A stretch of 64,000 nt of DNA from Holophagales bacterium UBA5066 (GTDB lineage Bacteria > Acidobacteriota > Thermoanaerobaculia > UBA5066). Made by a program: the position numbers and the translations under genes. The stretch spans positions 51,697 to 115,696 of the forward strand of contig DIAY01000212.1 in the NCBI GenBank assembly GCA_002414905.1. The letters run 5' to 3'. The notes beneath the pieces are model-generated. The model worked only from the letters and a program-made list of their open reading frames with translations. It made no database searches and had not been told where the DNA came from. Shown here in pieces: positions 1 to 64,000 of the stretch; position 1 is the stretch's first letter; every line of letters begins with the position of its first letter.

Positions 1-859
1 GGAAGACGCGGCTCCAGAGGTCGATCGCCTCCTGCAGGTGGCCTCGCGCCGCGGCATCGTCGCCCTGCCGGAGGAACTGCGAGATCCGCGGGTCCACGGT
101 GGCTGCGGGACCCGGGGCGGCCGCCCGGTCAGGGAACGAAAGGACGTTCGCGGCGGGAGCGAACGGATCGGCCGGGGGCTCGGCGGAGCCGAAGAGGTCG
201 GACGGGGGTTCCGATAGCGCGAAAGGGTTCGCCGGGGGTGCGATTTCGGGCTGGCCGGCCGAAGGGGCGGGCGATGCAAACGGATCGCCGGCGGGAAGCG
301 GAGCTCCGGAGAACGAGAGCTCGGGAGCGGGTGCACTGAAGGCGTCGGCTCCGGGTGTGTCGACACTGAAGCCTGGGGAGGAGAAGGGCGCCAGAGGAGT
401 GGACGGCGGCGGGGCGACCGGGGCGGCGGGCGCGAACGGGTTGGGACCCAGGTCCTCGAAGCCGAGGTCGTCGAGTCCGGAGCCGCTGGCCCCGAACGCA
501 TCGGGGGCGGGAGACGGGGCTGCGGGAACGGCCCAACCGGCGGCGGGCGTGGCCGGGCCGGGAGCCGAGGGTGCTGCCGGAGCGGGCGCCGGATGCGAAG
601 GTGCCGGCGCCGAGCCGAAGGCGTCGAACTCCGCGAGGTCGACCACGGTTCCTGCGGCGACGCCTCGAAGGGACGACAGGAGGCGCCGCGCGGGCGCGAA
701 ACGCGCGTCCATCTTCAGGATGAAGTCACAGCCGAGCAGAGCGTCCTCGTTGCGGCCCGCCCGCGCCATGTCGAGCGTGTGACGGAACGTCTGGAGGACC
801 TTCTCGCGGGCCTCGGCGGAGAGGGAGGGACTCCCCTGGTAGGAAACGGGCTCGGGCAT
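1..859 (-). CDS. hypothetical protein, N-terminal 286 codons (Pro/Ala-rich linker with DPF/NPF/LF motifs, TPR-like C-terminal region runs off the window start)
   Basis: Minus-strand ATG at 859..857 translates to MPEPVSYQGSPSLSAEAREKV... and stays open to position 1. It is divergent from the formiminotransferase gene with ~100 bp between them. It is absent from the ORF track only because it runs off the edge. Confidence 0.45.
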   Translation of the reverse strand, partial: MPEPVSYQGSPSLSAEAREKVLQTFRHTLDMARAGRNEDALLGCDFILKMDARFAPARRLLSSLRGVAAGTVVDLAEFDAFGSAPAPSHPAPAPAAPSAPGPATPAAGWAVPAAPSPAPDAFGASGSGLDDLGFEDLGPNPFAPAAPVAPPPSTPLAPFSSPGFSVDTPGADAFSAPAPELSFSGAPLPAGDPFASPAPSAGQPEIAPPANPFALSEPPSDLFGSAEPPADPFAPAANVLSFPDRAAAPGPAATVDPRISQFLRQGDDAAARGHLQEAIDLWSRVF

Positions 860-961
860 GGGAACCTCTTCGAACCCAGCGTAACAAGGCGCCTTTCCGG
901 CGGCAAGCGCCGTGCGCCCCCCGCGGTAAGATCTTCGGTCCGGAAGCGGGGAGGAAATCCG

Positions 962-1882
962 ATGACCACACTGATCGAATGCATCCCGAACATCAGCGAA
1001 GGACGCCGCCCGGAAGTGGTCGCGGCCATCTCGAGCGCCGCGGTTTCGTCCGGTCCGGGAGTTCTCCTTCTCGACTGGACGTCCGATGCCGACCACAACC
1101 GCTCCGTCCTGACCTTCCTCGGGGACGGTCCGGCCCTGGTTCGGGCGATGGAGGCGATGGTCGCCGAGACCCTCGTCCACGTCGACCTGACGAAGCACGA
1201 GGGGGCTCACCCGCGGCTCGGGGCCGTCGACGTCATCCCGTTCGTCCCCATTCGGAACGCAACCACCGCCGACTGCGTCGCCCTGGCGAAGGAGCTCGGC
1301 GCCCGGCTCGCACAGAAGCACGGCCTGCCGATCTACCTTTACGAGGACGCCGCTTCGAGCGAGGTCCGCCGGAACCTCGCCACGATCCGCAAGGGCGAGT
1401 TCGAGGGGCTCGGCGAGAAGATGAAGAACCCCGAGTGGAAGCCCGACTTCGGGCCCGACGCCCCGCACCCGACGGCGGGTGCGACCGTAATCGGGGCACG
1501 CTCGCCTCTCATCGCCTACAACATCAACCTCGGGACGGCCGACCTCTCGATCGCTGACCGGATCGCGAGGTCGATCCGCCACCTCTCCGGCGGCTACCGG
1601 TTCGTCAAGGCGATGGGCGTCAAGCTCGAAGCGCGCGGCATCGTCCAGGTCTCCATCAACATGACGAACTACGAGAAGACGCCGCTCCACCGCGTCTTCG
1701 AGACGGTGCGCTCGGAGGCCGAGCGCTTCGGCGTGCCGGTCGTCGGCTCCGAGATCGTCGGTCTCGTCCCGCAGGCGGCCCTCGTCGGCACTGCCGAGCA
1801 CTACCTGAGGCTGGAGTCGCCCGCTTCGCCGCAGGTCCTCGAGAACAAGCTTCTCGACGTCGCCTTCGCCTCTAAAGATTAG
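962..1882 (+). CDS. glutamate formimidoyltransferase (FtcD N-terminal domain family)
   Basis: The internal ATG in ORF 593..1882 gives a 306-aa protein MTTLIECIPNISEGRR...SVLTFLGDGPALV...NINLGTADLSIADRIARSIR, which is typical formiminotransferase sequence. The upstream part of the ORF is Arg-rich junk. Confidence 0.85.
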   Translation: MTTLIECIPNISEGRRPEVVAAISSAAVSSGPGVLLLDWTSDADHNRSVLTFLGDGPALVRAMEAMVAETLVHVDLTKHEGAHPRLGAVDVIPFVPIRNATTADCVALAKELGARLAQKHGLPIYLYEDAASSEVRRNLATIRKGEFEGLGEKMKNPEWKPDFGPDAPHPTAGATVIGARSPLIAYNINLGTADLSIADRIARSIRHLSGGYRFVKAMGVKLEARGIVQVSINMTNYEKTPLHRVFETVRSEAERFGVPVVGSEIVGLVPQAALVGTAEHYLRLESPASPQVLENKLLDVAFASKD

Positions 1883-1939
1883 AGGATCAGGGAGCCGGTC
1901 AGGCGGTTCGGGGACCCCGGGCGCGAGCCCGGGGATGCC

Positions 1940-2836
1940 TCAGCGGAACTGACGGAGCAGGACCCACGCCCCGGCGGCGATGAGGAGCGCGAAACCGAGG
2001 AGTCCAGAGCGGCCTCCTGCAGGAATCGCTGCAGCGCCGTCGACAAGGAGTCCAGCGGCTGCAGAGGCGTCCTGTGCAGCCAGGATGGTGCCGTCAGGAG
2101 CGAGAAGAAGCAGATCGTAGGCGCCGGGACCCGGGGCCGCGCCAAGCAGGACACCCGAAAAAGCATTCGTCGCGGTGCTGAACGGCTGCGAGAGGACGCA
2201 CGGGCCAGTGTATGCGCCGCCGATAAGGGCCGCCGTCGAGGGGGCGGAGCCGGGCAGCTGAGGACGGGGGGGAAGCGGAGTGCTCGTCATGACAGCCGGG
2301 GGCGTGTCCGTCGGGGTACTGACGGGCGTGAACGTCGGGGTGTCGGTGGGGGTGTTCGTCGGGGTGCTGGGGATGGACGTCGGGGTGTTGGGGATGGACG
2401 TCGGGGTGTTGGGGATGGACGTCGGGGTGCTGGGGATGGACGTCGGGGTGCTGGGGATGGACGTCGGGGTGTTGGGGATGGACGTCGGGGTGCTGGCGGG
2501 CGTGAACGTCGGCGTCGGAGTGGGAGTCAGGCCTCCGATCGTCCAGATGCCGTTGGGGACGAGGCAAAGCGTGTAGGTGAGCGCCACGTCGGGCACCGTA
2601 CCTGCCGCGACGAGGGGCTGCCCGGGGATTGCTGTCGTCACGTTCAGCCCGACGGCAGCCGGCGGGGCCGGAGCCAGGGCCTTGATCGGGGCTTCCGCCC
2701 GCACGTTCGGCACAGGTGCCCTCGCGGAGTCGCGATCCTTCGCCGCGGCGGGGAGGAGCGCGACGAGGAGCACCGCCAGTACGGCGGAACCACACATCCG
2801 AACGCTCCCTTGCGTACCAGAGACTCTCGCAGTCAT
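1940..2836 (-). CDS. secreted Pro/Thr-repeat protein with a C-terminal hydrophobic anchor
   Basis: ATG at 2836 has GGAGGG 6 nt upstream. The product has a signal-peptide-like N-terminus (MCGSAVLAVLLVALLPAAA), about 7 tandem TPTSIP[N/S] heptads and a C-terminal TM-like tail ending LLRQFR. Confidence 0.55.
   Translation of the reverse strand: MTARVSGTQGSVRMCGSAVLAVLLVALLPAAAKDRDSARAPVPNVRAEAPIKALAPAPPAAVGLNVTTAIPGQPLVAAGTVPDVALTYTLCLVPNGIWTIGGLTPTPTPTFTPASTPTSIPNTPTSIPSTPTSIPSTPTSIPNTPTSIPNTPTSIPSTPTNTPTDTPTFTPVSTPTDTPPAVMTSTPLPPRPQLPGSAPSTAALIGGAYTGPCVLSQPFSTATNAFSGVLLGAAPGPGAYDLLLLAPDGTILAAQDASAAAGLLVDGAAAIPAGGRSGLLGFALLIAAGAWVLLRQFR
2361..2486. repeat. 21-bp tandem repeat (GGGGTG[C/T]TGGGGATGGACGTC), 6 near-perfect copies with degenerate flanking copies, coding for the TPTSIP[N/S] heptads
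   Basis: Direct reading of 2341-2520. The copies differ only at one C/T position. Confidence 0.7.
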
Positions 2837-2888
2837 CGTCCCCTCCGGGCGGTTCTGATTTCCAATTTCGAAATCCCGTCTCGAAATC

Positions 2889-4214
2889 TTAGTCACCGCC
2901 GCACTCTTTTGCAACATAGGTGAGTTCGACGAGGAGGGCCTCGTTTCTTGAGATCGACACTTCAAGCGCGAAGAGCCTCGCGACGCGCACCGGGTCTGGA
3001 CGCAGCTCGGCCCGCCGGGCGAGAGCCTGGGCGAGAGTCCGCGCGAGGGCCTCCGGTGATCCGCTCTCGCAGAGGAGGCCGTAGCCGGTTTCGCGGACGA
3101 CGACGCGGGCTCCCGGTATGTCGGTCGCCACCACGGGCGTTCCGGCGAGCATCGCCTCCACCTGGACGAGAGCCATCATCTCGGAGCGGCTCGGCAGAAC
3201 GAAGACGTCGCACATCGCGTGGAAGTCGGCAATCCGCTGCGGATCGCGCAGGAGGCCGAGGAGGACGAGCCGGTCCCCCGCGGCGGAGACGAGCGGACGG
3301 CACTTCTCGAAGAAACGTTCGTAGTGGACGTTCGCTTCGCCCGCGAAGACGAGGTGGACGTCGGGGACGAGGGTGCGAAGGAGCGGGAGGGCCTGGAGGA
3401 GGACGTCGAAGCCCTTTTCCGCCACGAACCGGCCGGCAAAGCCGACGACCGTCTTTCCCGTGAGACCGAGATCGGCCCTCCAGCGGGCCGAGGCGGCACG
3501 GTCCGGCTCAGGGAGGGTGACCGGGGGTGCGATCGCCCGGACCTTCTCGCGGACGCCGCCAAGGAGGCGTGACGAGGCGGCGTAGTCGTCGCTGTAGGTC
3601 GTGACCGCGTTCGCGAGCCGGGCCGCGCCCGCGAGGACGACGAAGGCGGCCGCCTCGATTGCCTTCTCGTGAAGGCTCGGCGGCATGACGACGTCCCCGT
3701 GATGGGTCATCAGGACGGGGACGCCGAGCGCCCGGGCCAGCCCCGCGACGAGAAGCGCCTCGGGGAGAGGCGTGTGGATCTGGACCACGTCGGTCTCGCA
3801 GAGGAGCCGCGCGAGGGCGAAGGGGAGGCCGGGAACGATCATCCCGCGATTGAAGCCGGCAAGCGGCCGGAGCCTCACCACACGGACCCCGTCGACGACT
3901 TCCTCGCGAGAAAGCGACGGCTCGTGACGCGTCGTCAGGACGGTCACCGTGTGTCCCCTCCGGGCCAGACCTTCAGCCAGCCTTACTGCGTGGACGGTGA
4001 GGCCCGTCCAGTGCGGGCGGTAATAGGTGAGGACGGAGAGGATGCGGATGGCGCGCCTCGAAGTGCCGGGAGGGTAGCAGGCGGGCGGACCCGTTACTCT
4101 CTGCGCGTTGAAGAACGATCCCTTGCCCGGACCCGGACCTGGGCACGACAGCGGGTACGGCCACGGGCTCGATCGCGAACGCCTCGAGGCGTTCCTCGCG
4201 GACGACCTCGACAT
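2889..4214 (-). CDS. glycosyltransferase family 4 (GT4)
   Basis: ORF 2889..4415 contains RILSVLTYYRPHWTGL...GHTVTVLT and a C-terminal EX7E-like region FVLPSRSEMMALVQVEAMLAGTPVV. The start is uncertain: ATG at 4214 (MSRSS) leaves a ~55-aa N-terminal extension, and no canonical start codon lies just before the conserved RILSVL. Confidence 0.75.
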   Translation of the reverse strand: MSRSSARNASRRSRSSPWPYPLSCPGPGPGKGSFFNAQRVTGPPACYPPGTSRRAIRILSVLTYYRPHWTGLTVHAVRLAEGLARRGHTVTVLTTRHEPSLSREEVVDGVRVVRLRPLAGFNRGMIVPGLPFALARLLCETDVVQIHTPLPEALLVAGLARALGVPVLMTHHGDVVMPPSLHEKAIEAAAFVVLAGAARLANAVTTYSDDYAASSRLLGGVREKVRAIAPPVTLPEPDRAASARWRADLGLTGKTVVGFAGRFVAEKGFDVLLQALPLLRTLVPDVHLVFAGEANVHYERFFEKCRPLVSAAGDRLVLLGLLRDPQRIADFHAMCDVFVLPSRSEMMALVQVEAMLAGTPVVATDIPGARVVVRETGYGLLCESGSPEALARTLAQALARRAELRPDPVRVARLFALEVSISRNEALLVELTYVAKECGGD

Positions 4215-5013
4215 GGCCTTCCGGCGCCGGGTCCTCTGGCTCCTCGACGCCCTCGCCCTGCGGCCGGGGCTCTCCCTGCTCGACCTCGGCTGCGGGCCGG
4301 GGGTCCTCCTCAGGGCGCTCGCCGCGTCGACGTCCGGCGTGAAAGCCGTGGGCCTGGATGCGGGAATGGATCGTCTGCTCCAGGCTCGGGCAGCTCCCAC
4401 GCCCGCGCCGCTCACGCGAGGTGATGCGCTTCGTCTGCCATTTCACGATTCCACTTTCGACCGGGTTCTCGCCGCGGAAGTCCTCGAGCACATTGCCGAC
4501 GACGCGGGAGCGCTCGGTGAGCTCCACCGGGTCCTCGTGCCGGGCGGCCTCCTCGCGCTCTCCGTCCCGCACGAGGACTACCCCTTCCTCTGGGACCCCA
4601 TCAACCGGACCTGGACGGCGCTCGGAGGCGCTCCTTTCCGGACGGGTCCTCTCGTCGGGATCTGGACGGGACATGAACGGCTCTATCGGCCGAGCGACCT
4701 CACCGCGCGCGTCACCGCGGCAGGATTCGAGGTCCTTCGGGTAGAGGAGGCGACGCACCACTGCCTCCCGCTCTCCCATTTCCTCCTCTACGGCGTCGGC
4801 CGGCCCCTCGTCGAGCGGGGTCCCCTCCCGGAGGCGCTGCGTCGGCGCCTGGGCCGCCTCCCGGCAGCGCCGAACTCCTCCCGTCGCGGGGTGGACCTCC
4901 TGGCACCCCTGCGTGCCCTGCTTGCGGCCGTGGACCGAAGAAACGACGCCGAGGCGGTAAAGAAGAGGAAGACCTTCGTGAACGTCCTGCTCCTCGCGCG
5001 CCGCTCCCCGTGA
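4108..5013 (+). CDS. class I SAM-dependent methyltransferase
   Basis: Motif I LDLGCGPG and motif post-II LAAEVLEHIADD are present. An alternative start MAF at ~4213 would remove the antisense overlap with the GT4 gene. Confidence 0.8.
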   Translation: MKNDPLPGPGPGHDSGYGHGLDRERLEAFLADDLDMAFRRRVLWLLDALALRPGLSLLDLGCGPGVLLRALAASTSGVKAVGLDAGMDRLLQARAAPTPAPLTRGDALRLPFHDSTFDRVLAAEVLEHIADDAGALGELHRVLVPGGLLALSVPHEDYPFLWDPINRTWTALGGAPFRTGPLVGIWTGHERLYRPSDLTARVTAAGFEVLRVEEATHHCLPLSHFLLYGVGRPLVERGPLPEALRRRLGRLPAAPNSSRRGVDLLAPLRALLAAVDRRNDAEAVKKRKTFVNVLLLARRSP

Positions 5014-5053
5014 AGAGGACGAGGCCTGGTCCGGTATCGTCCCGCGGACTTCC

Positions 5054-8000
5054 TTGAACGAGCCCTCGCTCCTCGATCTCGTACGCAGCCTCGCGACGCG
5101 CAAGCGCCTTCTTCGCCTGCTCCTCGTCGCGGTGGCCTTTGGCTCGCTCGCCATGGCGGCGAGCCTTCTCCTTTCGCCGGGCGTCTCTCTCTTGAGGCCC
5201 CTCGCCTGGGTCGTCTCCGCAGTCGCGCTGGGCGAGGCCGCTCGCCTCGCGGGGCGGACGAAGGTCGGGGAGACTCCGGTCGCAACGCCCGTCGAGGTCC
5301 TCCGGCGCCGGCCGTCGGCCCGGACCTTCGCCCTTCTGGCGGTCGTCCTCGTCGGCATCGGCTTTCGGGTGTCGTGGCTCAGCTGGGACGAGGGAGCGCT
5401 CCTTCACCCCGACGAATACGGGCTCACCGGCACGCTGACCAGACTCTCCTTTCCGAAGAACGCGGCCGAGTGGTTCGACACGCGCCTCTCCCCGATGAGC
5501 CCCTATCCGCACTACGACGTAGACGGACAGCGGCTTCCCGGCAAGGCACCAGACGAGGCGATGCGCTGGGGGCAGTGGCCCCAGTTCCTGATTCGCGGCA
5601 CGGCCGAGCTTCTGAGCGGGCGGCCCGAAGCGCCTGGAGAGGACTTCACCCGCTTCGCCGACCTCAGACTCCTCGGACGAAGGCTCTCGGCGGTCACGAG
5701 TGTCCTGACTCTTGGGCTGCTTTTCCTGCTCGCTCGCCGGCTCACAAGCCCTCCTACGGCCCTCCTCGCAACGGCTCTAGCGGCGCTCGCACCGCTCGCG
5801 CTCCAGCAGTCGCGATTCCTGACGGTCGACGGCTTCGCCGCGCTCTTCGCCACGGCGGCCCTCCTGCCGGTCGTTCGCATCGCCGCCCCCCGAGACGGGG
5901 AGCGCGGGCCGAAGGCCCCGGCGGCGCTCTTCGGACTCCTCGCGGCGATGGCGGTCGCATCCCGCCTCAACCTCGCTCCGATCGTTCTCCTCCTGCCACT
6001 GGCCCTCCTTCTGCGGGAACGGGGCGTCCCTCTTTCCGCTCTCCTTCGGCGTGCCGCCGGCCCGGTGTTTCTCGGCGCGATCGTCTTTCTGGCCACGTTC
6101 CGCGTCACGCAACCGATGTCCTTCCGCGCGCCCCGCGGAGAGACGACCCCGTTCACGCTCACTCTCAACGCCGACTGGCTCCGCAACGTCGAGCTGGCCC
6201 GCTCGGAGTCGGCCCTCGAGACCTCCGCTCCCCCCGCCGAGCAGTGGGCCGGCCGCACCCGCCTTCTCTTCCCCTCGCTCAACACGTTCCTCTGGGGCCT
6301 CGGAATTCCGGGCGGTCTTCTCGCCCTCGCGGGTCTCGGTCTCTCCCTCGCGGCAATCGCGAAGGGGAGCGCCCGCGCGGGGCCCGGGACGCTCGTCCTC
6401 CTCGCCTGGACCGTCGCGTTCTTTCTCTTCATGGCGATGCGCCCGGTCTCCTCGGTCCGCTACTTTCTCCCGCTCTATCCCCTCTTCGCGTTCTTCGGTG
6501 CGCTCGCCCTGGAGCGGCTCGAGGAGAGGCTTCGCACGAGAGGGGCCCGCCTCGCGGCGGTCGTCCCCGCGGCGGCCGTCCTTTTCGCCCTCGCCTGGGC
6601 GTGGGGATTCACGGGCATCTGGAGGCGGCCCAACACGCGGATCGCCGCGTCCCGCTATCTCTACGCGAATCTTCCGGCGGCGGCGAACGTCGTTCTCGAC
6701 GGGGGCGAGGGTCCCCGACGAATCCCGCTTCGCGATGGACGCTCGCGCGTCGTGTCGGAGGAAGCGACCGGCCTTCCCATTCCTGCTGGAACAGTTGGCG
6801 CTCTTCGTCGCGTCGAGTTCCCGCACGTCTGGGGTCCCCCCGGCTCGGAGATTCGGATCGCGATCCGAAAGAGCGGCAGTTCAGCCCCTCTGGCAGAAGG
6901 GACTTTCCCCGTTCCCCCGACCCGGCACCATCCGCTCGGAGACGCGGCTGCCGTTTCCGTCGGGCCTCTCGCGTTGCAGCCCGGCCAGGACTACGAGGTC
7001 GTCCTCTCGGCGCGCGGCGGGAGCGTCACGATCACCTCCTCCGTCCTCCTCAGCGAGACCTGGGACGAGGTTTTGCCGTGCGCTCTCGCCGGCCTCGACG
7101 GCCGTCTCTACGACGGACGCCTCCTCGCCGTTCGGGGCCCCGACAACGCCGTCAAGAGGGACGCTGTCCTTGCTGCGGTCGCCGAGGCCGACGCGATCGT
7201 CCTCTCGAGCCCCCGATCGCTCTGGGTCGTTCCCCGCCTTCCGCTGAATCACCCGTTCACGATGGCCTACTACCGCGCCCTCTTCGACGGAAGGCTCGGC
7301 TTCGCCGCCGCTCCCGCAAGTCCGTTCCAGGCGCCCCTGCGCCTCGGACCTCTCTGGATCTCGGACGTGGCGGGCGCGATGTCGTGGCGGCGTCCGCCGG
7401 TCCTGCCGCTTGCGGCCCCGGGCCCGTTCGCGGCGGAGGAGGCCTTCTTCGTCTACGATCACGCCCCGGTCTGGGTCTTCACGCGCGTGGCGCAACGAAG
7501 CCCGGCCGAGCTGGATGCGATCCTCCCCGCATCGCTCCTTCTCGACGTCGTCCCGCAGACGCCGCTCCAGGCGAGCGCGGCGCCCGACGGGCTGATGCTC
7601 CCGCCCGATCGTCTCGCGCGCGACGCGGCCGGTGAAGGGAGGAACGACGCGCCCTCTCCGGATTCCCGCCTGAACCGCTCCCCCGCGCTCACGATCCTGG
7701 CGTGGCTTGCGCTTCTGGCGCTCCTCGGCCTCGCAGGCCTGCCGTTCACGGCGGCGGCTTTCAGCCGCCTCCCTTCGGCGGCCTTTGCCTTCGCGCGCTT
7801 CGCCGGCCTCCTCCTGTCCGCCTGGCTGTCGTGGCTTCTCGCCTCGCTCCGGGTCGTCCCCTTCGGACGCGGCGCGATTCTCGTCGCGCTCTTCTTCGTT
7901 CTCCTCGCTTCGGGAACGCTGGCCTGGCGAAACCGGGTGTCTCTCCTCGAGCTCCTGCGGCGCGAGCGGCGGACGCTGCTCGCCACGGAGCTTCTCTTTT

Positions 8001-10183
8001 ACGCTCTCCTTGCTCTCGGCCTGCTTCTGCGCTTCGGGAACCCCGACCTCTGGCACCCCTCGTTCGGAGGCGAGAAGCCGATGGCGTTCGCCTTCCTCAA
8101 CACCCTGCTCCGGACGACTGAATTCCCGCCGCAGCACCCCTGGTTCGCGGGCGGGACGCTGAACTACTACTACTTCGGCTACGTCCTTTCGGCCCTGCCG
8201 GCGCGCCTCCTCGGCATCGTCCCCGCTGTGGCCTACAACCTCGCCGTCCCGATGTTCTTCGCTCTGGCCGGGGTGGGCGCGTTCGCGGTGGGGCACTCTC
8301 TCGTGAGGTCCGCCTCCGCCCGGGGTGAAACGCGTGCGGCGGGGCGGCCTCTTCTCGCCGGCCTTCTCTCCACCGCGCTGCTCGTCCTTCTCGGAAACCT
8401 CGGGCAGGTCCGGCTCCTCCTGCGCGCGCTTCAGGCGCTCGGGGGAGGTACCACCTCTCGCTTCGACCCGCTCATGGCCGCCGTCGGCGCACTGAGGGCG
8501 CTGCTCGGCGCCCCCCTCCCGATCCGGCCCGAGGAGTGGTACTGGAATGCGACGAGGCTCATTCCCGCCGTCGCCGGTCGCGGGAACGAGATCACCGAGT
8601 TTCCCTTCTTCACATTCCTCTTCGCGGACCTTCACCCACACCTGATGGCGCTCCCACTCGGCCTCTTCCTCCTCGCGTGGGGCCTCGCGGTCTACGGCGG
8701 GAGCCCGAAAGGACGCGCGGGGTGGATTGCCGCACTGGCGCTCGGGGCGCTCGCGCTCGGTGCCGTCCGCGCGACGAACCCCTGGGACGGACCGATCCTG
8801 ACCGTCGTCGTCGTGGCAGCTGCCGCCGCAGCGGGTTTCGCCCGGGCGCCGGGAGCCGGGCGACAGCGCAGGTTCAGCCTCGCCGGCGCGTGGGCGCTTG
8901 CACCGGTGTTCTTCTCCTTCGTCCTCTTCAGGCCGTTCGGCGCCTCCTACGCAGCTCCTTACACCGACGTCCTGCGATTCACCGGAGAAGCGACGCCCCT
9001 CGCCGCGTGGCTCTGGCTCTGGGGTGTGCCGGCATTCGCCGTGGCCGGTCTCATCGCCTATGAGCTGGCCCGCCGCCTCGCCGAGACACCGGCGTCCGTC
9101 CTCGGTGAGGCCGCCTTCTGGCGGGGTCCGGTCGTTCTCGGGTTCGCGGCCTCGGCCGTCGTCCTCGCCACATTGCTCGTGGCCGGCGTCCCGGCGGCAC
9201 TCGTCGCCTGGCCGCTCGCCGCGGCCGCGCTCGCGGCAGCCGTCCGGCGCGACGCGGGGCTCGGCCCCGAGCGCCGGGCCGTGCTTCTCCTGGCCGCGAC
9301 TGCGTTTCTCGTCACGATCGGCGTCGACCGCTTCGCCGTTGGCGGCGATCGGATGAACACCGTCTTCAAGCTTTCCTTCCAGGCCTTCGCGATTCTGGCC
9401 GTCGTGTCGGGGCCCGCCCTCGCGTGGACCGTCGCGGCCTTGCGCGCCAGCTCCGCTCCGAGATTCGGCGGGTGGCACGCCATGGTCGCTCTCCTCCTTC
9501 TCGGGGCCGCGCTCTATCCGCTGACGGCGACGCCCGCACGCCTGGCTCAGCGCTTCCCGCGCGTTCAGCCCGGCAGCGGATGCGTGCCGTTTTTGGACGT
9601 CCCCACACCGCCTTCCGCACCACCCGGCGCGGACGTGGAAGGTCCTCCCCACGGTCTCGATGGCACCGCGTTCCTCCGAGGTGCGGCGCTCTGCGAGTCG
9701 GGGCGGTTCATCCCTCTTCGCTGGGATGGGGAGGCGATTGCATGGCTCCAAGCTCACGAGAAGGGTTCGCCCGCCCTTCTCGAGGCGGTCCTGACGGAAT
9801 ACCGCTGGGGTTCGCGTTTCAGCAGCGAGACCGGGATTCCGGCGTTCGCCGGCTGGAGCTGGCACGTTCGTCAGCACCGTGCCTCCGTACCGGGGGACGT
9901 CGTGACGAAGAGGATCGAGGAGGTGGCTGCTTTCTATTGCAAACGCCTCTCGCTTCCGGGGGAGGTCCCCGCCGAGGGCTTCATCACCGTGGACGAGGCG
10001 CGCCGTTTCCTCGCGCACAACCGCGTCCGCTGGGTCGTCGCGGGTCTCCTCGAACGAGCCGTCTACCCGGAGGAAGGGCTGGCAAAGCTTCCCCAGCTCG
10101 AGCGGCTGGGAATTCTCGAGGTGGCCTACCGCAACCCGGGGGTCACGCTCTACCGCGTCCGCGTCGACCAGAGCTCACGGTAG
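5054..10183 (+). CDS. giant polytopic membrane protein: N-terminal GT39/ArnT-like (GT-C) domain fused to a DUF2298 / Chlor_Arch_YYY domain, putative glycosyltransferase
   Basis: 1709 aa. There are many predicted TM helices, an HPDEYG loop motif near the N-terminus, and the diagnostic LNYYYFGYV and WYWNATRLIP...EFPFFTFLFADLHPH motifs of the YYY family. Confidence 0.75.
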   Translation: MNEPSLLDLVRSLATRKRLLRLLLVAVAFGSLAMAASLLLSPGVSLLRPLAWVVSAVALGEAARLAGRTKVGETPVATPVEVLRRRPSARTFALLAVVLVGIGFRVSWLSWDEGALLHPDEYGLTGTLTRLSFPKNAAEWFDTRLSPMSPYPHYDVDGQRLPGKAPDEAMRWGQWPQFLIRGTAELLSGRPEAPGEDFTRFADLRLLGRRLSAVTSVLTLGLLFLLARRLTSPPTALLATALAALAPLALQQSRFLTVDGFAALFATAALLPVVRIAAPRDGERGPKAPAALFGLLAAMAVASRLNLAPIVLLLPLALLLRERGVPLSALLRRAAGPVFLGAIVFLATFRVTQPMSFRAPRGETTPFTLTLNADWLRNVELARSESALETSAPPAEQWAGRTRLLFPSLNTFLWGLGIPGGLLALAGLGLSLAAIAKGSARAGPGTLVLLAWTVAFFLFMAMRPVSSVRYFLPLYPLFAFFGALALERLEERLRTRGARLAAVVPAAAVLFALAWAWGFTGIWRRPNTRIAASRYLYANLPAAANVVLDGGEGPRRIPLRDGRSRVVSEEATGLPIPAGTVGALRRVEFPHVWGPPGSEIRIAIRKSGSSAPLAEGTFPVPPTRHHPLGDAAAVSVGPLALQPGQDYEVVLSARGGSVTITSSVLLSETWDEVLPCALAGLDGRLYDGRLLAVRGPDNAVKRDAVLAAVAEADAIVLSSPRSLWVVPRLPLNHPFTMAYYRALFDGRLGFAAAPASPFQAPLRLGPLWISDVAGAMSWRRPPVLPLAAPGPFAAEEAFFVYDHAPVWVFTRVAQRSPAELDAILPASLLLDVVPQTPLQASAAPDGLMLPPDRLARDAAGEGRNDAPSPDSRLNRSPALTILAWLALLALLGLAGLPFTAAAFSRLPSAAFAFARFAGLLLSAWLSWLLASLRVVPFGRGAILVALFFVLLASGTLAWRNRVSLLELLRRERRTLLATELLFYALLALGLLLRFGNPDLWHPSFGGEKPMAFAFLNTLLRTTEFPPQHPWFAGGTLNYYYFGYVLSALPARLLGIVPAVAYNLAVPMFFALAGVGAFAVGHSLVRSASARGETRAAGRPLLAGLLSTALLVLLGNLGQVRLLLRALQALGGGTTSRFDPLMAAVGALRALLGAPLPIRPEEWYWNATRLIPAVAGRGNEITEFPFFTFLFADLHPHLMALPLGLFLLAWGLAVYGGSPKGRAGWIAALALGALALGAVRATNPWDGPILTVVVVAAAAAAGFARAPGAGRQRRFSLAGAWALAPVFFSFVLFRPFGASYAAPYTDVLRFTGEATPLAAWLWLWGVPAFAVAGLIAYELARRLAETPASVLGEAAFWRGPVVLGFAASAVVLATLLVAGVPAALVAWPLAAAALAAAVRRDAGLGPERRAVLLLAATAFLVTIGVDRFAVGGDRMNTVFKLSFQAFAILAVVSGPALAWTVAALRASSAPRFGGWHAMVALLLLGAALYPLTATPARLAQRFPRVQPGSGCVPFLDVPTPPSAPPGADVEGPPHGLDGTAFLRGAALCESGRFIPLRWDGEAIAWLQAHEKGSPALLEAVLTEYRWGSRFSSETGIPAFAGWSWHVRQHRASVPGDVVTKRIEEVAAFYCKRLSLPGEVPAEGFITVDEARRFLAHNRVRWVVAGLLERAVYPEEGLAKLPQLERLGILEVAYRNPGVTLYRVRVDQSSR

Positions 10184-12265
10184 GCCGACGCGGGCGGCCC
10201 GGCCGCCAGGCGTTTCGGCAGGCGCCTCGACGCGGAGGAAGCCGTGGTCGGGCCCTGCGGCGGCGACACGCAGGACGTTCGCCCGCGGGAAGAGGCGCAG
10301 GAGCTCGTCGAGGCCCCCTTCGTCTCGCGGTGACAGGAGGAAGAGGAGTGCGCCGTCCGGATCGAAGTCCTTGCGTCGCTCATCAACTCCACCAAACGCC
10401 GGCCCGAGCGCCTTGACGAGCGGGCGCTCCGCAGGGCCGAGGCCCGGGGAACGCCCTGCGAGACCCGCTTCCATGGCCACGGCCCGGTCGTCGGCCCCAT
10501 GAGGCACGCCGACGACGAAGACGTTTCCCGCCCGCCCTCCGTTGTGAACGAACGCAGCGACCTCCGCCGCCATTTCGCGATGAGGGTGAGCCGCGGCGGC
10601 GTAGGCAGGGAGCCAGGCCTCGAGGAGAACGGCGCGCGCAGACAGGGCCGGTCCGATCAGGAGGAGCGCGGCAACGGCGGCCGATGCGGCTTTGCATCCG
10701 CGCGCGCGGGACGTTCGCACGGCCCACGCGAGCCCCGAGCCGGCGACGAGAATTACCGGCGCGAGAGCGCCGCTGGCGCGCGTCGTGCTCGGGTTCTCGA
10801 TTGGATGGGCCGCAGCGACCGCGGAGGGGAGGAGAAGAAGGACGACCGAGGCGGGGACGAGGAGGGCGGCCCGGTCACGCCTCCGGAGCGCGCCCGCCAG
10901 GATGAGCCCGACCCCGGCAGCGAAGAGGCTGCCCGTGACGGGATCGAGGAAGGGTCGTCCTGGGGCACCCTGGAACCAGCCTCGGTCTCCGGCAACGTGG
11001 AGAGCGGCCAGCGCTGGCTGCACTCCGTGAAGAAGATCCGGGACGCGCCGGAGGAGGGCGCCCGAGGGGTCCGACGCGTCGGTGTCGCCCAGGACCCGGG
11101 TCCGGGCGCGAGCCCAGAACTCCCGGGGGTACTCCGCCGCATAGCGGGCGAGCGGCACGACGCAGGCGCCGGCGACGAGCACCAGGGCGAAGAGGCCGCG
11201 CCGGAGGCGATCCCGGGCCGGGCGGGTATCACGAACGGCCAGCAGCGCCGCGGCTGCGACGAGGAAGGGGAGGAAGCGTACGGACTGGTACGTGTAGAAA
11301 CCGAGACCGAGGACGACTCCGGCCGCGAGGAAATCGCGTCTCCTGCCCTCCCGTGCGGCGCGCAGGAGAAATGTGAGAAGGAGGAGAGTCACCGCGGGCA
11401 GCAGGACGATTCGCAGGCCGAGACGGGAGAGGACGAGGTGCCACCCGGAGACGGCGGCGAGCCCCGCGGAAGCGAGGCCAGCGGCCTGGGCCGCACGGCG
11501 TCCGCGTGGCCGGGCCAGCTCGTGGGCTGCCAGGAAGAAGAGAGGGATCGTGAGCGTCCCTTCGAGCGCGGTCAGGAAGGTCAGCTCCGAGAGGCCGAAG
11601 CCGAACCCGGGAAGCAGCGCGAGAAGGGCGAGGAGGTACATCTGGAGAGGCTCGCGCCCCCCGTTCGTGGCGCAGAAGACGGGGCGGGCGCCGTCGGCGA
11701 TGCGGACCGCATCGAGAGCCTTCTCCACGTGATCGCTCGTCGGCTCGGGGGGGACTGCGGAGAAGGCGCCGAACCGCAGGGCGCCGCCGGCCAGCGTGAG
11801 AGCGAGGAGCGTCAGAAGGGCTGCTCGCGACGGGAGCGCGAAATTCGGTCTTCTTGCCTCCTCTGGAGCCGAGAGACCCCGGAGGAGCGAAGCGATCGAG
11901 GCTCCCCAGGCGAAGAGCCCGAGGAGAGTGAAGCGGTTCTGTCCGTTCCAGAGGGCGGCGCCGACGGCCAGGAGAAGTCCCGAAACGACCCAGGCCGGGC
12001 GGCTCGCGAAGGCAGGGGCGGGAGAGTAGTCCGTCGCGGGCCTGAGGACGCCCCCCGCGGGCGACTTCGAGAAGGAACCGACCCACCTTCGTCCGAAGGC
12101 CGGGAGCCCGCCGGGAATCGTCGCGAGCGCGGCTGCCACCGCCGCCGCCGCGAGGAATGCCGTGCCGAGGCCGGGCGCGCCTCGCGGCGCGAGAGAGGCG
12201 CCGGCGAAGGCGAGCGCGAGGGCGACACCCGCGTGAACGCTCGCTCTCCCGCGGTCGAGGGTCAA
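10175..12265 (-). CDS. GT39/PMT_2-like (ArnT-family) membrane glycosyltransferase-like protein
   Basis: This is the C-terminal 697 codons of minus ORF 10175..13870. The product is polytopic (FYTYQSVRFLPFLVAAAALLAVRD). The proposed TTG start at 12265 overlaps the symporter stop as TTGA. The upstream part of that ORF lies antisense-shifted inside the symporter gene and is rejected. Confidence 0.55.
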   Translation of the reverse strand: MTLDRGRASVHAGVALALAFAGASLAPRGAPGLGTAFLAAAAVAAALATIPGGLPAFGRRWVGSFSKSPAGGVLRPATDYSPAPAFASRPAWVVSGLLLAVGAALWNGQNRFTLLGLFAWGASIASLLRGLSAPEEARRPNFALPSRAALLTLLALTLAGGALRFGAFSAVPPEPTSDHVEKALDAVRIADGARPVFCATNGGREPLQMYLLALLALLPGFGFGLSELTFLTALEGTLTIPLFFLAAHELARPRGRRAAQAAGLASAGLAAVSGWHLVLSRLGLRIVLLPAVTLLLLTFLLRAAREGRRRDFLAAGVVLGLGFYTYQSVRFLPFLVAAAALLAVRDTRPARDRLRRGLFALVLVAGACVVPLARYAAEYPREFWARARTRVLGDTDASDPSGALLRRVPDLLHGVQPALAALHVAGDRGWFQGAPGRPFLDPVTGSLFAAGVGLILAGALRRRDRAALLVPASVVLLLLPSAVAAAHPIENPSTTRASGALAPVILVAGSGLAWAVRTSRARGCKAASAAVAALLLIGPALSARAVLLEAWLPAYAAAAHPHREMAAEVAAFVHNGGRAGNVFVVGVPHGADDRAVAMEAGLAGRSPGLGPAERPLVKALGPAFGGVDERRKDFDPDGALLFLLSPRDEGGLDELLRLFPRANVLRVAAAGPDHGFLRVEAPAETPGGRAARVGLP

Positions 12266-13815
12266 CCTTTCGTCCGCTCCCCGGTCCAGTACGGCGTCTC
12301 GATGCCGATGTCCCGGACGGAGACGAACCCTTCCTTCCCCCCGGTCCTCTCGTAGTGCCGAAGCGCCGCGAAGACGTGTTTGCCCCCGATCAGGATGATC
12401 GGGACGTTGGCGGAGGCGACGAGGATGTTCACGAGATCGGTGACGTACCAGATGTTGCCGAGCTGGAGGTCGGCGAGGACCGTCAGGACTCCGAACGGCA
12501 CGAAGACGAGGGCTCCGACGGCGCGGAGGCCGAGGATGAAGCGCCTCTCCCGCGAGAGCATGTTCGCGCTGATCTCGGCGAAGACGATCATCCCGATGAG
12601 CGTCGTGAAAGCGAAGAGGGCGTAGCTGACGGAGAGGAGCACCTGGACCGTCGCGTCGAAGGACGTTCCCGGGACGAGGTGGCGCGCCGAGGACATGAAG
12701 ACGAGGAGCTTGTCGGCCTTCTTCGCCTCCCACGCGAAGGCGTCCGGGACGGTCCAGAGCCGCGCCATGACCGTCACGAAGCCGGCCATCGAGCAGATGA
12801 TCACGGTGTCGAAGAAGACGCCCATCGACTGGACGAGCCCCTGCTCGACGGGGTGCCGGTTGTCGGCGGCGGCGGCGGCCATCGTGATCGTTCCTTGCCC
12901 CGCCTCGTTCACCATCAGGCCGCGCTTGATCCCCTGCTGGAGGGCGACGCCGAAGGCCCCGCCGAAAATCGCCTCGGGCGCAAAAGCTCCCGCGAAGACG
13001 GACGCGAAGAAGTAGGGCACGAGCCGCCAGTTGACGACGACGAGGACGAAGACGACCCCGCAGTAGAGGACGGCCATGAACGGGACGCAGAGGTCGGTGA
13101 AGCGGATGACGCGCTTGAGCCCCCCGAGGACGAGGGCGGCGACCGAGACGATCAGGAGCGCCCCGATTACGAAGTAGACGGGGGAGGTCCTCCCGTACGG
13201 CGTTCCGGCGATCGTGCTCGCGACCGAGCCGAGCGCCGTGAAGAGGTGAAAGGTCTGGCTCGGGACGTTCAGGAGGGCGTAGGTGATGAAGAGCGCCGCG
13301 AGCGTGACGCCGATCCAGCGGCGGCTTCCGAGGATGCGCATGCCGTAGAACGGCAGCCCGCCGACGAACTCGCTCTCCTTCTTCTCCTTGAAGAGCTGGG
13401 CGAGGGTCGCCTCGACGAAGCCGGTCGCCATGCCGAACGTACCCGCGACCCACATCCAGAAGAGCGCGCCCGGTCCCCCGACCGTCACCGCGCCGGTGAC
13501 CCCCATGATGTTTCCCGGGCCGGCGCGCATGGCCGAGCTGAGCATGAAGGCGGCAAACGGGCTGATTCCGGTCTCCGTCGCCTTGCGGTCCATCACGATC
13601 CGGACGCTCTCGCCGAAGCGCCGGAGCTGGACGCCGCCCGTCCGGATGGTGAACCAGACGCCCGTCCCGATGAGCATGAGCATCGCGAGCGAGAACTCGC
13701 CGAGGATCGGGATTGCCGCCCACGCGGCGACGTTCTTCGGGAAGTCCCACAGGAGGTCCGAGATCGGGACGAAGAACGCGAAGAGGTTGTTGACGACCTC
13801 GAAGATGTGGTTCAT
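12262..13815 (-). CDS. alanine/glycine:cation symporter (AGCS family)
   Basis: 517 aa. Sequence is typical AGCS: ...GGPGALFWMWVAGTFGMATGFVEATLAQLFKEK... Confidence 0.9.
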   Translation of the reverse strand: MNHIFEVVNNLFAFFVPISDLLWDFPKNVAAWAAIPILGEFSLAMLMLIGTGVWFTIRTGGVQLRRFGESVRIVMDRKATETGISPFAAFMLSSAMRAGPGNIMGVTGAVTVGGPGALFWMWVAGTFGMATGFVEATLAQLFKEKKESEFVGGLPFYGMRILGSRRWIGVTLAALFITYALLNVPSQTFHLFTALGSVASTIAGTPYGRTSPVYFVIGALLIVSVAALVLGGLKRVIRFTDLCVPFMAVLYCGVVFVLVVVNWRLVPYFFASVFAGAFAPEAIFGGAFGVALQQGIKRGLMVNEAGQGTITMAAAAADNRHPVEQGLVQSMGVFFDTVIICSMAGFVTVMARLWTVPDAFAWEAKKADKLLVFMSSARHLVPGTSFDATVQVLLSVSYALFAFTTLIGMIVFAEISANMLSRERRFILGLRAVGALVFVPFGVLTVLADLQLGNIWYVTDLVNILVASANVPIILIGGKHVFAALRHYERTGGKEGFVSVRDIGIETPYWTGERTKG

Positions 13816-13909
13816 CCGTCCCTTTCCGTACGCGACTCGCGATCAGGTGCGCCGCGTCCGCGGGCGGCATTCTCCCCCAGGGGCGCGCCCCGCCCGCGAG
13901 GGGCCGGCT

Positions 13910-15766
13910 TCAGCCGGACAGCTCGGCCCAGCGCGCGTAGAGCCGGTCGACCTCGGCCTGAGACTCCTCGATCTCCCGGGCGAGAGCGACGAGGCGGGGC
14001 CCGTCGCTGACGACCTCGGGCCGATGACACTCGGACTTCAGCGCCTCGAGCTTCTCCTCGGCCGTAAGGATTCTCGGTTCGATTCCACCCAGCTCGCGCT
14101 GTTCGAGGTAGCCGAGCCGGCGCTTCCCGGTCTTCCCCGGTGGGGCGGCCGCGTCCGGGGCGGATTCCTGCCGCGCGTCGCGTCCCTTCTCCGCCTTCGT
14201 GACCGCCGCCGCGCTCTCGCGTCTCTCCTTGCGCCAGCGCTCCCACTGGTCGAGGCCGGCCAGAGCCGTCACCCCGCTGCCTCCCTCGGGGTCGAAGGCG
14301 AGGAGCGAGTCCGTGGCGCGGTCGAGGAAGGCGCGATCGTGGGAGACGAGGAGAAGCGCGCCGGGAAAGTCGGAAAGGCTCTCCTCGAGGACGTTCAGCG
14401 TCGCGAGGTCGAGGTCGTTCGTCGGCTCGTCCAGGACGAGGAGCTGTGCCGGGCTGAGCATGAGCCGCGCTACGAGGAGGCGACTCTGCTCGCCGCCCGA
14501 GAGGCGCGAGACCTTCATCTCCGCCTGCTCGGGTGAGAAGAGGAAGCGGTCGAGCCAGCTGCGGACGTGGATGAAGCGCCCGCGGTACTCCACCTGGTCC
14601 CCCTCCGGGCAGACCGTCTCCTTCACCGTCGCGTCCGGATCGAGCGAGTCGCGCCCCTGCTCGAAGAGGGCGACCGAGACGCCTTCGGCGCGCGTCACCG
14701 TTCCCGTGTCGGGCCGCTCCGTACCGAGGAGGACGCGCAAGAGCGTCGACTTGCCACAGCCGTTCGGCCCGATGAGGCCGAGGCGGCTGCCCGGCCGCAG
14801 GAGGAGGTCGAGTCCCGAGAAGAGCGTCCGCCCGCCGTAGCCTTTCGAGATCCCCTCGGCGACGAGAAGCCGCTTCGGCGCACGCCCTGCCCCGGTGAAG
14901 TCGATCTTCGCCGTCCTCGCGACGTTCCGTTCGGCGATCGACTCGATCTCGTCTCCGAGGGCCTCGGCCCTTTCGATGCGGGCCTTCTGCTTGGTGGCCC
15001 GAGCTTTCGGGCCGCGCCTCAGCCACTCCGTCTCGCGCCTCAGGACGTTGCGCAGGGACGACTCCCGGCTCTCCTGGGCGGCCAGGAGCACCTCCTTGGC
15101 CTCGAGCCACTTCTCGAAGCCGCCGGGTACCGAGAGGAGGCCGCCGGGGTTGCGCCGGTCGAGCTCGAGGATCCGTGTCGCCACCCGGGTCAGGAAGAGT
15201 CGATCGTGTGTGACCGTCACCGTCGCGAACGGTGCGCGCGAGAGAAGTTCTTCGAGCCAGACGATGCTCTCGACGTCGAGGTGGTTCGTCGGTTCGTCCA
15301 GCAGGAGAAGGTCGGGCTGCCGCACGAGCTCGCGGGCGAGGGCGACTCGCTTCTTCTGCCCTCCCGAGAGCGTGGACACGAGACTGTCGGGTCCGATGCC
15401 GCCGGTCGTCAGCGAGAGCTTCGCGAGCGCCTCGTCGGTTTTCAGCTCGGCCTCCCACGCCACGTCCTCGCCGTGGGAGACGTGGGCCTGCGCCCCCTCG
15501 AGGACGACGGACCTCACGGTCGCCCCTTCCGCAAAGCTCGGGATCTGGGGGACGAGGCCGACGGAGACGCCTCCCTGGAAGATGACGGTGCCGTCGTCGG
15601 GCGGGATCTCCTGGGCGAGGATCGTCAAAAGTGTCGATTTCCCCGCGCCGTTCGGCCCGATCAGCCCGATGCGCTCGTCGCGCTCGATCCCGAACGAGAG
15701 GCCGGAAAAGAGAGTTCGGGTGCCAAACGCCTTCGACAGGCGCTGCGCGGCGACGAGAGGTGGCAC
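13910..15766 (-). CDS. ABC-F family ATP-binding cassette protein (two tandem ABC domains, no TMD)
   Basis: Two Walker A motifs (GPNGAGKST, GPNGCGKST) and two signature motifs (LSGGQKKR, LSGGEQSR) are separated by a charged linker. Confidence 0.9.
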   Translation of the reverse strand: MPPLVAAQRLSKAFGTRTLFSGLSFGIERDERIGLIGPNGAGKSTLLTILAQEIPPDDGTVIFQGGVSVGLVPQIPSFAEGATVRSVVLEGAQAHVSHGEDVAWEAELKTDEALAKLSLTTGGIGPDSLVSTLSGGQKKRVALARELVRQPDLLLLDEPTNHLDVESIVWLEELLSRAPFATVTVTHDRLFLTRVATRILELDRRNPGGLLSVPGGFEKWLEAKEVLLAAQESRESSLRNVLRRETEWLRRGPKARATKQKARIERAEALGDEIESIAERNVARTAKIDFTGAGRAPKRLLVAEGISKGYGGRTLFSGLDLLLRPGSRLGLIGPNGCGKSTLLRVLLGTERPDTGTVTRAEGVSVALFEQGRDSLDPDATVKETVCPEGDQVEYRGRFIHVRSWLDRFLFSPEQAEMKVSRLSGGEQSRLLVARLMLSPAQLLVLDEPTNDLDLATLNVLEESLSDFPGALLLVSHDRAFLDRATDSLLAFDPEGGSGVTALAGLDQWERWRKERRESAAAVTKAEKGRDARQESAPDAAAPPGKTGKRRLGYLEQRELGGIEPRILTAEEKLEALKSECHRPEVVSDGPRLVALAREIEESQAEVDRLYARWAELSG

Positions 15767-15949
15767 CGCCTGACGTTAGCAGAGGCCCGGGCCTGGCGCG
15801 GAGACTCGGCAGCCCGGGGCTTCGGGATCGCCCGAAGCGACCGGGTGCCGGCGGAAATCTCCGGGCTTTACGAAACCGTGGATTCCGTCGTATACGCTTC
15901 GGCCCGGATGCGCCCGGCCGCGCCCGGCCGCACCGCAAGGAGACAATCC

Positions 15950-16999
15950 ATGATCAAAAGCCTCGGCTACGGAACCACCGCCCCTGCCGCCCCTCTCGGC
16001 CGCCTCGAGATCGACCGTCGCGACCCCGGCCCGAAGGACGTGAGGATCGAGATCCTCTTCTGTGGCATCTGCCACTCCGACCTCCATACCGTTCGCAACG
16101 AGTGGCACGGCACGACCTACCCCTGCATTCCCGGCCACGAGATCGTCGGCCGCGTTTCGGCCGTCGGCGCCGAGGTGAAGCGCTTCAAGGTCGGCGAGAC
16201 CGCCGGTGTCGGCTGCATGACCGACTCCTGTCGCACCTGCCCGAGCTGCAAGGACGGCTTCGAGCAGTTCTGCCACAAGGGCTGCGAGTTCACCTACAAC
16301 AGCCCCGACCCGCACCTGGGCGGGATGACCTACGGTGGCTACACGAACGTCATCGTGGTCGACGAGGCCTTCGTTCTTCGCGTCCCTGAAGGGCTCGACC
16401 CCGCGGCCGCCGCGCCGCTGATGTGCGCCGGCATCACGACCTACTCGCCGCTGCGCCATTGGGGCACCGGTCCCGGCAAGAAGGTCGGCATCGTCGGCCT
16501 CGGCGGTCTCGGCCACATGGGAGTCAAGCTCGCGCACGCGATGGGAGCGCACGTCGTCCTCTTCACGACGTCGGCCGGGAAGGTCGCCGACGCAAAGCGC
16601 CTCGGTGCCGACGAGGTCGTCCTCTCGAAGGACGAGAACGCGATGAAGTCGCACGCCGGAAGCTTCAACTTCATCCTCGACACGGTCGCGGCGTCGCACA
16701 ACCTCGACGCCTACACCAGCCTCCTCGGTCGCGACGGCACGCTCTGTCTCGTCGGGGTGCCCGAGCTTCCGCACCCGTCCCCCGCCGTCTTCAACCTCAT
16801 CTTCGGGCGGAAGAGTCTTGCCGGCTCGCTCATCGGAGGCATCGCCGAGACGCAGGAGATGCTCGACTTCTGTGCGGCCAAGAAGACCCCGGCCGACATC
16901 GAGCTGATCCCGATCCAGAAGGTGAACGAGGCCTACGAGCGGATGTTGAAGTCGGACGTGAAGTACCGCTTCGTCATCGACATGTCCTCGCTGAAGTAG
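15950..16999 (+). CDS. NAD(P)-dependent zinc alcohol dehydrogenase (cinnamyl-alcohol/YahK-like)
   Basis: The product MIKSLGY... contains GICHSDLH, GHEIVGRV and GLGGLGHMGVKLA. AAGGAG lies 7 nt upstream of the ATG. The upstream part of ORF 14567..16999 is antisense junk. Confidence 0.9.
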   Translation: MIKSLGYGTTAPAAPLGRLEIDRRDPGPKDVRIEILFCGICHSDLHTVRNEWHGTTYPCIPGHEIVGRVSAVGAEVKRFKVGETAGVGCMTDSCRTCPSCKDGFEQFCHKGCEFTYNSPDPHLGGMTYGGYTNVIVVDEAFVLRVPEGLDPAAAAPLMCAGITTYSPLRHWGTGPGKKVGIVGLGGLGHMGVKLAHAMGAHVVLFTTSAGKVADAKRLGADEVVLSKDENAMKSHAGSFNFILDTVAASHNLDAYTSLLGRDGTLCLVGVPELPHPSPAVFNLIFGRKSLAGSLIGGIAETQEMLDFCAAKKTPADIELIPIQKVNEAYERMLKSDVKYRFVIDMSSLK

Positions 17000-17061
17000 A
17001 AAGCTCCATTCGCCCGGCGCCGCCGCTCCCCGCGGCGGCGGGCCGGGCGGAGAATCCCGTC

Positions 17062-17430
17062 ATGCCGCACCTCGTCCTGGAGTATTCCGCCAACGTTCTC
17101 GACGAGCCGGATCTCAGGCGCGTCCTCCTCGACCTGCACGAGGCGGTGATGGCCTCGGGCCTCTTCGAGAGGAAGGACATCAAGAGCCGCGCCGTGAGGC
17201 ACGACGTCTTCGCCGTCGCGGATGGCGCCGAGGACCGGGCCTTTGTGGCTCTGTCCATCGCCATCCTCGACGGGCGTCCCGACGACGTGAAGGCGGCGCT
17301 CGCAGAAGCCGCCCTCGAGGTCCTCGTGGGCTCCTACCCGAAGCTCGTCGCCGGCGGACGCGGGGCGATCAGCGTGGAGATCCGCGACCTGCACCGAGCG
17401 AGCTATCGGAGGGTGCAGGTCCGGGACTAA
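17062..17430 (+). CDS. 5-carboxymethyl-2-hydroxymuconate isomerase-like (tautomerase superfamily) protein
   Basis: 122 aa starting MPHLVLEYSANV. Both size and N-terminus are typical of the CHMI family. Confidence 0.7.
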   Translation: MPHLVLEYSANVLDEPDLRRVLLDLHEAVMASGLFERKDIKSRAVRHDVFAVADGAEDRAFVALSIAILDGRPDDVKAALAEAALEVLVGSYPKLVAGGRGAISVEIRDLHRASYRRVQVRD

Positions 17431-17461
17431 TAGCCTGGTGGGAAGCTCGGACGCTCCCGGC

Positions 17462-18301
17462 TCAGAGGAGCGCGAGGATTCGATCGCGCGGCGGGATTCC
17501 CCCGCACTCGACCGCACACGTTCCCCACGCCACCGCCGTGACGAGGGCCGTCTCCATCGAGGACCCCGCGGCGAGCGCATGCAGGAGCCCCGCGGCGAAG
17601 ACGTCGCCGGCCCCCGTGCTGTCGACGGGGGACGCCTCCCTTGCCGGGACGTGGAAGCGCCGGTCGGCGGAATGGGCCTCGGCTCCGCCCGCTCCTCGCG
17701 TCACGACCATCCAGCTCAGCGCCTCGCCTGCCGCCCTCCGTCCCGTTTCCCACGGTGCGAGTCTCTCCTCGTCCGGGAGGTCCGCCGCGGAGGCGACGAG
17801 GACGTGCGCGGGGCGGATGCCGGGTCCGGACGGCGGCACGTGTGCCACGACGAGGGCCGAATCGAGCCGTGCGGCCAGGATCGGCGCGAGGTCGAGCTCG
17901 CGGCTCCTCACGTAGATCACGTCGGCCGGGATCGTCTGCAGCCGCCGGGGTGGGCCCTCCTCGCGGCAGCGGTGGAGGTTCACGACGGTCCTCTCGCCGT
18001 CGGGCTCGACGAGGACGAGGGAGCGTGTGCTCGGACCGGCGCGACGGATCACCTGCGACGTGTCGACCCCGGCGTCAGAGAGTCGCGCGAGGATGATGCT
18101 TCCCTCGGGATCGGTCCCGACGGAGGAGACGACCGTCACCGCGTGCCCGGCGAAGGAGAGCGGGATCGCCGTATTCGCCGCACCGCCGCCGACGCGCCGG
18201 CCCCGCTCGCGTCCGTCGAGGTGCATCCCCGCGCGCAGCGGCTGGCGCAGTGTGACGACCTCGTCGATCGAGATGGAGCCGACGACGACGATACGGGACA
18301 T
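17462..18301 (-). CDS. PfkB-family carbohydrate kinase (ribokinase-like)
   Basis: N-terminal MSRIVVVGSISIDEV and C-terminal DSTGAGDVFAAGLL kinase signature. Confidence 0.85.
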   Translation of the reverse strand: MSRIVVVGSISIDEVVTLRQPLRAGMHLDGRERGRRVGGGAANTAIPLSFAGHAVTVVSSVGTDPEGSIILARLSDAGVDTSQVIRRAGPSTRSLVLVEPDGERTVVNLHRCREEGPPRRLQTIPADVIYVRSRELDLAPILAARLDSALVVAHVPPSGPGIRPAHVLVASAADLPDEERLAPWETGRRAAGEALSWMVVTRGAGGAEAHSADRRFHVPAREASPVDSTGAGDVFAAGLLHALAAGSSMETALVTAVAWGTCAVECGGIPPRDRILALL

Positions 18302-18345
18302 TTCGAGAGCCTAGGCTACGCCTATCGGGCCCGGCGCCCCTCGCT

Positions 18346-18888
18346 TCAGACCTCGCACTCCAGCATCGCGCGGAAGTACGACTGCGGGTGCGCGCAGACG
18401 GTGCAGACCTTCGGTGCCTCCAGCCCCTTTTCGATGTGTCCGCAGTTCGTGCAGTACCAGTAGACCTCGGTCCCCTTCTTGAAGACGGCACCGGCCTTGA
18501 GGTCCTCGAGGGCCTTGCGGAACCGCATCTCGTGGTGCTTCTCGACATCGGCGAGCTGAGTAAAGAAGTGGGCGATCGGGACGAAGCCTTCCTCCCCGGC
18601 CTCCTTCGCCATCCTCACGTACATGTCGGTCCACTCCATGTTCTCTGCCGCGATGCACGTCTCGAGGTTCGCGTCCGTCGCGGCGAGCATGTCGAGGAAC
18701 TTGAACATCCGCTTGGCGTGCTCTTTCTCCTCCTCGGCCGTCGTCTCGAAGACCTTCGCGATCTCGAGGAGGCCCGACTTGCGGGCCTCGCTCGCGAAGA
18801 AGGTGTACTTGTTGCGGGCCATCGATTCGCCGGCAAAGGCTTCCTTCAGGTTCTTCTCGGTCTTCGTTCCGGTCAGCTTTCCAGCCAT
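18346..18888 (-). CDS. rbr: rubrerythrin
   Basis: Ferritin-like EEEKEHAKRM and FTQLADVEKHHE motifs plus a C-terminal rubredoxin CTNCGH...CTVCAH. Confidence 0.9.
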   Translation of the reverse strand: MAGKLTGTKTEKNLKEAFAGESMARNKYTFFASEARKSGLLEIAKVFETTAEEEKEHAKRMFKFLDMLAATDANLETCIAAENMEWTDMYVRMAKEAGEEGFVPIAHFFTQLADVEKHHEMRFRKALEDLKAGAVFKKGTEVYWYCTNCGHIEKGLEAPKVCTVCAHPQSYFRAMLECEV

Positions 18889-19011
18889 GGTTCTGCTCCT
18901 TCGTGTCCGGTATCCGTCGCCTCCATGGCGCCGTCATCGGGCCAACGGGCAAGCTTAGCGCGAATGGAGCTCGCGCGCGTCCGGGGTCGGCGCGGGTAAC
19001 ATCGGCGCCTG

Positions 19012-19782
19012 ATGACGAAGACGATTCCTCGTGGCCCGGACGGTCGGCGCGTCCGGCAGCTTCTCTCGCAGGCCAGACCGCACCGCACCGTCCCGGCGCG
19101 GGTGGAAGTGCTCTCGGCGAGCCTCGTCGGCTGCCCCTACGAAGCCAACGGGCTGGCAGGCTCGGCGGAGACGCCCGAGGTCTTCACCGCCTCCCTCGAC
19201 CGCTTCGACTGCGTGACCTACGTCGAGACGGTCCTCGCGCTGGCTCGCGCCTCCGGGCCCGACGGTTTCGCCGGGGAGCTGCGCCGGATCCGGTATGACG
19301 GCGGCGAGGTCGAGTGGGCCCGCCGGAACCACTACATGACCGACTGGGTCCGGCGGAACGCGAAGGCCGGACTCGTGAAGCCCGTCCCGCCGGGAGCGCT
19401 CGGCACGAAAAGGGCGCGGCTCCTCGACGCGGTCGAGGGCCTCCCGCCACGGCGGACGCGCTTTTCCTGCGTCCCGAAGGCGGGGTGGCCGGCGTTCGCT
19501 CCCCGCGTGAGAAACGGGGACGTGATTCTTTTCGCCAGTACGAACCCTCGACTCGACGTCTTCCACTGCGGCCTCCTCGTTCTCGCGGGCGGACGCTGGA
19601 ATCTCCGCCACGCCTCGCGCAGCCAGGGCCGGGTCGTGGAAGAGGAGCTTTCGGGTTTCCTCGCGGGCAACAGGATGGCCGGCGTGATCGTCGTGAGGCC
19701 GCTCGAGGTGGCCGGCCCGCCGGTTCCTCCCGCCCGCTCGTCGCCCGTGGTAAAGGGCGGCGGGGCGAAAGGGAAGGCGTGA
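19012..19782 (+). CDS. DUF1460-like (N-acetylmuramoyl-L-alanine amidase-like) protein
   Basis: Contains FDCVTYVETVLALA and ends DVFHCGLLVLAGGRWNLRHAS. The fold assignment comes from family resemblance only. Confidence 0.55.
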   Translation: MTKTIPRGPDGRRVRQLLSQARPHRTVPARVEVLSASLVGCPYEANGLAGSAETPEVFTASLDRFDCVTYVETVLALARASGPDGFAGELRRIRYDGGEVEWARRNHYMTDWVRRNAKAGLVKPVPPGALGTKRARLLDAVEGLPPRRTRFSCVPKAGWPAFAPRVRNGDVILFASTNPRLDVFHCGLLVLAGGRWNLRHASRSQGRVVEEELSGFLAGNRMAGVIVVRPLEVAGPPVPPARSSPVVKGGGAKGKA

Positions 19783-21068
19783 GCGTCCTCCACCCGATGC
19801 CCCCTTCCTCCGGGGCCCTCGCCGCCCTCCTGGAGACGGCGGGCCAGGACGTCCTCTTCCTCGCCGACCCGCGCGTCACGGTGCATCCCGGGCCCAGGAT
19901 GTTCGAACGGATGGCACAGGTGCTGAGGGACACGGGTGCGGGCTGGGTCTACTCGGACGCCACCGGCCACCCGCGGATCGATTACCGTCCCGGGAGCCTG
20001 CGCGACACGTTCGAGTTCGGGCCGGTCGTCGCCCTCGCGGTGAACGCGGCGCGAGAGGCGGGCGCCGAGCCGGACCTTCGCTGGGGAGCCCTCTATGACC
20101 TCCGGCTCCGCCTCTCGGAGAGATGGCCGGTCGTCAGGATCCCGGAACCGCTCTACATGGCGAGCCTTGCCGAGGTGAGGCCCTCGAACGAGGCCCAGTT
20201 CGACTACGTCGATCCTCGCCACCGCGACTTCCAGGTCGAGATGGAGCGCGTCGCGACGGAACACCTCCGGCGGATCGGCGCGCTCCTCCCTCCGCGGTTC
20301 GAGGCGGTGTCGAGGTCGGACGGGAGCTTTCCGGTCGAAGCGAGCGTCGTCATTCCCGTCCGCAACCGCGAGCGGACGATCCTCGACGCCGTCGGCAGCG
20401 CGCTCTCGCAGCAGGCGCCGTTCCCGTTCAACGTCCTCGTCGTCGACAACCACTCCACCGACGGGACGACGGAGATGCTCCGCGGCGTCCGCGACCCGCG
20501 GCTCGTCCACGTCATTCCGGAACGGCGCGACCTCGGAATCGGCGGCTGCTGGGACGAGGCGGTCTTCCATCCGCGCTGCGGCCGCTTCTCGGTCCAGCTC
20601 GACTCGGACGACCTCTACCTCGACGAGAACGTCCTCGCCCGCATCGTCGGGGGGCTGGAACGGGGGCCGTACGCGATGGTCGTCGCGTCGTACACGATGG
20701 TCGACTTCGCGCTGAACGAGATTCCGCCCGGCCTCGTCGACCACCGCGAGTGGACTCGCGAGAACGGCCGCAACAACGCCCTTCGCGTGAACGGTTTCGG
20801 CGCGCCGCGGGCCTTCGACACCGCGGTCCTCCGGCGCGTCGGCTTCCCGAACGTCAGCTACGGCGAGGACTACGCCGTCGCCCTCCGGATGAGCCGCGAG
20901 TACGAGATCGGCCGCATCTACGAGTCGGTCTACCTCTGCCGCCGCTGGGAAGGGAACTCCGACAGCGCCCTCCCGCTCGAGACGCAGAACCGCTACGACG
21001 CCTACAAGGACTGGCTCCGGACGGTGGAGATCGCCGCCCGGCAGCGAACGCCGGGAGCCCGGCCCTGA
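19779..21068 (+). CDS. family 2 glycosyltransferase with a ~180-aa N-terminal extension
   Basis: The GT2 core ASVVIPVRNRERTILDAVGS...VLVVDNHSTDGT...QLDSDD lies in the second half of the protein. The start is either the GTG at 19779 overlapping the upstream stop or the ATG at 19797. Confidence 0.8.
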   Translation: MSVLHPMPPSSGALAALLETAGQDVLFLADPRVTVHPGPRMFERMAQVLRDTGAGWVYSDATGHPRIDYRPGSLRDTFEFGPVVALAVNAAREAGAEPDLRWGALYDLRLRLSERWPVVRIPEPLYMASLAEVRPSNEAQFDYVDPRHRDFQVEMERVATEHLRRIGALLPPRFEAVSRSDGSFPVEASVVIPVRNRERTILDAVGSALSQQAPFPFNVLVVDNHSTDGTTEMLRGVRDPRLVHVIPERRDLGIGGCWDEAVFHPRCGRFSVQLDSDDLYLDENVLARIVGGLERGPYAMVVASYTMVDFALNEIPPGLVDHREWTRENGRNNALRVNGFGAPRAFDTAVLRRVGFPNVSYGEDYAVALRMSREYEIGRIYESVYLCRRWEGNSDSALPLETQNRYDAYKDWLRTVEIAARQRTPGARP

Positions 21069-21973
21069 AGGTCGACCTCCCGCGGGACGTCGAGGCGCTC
21101 TTCCGGCAACAGCGGGAGGAGTGGCCCCTGCTTCGGAAGGGCCTGGCGGGCCTCGCCGAAGCCCTCACGCGTCCCCTGATCTCAGATGGGGTCGAGGTCC
21201 TGCTGCGCCACATTCCGCACCGCGTCGCGAGCACGACGGCGGCCGTGGATCGCGAGTCGATCGCGAGGCGCCCCTGCTTCCTCTGTGTCGCGAACCTTCC
21301 CCCGGAGCAGAGGGGCCTCGCGTGGGGCGAGGGCTTCACGCTCCTCTGCAACCCGTTCCCCATCGTGGAACGGCACCTCACCATCGTCCACCGGGAGCAT
21401 CGCCCACAGCAAATCGAGGGACAGGTCGGAACGATGCTCGACCTCGCGGCGGCGCTTCCCGGCTTTTTCACCGTCTACAACGGCCCGCAGTGCGGCGCCT
21501 CTGCACCCGACCACCTGCACCTGCAGGCCGGATTGCGGGACGAGCTCCCGATCGTGAGGGAAACGGCCGGGAAAGCGGGGCCGGCGATCGAGACATACGG
21601 GGTAAGGGCGCTGCTCTTGCGCGGGCCGGACCGGTCGCAAGTCGTGGACGAGACGGAACGGGCCCTCGCGCTCCTCTCCGCCGTGACCGGGAAGGAGCCG
21701 GAGCCGTGGTGCAACGTCGCGGCCTGGGCGGAGCCGGAGTCCGGCTTCTCGCTGGTGCTGTACCCCCGAAGCAGGCACCGGCCCGACGCCTTTCACACGG
21801 GCGAGCTGGCAGTCAGCCCGGCCACGATCGATATGTCGGGAATTCTCGTGGCGCCCTTTGCGAGGGATTTCGAGTGTCTCTCCGGCGACGACGCGGCGGC
21901 CGTCTACCGCGAAGTCACGATTCCCCAGGACCAGTTCCGGGACGTTCTGGCCCGGCTGGAGAGCCGATGCTGA
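21065..21973 (+). CDS. DUF4922-like protein (HIT/GalT-like nucleotidyltransferase fold, HLHLQ motif)
   Basis: This is the C-terminal ~300 codons of ORF 20123..21973. It contains LLCNPFPIVERHLTIVHREH and DHLHLQAG. No ATG, GTG or TTG occurs in frame between the GT2 stop and residue ~115, so the start is unresolved. It lies in the -1 frame relative to GT2. Confidence 0.6.
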   Translation: MKVDLPRDVEALFRQQREEWPLLRKGLAGLAEALTRPLISDGVEVLLRHIPHRVASTTAAVDRESIARRPCFLCVANLPPEQRGLAWGEGFTLLCNPFPIVERHLTIVHREHRPQQIEGQVGTMLDLAAALPGFFTVYNGPQCGASAPDHLHLQAGLRDELPIVRETAGKAGPAIETYGVRALLLRGPDRSQVVDETERALALLSAVTGKEPEPWCNVAAWAEPESGFSLVLYPRSRHRPDAFHTGELAVSPATIDMSGILVAPFARDFECLSGDDAAAVYREVTIPQDQFRDVLARLESRC

Positions 21974-23190
21974 ACGTCGCGGTCGGCCTGATGGAGGGTC
22001 TCCCGGCGGTCGAGGTCGAGCTGCTCGGGGAGTTCACCGACCCGGCCGGCGTCCGGCTCACGCCCGGGCGGCGCCGGCTCGAGGCGGAAACGACGCTCGT
22101 TCCCTCCGACCCGGCCTCGTCCGCCTTCGCCTTCGACCACGTCACGATCGGCATCGGTTTCCACTGGGAGCGGAAGGAACGGCAGGTGTTTCGCGGAACC
22201 CTCCGCGTCCTTCGCCGTCTCGCGGGGCTGACGGTCGTCAACGACGTGACGCTCGAGGCGTACGTCGCGAGCGTGATCTCCTCGGAGATGAGCGCGACGT
22301 GCCCGGTCGAGCTCCTGAAAGCCCATGCCGTCATCTCGCGCAGCTGGCTGAAAGGGCCGGCCGCGGCCGGGGTCGCGTCGCCGCCGACAACCGCGTCCGG
22401 CGAGATCCTTCGCTGGTACGGCCGCGAGGCGCACCCCGACTTCGAGGTCTGTGCCGACGACCACTGCCAGCGCTACCAGGGGATCACAAAGGCCGTCTCG
22501 CCCGCCGTCGCCGCCGCCGTTGACGCCACCGCGGGCGAGATGCTCCGCTTCGGCGGTGCGATCTGCGACACGCGCTTCTCCAAGTGCTGCGGCGGACTCA
22601 CCGAACGCTACGACACGGCGTGGGACGACCAGGAGATTCCCTACCTCGTCTCGTTCTCCGACGGCCTGACGGAGCCGGTCCCCGCGGATCTCGACCGTTT
22701 CATTCGCTCGAGTCCGCCGGCTTTCTGCAACACGACCGACGCGGCCCTCCTCGCCCGCATCCTTCCCGGCTTCGACCAGGAAACCCGCGACTTCTTCCGT
22801 TGGACCGTCTCGTACGAGGGGGAGGAGCTGGGCGAGCTCGTCGCCTCCCGTCTCGGCGTTGACCTCGGGCCAGTCGTGGCCCTGGAGCCCCTCGCGCGCG
22901 GCCCCTCGGGACGGATCTTCCGCCTCCGGATCACGGGCGAGCGCGGCACGCTCGTCGTCGGCAAGGAGCTCGAGATCCGGCGCTCTCTCTCCCGCTCGCA
23001 CCTCTACAGCTCGGCGTTCGTCGTCGACCGCGACGCGGCCGGCCGCTTCGTCCTGACCGGCGCGGGCTGGGGGCACGGCGTCGGCCTCTGCCAGATCGGG
23101 GCGGCGGTGATGGCGGAGCGGGGATACGGCTACCGCGAGATCCTCGCGCACTACTACCCGGGGACGATGGTCGGACGACAGGAATACTGA
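21967..23190 (+). CDS. SpoIID/LytB domain protein
   Basis: Contains MLNVAVGLMEG...EAYVASVISSEM...KAHAVISRSW and a C-terminal GWGHGVGLCQIGAAVMAERGY. Its ATG overlaps the DUF4922 stop as ATGCTGA. Confidence 0.85.
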   Translation: MLNVAVGLMEGLPAVEVELLGEFTDPAGVRLTPGRRRLEAETTLVPSDPASSAFAFDHVTIGIGFHWERKERQVFRGTLRVLRRLAGLTVVNDVTLEAYVASVISSEMSATCPVELLKAHAVISRSWLKGPAAAGVASPPTTASGEILRWYGREAHPDFEVCADDHCQRYQGITKAVSPAVAAAVDATAGEMLRFGGAICDTRFSKCCGGLTERYDTAWDDQEIPYLVSFSDGLTEPVPADLDRFIRSSPPAFCNTTDAALLARILPGFDQETRDFFRWTVSYEGEELGELVASRLGVDLGPVVALEPLARGPSGRIFRLRITGERGTLVVGKELEIRRSLSRSHLYSSAFVVDRDAAGRFVLTGAGWGHGVGLCQIGAAVMAERGYGYREILAHYYPGTMVGRQEY

Positions 23191-23378
23191 TTTCGGCCGA
23201 AGGCTTGCGGAGAGCCAGGAAGAGATCCGAGTACGGTATTCGGCCTTCGCGATCAGGAAGAAGTGGGAAAGCGGGAATCTCGTCGGCAGCGGGAGGCGGG
23301 GCGCTTCCCGATTCGCCGTGCACCGCGGGCCAGGAGGCGCGATCGGAGGGTCCTCCGCTCCTGAGCGTCGGCCGGCCC

Positions 23379-24170
23379 TCAGGCCTGAAGGTGCGCGGGC
23401 AGCTCCCGTGCGACCCGGCGGGTCGCTTCGCGGCGAGCCGTCAGCGTGGCGGCGGCATAGGGGTCGTCGTAGAACGCGGCCCACAGGCCCAGAGCGGTTT
23501 CGGAAGCGTCCGGGTCGTCGGGCTTCATGGCGTCGAGGTCGACGACGAGATGCTCGGAGGTGTCGTCGTCGGAGGCGAGGAAGTCGAGGGCGACCTGGGA
23601 GCAGGGGCAGTCCGGCGCCAGGCACCAGAAATCGACGATCCAGTACTTTCTCCCTCCGACGAGGACCGACAGGTCCCACCGGCTCGGGAAGATCTCGAGA
23701 AAGGGGACCATCGCCTCCAGGTCGATGCTGCTCCAGTCGGATTCCTTCCACTCGTCCTGGTCTTCCTGTTTCCGCCCGCGTCGCCATCTCTCCTGGAGCA
23801 GCTCGAGCGTCTCGCCCTGGACGAGCCGGCGGAGCCGGGCGAGAAGGGTCTCTGCCTCGCTTCCGGGCTCGGGGGCGGTCTCGACGGCGAGCTCGCCCGA
23901 CTCGACGTCGAGCAGGGCCTGCAGCGGTTCGCCTTCTCCTTCTTCAATCTGGCCGTCGACGAGATAGAGCGGCTGGGCGAGCAGCTCCACCTCGTGGCAA
24001 GGGCATTCGGTCCCGGTGCAGCTGGCCGTGTCGAGGGCGACGATCGCGGCCGGCGTGCCGTCCGCCGGCTTCTCGCGCAGGACAAGCCTCTCCCCGTCGT
24101 CGAACGTTCGTTCGAAGCCGATCGTCTCTTCGGAATCCACGGACGGCGCGTTCTCTTCGTGGGTCGTCAT
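23379..24170 (-). CDS. acidic hypothetical protein with an internal duplication, each half carrying C-x5-C-P-C
   Basis: Start MTTHEENAP. The two halves carry IVALDTASCTGTECPCHEVELL and WIVDFWCLAPDCPCSQVALDF, and the protein is strongly Asp/Glu-rich. Confidence 0.5.
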   Translation of the reverse strand: MTTHEENAPSVDSEETIGFERTFDDGERLVLREKPADGTPAAIVALDTASCTGTECPCHEVELLAQPLYLVDGQIEEGEGEPLQALLDVESGELAVETAPEPGSEAETLLARLRRLVQGETLELLQERWRRGRKQEDQDEWKESDWSSIDLEAMVPFLEIFPSRWDLSVLVGGRKYWIVDFWCLAPDCPCSQVALDFLASDDDTSEHLVVDLDAMKPDDPDASETALGLWAAFYDDPYAAATLTARREATRRVARELPAHLQA

Positions 24171-24291
24171 CTCGCTGTTCCTCTGTTTCTGCAAGCCGCG
24201 GCCGGCGTTTCCGCAATCCAGGACGTGGGGACCTTCGCCGTCGCGCCGCGTGAAGGATAGATCCACGCCGCGGTGAGAGGGTCTCCCGGGG

Positions 24292-25125
24292 TCAGGCCCC
24301 GGTCAGGCTCACGGCGATCAGCGTCTGGCCGAGGTAGTACGCGGGGAGGCCGACGAGCTTGTTGGCGAAGGAGGGGCGGGAGAACCGTTCCCGTGCCACC
24401 AGAAGGTCGGACGCGGCGACGAGAGTGACTCCGGCGGCGAGCGACCAGCTTGAGGAGGTGGCTCCGGCCGCGATTCCGGAGGCGGACATCGTCACCAGAA
24501 CGAGGACGTAGGTGGCGACCGGCAGACGAAGTCCCTCCGGCAGGCGCGGTCGAAGCGCGTGCCAGGCAGCCAGGCCCGCGAGGCCGAAAAGGCCGCCCGA
24601 GACGAGGATCGCCGGACCCGTGCCCGCTCCGTGCAGGAGGAAGGCCACGGAATAGCAGGCGTGGGCAGCGGCGAAGCATGCGAGGCCGGCGAGAAAGGAG
24701 CGCGGGAGCGGGAGGGACAGGGCGATGTCTCCCGCGGCCGAAAGCAGGAGGGCGGCGAGAGCGAGGCGGGTCCAGGACGAGCCGGTGGCGCCGGCTGCCA
24801 GGGCCGTCCCGACGAAGGCGAGCGAGGCCACGGCCTTGCTGGCGAGGTAGGCGCGTGGCGCCGCTCTGCGGTAGGAGAAGAGCGCCCCCGCCAGGCCGAT
24901 ACCGGTGAACGCAACGAAGACCGTGAGCGCAGCGGGCTTCTGTCGTGAGGCTCCGGCCGCGCCCGCAAGCGCGTCCCGGTTCCGACGGTCGGCAGGCGTC
25001 ACCTGGTTGCGTGCGTCCGGGAGGCCCGCCGTCGGGTGAGCGATCACGCGATCCGTGGCGTTCGCGGAGGCACACGTGGAGAGCACCCAGAGAGCCAGGA
25101 GGCAAACGAGACGCTTCACCCGCAT
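24292..25125 (-). CDS. YhhN-family (lysoplasmalogenase-like) membrane protein
   Basis: Polytopic, with the C-terminal motif VGLPAYYLGQTLIAVS and an N-terminal signal-like segment. Confidence 0.6.
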   Translation of the reverse strand: MRVKRLVCLLALWVLSTCASANATDRVIAHPTAGLPDARNQVTPADRRNRDALAGAAGASRQKPAALTVFVAFTGIGLAGALFSYRRAAPRAYLASKAVASLAFVGTALAAGATGSSWTRLALAALLLSAAGDIALSLPLPRSFLAGLACFAAAHACYSVAFLLHGAGTGPAILVSGGLFGLAGLAAWHALRPRLPEGLRLPVATYVLVLVTMSASGIAAGATSSSWSLAAGVTLVAASDLLVARERFSRPSFANKLVGLPAYYLGQTLIAVSLTGA

Positions 25126-25288
25126 CGCGTCGCGGATCGTCTCATCGACCGTTCCCCTCCCTTGTGAGTTCGGCGCTCGCGGCTCTGTCGCGTGGGCCTG
25201 GGCGCGTTCCTCGGCTTGCCGCGCACGACGTTGGAACGGGCGCCGTAGTCGCCCGGGCTCTGCCGGCGGGAGAAGAAGTGGGTCGTCC

Positions 25289-26185
25289 CTAGGCTCGAGC
25301 CGCGTTTCTCCAGTAGCGCATCAGCCCGGTCACGTTCATCGCGAACGGCAGCGCGTAGCCGTACTCCGCAAGGCCCTCCTCCGAGACACCCGCCGCGCGG
25401 AGCCGCCCCGTGAGCCACGCCACGAACTCGGGAACGATCGCGGCCTCGTCCTTTCCCTCGTCCATCCGGGACTTCACCCACTCCGCCCAGGCCGCCAGCT
25501 CGACCTCGAGGGCATCGAGGTGCTCCTCCACGTCGTCGAACCGGTCGAAGTGCGTCGGGTAGAGCGCCGCGGGTTTCAGCTCGCGTAGCCGTGCGAGCGA
25601 AGCCCGCCAGACCGGGAGGTCGATGTCGGGAGGAGGCGTCGGCGGGAGGACCGGCCCGCCCGCGACCCTCACCCCGCCGACGTCGCCCGTGAAGGCGAGG
25701 CCATCGACGACATAGGCGTTGTGGTGGATCGCGTGCCCGGGTGTCGCGACGACGAGAACCTCGGCACCTCCGACGCGAAGGACCTGGCCATCTTCCGTCA
25801 CCCGAAGCCTCTCGGGAGGAATCGGCTCCAGCGTCCCCCAGAGCTCGTCCATCTTCTCCGCGTAGATTCGCGTCGCCGAGGCGAGGAGCTTCGACGGGTC
25901 GGCCAGGTGCGGCGCCCCCCTCGGGTGAACGTGGACCGTCGCACCTTCCATCGCCATCCGCCACGCCCCGCCGGCGTGGTCGAGGTGGATGTGGGTGAGA
26001 AAGACCGTCTTCACGTCCCGCGGCGAGAGGCCGTGCCGGGCGAGGCCGGAGACGAGGTTCGGGAAGGTCGAGTCGGGTCCCGTCTCGACGAGCGCGGCCT
26101 CGCCGTTGGACTCGATGAGATAGGACGCCGTCGTCCGCTGCCGGCCGAGACCGAGGTCGAGCGTGTGGATCTTCGTCGTGCTCAC
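25289..26185 (-). CDS. MBL-fold metallo-hydrolase
   Basis: Contains THIHLDHAGG and GHAIHHNAY. The overlapping 501-aa ORF 25116..26621 is in another frame and is Arg/Gly junk. Confidence 0.85.
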   Translation of the reverse strand: MSTTKIHTLDLGLGRQRTTASYLIESNGEAALVETGPDSTFPNLVSGLARHGLSPRDVKTVFLTHIHLDHAGGAWRMAMEGATVHVHPRGAPHLADPSKLLASATRIYAEKMDELWGTLEPIPPERLRVTEDGQVLRVGGAEVLVVATPGHAIHHNAYVVDGLAFTGDVGGVRVAGGPVLPPTPPPDIDLPVWRASLARLRELKPAALYPTHFDRFDDVEEHLDALEVELAAWAEWVKSRMDEGKDEAAIVPEFVAWLTGRLRAAGVSEEGLAEYGYALPFAMNVTGLMRYWRNAARA

Positions 26186-26242
26186 GTCCCGATACTGCTC
26201 GAACCCGGCCTCCTCCGCCAGACGGCGGACGGAGCCCGTCCT

Positions 26243-26545
26243 TTACTCGAGGCGAACACTTCCCTCGCCCTTCAGGTCGACCCGGATTCGCAGGTCGCTG
26301 GCGGGGCGTCCGCCGGTTCCGTCGTACGTGCTGCACGGCAGGATGAGCAGCAATCCCCGGCTGGCGTCGTAGCTCGCCTTCAGCTTCGCCCAGTCGATTC
26401 CGTAGAACCCCATGGGGCTGCCCCCTTCCGGAGCGCTCGCCCGGCTCACCGCCACACATCTCGAGCCGATGGATTCCTCGGGAAGGAACACGAGGACGTG
26501 CAGGCTGCCCGAGACCGGCTCGCCGTCGGTGTCGACGAGCGGCAA
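26243..26545 (-). CDS. small hypothetical protein (100 aa)
   Basis: An open frame between the MBL and NAGS-like genes with plausible composition (MGFYGIDWAKLKASYD...) but no recognisable domain. Confidence 0.25.
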   Translation of the reverse strand: MPLVDTDGEPVSGSLHVLVFLPEESIGSRCVAVSRASAPEGGSPMGFYGIDWAKLKASYDASRGLLLILPCSTYDGTGGRPASDLRIRVDLKGEGSVRLE

Positions 26546-26734
26546 GGAGTTCTGTCGTGATCTTCAGCGGCAAGGAGGCAGGCTTCGGTCTTCCATCCTG
26601 CGAACAGCGAGCGGAGCGCAAAATGCAAATCAGACCCCATCCCTGACGAGTTGCGCGTGGGGACGGTGCGACTCATCCATCGCGGGCTGGCCGCGTTCTC
26701 CCCGGGGAGGACCGCGACCTGCGCGTGAGCGCGG

Positions 26735-27928
26735 TCAGTCGTCGTCGTGCGGAATGTCGACCGGCTGGGCGGTCGCCCATCCGATCGCGGCGGGGATCGC
26801 CTCCGGTGAGAGGCCCTTCCAGTAGACGGTCCAGGCGGGGACGCGCATGAGGCCTTCGCAGAGCTTCGCGTACCACTCGCTGATCGGGTTCAGACGCCGG
26901 GCGCGCCAGAAGACGACGGGGACCTCGGGGATGACGGCCTCCCAGAGGTCGCGTGCGATCCCCTCCCCCTGCGCCTCCGCGGAGACGGCGAACTTCGTCA
27001 GATAGGCGCCGAGCGGAGTTTCCTCGAGGATGACGCAGCCGCGGTAACCCTCCTCGACGTAGACGCGGCTCGGCGTCCTCCCGAAGAAGGCGTCGGCCGG
27101 CGGCCGTCCGAAGCTCGACGCGAGGAGCCCGCGGAGCCTCGGCACGTCGACGCCCGCCCAGCCGTCGTGACGGGTGATTCGCGCCCCACGGCGCAGGAGC
27201 GTGCCGGCCCCCTTCACCGTGAAGAGTTCCCGGAGGACGTTCAGGGGCGACGTGACGGCGACCGTGAACGACGGGGGAGCGGCCTCTTCGCAGAGCCGTC
27301 GGGCGCCCTCGAGGATGAGGGCCTCCTTCCGCGAGAGCTCCCCGCTCGAAAGGAGCGCGGGGACGTCCGTCGTCAGGTTGACGATCGGGACGAGGATGCC
27401 TCTCTGGCGAAGGCCGCCCGGGCGGTGGAGGAAGAGGAGCTTGCGGGCCTGAAGCTCGCCGAGGAGAGTCCCGAGCCGGTCGAGCCGGTCGCCCGGGGCC
27501 TCGCTGCCGGCCGGCTCGAAGACGACGACGGGAACCGCGCCGCTCCTCACGCAGAGGGTGACGCGGGTGGCGAGGTTGCGCCTCCTCGCGCGGAGCACCT
27601 CGACGCGGAGCCCCTCGTTCTCGAGGTGCCGTCTTAGCGAACGGGCGTGGAGCACGGCGTCGGCGGGCTGGAATATGCCGAGGACGACGGTGGGGAAGAG
27701 GTCGAGCGCCGCGAGGAACTTCAGGTCCTGGACGACGGCGTCGGCCGCACCGGCCATGACGTTCGCGTCGATCGCGATCGCTGCGAACTGCTCCCGCGGT
27801 CGCGCGCGGAACAGATCGAGGTAGAGCCGCGCTTCCGAGGGACGGCCGGTGCTCTCCAGGAAGCGGAGGACGACGTCCTGGGGTGCGAGTTTCGCGGGAA
27901 GGGCGGGCGTTGGGTGGTCGAGGGGCAT
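26735..27928 (-). CDS. N-acetylglutamate synthase-like protein (amino-acid kinase fold + C-terminal GNAT)
   Basis: Start MPLDHPTPAL. It has a kinase-like central region and a GNAT-like C-terminus (GCVILEETPLGAYLTKFAVSAEAQGEGIARDLW). Confidence 0.7.
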   Translation of the reverse strand: MPLDHPTPALPAKLAPQDVVLRFLESTGRPSEARLYLDLFRARPREQFAAIAIDANVMAGAADAVVQDLKFLAALDLFPTVVLGIFQPADAVLHARSLRRHLENEGLRVEVLRARRRNLATRVTLCVRSGAVPVVVFEPAGSEAPGDRLDRLGTLLGELQARKLLFLHRPGGLRQRGILVPIVNLTTDVPALLSSGELSRKEALILEGARRLCEEAAPPSFTVAVTSPLNVLRELFTVKGAGTLLRRGARITRHDGWAGVDVPRLRGLLASSFGRPPADAFFGRTPSRVYVEEGYRGCVILEETPLGAYLTKFAVSAEAQGEGIARDLWEAVIPEVPVVFWRARRLNPISEWYAKLCEGLMRVPAWTVYWKGLSPEAIPAAIGWATAQPVDIPHDDD

Positions 27929-27965
27929 GGAGACGGGAGGATACGGAGTTTCGGAACCGGCCGGT

Positions 27966-29192
27966 TCAGCCCTTGACGCAGACGACCTGGTGGAGCGTGT
28001 GGAGGATCTCCACGAGGTCCCTCTGCGCTGCCATGACGGCGTCGATCGACTTGTAGGCGCCGGGCGTCTCGTCGAGCACGTCGGCGTCCTTGCGGCATTC
28101 CACGCCCGCCGTCGCTCGCGCGTGATCCTCGAGCGTGAAGCGGCGCCGGGCCTCGGAGCGCGACATCGCCCTCCCCGCACCGTGGCTGCAGCTGCAGAAG
28201 CTCTCGGGGTTTCCGAGGCCGCGGACGATGTACGAGCGGGCGCCCATGCTGCCGGGGATGACGCCGAGGTCTCCCACCCGCGCCCTCACCGCCCCCTTGC
28301 GTGTCACGAAGACGTCCCGGCCGTAGTGGTGCTCGCGCTCGACGTAGTTGTGGTGGCAATTCACCGCGACGAGCCCCGCCTCGAATGGCCGGAGGCCTGG
28401 CACCGAGCGCAGCGCGGCGAGGATGCTGTCCATCATGAGCCGCCGGTTGCACAGCGCGAACTCCTGCGCCCACCCGACCGCCTCGACATAGTCGTCGAAG
28501 TGCACCGTCCCCTCGGGGAGATAGGCGAGGTCGGCGTCGGGGAGGTTGATGAAGTGACTGCGCATCTCCTCTTTTGCGAGGTCGATGAAGTAGGTCCCGA
28601 TCCGGTTGCCGATTCCGCGCGACCCGCTGTGGAGGACGACCCAGACCGACCCGGTCTCGTCGAGGCAGACCTCGATGAAGTGGTTGCCGGTGCCAAGCGT
28701 CCCGAGGTGCGAGACGTGGTTCGCCTTCCGGACGGCGGGGTGACGGTCGGCGAGCGACTCGTATCGCGGGGAGAGCGCGGCCCACGCCTGAAGGACGCGC
28801 TCCGGTGGATCGCCCCAGGCGCCCTGGTCGTTCCTCCCACCCCTCTCGGTGCGGCCGTGCGGGACCGCCGCCTCGATCGCGAGGCGCACGGCGTGGAGGT
28901 TGTCCGGGAGATCGTTTCCGGTCAGGTCCGTCCTGATCGCCATCATCCCGCAGCCGATGTCGACGCCGACGGCGGCCGGGATGATCGCGCCGAACGTCGG
29001 AATGACGCTCCCGATCGTGGCCCCTTTCCCGAGGTGGACGTCGGGCATCGCCGCCACCCATTTGTGGATGAACGGCAGGCTGCCGAGGTTCTGGAGCTGC
29101 TTGCGGGCCTCGGGCTCGAACGGCACGCCCCGCGTCCAGGCCTTGATGGGGACGCCCTTCGTTTCGATGACGTCGTAGTGGCGTTCGGTCAT
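27966..29192 (-). CDS. rtcB: RNA-splicing ligase RtcB
   Basis: Contains MPDVHLGKGATIGSVIPT, NCHHNY and SCSHGAGR (the metal and GMP histidine motifs). Confidence 0.9.
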   Translation of the reverse strand: MTERHYDVIETKGVPIKAWTRGVPFEPEARKQLQNLGSLPFIHKWVAAMPDVHLGKGATIGSVIPTFGAIIPAAVGVDIGCGMMAIRTDLTGNDLPDNLHAVRLAIEAAVPHGRTERGGRNDQGAWGDPPERVLQAWAALSPRYESLADRHPAVRKANHVSHLGTLGTGNHFIEVCLDETGSVWVVLHSGSRGIGNRIGTYFIDLAKEEMRSHFINLPDADLAYLPEGTVHFDDYVEAVGWAQEFALCNRRLMMDSILAALRSVPGLRPFEAGLVAVNCHHNYVEREHHYGRDVFVTRKGAVRARVGDLGVIPGSMGARSYIVRGLGNPESFCSCSHGAGRAMSRSEARRRFTLEDHARATAGVECRKDADVLDETPGAYKSIDAVMAAQRDLVEILHTLHQVVCVKG

Positions 29193-29479
29193 GGCGATCC
29201 TCGACCTCGGCGGACAGGCTGCCGCCGGGGTCAGCTCAGTTTCTCCGGAAACAGGGGCGAGGTCTCATCACTTGGCAGGTGTTGTGAATTTCACCGGCCC
29301 CGACACCTTGATCTTCAGACTCTCTGTACGGGTATAACCATTTTGTTGTCAGTGGTTTAGTCGGCATTGCTCGCATATTCCGGTCGTTGAGGAGTTCACC
29401 AGCGCGCGTCCTGTCATAACGAACATTCGGATGAGCTAAAACACTATAAACAATAGGTTTATGTGCATTTTCGGGTGTG

Positions 29480-29496
29480 TGGCAACGACCTTGCAA
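29480..29496 (+). promoter_or_regulatory. sigma-54 (RpoN) -24/-12 promoter TGGCAA-cgacc-TTGCAA
   Basis: GG at 29481-82 and GC at 29493-94 give the canonical 12-nt register and a near-consensus TGGCAC-N5-TTGCA. The downstream gene has AGGAGG plus an ATG at 29554. It sits in a ~50% GC AT-rich intergenic region that carries IHF-like A/T tracts. Confidence 0.6.
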
Positions 29497-29553
29497 TGTC
29501 TTCTGGTGAAACGGGGCCGAGAGAAACCGGACGCACCCCGCAGGAGGTTCCAA

Positions 29554-30237
29554 ATGGTCGCACTTCTCGTAATCCTCACCATCGTTCTGGCGCTCACCGT
29601 CGACAGCTTCGTTCTGGCCCGCCAGCGCCGGACGGCTCCCGTCGAGGCGCTTGCGCCGATCGTGGCGATGAAGGTGCCCCAGCCTCCCCAGGGCGTCTTC
29701 CTCGATACGGCCCACACCTGGCTGCGCATCACCAGCGACGGCCGCCTCCGCGTCGGCATCGACGACTTCCTCGCCGAGGCCGTCGGACAGATCGACCGGG
29801 TCGAAGTCCCACCGCAGGGGACGACGATCGAGCGCGGCAGCCCCCTTCTCACCCTCTTCGTAAAGGGCCGCAAGCTCGTCATCCCCTCTCCCGCCAGCGG
29901 TACCGTCATGTCGGCCAACGACAAGACCCAGCGCGACCCCTCCGCCGTCCTGCGCGACCCCTACGGCGCCGGCTGGCTCGCCTCGATCTGGACCCGCGAC
30001 CACCACGCCGCGATCAGCTCTCTTCGCATCGGTGCCGCCGCGACCCACTTCCTGCGCGACGAGCTCCACCGCCTCGCCGACTTCATGGTCCCCTCCCAGG
30101 AGATGGCCAGCGTCCCCGTCATGGCCGACGGCGGCCTCCCCGGTCAGGGCGCCGCAGCCCGCCTCGACGACAAGGCCTGGGAGAGCTTCTCCCGCGAGTT
30201 CGTCAACGCCCCCGAAGAGAAGACCCCGAACGCCTGA
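29554..30237 (+). CDS. membrane-anchored glycine-cleavage H-protein-like (GcvH-like, lipoyl/biotinyl-type hybrid barrel) protein
   Basis: An N-terminal TM helix (MVALLVILTIVLALTV) is followed by AHTWLRITSDGRLRVGIDDFLAEAVGQIDRVEVPPQG...LRDPYGAGWL. This aligns with GcvH EHEWV..GITDFAQ..LGDIVFVELPEVG and NEDPYGEGWL. A candidate lipoyl-Lys lies in LFVKGRK. Confidence 0.65.
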   Translation: MVALLVILTIVLALTVDSFVLARQRRTAPVEALAPIVAMKVPQPPQGVFLDTAHTWLRITSDGRLRVGIDDFLAEAVGQIDRVEVPPQGTTIERGSPLLTLFVKGRKLVIPSPASGTVMSANDKTQRDPSAVLRDPYGAGWLASIWTRDHHAAISSLRIGAAATHFLRDELHRLADFMVPSQEMASVPVMADGGLPGQGAAARLDDKAWESFSREFVNAPEEKTPNA

Positions 30238-30338
30238 ACCTCCTCCTGCCCGTTTCAGGCCCCGGCCGCCGAGAGGCGTCCGGGGCCTTTTGCTTCCTCC
30301 GCGATCTCCGGCAGCTGCGCGCGCCGCCGCTCTGCTTT

Positions 30339-31979
<1,641 letters not shown>

Positions 31980-32493
31980 GGGCACCCTCCGACGAGGCAC
32001 CGTATGCGCAGGCGCCGAGGGAGTCAACGGGAGGAGGGGCTGCCCCGCGGGTTCGCCAGGAGTGTTCCGTCGCCGGCTCCAAGCGAAGCAGAGCGGTGCA
32101 GGCACGCCGGGTCAGGCCGCCGCCGCGGCTGGCGCGATGTCGGCGCGTGGGTCGCTGATCGACTGGAACGGCGCTGGGAACCCGAGGGACGACACGGCTC
32201 GACGTGACGTCAGACGAGTCAGAGACCGGGAACCGATGCCAGGAGGGGATGCGGGGTCCGCGGAGCAATGGTGCGGCGGATTCTCGGAAGACGCGGGGTT
32301 TACGCTCTCTCACCTCACCGTCACGCGGAACCACACGGGGTGGACGGGCGGCGGCATCACGTTGCCTCCCCCACCTCATAGGAAGCGAAGCGGTTCTCAC
32401 CCATGCCTTCGCACTCGCCAACGGGCGTAATCTACAGGGTGCCGCGGGAGCCGCGGACCGACTCTCGTCGAGCACATTCGGCGGAGGGTTCAG

Positions 32494-33378
32494 ATGACTC
32501 AACTCGCCGGCCCGACTCGCTCTTCAAACCTGAGGGTCCTCTCCACGACGGTCGTCGTCCTTCTGGGGCTCCTCGCCGGCGAGGCGAGCGGCAACGTCCA
32601 GAAGACGGGCTCGATGTCCGTAACGCGCTGGGGGCATACCGCCATGTTCGTCGGAACGGGGCGCGTCCTCGTCGCGGGTGGTTACGGCCCATCGGGGCAT
32701 CTCGCGACCGCCGAGCTCCTCGATCCCTTGACGGGCCTCTTCTCGTCCACCGGCTCGATGCCGGAGGCGCGGACCGGGCACACGGCGACGCTCCTGCGGA
32801 CCGGGAAGGTCCTCGTCGCGGGCGGGCAGACAAACGTCATTTCCGCCCAGTGCACGAGCTCGGCAACGATCTACGACTCGACGACCGGCGGCTGGACCGG
32901 GACCGGGTCGATGGGAACGGCCCGCAGGGACTTCACGCTGACGGTCCTGCCGACGGGCCTCGTCGTGGCGGCCGGGGGAGACAACGGGAGCGCCGTCTCC
33001 ACCGCGGAGCGATACAACATCTCGAACGGCGGCTGGGGTGGGGCGGGCGACCTCGGAGCGGGACGGTCCGGCCACGCGGCGGCGCTCTTTCCCGACGCGA
33101 GGATTCTCGTGGTGGGAGGACTGAACGCGGGCGGTGGATTCTCGTCGATCGTCGAGTACGACCCGGTCGGCAACTCCTGGTCCGCCGTCGAGACGGGTAC
33201 GCCCCGGTACTCGCACGCGGCGACGCTCCTCCCCGACGGGCGGATGCTCGTCGTTGGCGGCCTCGCCGACGGCACCACCCGGCTCGCGACCGCCGAGTTC
33301 GTGAAGAGGAAGCCGGCGACGGTCCTCGGCGTTTCGCTCGTCGTCGCCACGCCCACCGGTCAGTACAGCTCGGAGTAG
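32494..33378 (+). CDS. secreted Kelch-repeat beta-propeller protein
   Basis: A signal peptide is followed by six repeats of GG..G...A.LLP.G.VLV.GG.... Confidence 0.8.
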   Translation: MTQLAGPTRSSNLRVLSTTVVVLLGLLAGEASGNVQKTGSMSVTRWGHTAMFVGTGRVLVAGGYGPSGHLATAELLDPLTGLFSSTGSMPEARTGHTATLLRTGKVLVAGGQTNVISAQCTSSATIYDSTTGGWTGTGSMGTARRDFTLTVLPTGLVVAAGGDNGSAVSTAERYNISNGGWGGAGDLGAGRSGHAAALFPDARILVVGGLNAGGGFSSIVEYDPVGNSWSAVETGTPRYSHAATLLPDGRMLVVGGLADGTTRLATAEFVKRKPATVLGVSLVVATPTGQYSSE

Positions 33379-33830
33379 CTCGTGAACCTCGGCGCCAACC
33401 GTTAGGCCTTCAAGCCCGAGGTCGGCGTCTCCCACCCGATCGGGAAGCGCTGGCTCCTCGACGCTTATGCCGGCGTCTGGCTCTTCACGCCAAACGACGA
33501 CTTCTACGGCGGCGTAAAGAGGACCCAGGACCCGCTCGCCACGTTCCAGATGAACGTCAGCTACACCGTCCGTCCGAGACTCCGGCTCGCCTTCAACGCG
33601 ACCTTCTACTCGGGCGGACGCTCGTACGTCGGGGACACCGCGAAGCAGGACTTCCAGAGCAACAGCCGCATCGGCCTGACGGCCTCGATTCCCCTGGCAC
33701 GGGGCACTCGGTCAAGCTCTCCTCCGCGACGGGCGCGTCGACCCGGATCGGACAGGATTTCGACACCATCGGGCTCGCGTACCAGTTCATCTGGCTCGAC
33801 AAGCCGCAGGTTCGGAGACGCGCCCGGAGA
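33379..33830 (+). pseudogene. remnant of an outer-membrane beta-barrel gene (phenol-MetA-degradation-like porin family), 5'-truncated and frameshifted
   Basis: Directly after the Kelch TAG, and in frame with it: LVNLGANR, a second TAG, then AFKPEVGVSHPIGKRWLLDAYAGVWLFTPNDDFYGG...NATFYSGGRSYVGDTAKQDFQSNSRIGLTASIPLARG. The sense then moves to the -1 frame (SVKLSSATGASTRIGQDFDTIGLAYQFIW) and degenerates. This reads as an alternating beta-strand pattern. Confidence 0.45.
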
Positions 33831-34008
33831 CCGGCACACGGCCTCCGGGCCAGGCGTTCGAGGTCGAACCTTCCCGTCCCGGTCCTTGCCCTCGCCCGGC
33901 CGACGCACTATCTTCTCGACGCTTGAAGATGAAAGGTGAGGCCCGAGAATGCCGCGGCGGCCGAGGCCGCCTGGCTCCTCGCGCCGGCGGGACCGCCGGG
34001 GTGAGTGC

Positions 34009-34359
34009 GTGAGCCCGCTCGGGACGCACCTCCTTCTCGACGTGGCGGGTGCCCCGTTCGCGACGCTCGATGACCCGGCTGTCGTAAGGGCTGCGCTCGT
34101 CGACACCGTCGCCGCGATGGGGGCACAGGTCCTCGGTGTCCACCTGCACCGGCTCACACCCCAGGGGATCTCGGGCGTCGTCGTCATCTCCGAGTCGCAC
34201 CTGACGATCCACACGTGGCCCGAACGGGGCGAGGCCGCCGTCGACCTCTTCACCTGCGGCGATGCGGCCCGCGCGAGGGGCGCGGTTGCGGCGCTCGTCG
34301 AACGCCTAGGGGCCACGGTATCGACCCTGCGCGAGATCCGCCGGGGCGCCGCCGGCTGA
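34009..34359 (+). CDS. speH: S-adenosylmethionine decarboxylase proenzyme, small bacterial (SpeH-type)
   Basis: Contains the GVVVISESHLTIHTWPE autoprocessing motif and DLFTCG. A GTG start gives VSPLGTHLLLDV, which parallels the canonical N-terminus. The ORF track starts 20 codons further upstream. Confidence 0.8.
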   Translation: MSPLGTHLLLDVAGAPFATLDDPAVVRAALVDTVAAMGAQVLGVHLHRLTPQGISGVVVISESHLTIHTWPERGEAAVDLFTCGDAARARGAVAALVERLGATVSTLREIRRGAAG

Positions 34360-34388
34360 CGGCGGCGCCCGCCAAGGCCGATCCGAAG

Positions 34389-34700
34389 ATGGCACAGACG
34401 GTCGAGAAGTCGACCGACATGGCCGCAGCCGGGATCGCCCAGGTGCGCGCCGACATCCAGAAGGACCGTAACTCGATCATCGGGGCCGCGATGGACCTCA
34501 CCGACGCGCAGGCCGGCATGCTCCTGGACGAGATGCTCGCGATCCAGAAGACCAAGGCCGCGACGAAGGCGGACTGGGCCACGAAGTTCAAGGCGAAGCT
34601 CCCGGGGAAGGTCGTCGCCCGCTTCTTCCAGGTCGACAACAAGCTCGACGTCATCGTCCACTTCCAGCTCGCCGCCGCCGTGACCCCGGTCGCCGCGCCG
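34389..34700 (+). CDS. small hypothetical protein (about 100 aa, 3' end uncertain)
   Basis: An ATG after speH gives MAQTVEKSTDMAAAGIAQVRADIQKD...KLDVIVHFQ. The frame stays open to 35366, running through the kefB-like start, and turns Arg-rich after ~34690. This suggests either a frameshift or a real end that cannot be seen. Confidence 0.3.
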
Positions 34701-34833
34701 CTCCGCCTCACCGCGGGGCGGCGCGGCCACCGGGGCACCGCATCGGCTAACCTTCGACGGAATGCCGAGACACGCCGGGCCCTTCGTGCCGTCCCTCCTG
34801 CCGGTCGCACCTGCGACGGTGAGGCCCTAGACG

Positions 34834-36819
34834 GTGGGGGAGAGCCCCTTCCTGCGCGACCTCGTCATCGTCCTCGCGGCGTCGCTGCCGATCCTCTTCG
34901 TCTTCCAGAAGCTGCGCGTGCCGGCGATCGTGGCGTTCCTCTTCACGGGGATCCTGATCGGGCCGCACGCCCTCGGGCTCGTCGGCGACCCCGACCAGGT
35001 TCGCAGGATCGCCGAGCTCGGCGTCGTCCTGATCCTCTTCTACGTCGGTCTCGGTTTCTCGCTCCCCCGGCTGACGGAGCTGGGGAGAACGGCCGTCGTG
35101 AGCGGCATCCTGCAGATGACCCTGGCCGTCCTCGTCACCACCGGGGTGCTCCTCTTCCTCGGGCAGGACCTCCGCCCGGCGATCTTCGGAGGGCTTCTCG
35201 TCGCGGGCTCCTCGACCGCGGTCGTTCTGCCCGTCCTATCCGCGCGGGACGAGCTCGACGCCCCGTTTGCCCGCCAGTTCCTCGGGACCTCGCTCTTCCA
35301 GGACCTCGGCGTGATCCCGCTCATCCTCCTCCTTCCGGCGCTCGCCGGCGGAACACGGGCGGGTGAGGGGCCGTCGCTCCTCGCCGTCCTCGGCCGGGTG
35401 GGCCTCGCCGTCGCAAGCGTCACGCTCCTCGTCGTGGTGGCGCGCTTCGTCGTCCCGCCGCTCCTGGACCGGCTCGTCCGAGTCGCCGGCCGGGAGACGT
35501 TCACGGCCGGCGTCGTCGTCGTGATCCTCGGGATGGTCGCGATCGCGGTCGAGGCGGGGGTCTCGGCCGCAATGGGGGCTTTCGCGGCCGGAATCGTCGT
35601 CGCCGAGAGCGAGTCGATGGCCGACGTGAGCGCGACCTTCGTGCCGTTTCGCGACATCCTGTCGAGCCTCTTTTTCGTCTCGATCGGGATGCTCCTCGAC
35701 CCGGGGTTCGTCCTCTCCCGGCCGGCGCTCGTCCTCGGAACGGTCGCGGCCGTCGTCCTCCTGAAGGTCGTTACGGCCTACCCGGCTCTCCGGGCGGCCC
35801 GCGCCGTGCCGCGGGTCGCCATCCGGGCCGCCTTCTCTCTGGCGACAGTCGGGGAGTTCTCCTTCGTCCTGGCCCTCGCAGGGATCGGCTACGGCCTCCT
35901 CGGCGAGCGCCCACAGCAGCTCTTCGTCGCCGTTTCCGTCCTGACGATGCTCTCGGCGCCGCTCCTCGTCGCGGCGGGCGCTCGCCTCGTCGGCTTCCTT
36001 CCGGATTACCTCGAAGGCGCGGGCGAGGCGCCGAGCGCCTCGGTCCTCCGGTCGGGCCACGTCGTGGTCGTTGGCTACGGCCTGAACGGGAGCAACGTCG
36101 CCCGGGTGCTCGGGGAGATCGGGATCCCGTACGTCGTCGTCGACGCCGAGGCGGACCGCGTCCTGCGCGCCCGGGCCGCGGGGGTGGAGGCGCTCCTGGC
36201 CGACGCGACCTCGCCGGCCGCGCTCGAGATCGCCGGGATCGCCCGCGCGCGGGCGATTGTCATCACCGTTCCCGACCCGGCGGCGAGCCGGAAGATCGTC
36301 CGGCTGGCGCGTTCCCGCAACCCGATGGCGAAGACGATCGTGAGGACGCGGTACATCCGGGAGGTCGACGAGCTCCGGCGCTCCGGTGCCGACGAGGTGA
36401 TCCCGGAGGAGTTCGAGACCTCGATCGAGATCGTCGCGCGACTCCTGCGCTCCTTCCACGTCCCGGGGAACCTCGTTGCGGCGCAGATCCGCATCCTGCG
36501 CGACGCGGCCTACCGCAAGCTCCGCGACCCGCTCGCACGGCCCGAGGCGGGCCGGCGGCTGTCGGCGCTCATGGCCGCGGGGACGTCGGAACTCGTCCTG
36601 ATCCTTCCGGAGATGGCGGCCGTGGGACAGACGCTCGGCCAGCTCCACCTCGAGGTGGATCACGTCGCGGTGCCCGCGCTCCTTCGCGACGGAGCCCCGC
36701 TCGCGCCGCCCCCGCTCGACGTGCCGATCGAGGAGGGAGACACGCTCCTGCTCGTCGGCGCGCACGAGGACCTCGTCCGCGCCACGAAGCGGCTCGAGGG
36801 GACGGCGCCGGAGGAATAG
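34834..36819 (+). CDS. CPA2-family monovalent cation:proton antiporter with C-terminal RCK (TrkA-N/TrkA-C) domains (KefB/KefC-like)
   Basis: GTG start. The N-terminus VPAIVAFLFTGILIGPHALG is typical, and the RCK domain carries VVVVGYGLNGSNVARVL. Confidence 0.9.
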   Translation: MGESPFLRDLVIVLAASLPILFVFQKLRVPAIVAFLFTGILIGPHALGLVGDPDQVRRIAELGVVLILFYVGLGFSLPRLTELGRTAVVSGILQMTLAVLVTTGVLLFLGQDLRPAIFGGLLVAGSSTAVVLPVLSARDELDAPFARQFLGTSLFQDLGVIPLILLLPALAGGTRAGEGPSLLAVLGRVGLAVASVTLLVVVARFVVPPLLDRLVRVAGRETFTAGVVVVILGMVAIAVEAGVSAAMGAFAAGIVVAESESMADVSATFVPFRDILSSLFFVSIGMLLDPGFVLSRPALVLGTVAAVVLLKVVTAYPALRAARAVPRVAIRAAFSLATVGEFSFVLALAGIGYGLLGERPQQLFVAVSVLTMLSAPLLVAAGARLVGFLPDYLEGAGEAPSASVLRSGHVVVVGYGLNGSNVARVLGEIGIPYVVVDAEADRVLRARAAGVEALLADATSPAALEIAGIARARAIVITVPDPAASRKIVRLARSRNPMAKTIVRTRYIREVDELRRSGADEVIPEEFETSIEIVARLLRSFHVPGNLVAAQIRILRDAAYRKLRDPLARPEAGRRLSALMAAGTSELVLILPEMAAVGQTLGQLHLEVDHVAVPALLRDGAPLAPPPLDVPIEEGDTLLLVGAHEDLVRATKRLEGTAPEE

Positions 36820-36938
36820 GAACCCCACCCTGCCGCGCAGACCCGGCGGAATGTCACGAACGGGCGTTCCGTGGACTGGACGCAGCAAGCGCAGACGGAG
36901 ACCGAAACCCGCCCCGGGCCCCGGCCGTACTTCACTCC

Positions 36939-39900
36939 ATGCAGCGTCTTCTCGCGACAGCTCTGTCCGCGGGTCTCCTCGCGGTCCTCCCCGTAATGCG
37001 CGCGTCCGCCCAGGGTCCCGCCGACGTCACGACCGGCCCGGACGTCACCCGGGACGCCCGCCTCCTCCGTTTCCCCGACGTCCACGGCGAAACGATCGTC
37101 TTCTCCCACGCGGGAGACCTCTGGACCGTCCCCGCCGCCGGTGGTACGGCCCGCCGCCTGACGACCGGAGACGGCCTCGAGCTCTTCCCCCGCTTCTCGC
37201 CCGACGGGAAGTGGATCGCCTTCACCGGCCAGTACGACGGGACGACCGACGTCTACGTCATGCCGGCCACCGGCGGCGAGCCGCGCCGCCTCACCTGGTA
37301 CCCGTCGACGGACCAGAGCGAGCGGATGGGACCCGACAACCTCGTCCTCGGCTGGACGCCGGACGGAAAGATTCTCTTCCGGGGCCTGCGCGGGCCGATC
37401 CGGGGCTTCGTCGGCGAGCCGTACGTCGTCTCGCCCGAGGGCGGCCCCATCGAGCGCTTCCCGCTTCCCGAGTCGGGGGCCATCAGCTTCTCGCCGGACG
37501 GCAGGAGAATCGCCTACAACCGGATTTTTCGGGACTTCCGCCCCTGGAAGCGCTACGAGGGTGGAATGGCCCAGGACGTCTGGCTGTACGACCTGGGAAC
37601 GAAAGCGATCGAGAGGCTGACCGACTGGCCCGGCACCGACACGCAGCCGATGTGGATCGGCGGCGCGGTCTACTTCCTCTCCGACCGCGACGGCTGGAAG
37701 GGGAACCTCTGGAAGTACGACCTGACGACGAAGGCGACGACGCGCGTCACGTCGTTCACCGGGTACGACGTGAAGTGGCCGCACGGAGGCGGAGGTGGCG
37801 GCGACTCGATCGCCTTCGAGAACGGCGGGTATCTCTACCTCCTCGACACGAAGAGCGGGCAGAGCCGCAAGGTGACGGTCGACCTCCCCGACGACCGGAA
37901 GTGGGCGCGGCCGCGCTGGGTGAAGGTGGACGACCAGATCACCGACTTCGCCCTCGCCCCGGGTGGGAAGCGGGCCGTCCTCACCGCCCGCGGCGACGTC
38001 TTCACCGTGCCCGTGGAGAACGGCAACACGAGGGACCTGACCCTCACGAACGGCGCACGGGAGCGCAACACCGTCTGGTCGCCCGACGGCAAGCAGATCG
38101 CGTACTGGTCCGACGCCTCCGGCGAGGAGGAGCTCTTCGTCGCGCCGCAGGACGGCAGGGGCAAGCCGGTGATGGTCGCCCCCGCGACGGGCACCTGGCA
38201 CTTCCCGCCCGTCTGGTCGGGCGACTCCAGGAAGCTCGCGTATTCCGACCGGGCGATGCGCCTCTGGGTCGTCGACATCTCCGAGAAAAAGCCCCTCCTC
38301 GTCGACACCGCGACGATCCTCGAAATCTCCAGCTACGCCCTCTCGCCCGACGGGCAGTGGCTCGCGTACGTGAAGACCGTCGAGAACGATTTCCCGGTCG
38401 TCTTTCTCCGCTCGCTCGCCACCGGGAAGACCGTCCCCGTCACTTCGGCCGCCTCCCATGCCGCCGAGCCGGTCTTCGACCCCGAAGGGAAGTACCTCTA
38501 CCTCCTCTCCGGCCGGGACCTCCACCCGACGCTCGGCGCCTTCGAGGCGTCGTACACCGTGAACAAGGCGACGCGTCCGTACGCGCTGCTTCTCGCCGCG
38601 GCGACGCCGTCACCCTTCGCCCCGCAGAGCGACGAGGCGAAGCTGGCCGGATCGAAGAACGAAGCCAGGGGTGAGAAGAAGCCCGACGCGGGCAAGGACG
38701 GGAAGAGGGACGGCGACGAGAAGGACGCCCCGAAGGCCGTGACGGTCAAAGTCGACCTCGAGGGCCTCGAAAGCCGGCTCGTCGCCTTCCCCGTCCCACC
38801 GGGCAACTACTTCGGCCTGAAGGCCGCGAAGGATCAGCTCTTCTGGCTTTCAGCACCGACGCTCGCGCTGACCGAGGGGGACGGCCCGCCGATGTCCGCC
38901 CTCCAGATGTACGACCTCGAGAAAAGGAAGGTCACCGACCTCTTCCCGGCCGTCGAGAACTACGACCTCGCCCCGGACGGCACCCGGCTCATCGTGAAGT
39001 CCGACGCGAAGACCTACCAGGTCGTCGAGCCGAAAGAAGGGCTCAAGCCGGGAGAAGGCAAGCTCGACCTCTCCGGCCTCCGGATGGAGCTCGATCCGCA
39101 GGCCGAGTGGCGGCAGATCTTTCTCGAAACGTGGCGCCTCTACCGCGACTTCTTCTACCTCCCCGACATGGGGAAGATCGACTGGGACGGCATCCGGAAG
39201 CGCTACGAGCCGCTCGTCGCACACGTCTCGCACCGCTACGACCTGACCTACGTCCTCTCCGAGGTCGCCGCCGAGCTCGGCTCGGGCCACGCCTACGTCG
39301 GCGGCGGTGACGCGCCGAAGGTGGAGAAGGTCCCCGTCGGGCTCCTGGGCGCCGATCTCGCGCTCGATGCGAAGGCGGGGCGCTGGAAGATCGCCCGCAT
39401 CATCCCCGGGCAGAACTGGAACGAGGCCCGGCGCTCGCCCCTGACCGAGCCGGGCGTGAACGTGAGGGAAGGCGAGTACCTCCTCGCGATCGACGGCCAC
39501 GACCTCACCGCGAAGGACGAGCCGTACCGGTTCCTGGCGGGCCTCTGGCCCGCGACGTCGGCCTCCGGCCCGACACCGCGCACGATCACGCTCCTCGTCA
39601 ACGCCCAGGCCGCGGCGGCCGGCGCCCGCGAGGTCGTCGTGAGGCCGATCGGAAACGAGGAGGAGCTGCGCTACGTCGACTGGGTCGAAACGAACCGAAA
39701 GAAGGTCGAAGCCGCCACGAACGGCCGCGTCGGCTACGTCCACATTCCGAACATGGGTGCCGACGGCCTCCAGGAGTTCATCCGGCAGTTCTACCCGCAG
39801 CTGCGCAAGGAGGCCCTCGTCGTCGACGTGCGTGCCAATGGCGGCGGCTTCGTCTCCGAGATGATCCTCGAGCGGCTCGCCCGCACCGTGAAGGGAATGG

Positions 39901-40349
39901 GCAATATGCGCAATGCCCGCCCCGGCCCGTACCCCACCGCCGCGTTCAACGGCCCGATGGTCGCCCTCATCAGCCCCTACTCCGCCTCGGACGGCGACAT
40001 CTTCCCCTACTACTTCCGCAAGTATGGTCTCGGGCCGCTCATCGGGAAGAGGACCTGGGGCGGTGTCGTCGGGATCCGAGGCCTGGGTGGCGGGATGGTC
40101 GACGGCGGCTACACGTTCGTCCCCGAGTTCGGCACATACGACCTGAAATCGCATTGGATCATGGAGAACGAAGGGGTCGCCCCCGACATCGAGGTCGACA
40201 ACCTGCCGGCCGACGAGCTGGCCGGAAAGGACGCCCAGCTCGAGCGCGGGATCGCCGAGGTGATGAAGCGGCTCGAGGCACACCCGCCGGTGTGGGCACC
40301 GGTACCGCCGTCGAGGGATCTGGCGAATCCGAAGGTGCCGGAGAAATAG
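36939..40349 (+). CDS. tricorn protease homolog (beta-propellers + PDZ + S41 peptidase domain)
   Basis: 1136 aa with a signal peptide. Contains [40 protein letters not shown] and the C-terminal S41 motifs. Confidence 0.85.
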
Positions 40350-40389
40350 GCCTTCAGAGCCCCCGAGAGCTCTCCCGAAAACGTCACGC

Positions 40390-40409
40390 GGCCGGCGGAA
40401 ACGCCGGCC
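40390..40409 (+). terminator. GC hairpin GGCCGGCG-GAAA-CGCCGGCC after the tricorn gene (intrinsic-terminator-like, no U-tract)
   Basis: An 8-bp stem with a GAAA loop. The same 16-nt core CCGGCGGAAACGCCGG recurs in the two tRNA-fragment repeats at ~49572 and ~52117. Confidence 0.4.
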
Positions 40410-40417
40410 GACCGGCT

Positions 40418-42520
40418 ATGCTCGCCGTCCGAGACGACGCGACGATGAGCGGCGAAATGGCCCCGATTTCCCGGATTCCCCTCGAAGAGCGCTACCGGCT
40501 CCTCCTCGGGATCTCGAACGTCCTCGGCGTGATCCGCGATCCGGAAGAGCTCATCGCCGCACTCGCCCGCGAGCTCCACCGGATCGTCCCGTTCGACTTT
40601 CTGAGCCTCTACCTCGTGGACGCTTGCGGCGAGGGTCCGATCTGGCACGTCTGGCGGGTCGACGAGCAGTCCGTCGTCCGCCTCCCGGAGGGTATCCCCC
40701 TCGAAGAGACCGTCGAAGCGTGGGTCACGACAAACCGGCGGACGGCCTCCTGGCCGGCCGGGGCAGAGCAACCGGCATTTCCGAGGCTCGAGGAGGCGCT
40801 CGCCCGGCACGGCGTCCGTTCGCTCTTTGCGACTCCCCTCTGTACGGTGAACCGGCCGCTCGGAGCGATGACGTTCGCCAGTCTCGGCGAGGGCGCCTAC
40901 CCGGCCGAGGAGACGCGTTTTCTGTCGGTCGTCGCCGACCACCTCGCCCTCACGATCGACGGGGCCGCGACCTTCGCGCGCCTCAGGGTCGCGCACGAGC
41001 AGCTCGCCCGGAACAGCGAGCGGCGCAAGCTCGTCATCGAGGTCGGACGGAGCGTCCTTTCGATCCTCGACCTGCAGGAGCTCCTCCGCGCCATCTCGTC
41101 AAACGTCCGAAAGGTCCTGCGGTGTGACCTCGCGAGCGTCGTTCTCGTCGATGCGGACCGGACCCAGGCCCAGCTCTACGTTCTCGACTTTCCCGAGAGC
41201 CGTGGCTTCTTCCGGGAAGGGGCCGTCGTCCCGGTAGAGGGGAGGGAGATGGAGGAGTTCCTCCGGGCCGGCCAGCCTCGCGAGGTGTCCTTCGACGGGC
41301 TGACGGGGCCGGGGATGGAGGGCGTGAGGCAGGAAGGCTTCCGGACCGGGATCGTCCTTCCCCTCCTCAGCCGGGGACGCGCCGTCGGCCTCTTCACGGT
41401 CATGAGACGCGGCGACGGGCGGTTCGACAGGGATGAGGTCGAGCTCGCCGTTCTCGTCGGGGGGCAGATCGCGACCGCGCTCGACAACGCGCTCGCCTAC
41501 CGCGAGATCGCCCAGCTCAGGGACAAGCTCGCCGAGCAGAAGCTCTATCTCGAGGACGAGATCCGCAGCGAGCTCAACTTCGAGGAGATCGTCGGGCGGA
41601 GCGAGCCGCTCCGACGCGTCCTGAGGCAGGTCGAGACCGTCGCCCCGACCGGCTCGACCGTCCTGATCCACGGCGAGACCGGCTCGGGGAAGGAGCTGAT
41701 CGCGCGCGCCATCCACGACCGCGGCGCCAGGAGCGGCCGGACGTTCGTCAAGCTGAGCTGCGCAGCGATCCCCGCGGGGCTCCTCGAGAGCGAGCTCTTC
41801 GGCCACCAGAAGGGGGCGTTCACCGGCGCGATCGCGGACCGCGTGGGGCGGTTCGAGCTCGCGAACGGGGGGACCGTCTTCCTCGACGAGATCGGGGAGA
41901 TCCCTCTCGAGCTCCAGCCCAAGCTCCTCCGCGTCCTGCAGGAACGCGAGTTCGAGAGGCTCGGGAGCTCGAAGACGCTCCGGACCGACGCGCGGCTCAT
42001 CGCGGCGACGAACCGGGACCTCGCCGCGATGGTCGACGCGGGGACGTTTCGCGCGGACCTCTTCTACCGCCTGAACGTCTTTCCCATCCTCGTTCCCGCG
42101 CTTCGCGAGCGGCCCGAGGACATTCCGCTCCTCGTGCGCCACTTCGTCCAGCAGCTCGGACGCCGGATGAACCGGGTCGTCGAGACGATTCCGGCCGGGA
42201 CGATGTCGGCCCTCTGCCGCTACGACTGGCCCGGGAACATCCGCGAGCTCCAGAACCTGATCGAGCGCGCGATGATCCTGACGACCGGCCCCGTCCTGCG
42301 GGTTCCCCTCGACGACCTGAAGTCGCGCGGGACGCCGGGAGCGGCCAACGGCCGCCTGCCGACCCTCGAGGAAGCGGAGCGCGAGCACATCGTCTCCGCG
42401 CTCGAGGAGACCAGGTGGGTCGTCGGCGGCCCGAACGGTGCAGCCGTACGGCTCGGCCTGAAGCGGTCCACGCTCCAGTTCCGGATGAAGAAGCTCGGAA
42501 TCGACCGCCCTGCACGCTAA
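40418..42520 (+). CDS. sigma-54-dependent transcriptional activator (bEBP) with N-terminal GAF domains, AAA+ domain and C-terminal HTH
   Basis: Contains GETGSGKE (Walker A), the GAFTGA motif ([10 protein letters not shown]), ELFGH and a C-terminal Fis-type HTH. The start is [12 protein letters not shown]. Confidence 0.9.
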
Positions 42521-42557
42521 GTCCTCTTCATCGGAAACAGGCCCGCCTCCCTCGCCG

Positions 42558-42597
42558 TGGCGCCAGCATGTTGGCGCGTGCCAACATGCTGGCGCCA
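42558..42597. promoter_or_regulatory. perfect 18-bp inverted repeat TGGCGCCAGCATGTTGGC-gcgt-GCCAACATGCTGGCGCCA, 38 nt after the bEBP stop and ~100 bp upstream of sigma-54-like promoters
   Basis: Read directly from the sequence and checked base by base. The position fits either a bEBP enhancer (UAS) or a U-less terminator hairpin for the bEBP gene. Confidence 0.5.
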
Positions 42598-42662
42598 AAT
42601 GATTGGCACCGCCGGGATGGGTTCTGTCTTAGAATTAAGTTAAGTTGTTCTATTAGAACAAC

Positions 42663-42708
42663 TTGGCGTGTCGTTCGCCGACTTGCCCGTCGCGGCATTC
42701 TCCTTGCT
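42663..42708 (+). promoter_or_regulatory. two candidate sigma-54 -24/-12 elements: TGGCGT-gtcgt-TCGC (42663-78) and CGGCAT-tctcc-TTGCT (42693-708)
   Basis: Both have GG and GC in the 12-nt register. The second has a perfect TTGCW -12 box and lies 29 nt upstream of the STAS ATG, with GAGGAGG between them. A low-GC tract (ttagaattaagttaagttgttctattagaac) lies between the palindrome and these elements. Confidence 0.45.
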
Positions 42709-42735
42709 CACCCACCTTGCGCGAGGAGGCCGCCC

Positions 42736-43077
42736 ATGCTGAAGATCACGACCTGGACCGAGCATGAAGAAGTCTGTCTGAAGCTCGAGGGCGACCTGGT
42801 CGGTACCTGGGTTCGCGATCTCGAAGAGTGCTGGCGGTCGAACCGTTCGAAGGGCGGCGGCTCGGGGGTCTGCCTCGACCTCACGGGCGTCACGCGCGTG
42901 GACGACGCGGGTCGCTATCTCCTCGCGCTGATCCAGGAGACCGGGGCTCGGATGGTCTCGACCGGTGTCGCGATGAAGGACCTGCTCGAGTCGATCGCCC
43001 GCGACTGGCCGCGGGCGCGGACCGAGAGCAAGGGTTGGGTTGCCCTCCCCACGGCCCGTGCGGCCGATGCGGGATGA
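42736..43077 (+). CDS. STAS-domain protein (anti-sigma-factor-antagonist / SpoIIAA-like fold)
   Basis: 113 aa. Contains CLKLEGDLVG...VCLDLTGVTRVDDAGRYLLALIQETGARMVSTGV. It is the first gene of the RND operon. Confidence 0.7.
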   Translation: MLKITTWTEHEEVCLKLEGDLVGTWVRDLEECWRSNRSKGGGSGVCLDLTGVTRVDDAGRYLLALIQETGARMVSTGVAMKDLLESIARDWPRARTESKGWVALPTARAADAG

Positions 43078-43112
43078 AGCACCCGGAACCAGACCACGAG
43101 AAGAACAGCCGA

Positions 43113-44324
43113 ATGAGCTCGATGGAGAAACAGATGAGTGAACGCCGTCCCCTTTTCCCGGCCTTTCCGATTCTCGCCACCGCCACCGTCGTCGCGGTGC
43201 TGACCGCCGCGTGCGGCAAGGGCCCGGCTCAGCCGCCGCAGGGGCCGGCCGAGGTCGGTGTCGTCACGATGACGACCGAGAAGGTCATCCTGACGACGGA
43301 GCTCCCGGGCCGTACGTCGCCTTTCCTCGTCGCCGAGGTCCGCCCGCAGGTGAACGGTCTCCTTCGTGAGAGGAGCTTCGAAGAAGGCTCCAGCGTGAAG
43401 GCGGGCGCGCTCCTCTACCAGATCGACCCGGCTCCCTACCAGGCCGCGTTCGAACAGGCGAAGGCGTCGCTCGCGATGGCCGAAGCGAACCTCCCGGCCG
43501 CTCGTGCGCGCGCCGCACGACTCAAGGGGCTGGTCGAGATTCGCGCCGTCGGGCAGCAGGACTACGACGACGCCGCAGCGGCGGCGATGCAGGCCGAGGC
43601 GGGCGTCGCGGCCGCGAAGGCGACCGTGGAGAGCGCGCGGATCAACCTGTCCTACACGCCGATCCGCGCACCGATCTCCGGCCGGACGGGCAAATCGAGC
43701 GTGACCGTCGGCGCGCTCGTGACGGCGTACCAGCCGGTTCCCCTCACGGTCGTCCAGCAGCTCGACCCGATCTACGTCGACGTGACGCAGTCCTCCGTCG
43801 AGCTCCTCCACCTTCGGGAAGGATTCAGGAGCGGAGGCCTCACCCGGAACGACGCCTCATGGAGCAAGGTCAAGCTCGTCCTGGAGGACGGGACGACCTA
43901 CCCGCGGGAAGGGAAGCTCAAGTTCCGCGACGTGACGGTCGACCCGACGACCGGGTCCGTCAGCCTCCGCATGGTCTTTCCGAACCCCGACGACCTTCTC
44001 CTTCCGGGGATGTTCGTCCGCGCGATCGTCGAAGAAGGTGTGATCAAGGACGCGATCCTCGTTCCCCAGCAGGGCGTCACCCGCGATCAGAAGGGACACC
44101 CCTACGCCCTCGTCGCCGGCAAGGACGGGAAGGCCGAGCAGCGGATGCTGACGCTCGACCGGGCTATGGGCGACCGCTGGCTCGTCACGAAGGGGCTCGC
44201 CACGGGCGACCAGGTCATCGTCGACGGTCTGCAGCGGATACGCCCCGGAGCCGACGTGAAGACGGTGCCGTTCACGGCGCCGGCCAGCTCCGGGCCCGGC
44301 ACGGCAGCCCCGGCGGCGAAGTAG
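43113..44324 (+). CDS. RND efflux periplasmic adaptor (membrane fusion protein) lipoprotein
   Basis: Has a lipobox LTAAC and HlyD-like coiled-coil and barrel regions (INLSYTPIRAPISGRTG). Confidence 0.9.
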   Translation: MSSMEKQMSERRPLFPAFPILATATVVAVLTAACGKGPAQPPQGPAEVGVVTMTTEKVILTTELPGRTSPFLVAEVRPQVNGLLRERSFEEGSSVKAGALLYQIDPAPYQAAFEQAKASLAMAEANLPAARARAARLKGLVEIRAVGQQDYDDAAAAAMQAEAGVAAAKATVESARINLSYTPIRAPISGRTGKSSVTVGALVTAYQPVPLTVVQQLDPIYVDVTQSSVELLHLREGFRSGGLTRNDASWSKVKLVLEDGTTYPREGKLKFRDVTVDPTTGSVSLRMVFPNPDDLLLPGMFVRAIVEEGVIKDAILVPQQGVTRDQKGHPYALVAGKDGKAEQRMLTLDRAMGDRWLVTKGLATGDQVIVDGLQRIRPGADVKTVPFTAPASSGPGTAAPAAK

Positions 44325-44333
44325 GGAGGCGCG

Positions 44334-47300
44334 ATGTCTCGATTTTTCCTCGAGCGCCCCGTCTTCGCCTGGGTTATCGCGATCGCGATGATGCTGGCGG
44401 GCGGCATGGCGATCGTGAACCTTCCGATCTCCCAGTACCCGCCCATCGCGCCGCCCTCGATCGGGATCCGGGCCATCTACCCCGGGGCGTCCGCGAAAAC
44501 CGTCGAGGATTCCGTCGTCCAGATCATCGAGCAGAAGATGACCGGGCTCGACCGGATGCTCTACATGTACTCCACCGCCGACTCGTCGGGCAGCACGCAG
44601 ATCACGTTGACGTTCGCACCGGGGACCGATCCCGACATCGCCTGGTCGAAGGTCCAGAACAAGCTCCAGCTCGCGATGCCGGCCCTCCCCGACGTCGTCC
44701 AGCAGGCGGGTGTGACCGTCAGCAAGGCGACACGGAATTACCTCCTCATCGCCGGCGTCGTCTCCGAGGACGGCAGCCTCGACAACGCGGACCTCAACGA
44801 CTACACCTCCTCGAAGATCGAGTCGGTCATCGGCCGGGTCCCCGGCGTCGGTGAAGTCGAGGTCTTCGGAACCTCCTATTCGATGCGGGTCTGGTTCGAC
44901 CCGGACAAGCTGACGAAGTACGGGATGACGTCGGACGACGTCGTCGCCGCCCTGAGGGCTTACAACGTCGAGGTCTCCGCCGGTCAGCTCGGCGGTGCGC
45001 CGGCCGTCCCCGGACAACGCCTCAACGCTTCGATCCTCGTCCAGTCGCTCCTGAAGACACCGGAGGAATTCGCGTCGGTCCCGCTCCGGACGAACACCGA
45101 CGGGTCGGTCGTGACGGTGAAGGACATCGGCCGGGCCGAGCTGGGCACCGAAGCTCCCGACGTGGCGTTCCGGTTCAACGGAAAGCCGGCGGGCGTCTTC
45201 GCGGTCCGTCAGGAGGCGGGGGCGAACGCCCTCGACACCGCTCGCCGGGTCAAGGAGAAGATGGAGGAGCTCTCGCACTTCTTCCCGCCCGGGATGAAGC
45301 CGGTCTACATCTACGACACGACCCCGTTCGTGAAGGTGGCCATCGACGACGTCTTCAAGACGCTCTTCGAGGCGATCATCCTCGTCTTCCTCGTCATGTA
45401 TCTGTTCCTCGGAAACCTCCGGGCGACGCTCATCCCGACGATCGCCGTCCCGGTCGTCATTCTCGGGACGTTCGGCGTCCTCGGCTTCCTCGGCTACTCG
45501 ATCAACATGCTGACGATGTTCGCCATGGTGCTCGCCATCGGGCTCCTCGTCGACGATGCGATCGTCGTCGTCGAGAACGTCGAGCGGATCATGAGCGAGG
45601 AAGGACTCTCCCCGCTCGAGGCGACCCGGAAGTCGATGGACGAGATCACGAGCGCCCTCGTCGGGATCGGCCTCGTCCTCTCGGCGGTCTTCGGGCCGAT
45701 GGTCTTCTTCCCGGGCTCCACCGGCGTCATCTACCGGCAGTTCTCGGTCACCGTCATCGCTTCGATGCTCCTCTCCGTCGCCGTCGCCCTCATCCTGACG
45801 CCCGTTCTCTGCGCGACGCTCCTCCAGCCCGTCGCCAAGGGGCACGAGACGGCGGAGACGGGCAGCAGCTTCCTGCGGCCGTTTTTCCTCTGGTTCGACC
45901 GGCTCTTCAACCGGTTGAGGGACCATTACACGCGGTCGGTCGGCCAGATCCTCGGAAAGAGAAGCCTCTTTGCCGTCGTCTTCGCCGTGATCGTCGGTGT
46001 GATGGTGCTTCTCTACCTCCGGATGCCGACCGGCTACCTTCCGGACGAAGACCAGGGGACGCTGATGGCGATGGTCCAGCTCCCGGTCGGCTCGACGCTC
46101 GAGCAGACGCAGGCCGTCATGGCTGATGTCGAGCACCACTTCCTCGTCGACCAGAAGGACGCCGTGAAGTCGTGCGGCGCGGTATCGGGGTCGGGTTTCG
46201 GCGGGCGAGGCCAGAACATGGGGATGATCTTCGTCCAGCTCAAGGACTGGAAGCTGCGCAACCGCCCCGGCCTGCGCGCCAAAGACGTCGCTGGCAAGGC
46301 GATGCAGGCGCTCTCGGGCCAGCGCGGCGCCATCGTCTTCGCCTTCCCGCCCCCCGCCGTCGTCGAGCTCGGTACGGCGACCGGATTCGACCTGATGCTC
46401 CAGGACCGGGGCGACCTCGGGCACGATGGCCTCACGGGCGCGATGGGTCAGCTCCTCGGGCTTGCCGCAAAGGATCCCCGCCTCGCCCGCGTCAGGCCGA
46501 ACGGGATGCCGGACGTCCCGCAGTACAAGGTCGACATCGACTGGGAGAAGGCGGGTGCCTTCGGCGTCCCGGTCAGCTCGATTCAGAGCTATCTCTCGGC
46601 GGCGTTCGGCAGCGCGTACGTCGGAAACTTCGTTCAGGGAGGACGGGTCAAGCGCGTCTACGCCCAGGCCGACGCCCCGTTCCGGATGCTCCCGGGGGAC
46701 TTCCACCGCCTCCAGGTCCGCAACCGCAAGGGCGGACTCGTCCCCCTGTCAGCCGTGACCTCGGGCCGGTGGATCTATGGTTCGCCGCGGCTCGAGCGAT
46801 ACAACAGCTTCCCCGCGATGAACATCCAGGGGGAGCCCGCGCCCGGACACAGCTCCGGCGAGGCGATGCTCGCCATGGAGGAGCTCATCGGCAAGCTCCC
46901 GGCCGGAGTCGGCTACGAGTGGACGGGACTCTCCTACCAGCAACGGATGTCGGAGTCGCAGACGGGGCTCCTCTACTCCTTCTCGATCCTCGTGATCTTC
47001 CTCGTCCTGGCGGCGCTCTACGAGAGCTGGACGGTCCCGATCTCGATCGTCCTCGCCCTCCCGCTCGGCGTCATCGGCGGCGTCATCGCCTCCTCCATGC
47101 GCGGCATGACGAACGACGTCTACTTCCAGATCGGTCTTCTCGCCGTCCTCGGCCTGACGACGAAGAACGCGATCCTCATCGTCCAGTTCGCCGTGGCAAA
47201 CCGCGAGAAGGGGATGGGCCTCGTCGACGCGACCCTCGAGGCGGCCAAGACCCGGCTCCGCCCGATCGTGATGACCTCGTTGGCGTTCGGTTTCGGTGTC

Positions 47301-47507
47301 CTGCCGCTCACGCTCGCGAGCGGAGCCGGGGCCGGCGCGCAGAAGGCGATCGGCACGAGCGTCCTCGGTGGCATGCTGAGCGGCACGTTCCTCGCCGTCA
47401 TCTTCATCCCGCTCCTCTACGTCCTCGTCGTTCGGCTCTTCGAGGGCAGGAAGGCCGAAGCGGCGCAACCCGCCCCCGAGGCGCCGCTCCCGGCGGAGGG
47501 AAAGTGA
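44334..47507 (+). CDS. RND multidrug efflux permease (HAE1/AcrB family)
   Basis: 1057 aa with 12 TM segments and two large periplasmic loops. AcrB-like motifs are present throughout. Confidence 0.95.
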   Translation: MSRFFLERPVFAWVIAIAMMLAGGMAIVNLPISQYPPIAPPSIGIRAIYPGASAKTVEDSVVQIIEQKMTGLDRMLYMYSTADSSGSTQITLTFAPGTDPDIAWSKVQNKLQLAMPALPDVVQQAGVTVSKATRNYLLIAGVVSEDGSLDNADLNDYTSSKIESVIGRVPGVGEVEVFGTSYSMRVWFDPDKLTKYGMTSDDVVAALRAYNVEVSAGQLGGAPAVPGQRLNASILVQSLLKTPEEFASVPLRTNTDGSVVTVKDIGRAELGTEAPDVAFRFNGKPAGVFAVRQEAGANALDTARRVKEKMEELSHFFPPGMKPVYIYDTTPFVKVAIDDVFKTLFEAIILVFLVMYLFLGNLRATLIPTIAVPVVILGTFGVLGFLGYSINMLTMFAMVLAIGLLVDDAIVVVENVERIMSEEGLSPLEATRKSMDEITSALVGIGLVLSAVFGPMVFFPGSTGVIYRQFSVTVIASMLLSVAVALILTPVLCATLLQPVAKGHETAETGSSFLRPFFLWFDRLFNRLRDHYTRSVGQILGKRSLFAVVFAVIVGVMVLLYLRMPTGYLPDEDQGTLMAMVQLPVGSTLEQTQAVMADVEHHFLVDQKDAVKSCGAVSGSGFGGRGQNMGMIFVQLKDWKLRNRPGLRAKDVAGKAMQALSGQRGAIVFAFPPPAVVELGTATGFDLMLQDRGDLGHDGLTGAMGQLLGLAAKDPRLARVRPNGMPDVPQYKVDIDWEKAGAFGVPVSSIQSYLSAAFGSAYVGNFVQGGRVKRVYAQADAPFRMLPGDFHRLQVRNRKGGLVPLSAVTSGRWIYGSPRLERYNSFPAMNIQGEPAPGHSSGEAMLAMEELIGKLPAGVGYEWTGLSYQQRMSESQTGLLYSFSILVIFLVLAALYESWTVPISIVLALPLGVIGGVIASSMRGMTNDVYFQIGLLAVLGLTTKNAILIVQFAVANREKGMGLVDATLEAAKTRLRPIVMTSLAFGFGVLPLTLASGAGAGAQKAIGTSVLGGMLSGTFLAVIFIPLLYVLVVRLFEGRKAEAAQPAPEAPLPAEGK

Positions 47508-48955
47508 TGAACGGCAAGCTGATCCCGCGTGGCCTCGCACTCCTCTCCGCAGCGCTCCTGGCAAGCGGCTGCACCATGATCCCGAAGTATGAACAGCCGC
47601 CTCTGCCGGTGGCGGACTCCTTCGAAGCGGCGGCCGGTGCCGGAAGCGGCACGGCACCCGCCCCGGGCGAGGCTGACCCCGTCCCCGCTGCGCCCGTCCC
47701 CGCGGCGAAGGACGTTCCCTGGCAGGAGTACATCACCGACGCACGCCTGAGGTCGGTCATCGACCTCGCGCTCGCGAACAACCGCGACCTGAGAGTCGCG
47801 ACGCTCAACATCGAGAGGGCCGCGGCTCTCTACCGGATCCAGCGCTCCGACCTGTTCCCGACGATCGGCGTCCAGGCGACGGGCAACAAGTACCGGATTC
47901 CGGAAAGCCTCGGGGAGAACGGGAAGGCGAGCACCGTCTCGACCTACACCGTCGGCCTCGGGATGGCCTCGTGGGAGATCGATCTCTTCGGGCGTATCCA
48001 GAGCCTGAACGCACGCGCCCTCGAGCAGTACCTCGCAACGGAGCAGGTCCGGCGCGGTGCGCAGACCTCGCTCATCGCGGCGGTCGCCCAGAGCTGGCTG
48101 CAGCTCGCGGCTGACGAGGAGAACCTCCGGCTCTCGAGGGAGACGCTCGCCGCGCAGCAGAACTCGTACGAGCTGATCCGGATGAGCCGGGACGCGGGGA
48201 TCGGCTCCGACGTCGAGCTTCGCCAGTCGCAGAGCCAGGTGGAGGCGTCCCGCGCGAGCGTCGCCGCCTTCACGGGCGCGGTCGGCGTCTCGCGCAACGC
48301 GCTCGACCTCCTCGCCGGAACACCGGTCCCGGCCGACCTGCTTCCCGACCGCCTCGTCGCAGTGACGGACCCGAAGGGGCTCTCCTCCGGCCTCCCGTCG
48401 GAGGTTCTCCTGCGCCGGCCCGACATCCTCGCCGCCGAGCATCTCCTCCGCGGCGCGAACGCGAACATCGGTGCGGCCCGAGCCGCCTTCTTCCCGCGCA
48501 TCTCCCTCACCGCCGGCTTCGGCACGTCGAGCCCCGACCTCGACGGCCTCTTCAAGGCCGGGACGAGCGTCTGGAGCTTCGTGCCCCAGATCGTCTCACC
48601 GCTCTTCGCGAGCGGCTCCCTCCTCGCGAACCTGAAGGTCTCGAAGGTCGACCGCGAGATCGCGGTAGCGACCTACGAGAAGGCGATCCAGACCGCGTTC
48701 GCCGAGGTCAACGACGCCCTGACGCTCCGGACGACGCTGGTCGCCCAGAAGGAGGCGCAGGACGCCCTCGTCGAGGCGCTCGACGCAACGCTGTTCCTCT
48801 CCGACGCGCGCTTCAAGGCCGGGCTCGACGGGTATCTCGGCGTCCTCGTTGCCCAGCAGGCGATCATCAACGCCCAGCGCGCAGCGGTCGGCGTCCGCCT
48901 CGCCGAGCAGGCGAACCTCGTGGCTCTCTACAAGGTCCTCGGCGGAGGGGTGTGA
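47507..48955 (+). CDS. RND efflux outer membrane factor lipoprotein (NodT/OprM family)
   Basis: The start overlaps the permease stop. It has a lipobox LASGCT and duplicated alpha-barrel repeats. Confidence 0.9.
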   Translation: MNGKLIPRGLALLSAALLASGCTMIPKYEQPPLPVADSFEAAAGAGSGTAPAPGEADPVPAAPVPAAKDVPWQEYITDARLRSVIDLALANNRDLRVATLNIERAAALYRIQRSDLFPTIGVQATGNKYRIPESLGENGKASTVSTYTVGLGMASWEIDLFGRIQSLNARALEQYLATEQVRRGAQTSLIAAVAQSWLQLAADEENLRLSRETLAAQQNSYELIRMSRDAGIGSDVELRQSQSQVEASRASVAAFTGAVGVSRNALDLLAGTPVPADLLPDRLVAVTDPKGLSSGLPSEVLLRRPDILAAEHLLRGANANIGAARAAFFPRISLTAGFGTSSPDLDGLFKAGTSVWSFVPQIVSPLFASGSLLANLKVSKVDREIAVATYEKAIQTAFAEVNDALTLRTTLVAQKEAQDALVEALDATLFLSDARFKAGLDGYLGVLVAQQAIINAQRAAVGVRLAEQANLVALYKVLGGGV

Positions 48956-48989
48956 TTCTCCGGCCGTTCCTGGCTTCGCCCGTCCTCGC

Positions 48990-49011
48990 GGCCGCCTCGA
49001 TCGGGGCGGCC
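48990..49011 (+). terminator. GC hairpin GGCCGCC-N8-GGCGGCC after the efflux operon
   Basis: A 7-bp stem, 35 nt after the outer membrane factor stop, with no U-tract. Confidence 0.3.
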
Positions 49012-49082
49012 GCGCTGGGTGTCTCTGCGTCCACCGGGCCGGACTCGAGGCCCGCGCGTACACTTGAACCAAAGGAGCCAGC

Positions 49083-49466
49083 ATGGCAAGACCGATTTCA
49101 GTGATCATCGATGACATCGTCGCGAACCTCCGGGAGTTGAAGGACGCTGTCGGCCCCTTCGCAAGGCTGGCCTCTGTTTTCAAGGGAGCCGACGAACCCT
49201 CTCCGGTCAGGAAGGCCGGCAGGAAGCCGGGACCGGCGAAGAACTCCCCGGCTGTCGTGAAGGCTGCTGCAACTCCTGTGAAGCCACCTGCGGCTGCAAA
49301 GGAGGCCCGGAAGCCGAGCCCGGCGCTTCAGGCGCAGGGCCGCTACATGTCGGCGATTCGTCGCCTCTCGAAGACCCAGAAGGCCGAGATCAAGAAGATC
49401 CGGGCCGAGAAGGGCGTAGAAGAGGCGATCAGGATCGCCCTGGCAAAGCCTTCCAGAAGGAAATAG
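49083..49466 (+). CDS. small Lys/Ala/Pro-rich basic protein (histone-H1-like tail, possible nucleoid-associated/DNA-binding)
   Basis: 127 aa. Locally low GC at the 5' end with AAAGGAG before the ATG. Contains KAAATPVKPPAAAKEARKP. It lies immediately left of the first tRNA-fragment repeat. Confidence 0.45.
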   Translation: MARPISVIIDDIVANLRELKDAVGPFARLASVFKGADEPSPVRKAGRKPGPAKNSPAVVKAAATPVKPPAAAKEARKPSPALQAQGRYMSAIRRLSKTQKAEIKKIRAEKGVEEAIRIALAKPSRRK

Positions 49467-49556
49467 GCCGGCCAGGTCTCTCAGGCGGCTTCTGCACGTC
49501 GATCCGTGCTCGCCGTTGGCTTTCTCAAAGCACAGACAGAACACGGACAAAAAGGC

Positions 49557-49668
49557 CCGAAAACGAAGAACCCGGCGTTTCCGCCGGGTCGTCGTGACCG
49601 CTTGCATCTCGCGGACTTATGTATGGTTGCGAGGGCAAGATTTGAACTTGCGACCTTTGGGTTTTGAG
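49557..49668. repeat. direct repeat copy 1 (~112 bp): terminator hairpin plus the 3' part of a minus-strand tRNA
   Basis: Near-identical to 52104..52216, with about 5 mismatches. On the minus strand it reads ...ctca[a/t]aa CCCAA AGGTC GCAAG TTCAAAT CTTGC CC[T/C]CGCA A CCA followed by CCCGGCGGAAACGCCGGG TTCTTCGTTTT. Identity stops inside the anticodon loop. Confidence 0.7.
49624..49668 (-). tRNA. partial tRNA (anticodon-loop-to-CCA 3' portion only), in repeat copy 1
   Basis: Has a T-arm GCAAG-TTCAAAT-CTTGC, a 7-nt acceptor 3' strand, a discriminator A and an encoded CCA. No complementary 5' acceptor strand or D-arm was found upstream, so it is not an intact gene. Confidence 0.4.
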
Positions 49669-49829
49669 TGAATGGGTCAAGCGGAATCGAACGCGATCAA
49701 GGTATCAAGCTACCAAATCGGTCCCCTCGCCAAATCCGCTGGCGCCGGCCGGCGATTCCATCTGCGGCGCTAGCCCGGTCGGTCGTGACCGAGCATCAGG
49801 ATGGAGACCGCAGGCAGCCAATCCAATCC

Positions 49830-50399
49830 TCAACAGCGGCGACGGCTGCGGGGCTTCTGGTCACGCCATCGTGCGACGCGCCCTCGATGAGGACCGTCCT
49901 GCCGTTCCGGTGAAGCGCGATGACTGCCGGGTAGGCGCCGGGCGCCATGCTCGCGACGCAGCGTGCCGACGACGTCCGCCACGTCGTCCTCGTACTGGCC
50001 GATGTGGTCGACGTCTCCGGGCCTGCCCGCCGAGAGTCCGTGGCCGCGGAGGTAGAGGCGAATGACGCTCGCTCCGGTCGACTCGTGCAGCAGGCGAGCG
50101 GTCTCTTCGAGCTCGGAAGAGGAGCCGAGGACGCCGTGCAGCAAGAGCACCGTCAGCTCGCCCGTGCCGGTGCGCTGACGCGCCGCGAGCCTCACTCCAT
50201 CCCGCGCCTGGAAGGTGCGGAGGCCGGCGTCATCGCGGCGGGGCACGCCGAGAGACGGGCTCGAAGCCGAGACGGCGAGGTCGACGGGCGGCCTCGAGAA
50301 CCTGGGCGCGGGCGCCAGGGCGAGCGCGGCGCCTGCCAGCAACCAGAGCGCGGCGACACTCCCGACAACGAATAGGGTGTTCCGAAGGATACGGGGCAT
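49830..50399 (-). pseudogene. alpha/beta-hydrolase gene fragment (N-terminal part intact, distal part degenerate)
   Basis: A signal-like N-terminus and an oxyanion-hole LLLHGVLGSS are present. After ~130 aa the sequence becomes Arg-rich nonsense (LPGSHRASPERQDG) where the GxSxG nucleophile should be. Confidence 0.4.
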
Positions 50400-50497
50400 G
50401 GACGTCCCTCCTGGCCTGCGAGCAAGCAGGCATTCTTGCTGTTGATCGAACAGGTGATTCCTGGGCGTGCGTCGGCCGCGCCGACAGGATCAAGCGA

Positions 50498-51175
50498 TCA
50501 GGTGCGGCGCTCGTCTTCCTCGAACTGCGAGAGCGAGCCGAGGAAGGATTCCGCTGTTGTCAGGCTCTGGCCGGCGAGCGCCCGCATAAGGCGCTGCACG
50601 ATGGGAGAACCGCCCATCCGGTCCGCGTAGCGCCGTGAGAGCCAGACGGCGAGCACGATCACCACGAGACCGAAGAGCACGTTAGCGATCAGCCAGCGAG
50701 CGCCGAACATCGTGTAGGCATCGACACCGAAGAGACCCTTCAGCGCCACGATCAGGAGCGGCGTCCAGGCGAGCGGCGCGAGAACGAACGTCCACTTCAC
50801 GGTTCGGATCCGCAAGACCCGGAGCGATGCCAGCCGCTTCTGAATCGAGAGGATCGGCGCGCCGTAGTCGATCGCCCGGAGGACCACGAGCTGGCGGATA
50901 CCGGAGACGAGGAGGGCGATCACTCCGAGGTGGAGTCCTAGAGCCGGGAAGAAGAAGCGTGCCTCCCCGACGTGTTCCGCGAGGAACGAGCCGATCAAGA
51001 GGACGGCCGGGACGGCGAAGAGCAGCTCGAACCAGAGCAAACGGGAGAGTGGTCTCGTCGCCGCTTCGGCCTTACCCATTACCGACTCCCGCACCAGGCG
51101 CGTGTTCAACCGAATCCCGGCATCCAGTTTCTCGTCCTGCTCGGCCCAGAGTCGCTGCAGTTCCTCGATTTCCAT
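50498..51175 (-). CDS. membrane protein, putative anti-sigma factor partner of the adjacent ECF sigma
   Basis: Starts MEIEELQRLWAEQDEKL, lies 13 nt downstream of the ECF sigma gene, and has 4 predicted TM helices. Confidence 0.45.
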   Translation of the reverse strand: MEIEELQRLWAEQDEKLDAGIRLNTRLVRESVMGKAEAATRPLSRLLWFELLFAVPAVLLIGSFLAEHVGEARFFFPALGLHLGVIALLVSGIRQLVVLRAIDYGAPILSIQKRLASLRVLRIRTVKWTFVLAPLAWTPLLIVALKGLFGVDAYTMFGARWLIANVLFGLVVIVLAVWLSRRYADRMGGSPIVQRLMRALAGQSLTTAESFLGSLSQFEEDERRT

Positions 51176-51188
51176 GTTGGCCTCCGTG

Positions 51189-51692
51189 TCAGTCCGTGCG
51201 CGGCAGGTCGCGGCGGAGCCGCTGTTTGAGCCGGCTGAGCTTCGTCCCAACGTTGGTTTGGGAAATGCCGAGGATCTCGGCGATCGTGTCGTAGGTGTTC
51301 CCGTCCAGATGGAGGAGCAAGAGCGCGCGGTCGAGCTCGGCGAGCCGTGCCATCGCCTCGTACAGGAGTCGGACGTCCTCGTTCGCCAGCGCGGGCGCTA
51401 CTGCCGCGATCTCGAGGATGGAGTCCTCGGCCGGCACGAGGTAGCGCGACCGCCGGGCCTCGCTCCGATGGAAGGAGATCGCGACGTTGAGCGCTACCCG
51501 GTACATCCAGGTGGAGAAGCGGTAGCGGTCGTCGTAGGTGCCGAACGACCGCCAGAGCTGCACGACCATCTCCTGCACGAGGTCCTGCCGATCCGCTGCG
51601 GTGCGCCCGTAGGAGCCAGCGATCTTGTGGAGGATTCTCTTGTGCTGATCCAGCAGGATGAGGAGCTCGTCCTGCTTTGCCGGGTTCGACAT
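51189..51692 (-). CDS. ECF-type RNA polymerase sigma-70 factor
   Basis: Has region 2 (DLVQEMVVQLWRSFGTYDDRYRFSTWMYRVALNVAIS) and region 4 (YDTIAEILGISQTNVGTKLSRLKQRL). Confidence 0.85.
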   Translation of the reverse strand: MSNPAKQDELLILLDQHKRILHKIAGSYGRTAADRQDLVQEMVVQLWRSFGTYDDRYRFSTWMYRVALNVAISFHRSEARRSRYLVPAEDSILEIAAVAPALANEDVRLLYEAMARLAELDRALLLLHLDGNTYDTIAEILGISQTNVGTKLSRLKQRLRRDLPRTD

Positions 51693-52103
51693 CGGGCTCC
51701 TTCCTTCGGTCCGCGGCAGCGCGACCATGCCGCATTCACCCTATGATTCGCTCCAGGCCTCGAAAGATCACACCGACGGGTCGGCTTCCGAAGACGGAAA
51801 CGCTCGACCGACCCTGGCAGGGAAAGCTCGGGCGCCTGACCCCGGACCTCATCCCCGTCGATCGTGTTCTCGCCGACCTTCCGGGGATCGTGGCCGACCT
51901 TCTCGGCCTCGGACGGTCGCTTGTGACCGAGACGTAGCCTCCCCTCCGCGCGAATCGGACCGGCTCCGGCCCGAGAGTTCCTATCTCACGACCGACGTCG
52001 TGAAGCCGGTCGACCCAGACGACTTCGAAGCGGATTGGCGATACGTCGAGACCCGTCGAGATCTATCCAGGGGCGTTCAACCTGGAAGGAACTTCGACAT
52101 CGA

Positions 52104-52216
52104 GCGAAAAACGAAGAACCCGGCGTTTCCGCCGGGCTCACGTAACCGCTTGCATCTCGCGGACTTATGTATGGTTGCGGGGGCAAGATTTGAACTTGCG
52201 ACCTTTGGGTTATGAG
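52104..52216. repeat. direct repeat copy 2 (~113 bp): terminator hairpin plus tRNA 3' portion; anticodon-loop remnant reads CTCATAA (CAU)
   Basis: See copy 1. It ends ~155 bp from the integrase stop codon. Confidence 0.7.
52172..52216 (-). tRNA. partial tRNA (3' portion only), in repeat copy 2
   Basis: Same T-arm and acceptor as copy 1, with the encoded CCA at 52174..52172. No intact cloverleaf could be completed upstream. Confidence 0.4.
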
Positions 52217-52366
52217 CCCGTTCGAGGACCTTTAGACGTATCAGGATCGTTATCGAAACACATGGATGAAGTGCTTAATGATCAACGTATTACGGGCTGT
52301 TGTCGGGGTGGGTATCTCGATCCGTTTCGAGGAAGTTTGAGCGATCTTTACGCCTCTAACCTAGGG

Positions 52367-53650
52367 ATGACCTAGGACTTCTCAGACGCGCCGAACGCAC
52401 CGTTCACGTACTCCTTCGCCTGGTCCGGGCGATCCTCGAGGAAGTGAACGTACTGCCGATAAGTGAAGGCGGGAGAACTGTGGCCGAGCTGGTCGGCCGC
52501 GAAGGCGACGGGTGCTCCCTGCGTCAGAAGGCGCGAGGCGTAGAGGTGGCGGAGGGCATGCGGCGTGAAGTCGGCCCCTTCGACGGCCTTGAGTGCGGGG
52601 ACCCAGTGGCGCTGGACGAAGTTCCGATCGTTTAGGACCGGAGGTCGTTCGGCCCGCGGCTCCTTCGTCGTCGGGTCCTGCGCCAATGCAGCGTCCGTCT
52701 CCTTCCTAAGGGTGCGGGCCACCGGGAAGACCCATGGATCCGAACGAACAGTCTTCCCCGATACCTGTTGAGCGCGATAGGCCTTGAGTCTCTCGGCGAG
52801 GCCGTCCGGAATCACGATGCTCCGTCTTCCGCGCTCCGTCTTCGGCGTGCCGAGCTTCCCCGTCACCTGGTCGATTGACCGCGCTACGGTGATGCGACGG
52901 CCATCGAGGTCAACATCGTCCCATTGAAGCGCGAGGCATTCGTTGAGCCGCATTCCCGTAAAGAGCAGAACCTCTGCCGCGGCCCGCGGACCGGGGGCCT
53001 TGATGGCCCCGACCACCTTGCAGGCCGCTTCGTAAGAAGGGACTCGGACTGGATTCGAACGCTTCGGCGGGAGCTCGAGGAGGGTCGCCGGATTCTGGGC
53101 GAGGATCCCTCGCTTCACGGCGTCCTGAAGGACTGAACGAAGGAGGAGAAGCGCCTCGCGCTTCGTCTGGCCCGAAACCTTCCGCTCGATGAGCGTGGCC
53201 CGAAGGCGGCTCAGGCGTTCGTAGGTGACATCGCGGAGGGGCCATTCGCCGAGGGCGGGAGCGAGATGCTGGCGGTAGCGCGACCGCGCGGCTCGTATCG
53301 TCGAATCCTTTCGTCCGACCATTGCTTCGGGGAAGTAGACCTTCTCGACGAATTCCGTGAAGCTGACTCGCGACGCAGAGCGGTCCACGAGGGGTGCGCC
53401 CCCGTCGAGTTCGAGGCTCCGTTTCTCCCGCGCCTTTACAGCCTCTTCGATGGTAGAGAAGGCTCCGACGAAGGCGCTCTTACCGTGGTGGTAGACGAAC
53501 GTGTCGAAGGTTCCGTGCGGCGTCATCCAGACGCCGGTCGCAACCTTTATCCGTCTGAGCGGGGCCTCCTTCGGGAGCTTCTGCGCGAGTTTCCAGCCAA
53601 CCTTCTGACCTCTCGGCATGCCCCGATTCTATCGTAAATCCCTAGGTCAT
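52367..53650. repeat. 10-bp inverted repeat ATGACCTAGG (52367-76, overlapping the int stop) / CCTAGGTCAT (53641-50, 22 nt upstream of the int ATG) bracketing the integrase gene
   Basis: Both copies were read directly. Each one is embedded in CCTAGG palindromes. Confidence 0.4.
52372..53619 (-). CDS. tyrosine-type site-specific recombinase (phage integrase family)
   Basis: 415 aa. An N-terminal SAM-like/AP2-like region is followed by a catalytic domain carrying the R...HALRH...R...Y motifs (HALRHLYASRLLTQGAPVAFAADQLGHSSPAFTYRQYVHF). Confidence 0.9.
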   Translation of the reverse strand: MPRGQKVGWKLAQKLPKEAPLRRIKVATGVWMTPHGTFDTFVYHHGKSAFVGAFSTIEEAVKAREKRSLELDGGAPLVDRSASRVSFTEFVEKVYFPEAMVGRKDSTIRAARSRYRQHLAPALGEWPLRDVTYERLSRLRATLIERKVSGQTKREALLLLRSVLQDAVKRGILAQNPATLLELPPKRSNPVRVPSYEAACKVVGAIKAPGPRAAAEVLLFTGMRLNECLALQWDDVDLDGRRITVARSIDQVTGKLGTPKTERGRRSIVIPDGLAERLKAYRAQQVSGKTVRSDPWVFPVARTLRKETDAALAQDPTTKEPRAERPPVLNDRNFVQRHWVPALKAVEGADFTPHALRHLYASRLLTQGAPVAFAADQLGHSSPAFTYRQYVHFLEDRPDQAKEYVNGAFGASEKS

Positions 53651-53699
53651 ACCCAAAGCTCGGGTGCGGAGCCCGTCTCGCCGGAGCAGCAGGGAGGGG

Positions 53700-54212
53700 C
53701 TAACTCTTCGGGGTCGGCAGCGCAGCGGGCGAAGCCGTTCGAGTAACTGGCGGAGGGGACACAATGAAGATCGTTGGCTTCCCTGAGATCGACGCATCGA
53801 GCGCTTGGTATCCGTTCCCGACGTCTCGGAGGGGGGCGACCCGAACCCAAGACAGCTGATCAGGCAAGAGACCCACCGTCTTCGTCCACCGCGTTCCTGC
53901 CTCCGTCTGGAGGTAGCGAAGGATGTCTTCCCGGCTATGGAAGAACTCGCGAGACCACTCGGTCGGCTCCTCCTTCGCTCCGATCCTCCCGAGATAGGCG
54001 CCCTCCGCAGCACGAACGCGCGCCTTCTCATCCTCCTGCCAGCGGAGAGTGTCGAGGATCGGAGAAGAGCCTTCAGGAATCGGTACGGTTCGCGGAGCAG
54101 CAGAGGCGTGGGCAGCGGCCGGCGAAGGCCTCTTGGCACTGACCGTCGTTCCGACGCCGACTCCGACTCCCAGGGCGGCAAGCACCCACGCTACGACCTC
54201 TCGTCCTTGCAT
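53700..54212 (-). CDS. hypothetical secreted protein
   Basis: 170 aa with an N-terminal hydrophobic signal. The overlapping ORF 53642..54181 is Arg-rich junk. Confidence 0.4.
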   Translation of the reverse strand: MQGREVVAWVLAALGVGVGVGTTVSAKRPSPAAAHASAAPRTVPIPEGSSPILDTLRWQEDEKARVRAAEGAYLGRIGAKEEPTEWSREFFHSREDILRYLQTEAGTRWTKTVGLLPDQLSWVRVAPLRDVGNGYQALDASISGKPTIFIVSPPPVTRTASPAALPTPKS

Positions 54213-54324
54213 CGTCTCCTCCTCACGCCGTCCTTCGCTCGACAGGAGCGGCGACCGCTGATTGTGACTGACGGTGCCTGACTGAACCCGGACACGCAGG
54301 CGCGAGTGAGACTGTCGGGGGCGG

Positions 54325-55077
54325 CTATGCGGCTGAGAGCGTTCTCGCCGCCCGGCGAATCAATCCGCCAAACGACTCATTCTGGACGTAGTCCTCGAGT
54401 GCATGGCCGCCGGGAAGCTGTCGATAGCAGGCGGCGCGGCGTCCGTTCTCCAATGCACGGATCGTCGCCACGTTCGAGTGAAACACATTGTCGTTTCGGT
54501 TGTAGTAGAGCGTGATCGGCTCGGGCCAGGAAGCAGGGACGGCGACAGCCTGGTCGAGGCCGTCCGCTCCGAGAAGACCGGCGCCGAAGCACTCCGCGTC
54601 GGAATGGTGTCCGGCGAGTGCGAGCGGGGCGCCCCCGGAGTACCCGGCGGTATAGCGCGGCAGGCCCCGCATGGCGGGAAGTGACTCGAACACGGCAGAG
54701 AGAAGCTCGATTCGAACATGCGTGTTCCAGCGATCCGCGGCGGCAGGGTCTACCGGGAAGCGAAGGAACGGGACATCAAAGGGAGCCGTGACGTACACGA
54801 ACCCAAACGAGTGCGTCCGCTCGAGGGATTCGAGAGTGCGATCGAAGATGGGGACGATCGTATTGAGGCGTTCCAAGTAGACCGACTCCGAAACGCCGGA
54901 ACCCCCGAAGAAGAGCATCAGGAAGGTGGGCTTCGGGCCGGCCACGAACGCGTCGGCGTGAAAAGGTCGTCCAAGAACCAGGCTCTCGTTGCGGATCTTC
55001 TGTCGCTCCACGAACGAAGCGTAGCAGCGAATGCCAGCTACCGCCTGTAGCCGGAGCCGACCGCGGCCGAAGCGCAT
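54325..55077 (-). CDS. alpha/beta-hydrolase-fold esterase-like protein
   Basis: A GxSxG-like nucleophile GYSGGAPLALAGH lies in an a/b-hydrolase-like context, with a C-terminal GGHALEDY. Confidence 0.5.
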   Translation of the reverse strand: MRFGRGRLRLQAVAGIRCYASFVERQKIRNESLVLGRPFHADAFVAGPKPTFLMLFFGGSGVSESVYLERLNTIVPIFDRTLESLERTHSFGFVYVTAPFDVPFLRFPVDPAAADRWNTHVRIELLSAVFESLPAMRGLPRYTAGYSGGAPLALAGHHSDAECFGAGLLGADGLDQAVAVPASWPEPITLYYNRNDNVFHSNVATIRALENGRRAACYRQLPGGHALEDYVQNESFGGLIRRAARTLSAA

Positions 55078-55080
55078 ATG

Positions 55081-55863
55081 TCAGTCGCCACCGTTGTCGC
55101 CGGGCGTGGCGGGTGTGGGCGGCCTGTAGACAGGCTGACGATAGGAACGTCGCTCGTAGTGCGGCATCGCGAAATGCGGCATCGTGAAGTGCGGCCGCGT
55201 GTAATGAAATCTTGAGTAGCGCGGCCCATCGGGCTCTGCCGCCTGTTGTCCTGAGACGCCTGACGTCGAGTCGGACCACGAGCGCGGATGATCGACGCGA
55301 GAAGGCGCCTCGGGAATATCGACGCTGGGACGGACGGTCTGGCGCACCTCGTCCCTGACCGCCTCGGCCCGCCGCGCTCCCTCGGAGATGGTGTCGTCGT
55401 AGACCGTTCGGCGAGGGTCGGGGCGTGGCGAGGCGGGTCGCTGGCGCTGAGCGGCGCGGGCGCGCCGGAGTACTTCAGAGATGTCGATGAAGGGCTCGTC
55501 GGTTTCCGAAGGAGCACTCGAGCGCGGTCTGCTCGGCGCGGGTGGCGCCGCTGCGGCTCGGCGAGCGCGGGCATCAAGATAGGCGACGCGGTTCGGTCCG
55601 GTGAGCATCTGCCGGGCACGAACGAGTAGCTCGAGCGTCTCCCGATCACCCTTCCCGTCATTCAGATCCGGATGTACTGCGCGAATCCGCTTCCGGAAAG
55701 CGGAGAGGATGTCTGCATGGGAGGCGGTCTCAGGAACGCCGAGCACAGTGAAGTAGTCGGCGCCCCTGCGGAGATCGTCGTGGTATTCGGGAGTCTTCGT
55801 AGGACGGAGAGGGGAGTGGAGGGGGGAGGCAAGAAGGTACGGCGAATCGAGCGGCGACGTCAA
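55081..55863 (-). CDS. J-domain (DnaJ-like) protein with a low-complexity C-terminal PHF/PHY-repeat tail
   Basis: The J-domain is DYFTVLGVPETASHADILSAFRKRIRAVHPDLNDG with the HPD motif. The C-terminus reads RFHYTRPHFTMPHFAMPHYERRSYRQPVYRPP. Confidence 0.65.
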   Translation of the reverse strand: MTSPLDSPYLLASPLHSPLRPTKTPEYHDDLRRGADYFTVLGVPETASHADILSAFRKRIRAVHPDLNDGKGDRETLELLVRARQMLTGPNRVAYLDARARRAAAAPPAPSRPRSSAPSETDEPFIDISEVLRRARAAQRQRPASPRPDPRRTVYDDTISEGARRAEAVRDEVRQTVRPSVDIPEAPSRVDHPRSWSDSTSGVSGQQAAEPDGPRYSRFHYTRPHFTMPHFAMPHYERRSYRQPVYRPPTPATPGDNGGD

Positions 55864-56087
55864 GCCGCACTGGAACGGAGTGCGCCTCGCGGTCGTTTAG
55901 GAATGACGAATCCAGATGCGTCGAAACGAATCAACACGACATTTCGTCGCCGGCGAGATCAGGGGTCGCAGGTCGCCCCGCATCGCGAGAAAGTCCCGGA
56001 TGAGGCTGGGCAAAGCCTGTGGTCACACCCCCGCGGCGGGGCTCGGGACGCCGATCTTTCTCAACTGAATCCTTGACCCATACGGCC

Positions 56088-56504
56088 ATGACGATCCATC
56101 AATACGCTCTCCACGAGCGGCTCGAACGGATGTTCGGGCGAACTCCGGAGTGGTCCGCCCTACACGCTGCGCGGCAGTCGTGCGGGCAACTCTCGCCGGA
56201 GGACGCGTATGTCCATCTTTCGCGGCTCTTCGTCGCTTTCCAAGGGTGGCGCTTCACGCGTCTCCCGAGAACTGCGGGGCTCCCGCAGACGCCAGAAGAA
56301 CGGCGAGAGAGCTTCTTCCGAGCGCTCGATGAAGAGCGCCACGCCCGGGAGGTCGTCCCGGAAACCTACGAGCCATCGCTCGATGAGCGGCCGTCGGCAG
56401 TGGGCGAAATGGCGCCATACCTCGAGCTCAACCCCGAACTGGAAGAAGCCCTGGAAATTGACTACCCGGGCCTCTCCCATCGGCGGACTGCTCGCGTCGT
56501 ATGA
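56088..56504 (+). CDS. hypothetical protein
   Basis: An open frame with plausible composition (MTIHQYALHERLERMFG...). There is no domain call. Confidence 0.3.
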   Translation: MTIHQYALHERLERMFGRTPEWSALHAARQSCGQLSPEDAYVHLSRLFVAFQGWRFTRLPRTAGLPQTPEERRESFFRALDEERHAREVVPETYEPSLDERPSAVGEMAPYLELNPELEEALEIDYPGLSHRRTARVV

Positions 56505-56815
56505 GCGGCCGTTTTGCAGAGGTGCCCTCGCGCCGTTCCTGTCCGGAGTGCACCGGAGCAGGGCGAGGCGAAAACCCTCTCTACTATTACGTATCGGACG
56601 AGGGAGATCTTTCATTCTTCCAGGTTCGATGCTCGAACCGACGGGACTGCGGGTACGTCGAAACCCGCGCAGGGGCATTCGGACTCGCGACGAGGAGCGC
56701 GCTCCTTAAGTCGCGCAAGACCGTCCGCCGCCTCGTCGTCGCGGCCGTCGCCGAGGTGATCGCTCTGATCACCATCGGGATGACCCTCACGGTCGTCCTC
56801 GCGCAGGGTCGCTAG
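56501..56815 (+). CDS. small zinc-ribbon protein with a C-terminal TM helix
   Basis: CPEC...C..C cysteines plus a hydrophobic tail VVAAVAEVIALITIGMTLTVVLA. Its start overlaps the upstream stop. Confidence 0.35.
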   Translation: MSGRFAEVPSRRSCPECTGAGRGENPLYYYVSDEGDLSFFQVRCSNRRDCGYVETRAGAFGLATRSALLKSRKTVRRLVVAAVAEVIALITIGMTLTVVLAQGR

Positions 56816-56927
56816 AACAGAAACAGAAACACACCCACCGGGAGGCTTGCCCAGCTCTCCCCCTTCCCTCTCGGAGCGTCCACCCCGAGAGCAGATCAGC
56901 TGCCGTCACGGCAGAAGGAGGTGCAAC

Positions 56928-57848
56928 GTGCGTCCAGTCGAACCCACCTGGGACGAAATCGCCGTCCGCTACCGCCTCACGCTCCGGCTCCAGGGAAGGC
57001 AGCTCCGCGGCCGATGCCCGCTCCACGGCGGGCAGAACCCGACGGCGTTCGTCGTCGAGCCTACAGGGGGCGTCTTCTTCTGCCACGCCTGCGGACAGGG
57101 GGGCGGCATCGGGACGTTCGTTCGCCTCATGGAGGGCGACACCGGCGCCGATCGAGGCGCCCGGGTCCCTGAGGATCTGCGCACACGTCGGCTCGGGCCA
57201 AGCCCCCTCGAGCTCCGCCGACTGGCTCGTCTTCGAGACGTCCTCCTCCATGGCCTCCCCGAAGTCGAGCCGGTCTACCCGCGCGACGGCACGCACCCGT
57301 ACTTCGCCTCGCGCGGCGCTGCCTCGTCGACAGTTTCGGCCCTCGGGGGAGGCGTCTACACGGGACCTGGCCCCTACCACCGTCGCGCGGTCTTCCCTGT
57401 CTGGACCCCCGAGGGAAAGCTCGTCGGTCACATCGGACGCGCCATCGATTCTGGCGTCGAGCCGCGGTACCTCTGCGAGCGGGGCTTTCGGAAATCGCTC
57501 CTGCTCTACAACGAGCAGTCGGGCCAGGCGACGGACACGGTGTTCGTCGTCGAGGGGATCTTCGACGCCCTCGCAGTGATCCAGGCCGGCTTCGCGAACG
57601 TCGTGGCCCTCCTCGGGGCGGTGGCCTCGCCGTACCAGCTCGCGGCGCTGTCCTCTTCCCGGCACGTCGTCTCGCTCCTCGATGCCGACGATGCTGGTCG
57701 CCGTGGGGCGACGCTGCTCCGGGAAGTCCTCGGGAGGAACGTGACGGTATGCGATCTCGTGCATGGCGATCCCGGGGACGCGATGGCGGATCGTATTCGG
57801 TACGCGCTCGCGGGAGCCGTCACCGGTTCGCCTCTGCGCCCCGGTTGA
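56928..57848 (+). CDS. DNA primase-like protein (CHC2 zinc finger + Toprim), no helicase domain
   Basis: A GTG start with AAGGAGG upstream. The zinc finger is CPLHGGQNPTAFVVEPTGGVFFCHACGQGG and the Toprim motifs are VFVVEGIFDALAV...LLDADDAG. Confidence 0.75.
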   Translation: MRPVEPTWDEIAVRYRLTLRLQGRQLRGRCPLHGGQNPTAFVVEPTGGVFFCHACGQGGGIGTFVRLMEGDTGADRGARVPEDLRTRRLGPSPLELRRLARLRDVLLHGLPEVEPVYPRDGTHPYFASRGAASSTVSALGGGVYTGPGPYHRRAVFPVWTPEGKLVGHIGRAIDSGVEPRYLCERGFRKSLLLYNEQSGQATDTVFVVEGIFDALAVIQAGFANVVALLGAVASPYQLAALSSSRHVVSLLDADDAGRRGATLLREVLGRNVTVCDLVHGDPGDAMADRIRYALAGAVTGSPLRPG

Positions 57849-58046
57849 AGATCGGCCTCTCTCTGGACGACCACACTCGGCGCTGGCACAATGCTCTTTC
57901 GACTTCGTGCCTGACGCACTCGTCAGGCCCCGTTCGAAGAGGCGTTCACGCGATCCCGGTCATCAGCCGCTCACATGCCTCCACACTCTCGGGATCTGGC
58001 TTCGATATTCGGCGAGGATTGACCACGAGAGACCAGGGCCGAGGAG

Positions 58047-61000
58047 ATGTTCATGTCAATCGGAACCCCCGTCCGCTTCGCCGCTACGCGCGTGCGAGGT
58101 CTCCTTTCCTGCGGCCTAGCCCTCGCCCTTCTGGCAGCAGGGGACGCTCGCGGAGCGTGCACCCTGACCTGCTCCGGGAGCATCGTCATGAATGCCGTTG
58201 CCGGAGATCAGGTCCCTTTCGAAGCCATCGCTACCGCGACCGGCTGCACCGGCTCCCCTTCGTTCCAGTGGAACTTCGGCGACGGCACAACCTCAACCCT
58301 CCGGACCGGAACGCATGTCTTCGCGAACCCCGGTCTCTATCCCGTCACCCTGTCGGTCTCGGTTCCCGGCGCGAGCACCTGCACCAAGGCGGGAACCGTC
58401 TCCGTCAGCTACGTCCCGCTTCCCGGGGACGATGTGACTGTCAGCACCTTCGCAGGCAGGACCGGGGTGGTTGGAAAGGACGACGGTCCAGCCGAGTTTG
58501 CGACCTTCAGCGACATCTACGGGGTCGCTCCTGACGCAGTGGGAAACATCTTCGTGGCCGATTTCAACAACACGATTCGAAAGATCAGCACCGCGGGGGT
58601 CGTGACGACGGTCGCAGGGAGGGCTGGGTCCAGCGGATACGCTGACGGTCCAGCGACGCAGGCCAGGTTCCACAACCCGCGCGGCATGGTTTTCGACGTC
58701 AACGGGATCCTCCTCGTCGCCGACTACTTCAACTGCACGATACGGAAAGTTACGCCTGATGGACAAGTGTCGACCTTCGTCGGCACCGGGAAGAGCTGCG
58801 GGGCCAAGGATGGATGGAACAGCGAGGCCCGCTTCAACAACCCCAATGGACTCGCGCTCGGTCGCAACGGATTCCTCTACGTGGCTGATTCCGGGAGTCA
58901 CACTATTCGCGTCGTCTCCCCCGACGGCAAGGTCATGACCCTCGCGGGGCAGGCTGGGGTATCCGGCAACGCCGACGGCTCCGCCTTCTCCGCCCGTTTC
59001 AACTACCCGCACAGCCTGTCGTTTGACGACGCGGGGAATCTCTACGTCTCCGAGGGTACCGGGCGCCGCATCCGAAGGATCTCCCCCGATGGGGTCGTCA
59101 GTACCGTCATCGACATGAGCACGAGCCGCTACGGGGAGTTTGCCGCATACCCCGAGGGAATCACCGTGGCTCCCGACGGCGCCCTCTACATCGTCGACTG
59201 GGCCAGGTACGCCGTCTTCAAGCTGCCGCTCGGCGACACACTTCGTGTCCTCGCCGGCCTCCCCGGCAGCCGGGGCACCAGCGACGGGACCGGTCCAGCC
59301 GCCCGGTTCTACATGCCGACCGCCATCACCTGGAGCCCCAAGCACGGCGCACTCTTCGTCGCCGACGCCTCGAACCACACGATTCGCAAAATCGCTCCGC
59401 CGCCGTCGCCGGTCGCCGACCTCGTCGTACGAGGCGGTGCGAACCCCGGCCCGCGTCTCGTGGGCTCCGAGACGACCTGGATGCTGACGGTGACGAACGA
59501 CGGCCCGACGTCCGCCACGGAGTCCACCCTCGAGGTGGAGGTGCCCTCGCTCTTCACGGGCGTGTCCGGTCGGGTATCGACGAGCGGAAGCTGTACCGGC
59601 GCCCCTTCCCTCCGGTGCACCCTCGGCGCGCTTGAGCCCGGGGCTTCGGCGACGGTCACGGTCGGCGGCATCGCGAGCGCCGCCGGGGTGGCTCGCCTCC
59701 GGGCACGTGCGCAGAGTTCCACGACCGAGAGTGACCCGGCCACCAACGTCTTCGAGTCCATCGTTGAGGTGCTCTCGAGTACCCCCGGGCAGATGCGGCG
59801 CGACTTCTTCGTCCCGGTGGTCCTCTCGTCCTCGGGGGCGAACGGTTCGTACTTCACGACTGAGCTCACCGTCACGAACCGGGGCACGCGCGCGGTCACG
59901 GCGCTCTTCAGCTACACCGCCGCCGCCGGAGGCGGGTCCGGAGCCACCACCATCCCCGAGGTTGTCGGCGCCGGCCTCCAGACGGTCGTGCCGGATGCCA
60001 TCACGTTCCTGGCCGAACGCGGCCTGCCGATTCCGACATCGGGGAATCGGGTCGGAACGCTCCGGGCCTCGTTCGACGGACTGGACGATCCGCTGTCCGT
60101 CTCCGTGACGGCGCGGACCACCACCGCGGTCTCGAGCCCGGCCGGCCGCGCTGGGCTGGCGTACAGCGGCGTACCGCCGAGCCGACTCCTCACCGGCACG
60201 GCGATCATCCCCGGTCTCCGCTACGACGCGGCGAACCGCAGCAACCTCGCGATCCAGAACGCTGGAGATCCCGCCGACGGTCCCGCGACGTTCTCGGTCA
60301 CGGTCACGTCCGGCGACCCCGCCGTTCCCTTCGAGAAGGTGCTCCCGCCGCTCGTCCTCGAGCCGGGCGGGTTCCAGCAGTACTCCCCGGGTGACATGGG
60401 GCTGGCCTCCGGCTTCCAGGGCGTCGCGCGAGTGGACCGCGTCTCCGGGACCGCCCCGTTCTTCGCGTACGGCGTTGTGAACGACCAGGGCACGTCCGAC
60501 GGGTCCTTCATTCTCCCGATCGTCACGAACCGTGCCGGAGATGTCACGGGGTTCACTGTCCCCGTCGCGGTTGAGACCGCGGCCTTCTCGACCGAACTCG
60601 TGCTCTCGAACCGCGGGACTTCCGCCCTGGCGATCACGATTCGGCTCGCCTCGACGTCGGGGGTCGACGTCTCTGCGAACTTCCAGCTGCTCCCGAAGGA
60701 GCAGCGGATCTTGCCGAAGGTCGTGGATGCACTCCGTCAAGCCGGCGCCTCGATCCCTGGGCAGTCGATCGTCGGACCGCTCTTCGTGACGCGAACGGGA
60801 GGCGGCAGCCTCTCATCGCTTTCGGTCGGCGCTCGCACCTCGTCGGCCGGCGGTGCCGGGCGCTTCGGCCTCTACTACGAGGCGATTCCGTATGGGACCG
60901 CCGCAACCGGGTCGCTCTCCCTCAGTGCCCTTCGGCAGGACGCAGACAACCGAACGAACCTCGCCTGCGTGAACACGGGGGAGCACGATGGTGGCCCGAT

Positions 61001-61262
61001 CGACCTCAAGCTCGAGATCTTCGACGGCACCACCGGCACCCTGACCGCGACCGATCAGAAAGGCTTCCTCGGCATGTCCGCGCAGGGCTTCGTGCAGCTC
61101 GATTCCGTCCTGAAGACGCTCGCGCCGTCAGCCTCGAACGGGTATGCCCGCGTGACACGGACGAGTGGCGGCAACCCATTCCTCTGTTACGCGGTTATCA
61201 ACGACGGCGGGATTCCGCGGTCGCGCACTGACGACGGTGCCTTCATCGCGGCCGACGAGTAG
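58047..61262 (+). CDS. large secreted surface protein: N-terminal NHL-repeat beta-propeller, central DUF11-like domain, and three copies of an uncharacterised ~150-aa C-terminal repeat
   Basis: 1071 aa with a signal peptide. NHL-type repeats such as GVAPDAVGNIFVADFNNTIRKIS occur about 6 times. The C-terminal repeats are DFFVPVV...TELTVTNRGT, SFILPIV...TELVLSNRGT and NRTNLACVNTG. Confidence 0.75.
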   Translation: MFMSIGTPVRFAATRVRGLLSCGLALALLAAGDARGACTLTCSGSIVMNAVAGDQVPFEAIATATGCTGSPSFQWNFGDGTTSTLRTGTHVFANPGLYPVTLSVSVPGASTCTKAGTVSVSYVPLPGDDVTVSTFAGRTGVVGKDDGPAEFATFSDIYGVAPDAVGNIFVADFNNTIRKISTAGVVTTVAGRAGSSGYADGPATQARFHNPRGMVFDVNGILLVADYFNCTIRKVTPDGQVSTFVGTGKSCGAKDGWNSEARFNNPNGLALGRNGFLYVADSGSHTIRVVSPDGKVMTLAGQAGVSGNADGSAFSARFNYPHSLSFDDAGNLYVSEGTGRRIRRISPDGVVSTVIDMSTSRYGEFAAYPEGITVAPDGALYIVDWARYAVFKLPLGDTLRVLAGLPGSRGTSDGTGPAARFYMPTAITWSPKHGALFVADASNHTIRKIAPPPSPVADLVVRGGANPGPRLVGSETTWMLTVTNDGPTSATESTLEVEVPSLFTGVSGRVSTSGSCTGAPSLRCTLGALEPGASATVTVGGIASAAGVARLRARAQSSTTESDPATNVFESIVEVLSSTPGQMRRDFFVPVVLSSSGANGSYFTTELTVTNRGTRAVTALFSYTAAAGGGSGATTIPEVVGAGLQTVVPDAITFLAERGLPIPTSGNRVGTLRASFDGLDDPLSVSVTARTTTAVSSPAGRAGLAYSGVPPSRLLTGTAIIPGLRYDAANRSNLAIQNAGDPADGPATFSVTVTSGDPAVPFEKVLPPLVLEPGGFQQYSPGDMGLASGFQGVARVDRVSGTAPFFAYGVVNDQGTSDGSFILPIVTNRAGDVTGFTVPVAVETAAFSTELVLSNRGTSALAITIRLASTSGVDVSANFQLLPKEQRILPKVVDALRQAGASIPGQSIVGPLFVTRTGGGSLSSLSVGARTSSAGGAGRFGLYYEAIPYGTAATGSLSLSALRQDADNRTNLACVNTGEHDGGPIDLKLEIFDGTTGTLTATDQKGFLGMSAQGFVQLDSVLKTLAPSASNGYARVTRTSGGNPFLCYAVINDGGIPRSRTDDGAFIAADE

Positions 61263-61349
61263 CGAGGGAAACGCTTCCTCGTACCTCCGGGTCGGAGAGG
61301 TCGGGTCCCGAACAGCGGCGGCAGGCCTGGGCGAGGGGAGTCTGCGTCG

Positions 61350-62864
61350 CTATGAGCGGTTGACTCCGGTGCCACGTTCATCGAGCACAATCGCGCCCTC
61401 AGCTTTCACCCGTCTGCGCTTCTCGTGCTCCACCGACCGGAGCCCCTCGCAGCAGTAGAGGATTGCGGCCCGAACCAGACGGAGCAACTGGAATGTCCGG
61501 CGCTCCAGGTCGTCGTCCGCGATCGTGTCCCACGGCCACCCGCGTCCACCTTCAAGCGTCCCGTGGAGGACGAGCGAGTGTTGAAGATCATTGCGCGATG
61601 CACGCAGATCGTTGAACCGGCCATTGTCCCTCTCGAAGCTCGCGGACAGGTACATGAGCGCGCGGAGGCCGACCGAGTCTGGCCAGGCCACGCTCGAGCG
61701 GAAGGCCAGCACCTTGTTCGCCTTCGTGAAGAACAACTTGTCGAAGTAGAGGCCAGCCGCATCGATGCCGAGGCGGGCGTTCCACAGGTCGGCGATGCGG
61801 TCGAGAACGCCATACGACTCCCGAAATGCTGCAGCGAGGAACGCGGAGCGCCGCGAGAAGGCCAACCCAGTGACGGGCCAGCTCAGGATTTCGACGGGAG
61901 CGGTCGCCTGCGCGCGCGAGAGCCAGAGGAGGCTCCGTGCGCCGATAAAGCCCTGAAGCAGGACGTTTACCTCGGCCGGGGTGCGGTCGGCCTGCTCCTT
62001 CGCTTCGGGACCCACGAGAATTCCGGCGAGCGGGTACCGGTCGTAGGCCATCGGGCTCTCAACGCGGCAGCCTGAGCAGAGGTTGAGGCCAAGTCCCGAC
62101 TTCCAGACGAACGCCTCTAGCTGCTCGTCCCACGGGTCGTGTTCCAGAAGCAGGCTCTCGACCGTGCGCGCGGGGTCCATGTCGGGGTGCGGGTGGGGCC
62201 TCACCTCGTCGAGAAGTCGCTGTGCCCGCGTGATGTTGCTCGCGAGCCGATCGCGGAACGGAAGGTCGTCGACTTCGAACACGAGCGCTCGCTGGTACGC
62301 GGCGACTGCGTCCTGGAGCAGGTCGGGGTAGCGGTTGTAAAACGCCCAGACTCCCCAGAGCATGTCGCCCAGGGCGGCCCAGCCCCTCCCGTGTTCGGGG
62401 TGTCGGGTGAGCGTCTCGCGGGCGAGGTCGAGTCCCTCAATCGCACGCCCGGCGCGGAGGAGCGCGGAGGCGAAGTTGAAGGACGGCTCGGGCCGCACGT
62501 CTCCCGCGGCATCGATCGCCTCGTAGTACAGCGAGAGTACTTCGCTCAGCGCTGGATCGGGGGTAACTGTAGTGACCACCTCGGGGGAGTCAGGGAGGAG
62601 CCGCGAAAGCCCGTTGGCGAGGTTGTAGGTCAGCGAGGTGCCGGGTGCCAGCCCGCGGGCCTGGCGTGTCAGGATGACACCCTCTTCGACGAGGCCCAGC
62701 GCACCGGTGTAGCTGCCGATGTCGATGAAGACGGCCCCGACCTTCCCGAGAACGGCCGCTTCTGGCCCAGGGGAGACGAGCCATCGGCGTGCTTCCTCCT
62801 CGGCGGTTGTTTGATCGCCTCGGCTAACGAGGTCCGTGATCTCCCGGAACGACAGGTAGCTCAT
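61350..62864 (-). CDS. TPR-repeat + C-terminal HEPN-domain (Rx4H; LA2681-like) protein, putative defence RNase/toxin
   Basis: 504 aa. The helical N-terminal part is TPR-like, and the C-terminus carries RASRNDLQHSLVLHG (R-x4-H). Its start codon overlaps the hsdR stop by 4 nt. Confidence 0.6.
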   Translation of the reverse strand: MSYLSFREITDLVSRGDQTTAEEEARRWLVSPGPEAAVLGKVGAVFIDIGSYTGALGLVEEGVILTRQARGLAPGTSLTYNLANGLSRLLPDSPEVVTTVTPDPALSEVLSLYYEAIDAAGDVRPEPSFNFASALLRAGRAIEGLDLARETLTRHPEHGRGWAALGDMLWGVWAFYNRYPDLLQDAVAAYQRALVFEVDDLPFRDRLASNITRAQRLLDEVRPHPHPDMDPARTVESLLLEHDPWDEQLEAFVWKSGLGLNLCSGCRVESPMAYDRYPLAGILVGPEAKEQADRTPAEVNVLLQGFIGARSLLWLSRAQATAPVEILSWPVTGLAFSRRSAFLAAAFRESYGVLDRIADLWNARLGIDAAGLYFDKLFFTKANKVLAFRSSVAWPDSVGLRALMYLSASFERDNGRFNDLRASRNDLQHSLVLHGTLEGGRGWPWDTIADDDLERRTFQLLRLVRAAILYCCEGLRSVEHEKRRRVKAEGAIVLDERGTGVNRS

Positions 62865-64000
62865 GGGGCTGCTTCCGCGGCACTTGGTCCCGGATCGCCT
62901 CCTCCCCGGATTCGGTCGTACACGTCCTTGAGGAGCGTCTTCGCGACGAGCTTCTGGAAGTCGGCGTCGCCCATGAATCGGCCGAAGAGTTCCTCGTTCT
63001 GGTCCATCCGGTCGATGAAGATGCCCTCGAGCGCCTTCTCGAACACGAAGCGGAAGTCGTCGAGGTTGTTGACCTTCGCGGCCTCCTGGAGATCCTCGCG
63101 GGAGGAGGCCTCCTCGCGGATCTGGTCGAAGAAGAGTTCATCTGCCGGACGGAAGGTCGTTCCGAATCGCTCGTTCAGGACGTCGATGAGGCGCGAGAGT
63201 TCGACCTCCTCGTCCTTCGCCTTTCCCGTCCCGACCTCGGTCGGCCCCTTGAGCACCCCGCCCCCGCCGGCGTTGAGCGCGATCGTCCCCTCGCTGATCT
63301 TCTGGAGCCGGTAGAACTTCAGCTGAACGTCGCCGTCGAAGTCGTAGACGGCGCTCCGGCGACGCGGGAGCTCCTTGGCGAGGTGGCGGAGATAGGTGTA
63401 GAGCTTCTCGAGGTCGGTGTCCTGGAACGGGATCACCTGGGAGAGGAATGCGTAGAGGTTCCGGAACGACGTGAGGAGCCCGCGGAACTCCTCTTGGCGC
63501 TCCTCGTCCAGGGCGTTGAACCGGCCCACGGCCGGGGCGAGGCAGGCGTAGATCTTCGCGAGGTCTCCGGTCGACTGGCGCTCCGTGGGCTTGAAGTACG
63601 TTCGGCAGAGCTCCTCGACCTCGGCGGTGAAGTAGACCTGGAGGGCGTCGAGGTTGGCCTGGAGCTCGTAGAGCTGGTGCGGGTCCGCCTCCTCGCCGAG
63701 GAGCGGCTGCTCGTAGTAGGGCTGGAAGGCGGCGTGGATGTCCTCCGCCTCGTTCACGAAGTCGAGGACGAAGGTGTCGTCCTTCCCGGGCGCGGTGCGG
63801 TTGAGGCGCGAGAGGGTCTGCACGGCCTGGACCCCGTCAAGGCGCTTGTCGACGTACATCGTGTGCAGGAGCGGCTGGTCGAAGCCGGTCTGGTACTTCT
63901 CGGCGACGAGGAGCACCCGGAATTCCTCTCCCGCGAAACGCTCGGGGAGCTCCCGCTCGCGGATGCCGCCGTTCATCTCGACCTCGGTGTACGTCGTCCC
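62861..64000 (-). CDS. hsdR: type I restriction enzyme R subunit (HsdR), C-terminal part; N-terminus beyond the window end
   Basis: The frame is open to the window edge. It carries helicase motif VI-like QTLSRLNR and the typical VLLVAEKYQTGFDQPLLHTMYVDKRL region. Confidence 0.75.
   Translation of the reverse strand, partial: GTTYTEVEMNGGIRERELPERFAGEEFRVLLVAEKYQTGFDQPLLHTMYVDKRLDGVQAVQTLSRLNRTAPGKDDTFVLDFVNEAEDIHAAFQPYYEQPLLGEEADPHQLYELQANLDALQVYFTAEVEELCRTYFKPTERQSTGDLAKIYACLAPAVGRFNALDEERQEEFRGLLTSFRNLYAFLSQVIPFQDTDLEKLYTYLRHLAKELPRRRSAVYDFDGDVQLKFYRLQKISEGTIALNAGGGGVLKGPTEVGTGKAKDEEVELSRLIDVLNERFGTTFRPADELFFDQIREEASSREDLQEAAKVNNLDDFRFVFEKALEGIFIDRMDQNEELFGRFMGDADFQKLVAKTLLKDVYDRIRGGGDPGPSAAEAAP

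Follow-up and report, generated by a model that had tools for sequence, protein, structure and literature searches.

To our knowledge, only a few of the HEPN RNases encoded beside restriction systems have been tested experimentally, e.g., PrrC. This anticodon nuclease is masked by the type Ic RM system EcoprrI, to which it is genetically linked, and upon phage attack cleaves tRNA-Lys in its anticodon loop. It carries the Rx4-6H motif in a C-terminal HEPN RNase domain, while its N-terminus, as that of RloC, is an ABC (SbcC/Rad50-like) NTPase; the prrC gene is situated inside the hsd cluster. TPR-like sensor repeats joined to a nuclease effector are known from the Avs/STAND NTPases, which also occur in a defence context. 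Moreover, the AbiD/F/J/U2-type proteins and the DS-11 CBS-HEPN protein from DefensePredictor unite a sensor or regulatory domain and a HEPN RNase in a single polypeptide and are located in defence islands, often beside RM genes. The proposal that HEPN RNases next to restriction systems serve as a second, suicide-type line of defence dates from 2013, and a PrrC-like logic was suggested for RM-linked HEPN genes in general (Anantharaman et al., 2013; PMC3710099). Table 1 of the same study lists the LA2681-like HEPN family with a TPR fusion or operon, and the family is already catalogued as predicted RNase toxins. In addition, an E. coli member of the family appears as a putative novel defence gene in the DefensePredictor supplement (PMC13092281). 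A literature search on PF18733, HEPN_LA2681 and TPR-HEPN returned only these two sources and no experimental characterisation of the family.

A gene of this family trails a type I restriction gene at the end of the window, i.e., the whole stretch of 64,000 nucleotides that was analysed. Positions 62861–64000 of the minus strand hold the 3′ part of hsdR, comprising the last 379 codons and the stop codon of a 1007-aa type I restriction subunit whose remainder lies past the window edge; its C-terminus matches the Pfam family T1R_D3-like (3.2e-11), the PADLOC model REase_I (1.3e-14) and TIGR00348 hsdR (1.1e-13). It is followed on the same strand by an ORF of 504 aa (61350–62864, stop codon counted). 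The start ATG of this ORF (62864–62862) and the hsdR TGA (62863–62861) share four nucleotides, so that the ATGA overlap at 62861–62864 (minus strand), pointed out in an earlier note on this DNA, was confirmed. Downstream, a spacer of 87 nt (61263–61349) without recognisable intrinsic terminator, which folds no better than shuffled sequences, separates the ORF from a convergent PKD/NHL gene (58047–61262, plus strand). Scans of positions 61000–64000 for promoters and terminators found none, a result that is uninformative for a high-GC, probably acidobacterial genome.

Judged by profile match and motif, the 504-aa ORF is a genuine LA2681-family HEPN member and, as is usual in this family, begins with a TPR array. 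The search against HEPN families that the earlier note had proposed gave a significant match to HEPN_LA2681 (PF18733; E = 5.6e-17; score 62.2 bits, where Pfam's gathering score is 27) over residues 295–473 (61446–61982, minus strand) and profile positions 10–199 of 204. A precomputed PF18733 annotation is present in 15 of 15 close homologues, and RefSeq likewise uses the family name LA2681 for the plasmid homologues. The Rx4H motif RNDLQH (residues 424–429 with R424, N425 and H429; 61578–61595, minus strand) is the predicted RNase active site and is intact. Over 154 full-length representatives R424 and H429 are conserved in 98%, and position 425 is N or H in 91%; among the close homologues the motif is present in all full-length sequences and is missing only from P0013, which is truncated by a frameshift. 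The TPR array spans residues 1 to about 225 (62190–62864, minus strand) in eleven helices. Its Pfam TPR matches are weak, and a profile search of PDB sequences returned TPRs over approximately residues 5–220 (E = 8e-15) and no solved relative for the HEPN part. Both domains are connected by a linker of residues 226–294 (61983–62189, minus strand), which contains an LNLCxxC motif (C263, C266) and the near-invariant D275. The AlphaFold2 model of the protein (pLDDT 83.7, pTM 0.87) places helices in the HEPN region at residues 289–315, 338–365, 398–409, 420–429 and 450–488; the fold searches were dominated by TPR matches and the domain-only model was poor. The domain reading of the earlier note stands, and R and H are conserved in homologues.

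In a search that yielded roughly 2,284 clusters in total, approximately 420 clusters at 50% identity match at E < 1e-10, and the full-length TPR-HEPN architecture, nearly always of about 500–545 aa, is shared by the 150 listed representatives with the best family scores. The ORF is under purifying selection, with dN/dS values of 0.15–0.26 overall and of 0.10–0.27 in each domain. By HMM cut-off, Rx4-6H motif and TPR fusion nothing essential differs from the described family, and the different architecture of which the earlier note speaks had already been recorded as LA2681 fused to TPR (PMC3710099, Table 1). The linkage to the tails of RM, CBASS, Qat and AbiE operons found here is absent from that study.

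The upstream operon was extended with an identical wastewater-metagenome contig (L001), which encodes the full HsdR of 1007 aa (gene 459–3482) with the same sequence over the window part. This protein shows the domains expected of a type I HsdR, i.e., HSDR_N, ResIII, SWI2_SNF2 (SF2 helicase) and T1R_D3-like. Directly upstream of hsdR the contig contains the C-terminus of HsdS (PADLOC Specificity_I, 3.8e-31). The presumption that hsdM and hsdS lie beyond the window was borne out for hsdS, while hsdM was found only in the sibling islands L037, in which hsdR is 96% identical, and L038. As far as gene order and the overlap can tell, the 504-aa gene closes a type I RM operon (hsdM ... hsdS-hsdR-HEPN) and is translationally coupled to hsdR.

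The coupling is kept in two lineages and has left traces in two more. In the closest homologous locus (L017) the HEPN protein is 78% and the HsdR C-terminus 86% identical, and the ATGA overlap (−4 nt) is retained. The sibling island L037 is the same island with an intact hsdM-AlbA_2-hsdS-hsdR operon, in which only ATGAGCTGTCTGTCGTTC (18 nt) remains of the HEPN gene; the additional gene of this operon is of the AlbA_2/HATPase kind. Conservation in L017 and this 18-nt relic show that the ATGA overlap is no chance feature. The reverse loss occurred in L008, where an intact HEPN gene with the motif RNDFQH stands behind a stop-riddled 3′ remnant of hsdR. Taken together, the relic in L037 and the remnant in L008 show that the hsdR-HEPN arrangement is ancestral for the sub-clade.

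Within the close clade and among more distant members the partners change, as seen in a sample of 17 contexts on plasmids and about nine independent ones from close homologues. For homologues of 61–79% identity, the operon directly upstream is CBASS, type III RM or type IIG RM: they are found after a CBASS patatin plus CD-NTase with a +12 nt spacer (L004–L007), after type III RM with a +12 nt spacer (P0007 and L021), and after type IIG RM (L008). Homologues of 49–55% identity sit after HTH-DUF4238 (L003, L009 and L015), one gene follows an SNF2 helicase (L022), and some close homologues are preceded by small unknown genes. A type I RM context with the −4 nt overlap is found in the close clade in the window and in L017. 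The position in the close clade is usually the operon tail. On plasmids, more distant members are preceded by QatABCD, AbiEi/AbiEii, a DEAD helicase or DUF4917, and others are stand-alone with a long intergenic region of their own upstream. An SF2 helicase-nuclease (HsdR, Res, SNF2, DEAD) was considered as the common feature of the partners and was excluded by the CD-NTase, MmeI-like, DUF4238, QatD, AbiEii and DUF4917 partners.

Among the proteins compared, the TPR domain shows no co-variation with the system encoded upstream. Between CBASS-linked and type III-linked copies the identity is 79% for the whole protein and 78% for the TPR part, which is the same as for the type III-linked pair. 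DNA homology between the CBASS-linked and the type III-linked loci is restricted to the ORF and a leader of about 9 nt. A search for a mobility signature at the cassette edges revealed neither a conserved junction sequence nor a repeat; homology breaks off at approximately −9 nt on one side and close to the stop codon on the other.

These data bear directly on the relation of the nuclease to its operon. The earlier note had proposed a latency like that of PrrC. In such a model the TPR-HEPN protein would be bound and masked by HsdR, or by the type I RM complex once assembled, until a phage anti-restriction factor frees it for tRNA/rRNA cleavage. The conserved ATGA coupling in L017, the ancestral hsdR-HEPN arrangement in the sub-clade and the fact that TPRs are protein-binding modules agree with this reading, as does the general proposal for RM-linked HEPN genes (PMC3710099). 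Moreover, the protein resembles PrrC in its C-terminal HEPN RNase domain with Rx4-6H motif and in its type I RM operon, and a second-line-of-defence logic is conceivable for it, too. However, its HEPN sub-family differs from that of PrrC, its N-terminus is a TPR array instead of an ABC NTPase, with no ATPase family match in Pfam, NCBIfam or PADLOC, and its gene trails hsdR instead of lying within the hsd cluster. The linkage to type I RM, present in the window and in L017, is not RM-specific among the relatives, which regularly occur apart from RM loci (CBASS, HTH-DUF4238, QatABCD, AbiE, DUF4917) and as stand-alone genes on plasmids. The 61–79% identical homologues have CBASS, type III and type IIG systems as partners, with no extra TPR divergence between these, the TPR residues are conserved family-wide whatever the neighbours, and in L008 the HEPN gene is intact and under selection after the decay of hsdR. 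A PrrC-like latency through HsdR is therefore quite unlikely, while the looser reading, a second defence layer co-expressed with restriction, is plausible.

Two further explanations dispense with a specific bond to HsdR. The gene begins a very short distance after its upstream neighbour (−4, +12, +12 and +12 nt) and in most close contexts takes the tail position. This might suggest an accessory which has no function alone and generically needs the activity of whichever system lies upstream, e.g., a signal when the first-line system fires or fails. The partners, i.e., SF2 helicase-nucleases, a CD-NTase, an MmeI-like fusion, DUF4238, a TatD nuclease and AbiEii, however, share neither product nor fold, and stand-alone copies exist, making such a dependence improbable. 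Alternatively, the HEPN RNase could be mainly an addiction or post-segregational killing module keeping an integrase-bearing island or plasmid, and not an anti-phage protein. HEPN toxins are familiar from TA systems (PMC3710099), and the gene is always on mobile DNA, either on conjugative plasmids or on islands that carry integrases and primases. Yet neither a conserved small antitoxin-like neighbour nor an MNT partner is present in any context examined, the neighbours are overwhelmingly defence systems and not replication or partition genes, and the clean loss of the gene from the otherwise intact sibling island L037 speaks against addiction, so that we give this role very little weight.

The 504-aa protein is probably an autonomous TPR-gated HEPN RNase of the abortive-infection type, expressed together with the RM operon at whose tail its gene stands; this mechanism is inferred. 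The Rx4H site is predicted to form a metal-independent RNase, which the TPR domain might hold inactive or gate, and HEPN dimerisation would switch it on, resulting in growth arrest or abortive infection. Co-transcription and translational coupling with hsdR would yield a layered, co-expressed defence without a dedicated HsdR-dependent latency, and the protein would act independently of HsdR. Some observations are counted against the autonomous reading: the conservation of the ATGA also fits a stoichiometric HsdR-HEPN complex, and a family-wide conserved TPR surface under purifying selection is not what sensors following diverse phage proteins show. The protein has no match in PADLOC (PADLOC-DB v2 defence models), NCBIfam or PHROGs, which is counted on the same side, as are the small context sample and the HEPN fold, for which the TPR-dominated searches and the poor domain-only model gave no separate support.

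Compared to the AbiD/F/J/U2-type proteins and DS-11, the regulatory domain of the 504-aa protein is a TPR array with a surface that is conserved family-wide. Different from the Avs/STAND NTPases, it contains no NTPase or oligomerisation module, and its short TPR array (about 225 aa) is placed at the N-terminus and evolves under purifying, not diversifying, selection. The locus and its relatives represent a natural experiment on the dependence of a nuclease on its restriction partner, since the same gene is found behind at least five unrelated systems and has been cleanly deleted, as has its partner. An autonomous defence effector would add a widespread single-gene system to the defence catalogue (its clusters at 50% identity number in the hundreds and come from bacteria and some archaea) and would caution against taking operon adjacency for physical coupling; a gene that proves inert, or no more than toxic, would make this an ordinary finding.

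More tentatively, the LA2681 TPR-HEPN genes might be portable tail modules, captured repeatedly as little beyond a bare ORF with a 9–12-nt leader 3′ of unrelated first-line defence operons (type I, IIG and III RM, CBASS, Qat, AbiE). They would then encode a universal back-up RNase triggered not by the partner but by one conserved ligand in the TPR groove, which is conserved family-wide (N81, N84, N130, R140). This extension is possible, though we consider it doubtful; if true, it would provide the first function for PF18733 and a class of partner-agnostic defence add-ons.

Finally, a tRNA-like sequence downstream of the CBASS-linked copy received no ARAGORN call, and a scan of viral contigs and a tblastn search of phage GenBank entries returned no homologue. 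Scanning genome contigs identified one fragment, in a Holophagales MAG (L013), and scanning metagenome contigs identified three loci.

The gene overlapping the 3′ end of hsdR in the window (62864..61350, minus strand, by ORF reading; 504 aa) is, to judge from its sequence, a genuine LA2681-type TPR-HEPN, and it adds a member to a known, experimentally uncharacterised family. The earlier note had assigned it TPR-like repeats and a C-terminal HEPN motif, RNDLQH, and this was confirmed by the HMM search against HEPN families that it had proposed, which gave a significant match to PF18733 HEPN_LA2681 (residues 295-473; 62.2 bits, cut-off 27; E 5.6e-17), and by direct reading of the Rx4H motif at residues 424-429 (61578-61595, minus strand). 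TPR models of Pfam match below threshold, and a PDB-sequence profile search places a TPR array over roughly residues 5-220 (best E 8e-15). Close homologues are few: 5.8 billion clusters contained only 15 (44-78% identity), each about 505 aa long and annotated PF18733. When 1.84 billion representatives were searched with a profile, 2,284 clusters matched at E<=1e-3, of which 420 reached E<=1e-10. Among the best 150 of the 2,284 clusters nearly all matches are 500-545 aa long and aligned end to end; the TPR+HEPN architecture is therefore the family norm.

In an alignment of 154 full-length LA2681-family representatives R424 and H429, whose conservation had been named as a test, are both conserved at 98%, and position 425 is N or H in 91%. 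The HEPN half moreover conserves D275 (99%), R310 (98%) and D355 (88%), and polar TPR residues are conserved to a like degree (N130 98%, R140 98%, N84 93%, D48 92%, Y80 91%, N81 87%). In five pairs dN/dS lies at 0.10-0.27 across all three regions (TPR, linker, HEPN), which indicates that the entire protein is under purifying selection. An AF2 model (15-sequence alignment; pLDDT 83.7, pTM 0.87) is all-alpha over residues 1-220, followed by long helices at 289-315, 338-365, 420-429 and 450-488, the Rx4H motif being carried on helix 420-429. The junction of TPR array and Pfam HEPN domain contains a motif LxLNxCxxC ahead of D275 (residues 258-275, window about 62040-62093), with both Cys kept in about half of the family and His, Ser or Asn elsewhere; its role may be structural, metal-binding or that of a domain latch.

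The ORF upstream of the TPR-HEPN gene encodes the C-terminal third of a type I restriction subunit (minus strand, running off the window end, stop at 62861; Pfam T1R_D3-like 3.2e-11, PADLOC REase_I 1.3e-14, TIGR00348 hsdR 1.1e-13). The overlap of the hsdR stop with the next start, claimed before, is present as ATGA at 62861-62864 (minus strand), the ATG of the TPR-HEPN gene overlapping the TGA of hsdR. L001, a 14-kb wastewater-metagenome contig identical to the window and reaching further past its end, encodes the full HsdR of 1007 aa (HSDR_N, ResIII, SWI2_SNF2, T1R_D3-like), directly preceded 5′ by an HsdS C-terminus (PADLOC Specificity_I 3.8e-31), as had been expected for hsdS beyond the window. 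Translational coupling would make TPR-HEPN synthesis dependent on hsdR translation, and the position at the RM operon tail would give co-expression with RM. Promoter and terminator scans around the gene, which are uninformative in this high-GC genome, found nothing.

Among close relatives the gene lies shortly 3′ of another gene on the same strand, and the identity of this upstream gene varies by locus. Type I hsdR with the ATGA overlap is shared by the window/L001 (100%) and L017 (78%). Other proteins follow an MmeI-like type IIG RM fusion (P0003/L008, 67% identical, +211 nt), type III mod/res (P0007, 63%, and P0008/L021, 61%; PADLOC REase_III 3e-126; +12 nt), a CBASS patatin plus CD-NTase (P0005/L004-L007, 63%, +12 nt), two small genes without assigned function (P0004/L018, 65%, +34 nt), HTH plus DUF4238 beside an integrase (P0011, P0012, L015; 49-55%; +28 to +63 nt) or an SNF2 helicase (DpdE/ZorD-like; P0013/L022, 57%, HEPN frameshifted, +316 nt). 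Distant plasmid members stand after QatABCD (Sulfitobacter), AbiEi/AbiEii (Roseovarius), a DEAD helicase (Agrobacterium), AAA/ATP-binding/DUF4365 genes (Paraburkholderia) or DUF4917 (Brucella), before a QatA-like NTPase plus QatBCD (Agrobacterium), or alone behind long intergenic regions (Bacillus mycoides, Tistrella, Rhodococcus). The sample is small, with about 9 independent close and 17 plasmid contexts. No copy was found in the phage genomes and IMG/VR contigs searched.

The earlier note had proposed a mechanism like that of PrrC, the anticodon nuclease kept latent by the type I RM EcoprrI, as a different architecture with the same logic. Architecture and idea are both already in the literature, since the LA2681 family had been listed with a TPR fusion and RM-linked HEPN genes (16 clades) were proposed to act by PrrC-like logic; LA2681 is absent from the families marked RM-linked in Table 1 of that survey (Anantharaman et al., PMC3710099). 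Masking by HsdR in the window lineage is favored by a conserved and ancestral hsdR-HEPN coupling: in L008 the 211-nt gap 5′ of an intact HEPN gene (RNDFQH) holds a relic of the 3′ end of hsdR, broken up by stops (LFPGFMGDPDVQQLVP*TPLKQ compared to LFGRFMGDADFQKLVAKTLLKD in HsdR), which makes the arrangement ancestral for the window/L017/L008 sub-clade. However, the same relic shows that the HEPN gene outlived hsdR and now lies behind a type IIG enzyme. The reciprocal loss is seen in L037, where the same island, with primase, two small genes and integrase, carries hsdR at 96% identity within an intact operon of hsdM, an AlbA_2/HATPase gene, hsdS and hsdR. At its hsdR stop it retains 'ATGAGCTGTCTGTCGTTC', the first six HEPN-gene codons (MSCLSF), followed by unrelated sequence, indicating that both the HEPN gene and its PKD/NHL neighbor have been deleted while the RM system persisted. 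The next hsdR relative, L038 (76% identical), carries no HEPN gene. Moreover, CBASS-linked P0005 and type III-linked P0008 share 79% identity overall and 78% in the TPR, as much as the type III-linked P0007 and P0008 share with each other. The domain presumed to bind the partner does not co-vary with it; between the CBASS-linked and the type III-linked loci, DNA homology begins at -9 nt and stops 7 nt short of the stop-codon end, leaving only the ORF and a short leader in common. As the window protein also lacks PrrC's defining ABC-ATPase, the PrrC-like mechanism is not supported, and HsdR-mediated masking appears unlikely. Relatives regularly occur apart from RM loci, which the earlier note had listed as part of what would speak against its proposal, behind CBASS, HTH-DUF4238 or QatABCD, or alone, and such stand-alone copies make it very improbable that the gene is a generic accessory requiring whichever system lies upstream. 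An island-addiction toxin is likewise very unlikely, as there is no conserved antitoxin neighbor and the HEPN gene was lost cleanly in L037.

The comparative data argue for operon hitch-hiking or layered defence instead of HsdR-mediated latency, and the window protein is read as a putative autonomous single-protein effector. Its Rx4H site is predicted to confer metal-independent RNase activity, the single HEPN domain would be activated through dimerisation, and the TPR array may exert control gated by a ligand or by the protein itself; RNase activity, toxicity and a defence role are what we infer from sequence. Family-wide conservation of the polar TPR residues, together with the low dN/dS, speaks for a single conserved ligand, or else a contact within the molecule, as trigger and against a fast-evolving phage-protein sensor. 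More speculatively, TPR-HEPN may be a partner-agnostic 'tail module' that defence operons of unrelated kinds have captured again and again. An E. coli protein of the LA2681 family is predicted as a 'putative novel defense gene' in the DefensePredictor supplement (PMC13092281); a literature search for PF18733, HEPN_LA2681 and TPR-HEPN returned no paper beyond this and PMC3710099, and PADLOC, NCBIfam and PHROGs hold no model for the window protein.

Several relatives show further particularities. In the 49-55% sub-clade a conserved cassette beside a tyrosine integrase comprises HTH_3/31, DUF4238 (258 aa), TPR-HEPN and a 263-270-aa gene (L003 2204-5774; L009 2276-5870; L015 8754-11497, where the last gene is missing) and could itself form a multi-gene system; its DUF4238 and 270-aa proteins have no PADLOC match. 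The SNF2-linked P0013 (391 aa, L022 3613-4788), seen on 9 contigs, is a pseudogene or reflects an error of assembly, its absent HEPN C-terminus with LRNSLQH running on in another frame right after the annotated stop. On L040, a plasmid of the archaeon Haloplanus, TPR and LA2681 HEPN are annotated as two overlapping genes (5219-6843), which fits the 'in operon with TPR' entry of the 2013 survey (PMC3710099) and could equally be a frameshift. About 110-150 nt 3′ of the HEPN stop in L004/L005, ...TCATAACCCAAAGGTCGCAGGTTCAAATCCTGCCCCC is similar to the tRNA half that runs from anticodon to T-arm. It may be left over from an attachment site and so mark the island edge; ARAGORN called no tRNA there.

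The RM-HEPN genes lie on an integrase-bearing island (window 52372-64000; L001 1-14250) with the integrase (52372-53619, minus strand), a DnaJ-domain gene and small genes without assigned function, a DnaG-type Zn-ribbon/Toprim primase (about 56847-57848, plus strand) and a secreted-looking 1071-aa PKD/NHL-repeat protein (58047-61262, plus strand; PKD/NHL/CLIPPER domains); no tRNA genes were found in the window. In L037 about 5 kb of L001 (3497-8528), including the PKD/NHL gene, is replaced by about 118 nt (9188-9305), and in L017 the HEPN gene occurs with no PKD gene; the two may be functionally related or may only have been co-deleted in L037. The hsdM-hsdS interval is a classic site of RM-embedded accessory defence genes, and in L037 it holds a 621-aa SLFN_AlbA_2 plus HATPase_c_4 gene (2981-4846); a similar 554-aa gene (L004 1120-2784) lies in the defence island 5′ of the CBASS-linked HEPN copy. 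DNA homology of L001 to L037 (93%) begins only at L001 position 364, so that the distal hsdS (target-recognition domain, L001 1-363) differs, which suggests that the two near-identical RM operons differ in specificity. Finally, HsdR homologues 67-69% identical (P0191, P0193, P0207, P0208, P0213, P0223 and others) are longer, with 1131-1166 aa, and bear an extra domain, PF00717 Peptidase_S24 or PF20215, which judged by the added length is probably C-terminal. In that case accessory modules would have been attached recurrently at the C-terminal end in this HsdR lineage, both as fused domains and in the form of the overlapping HEPN gene.
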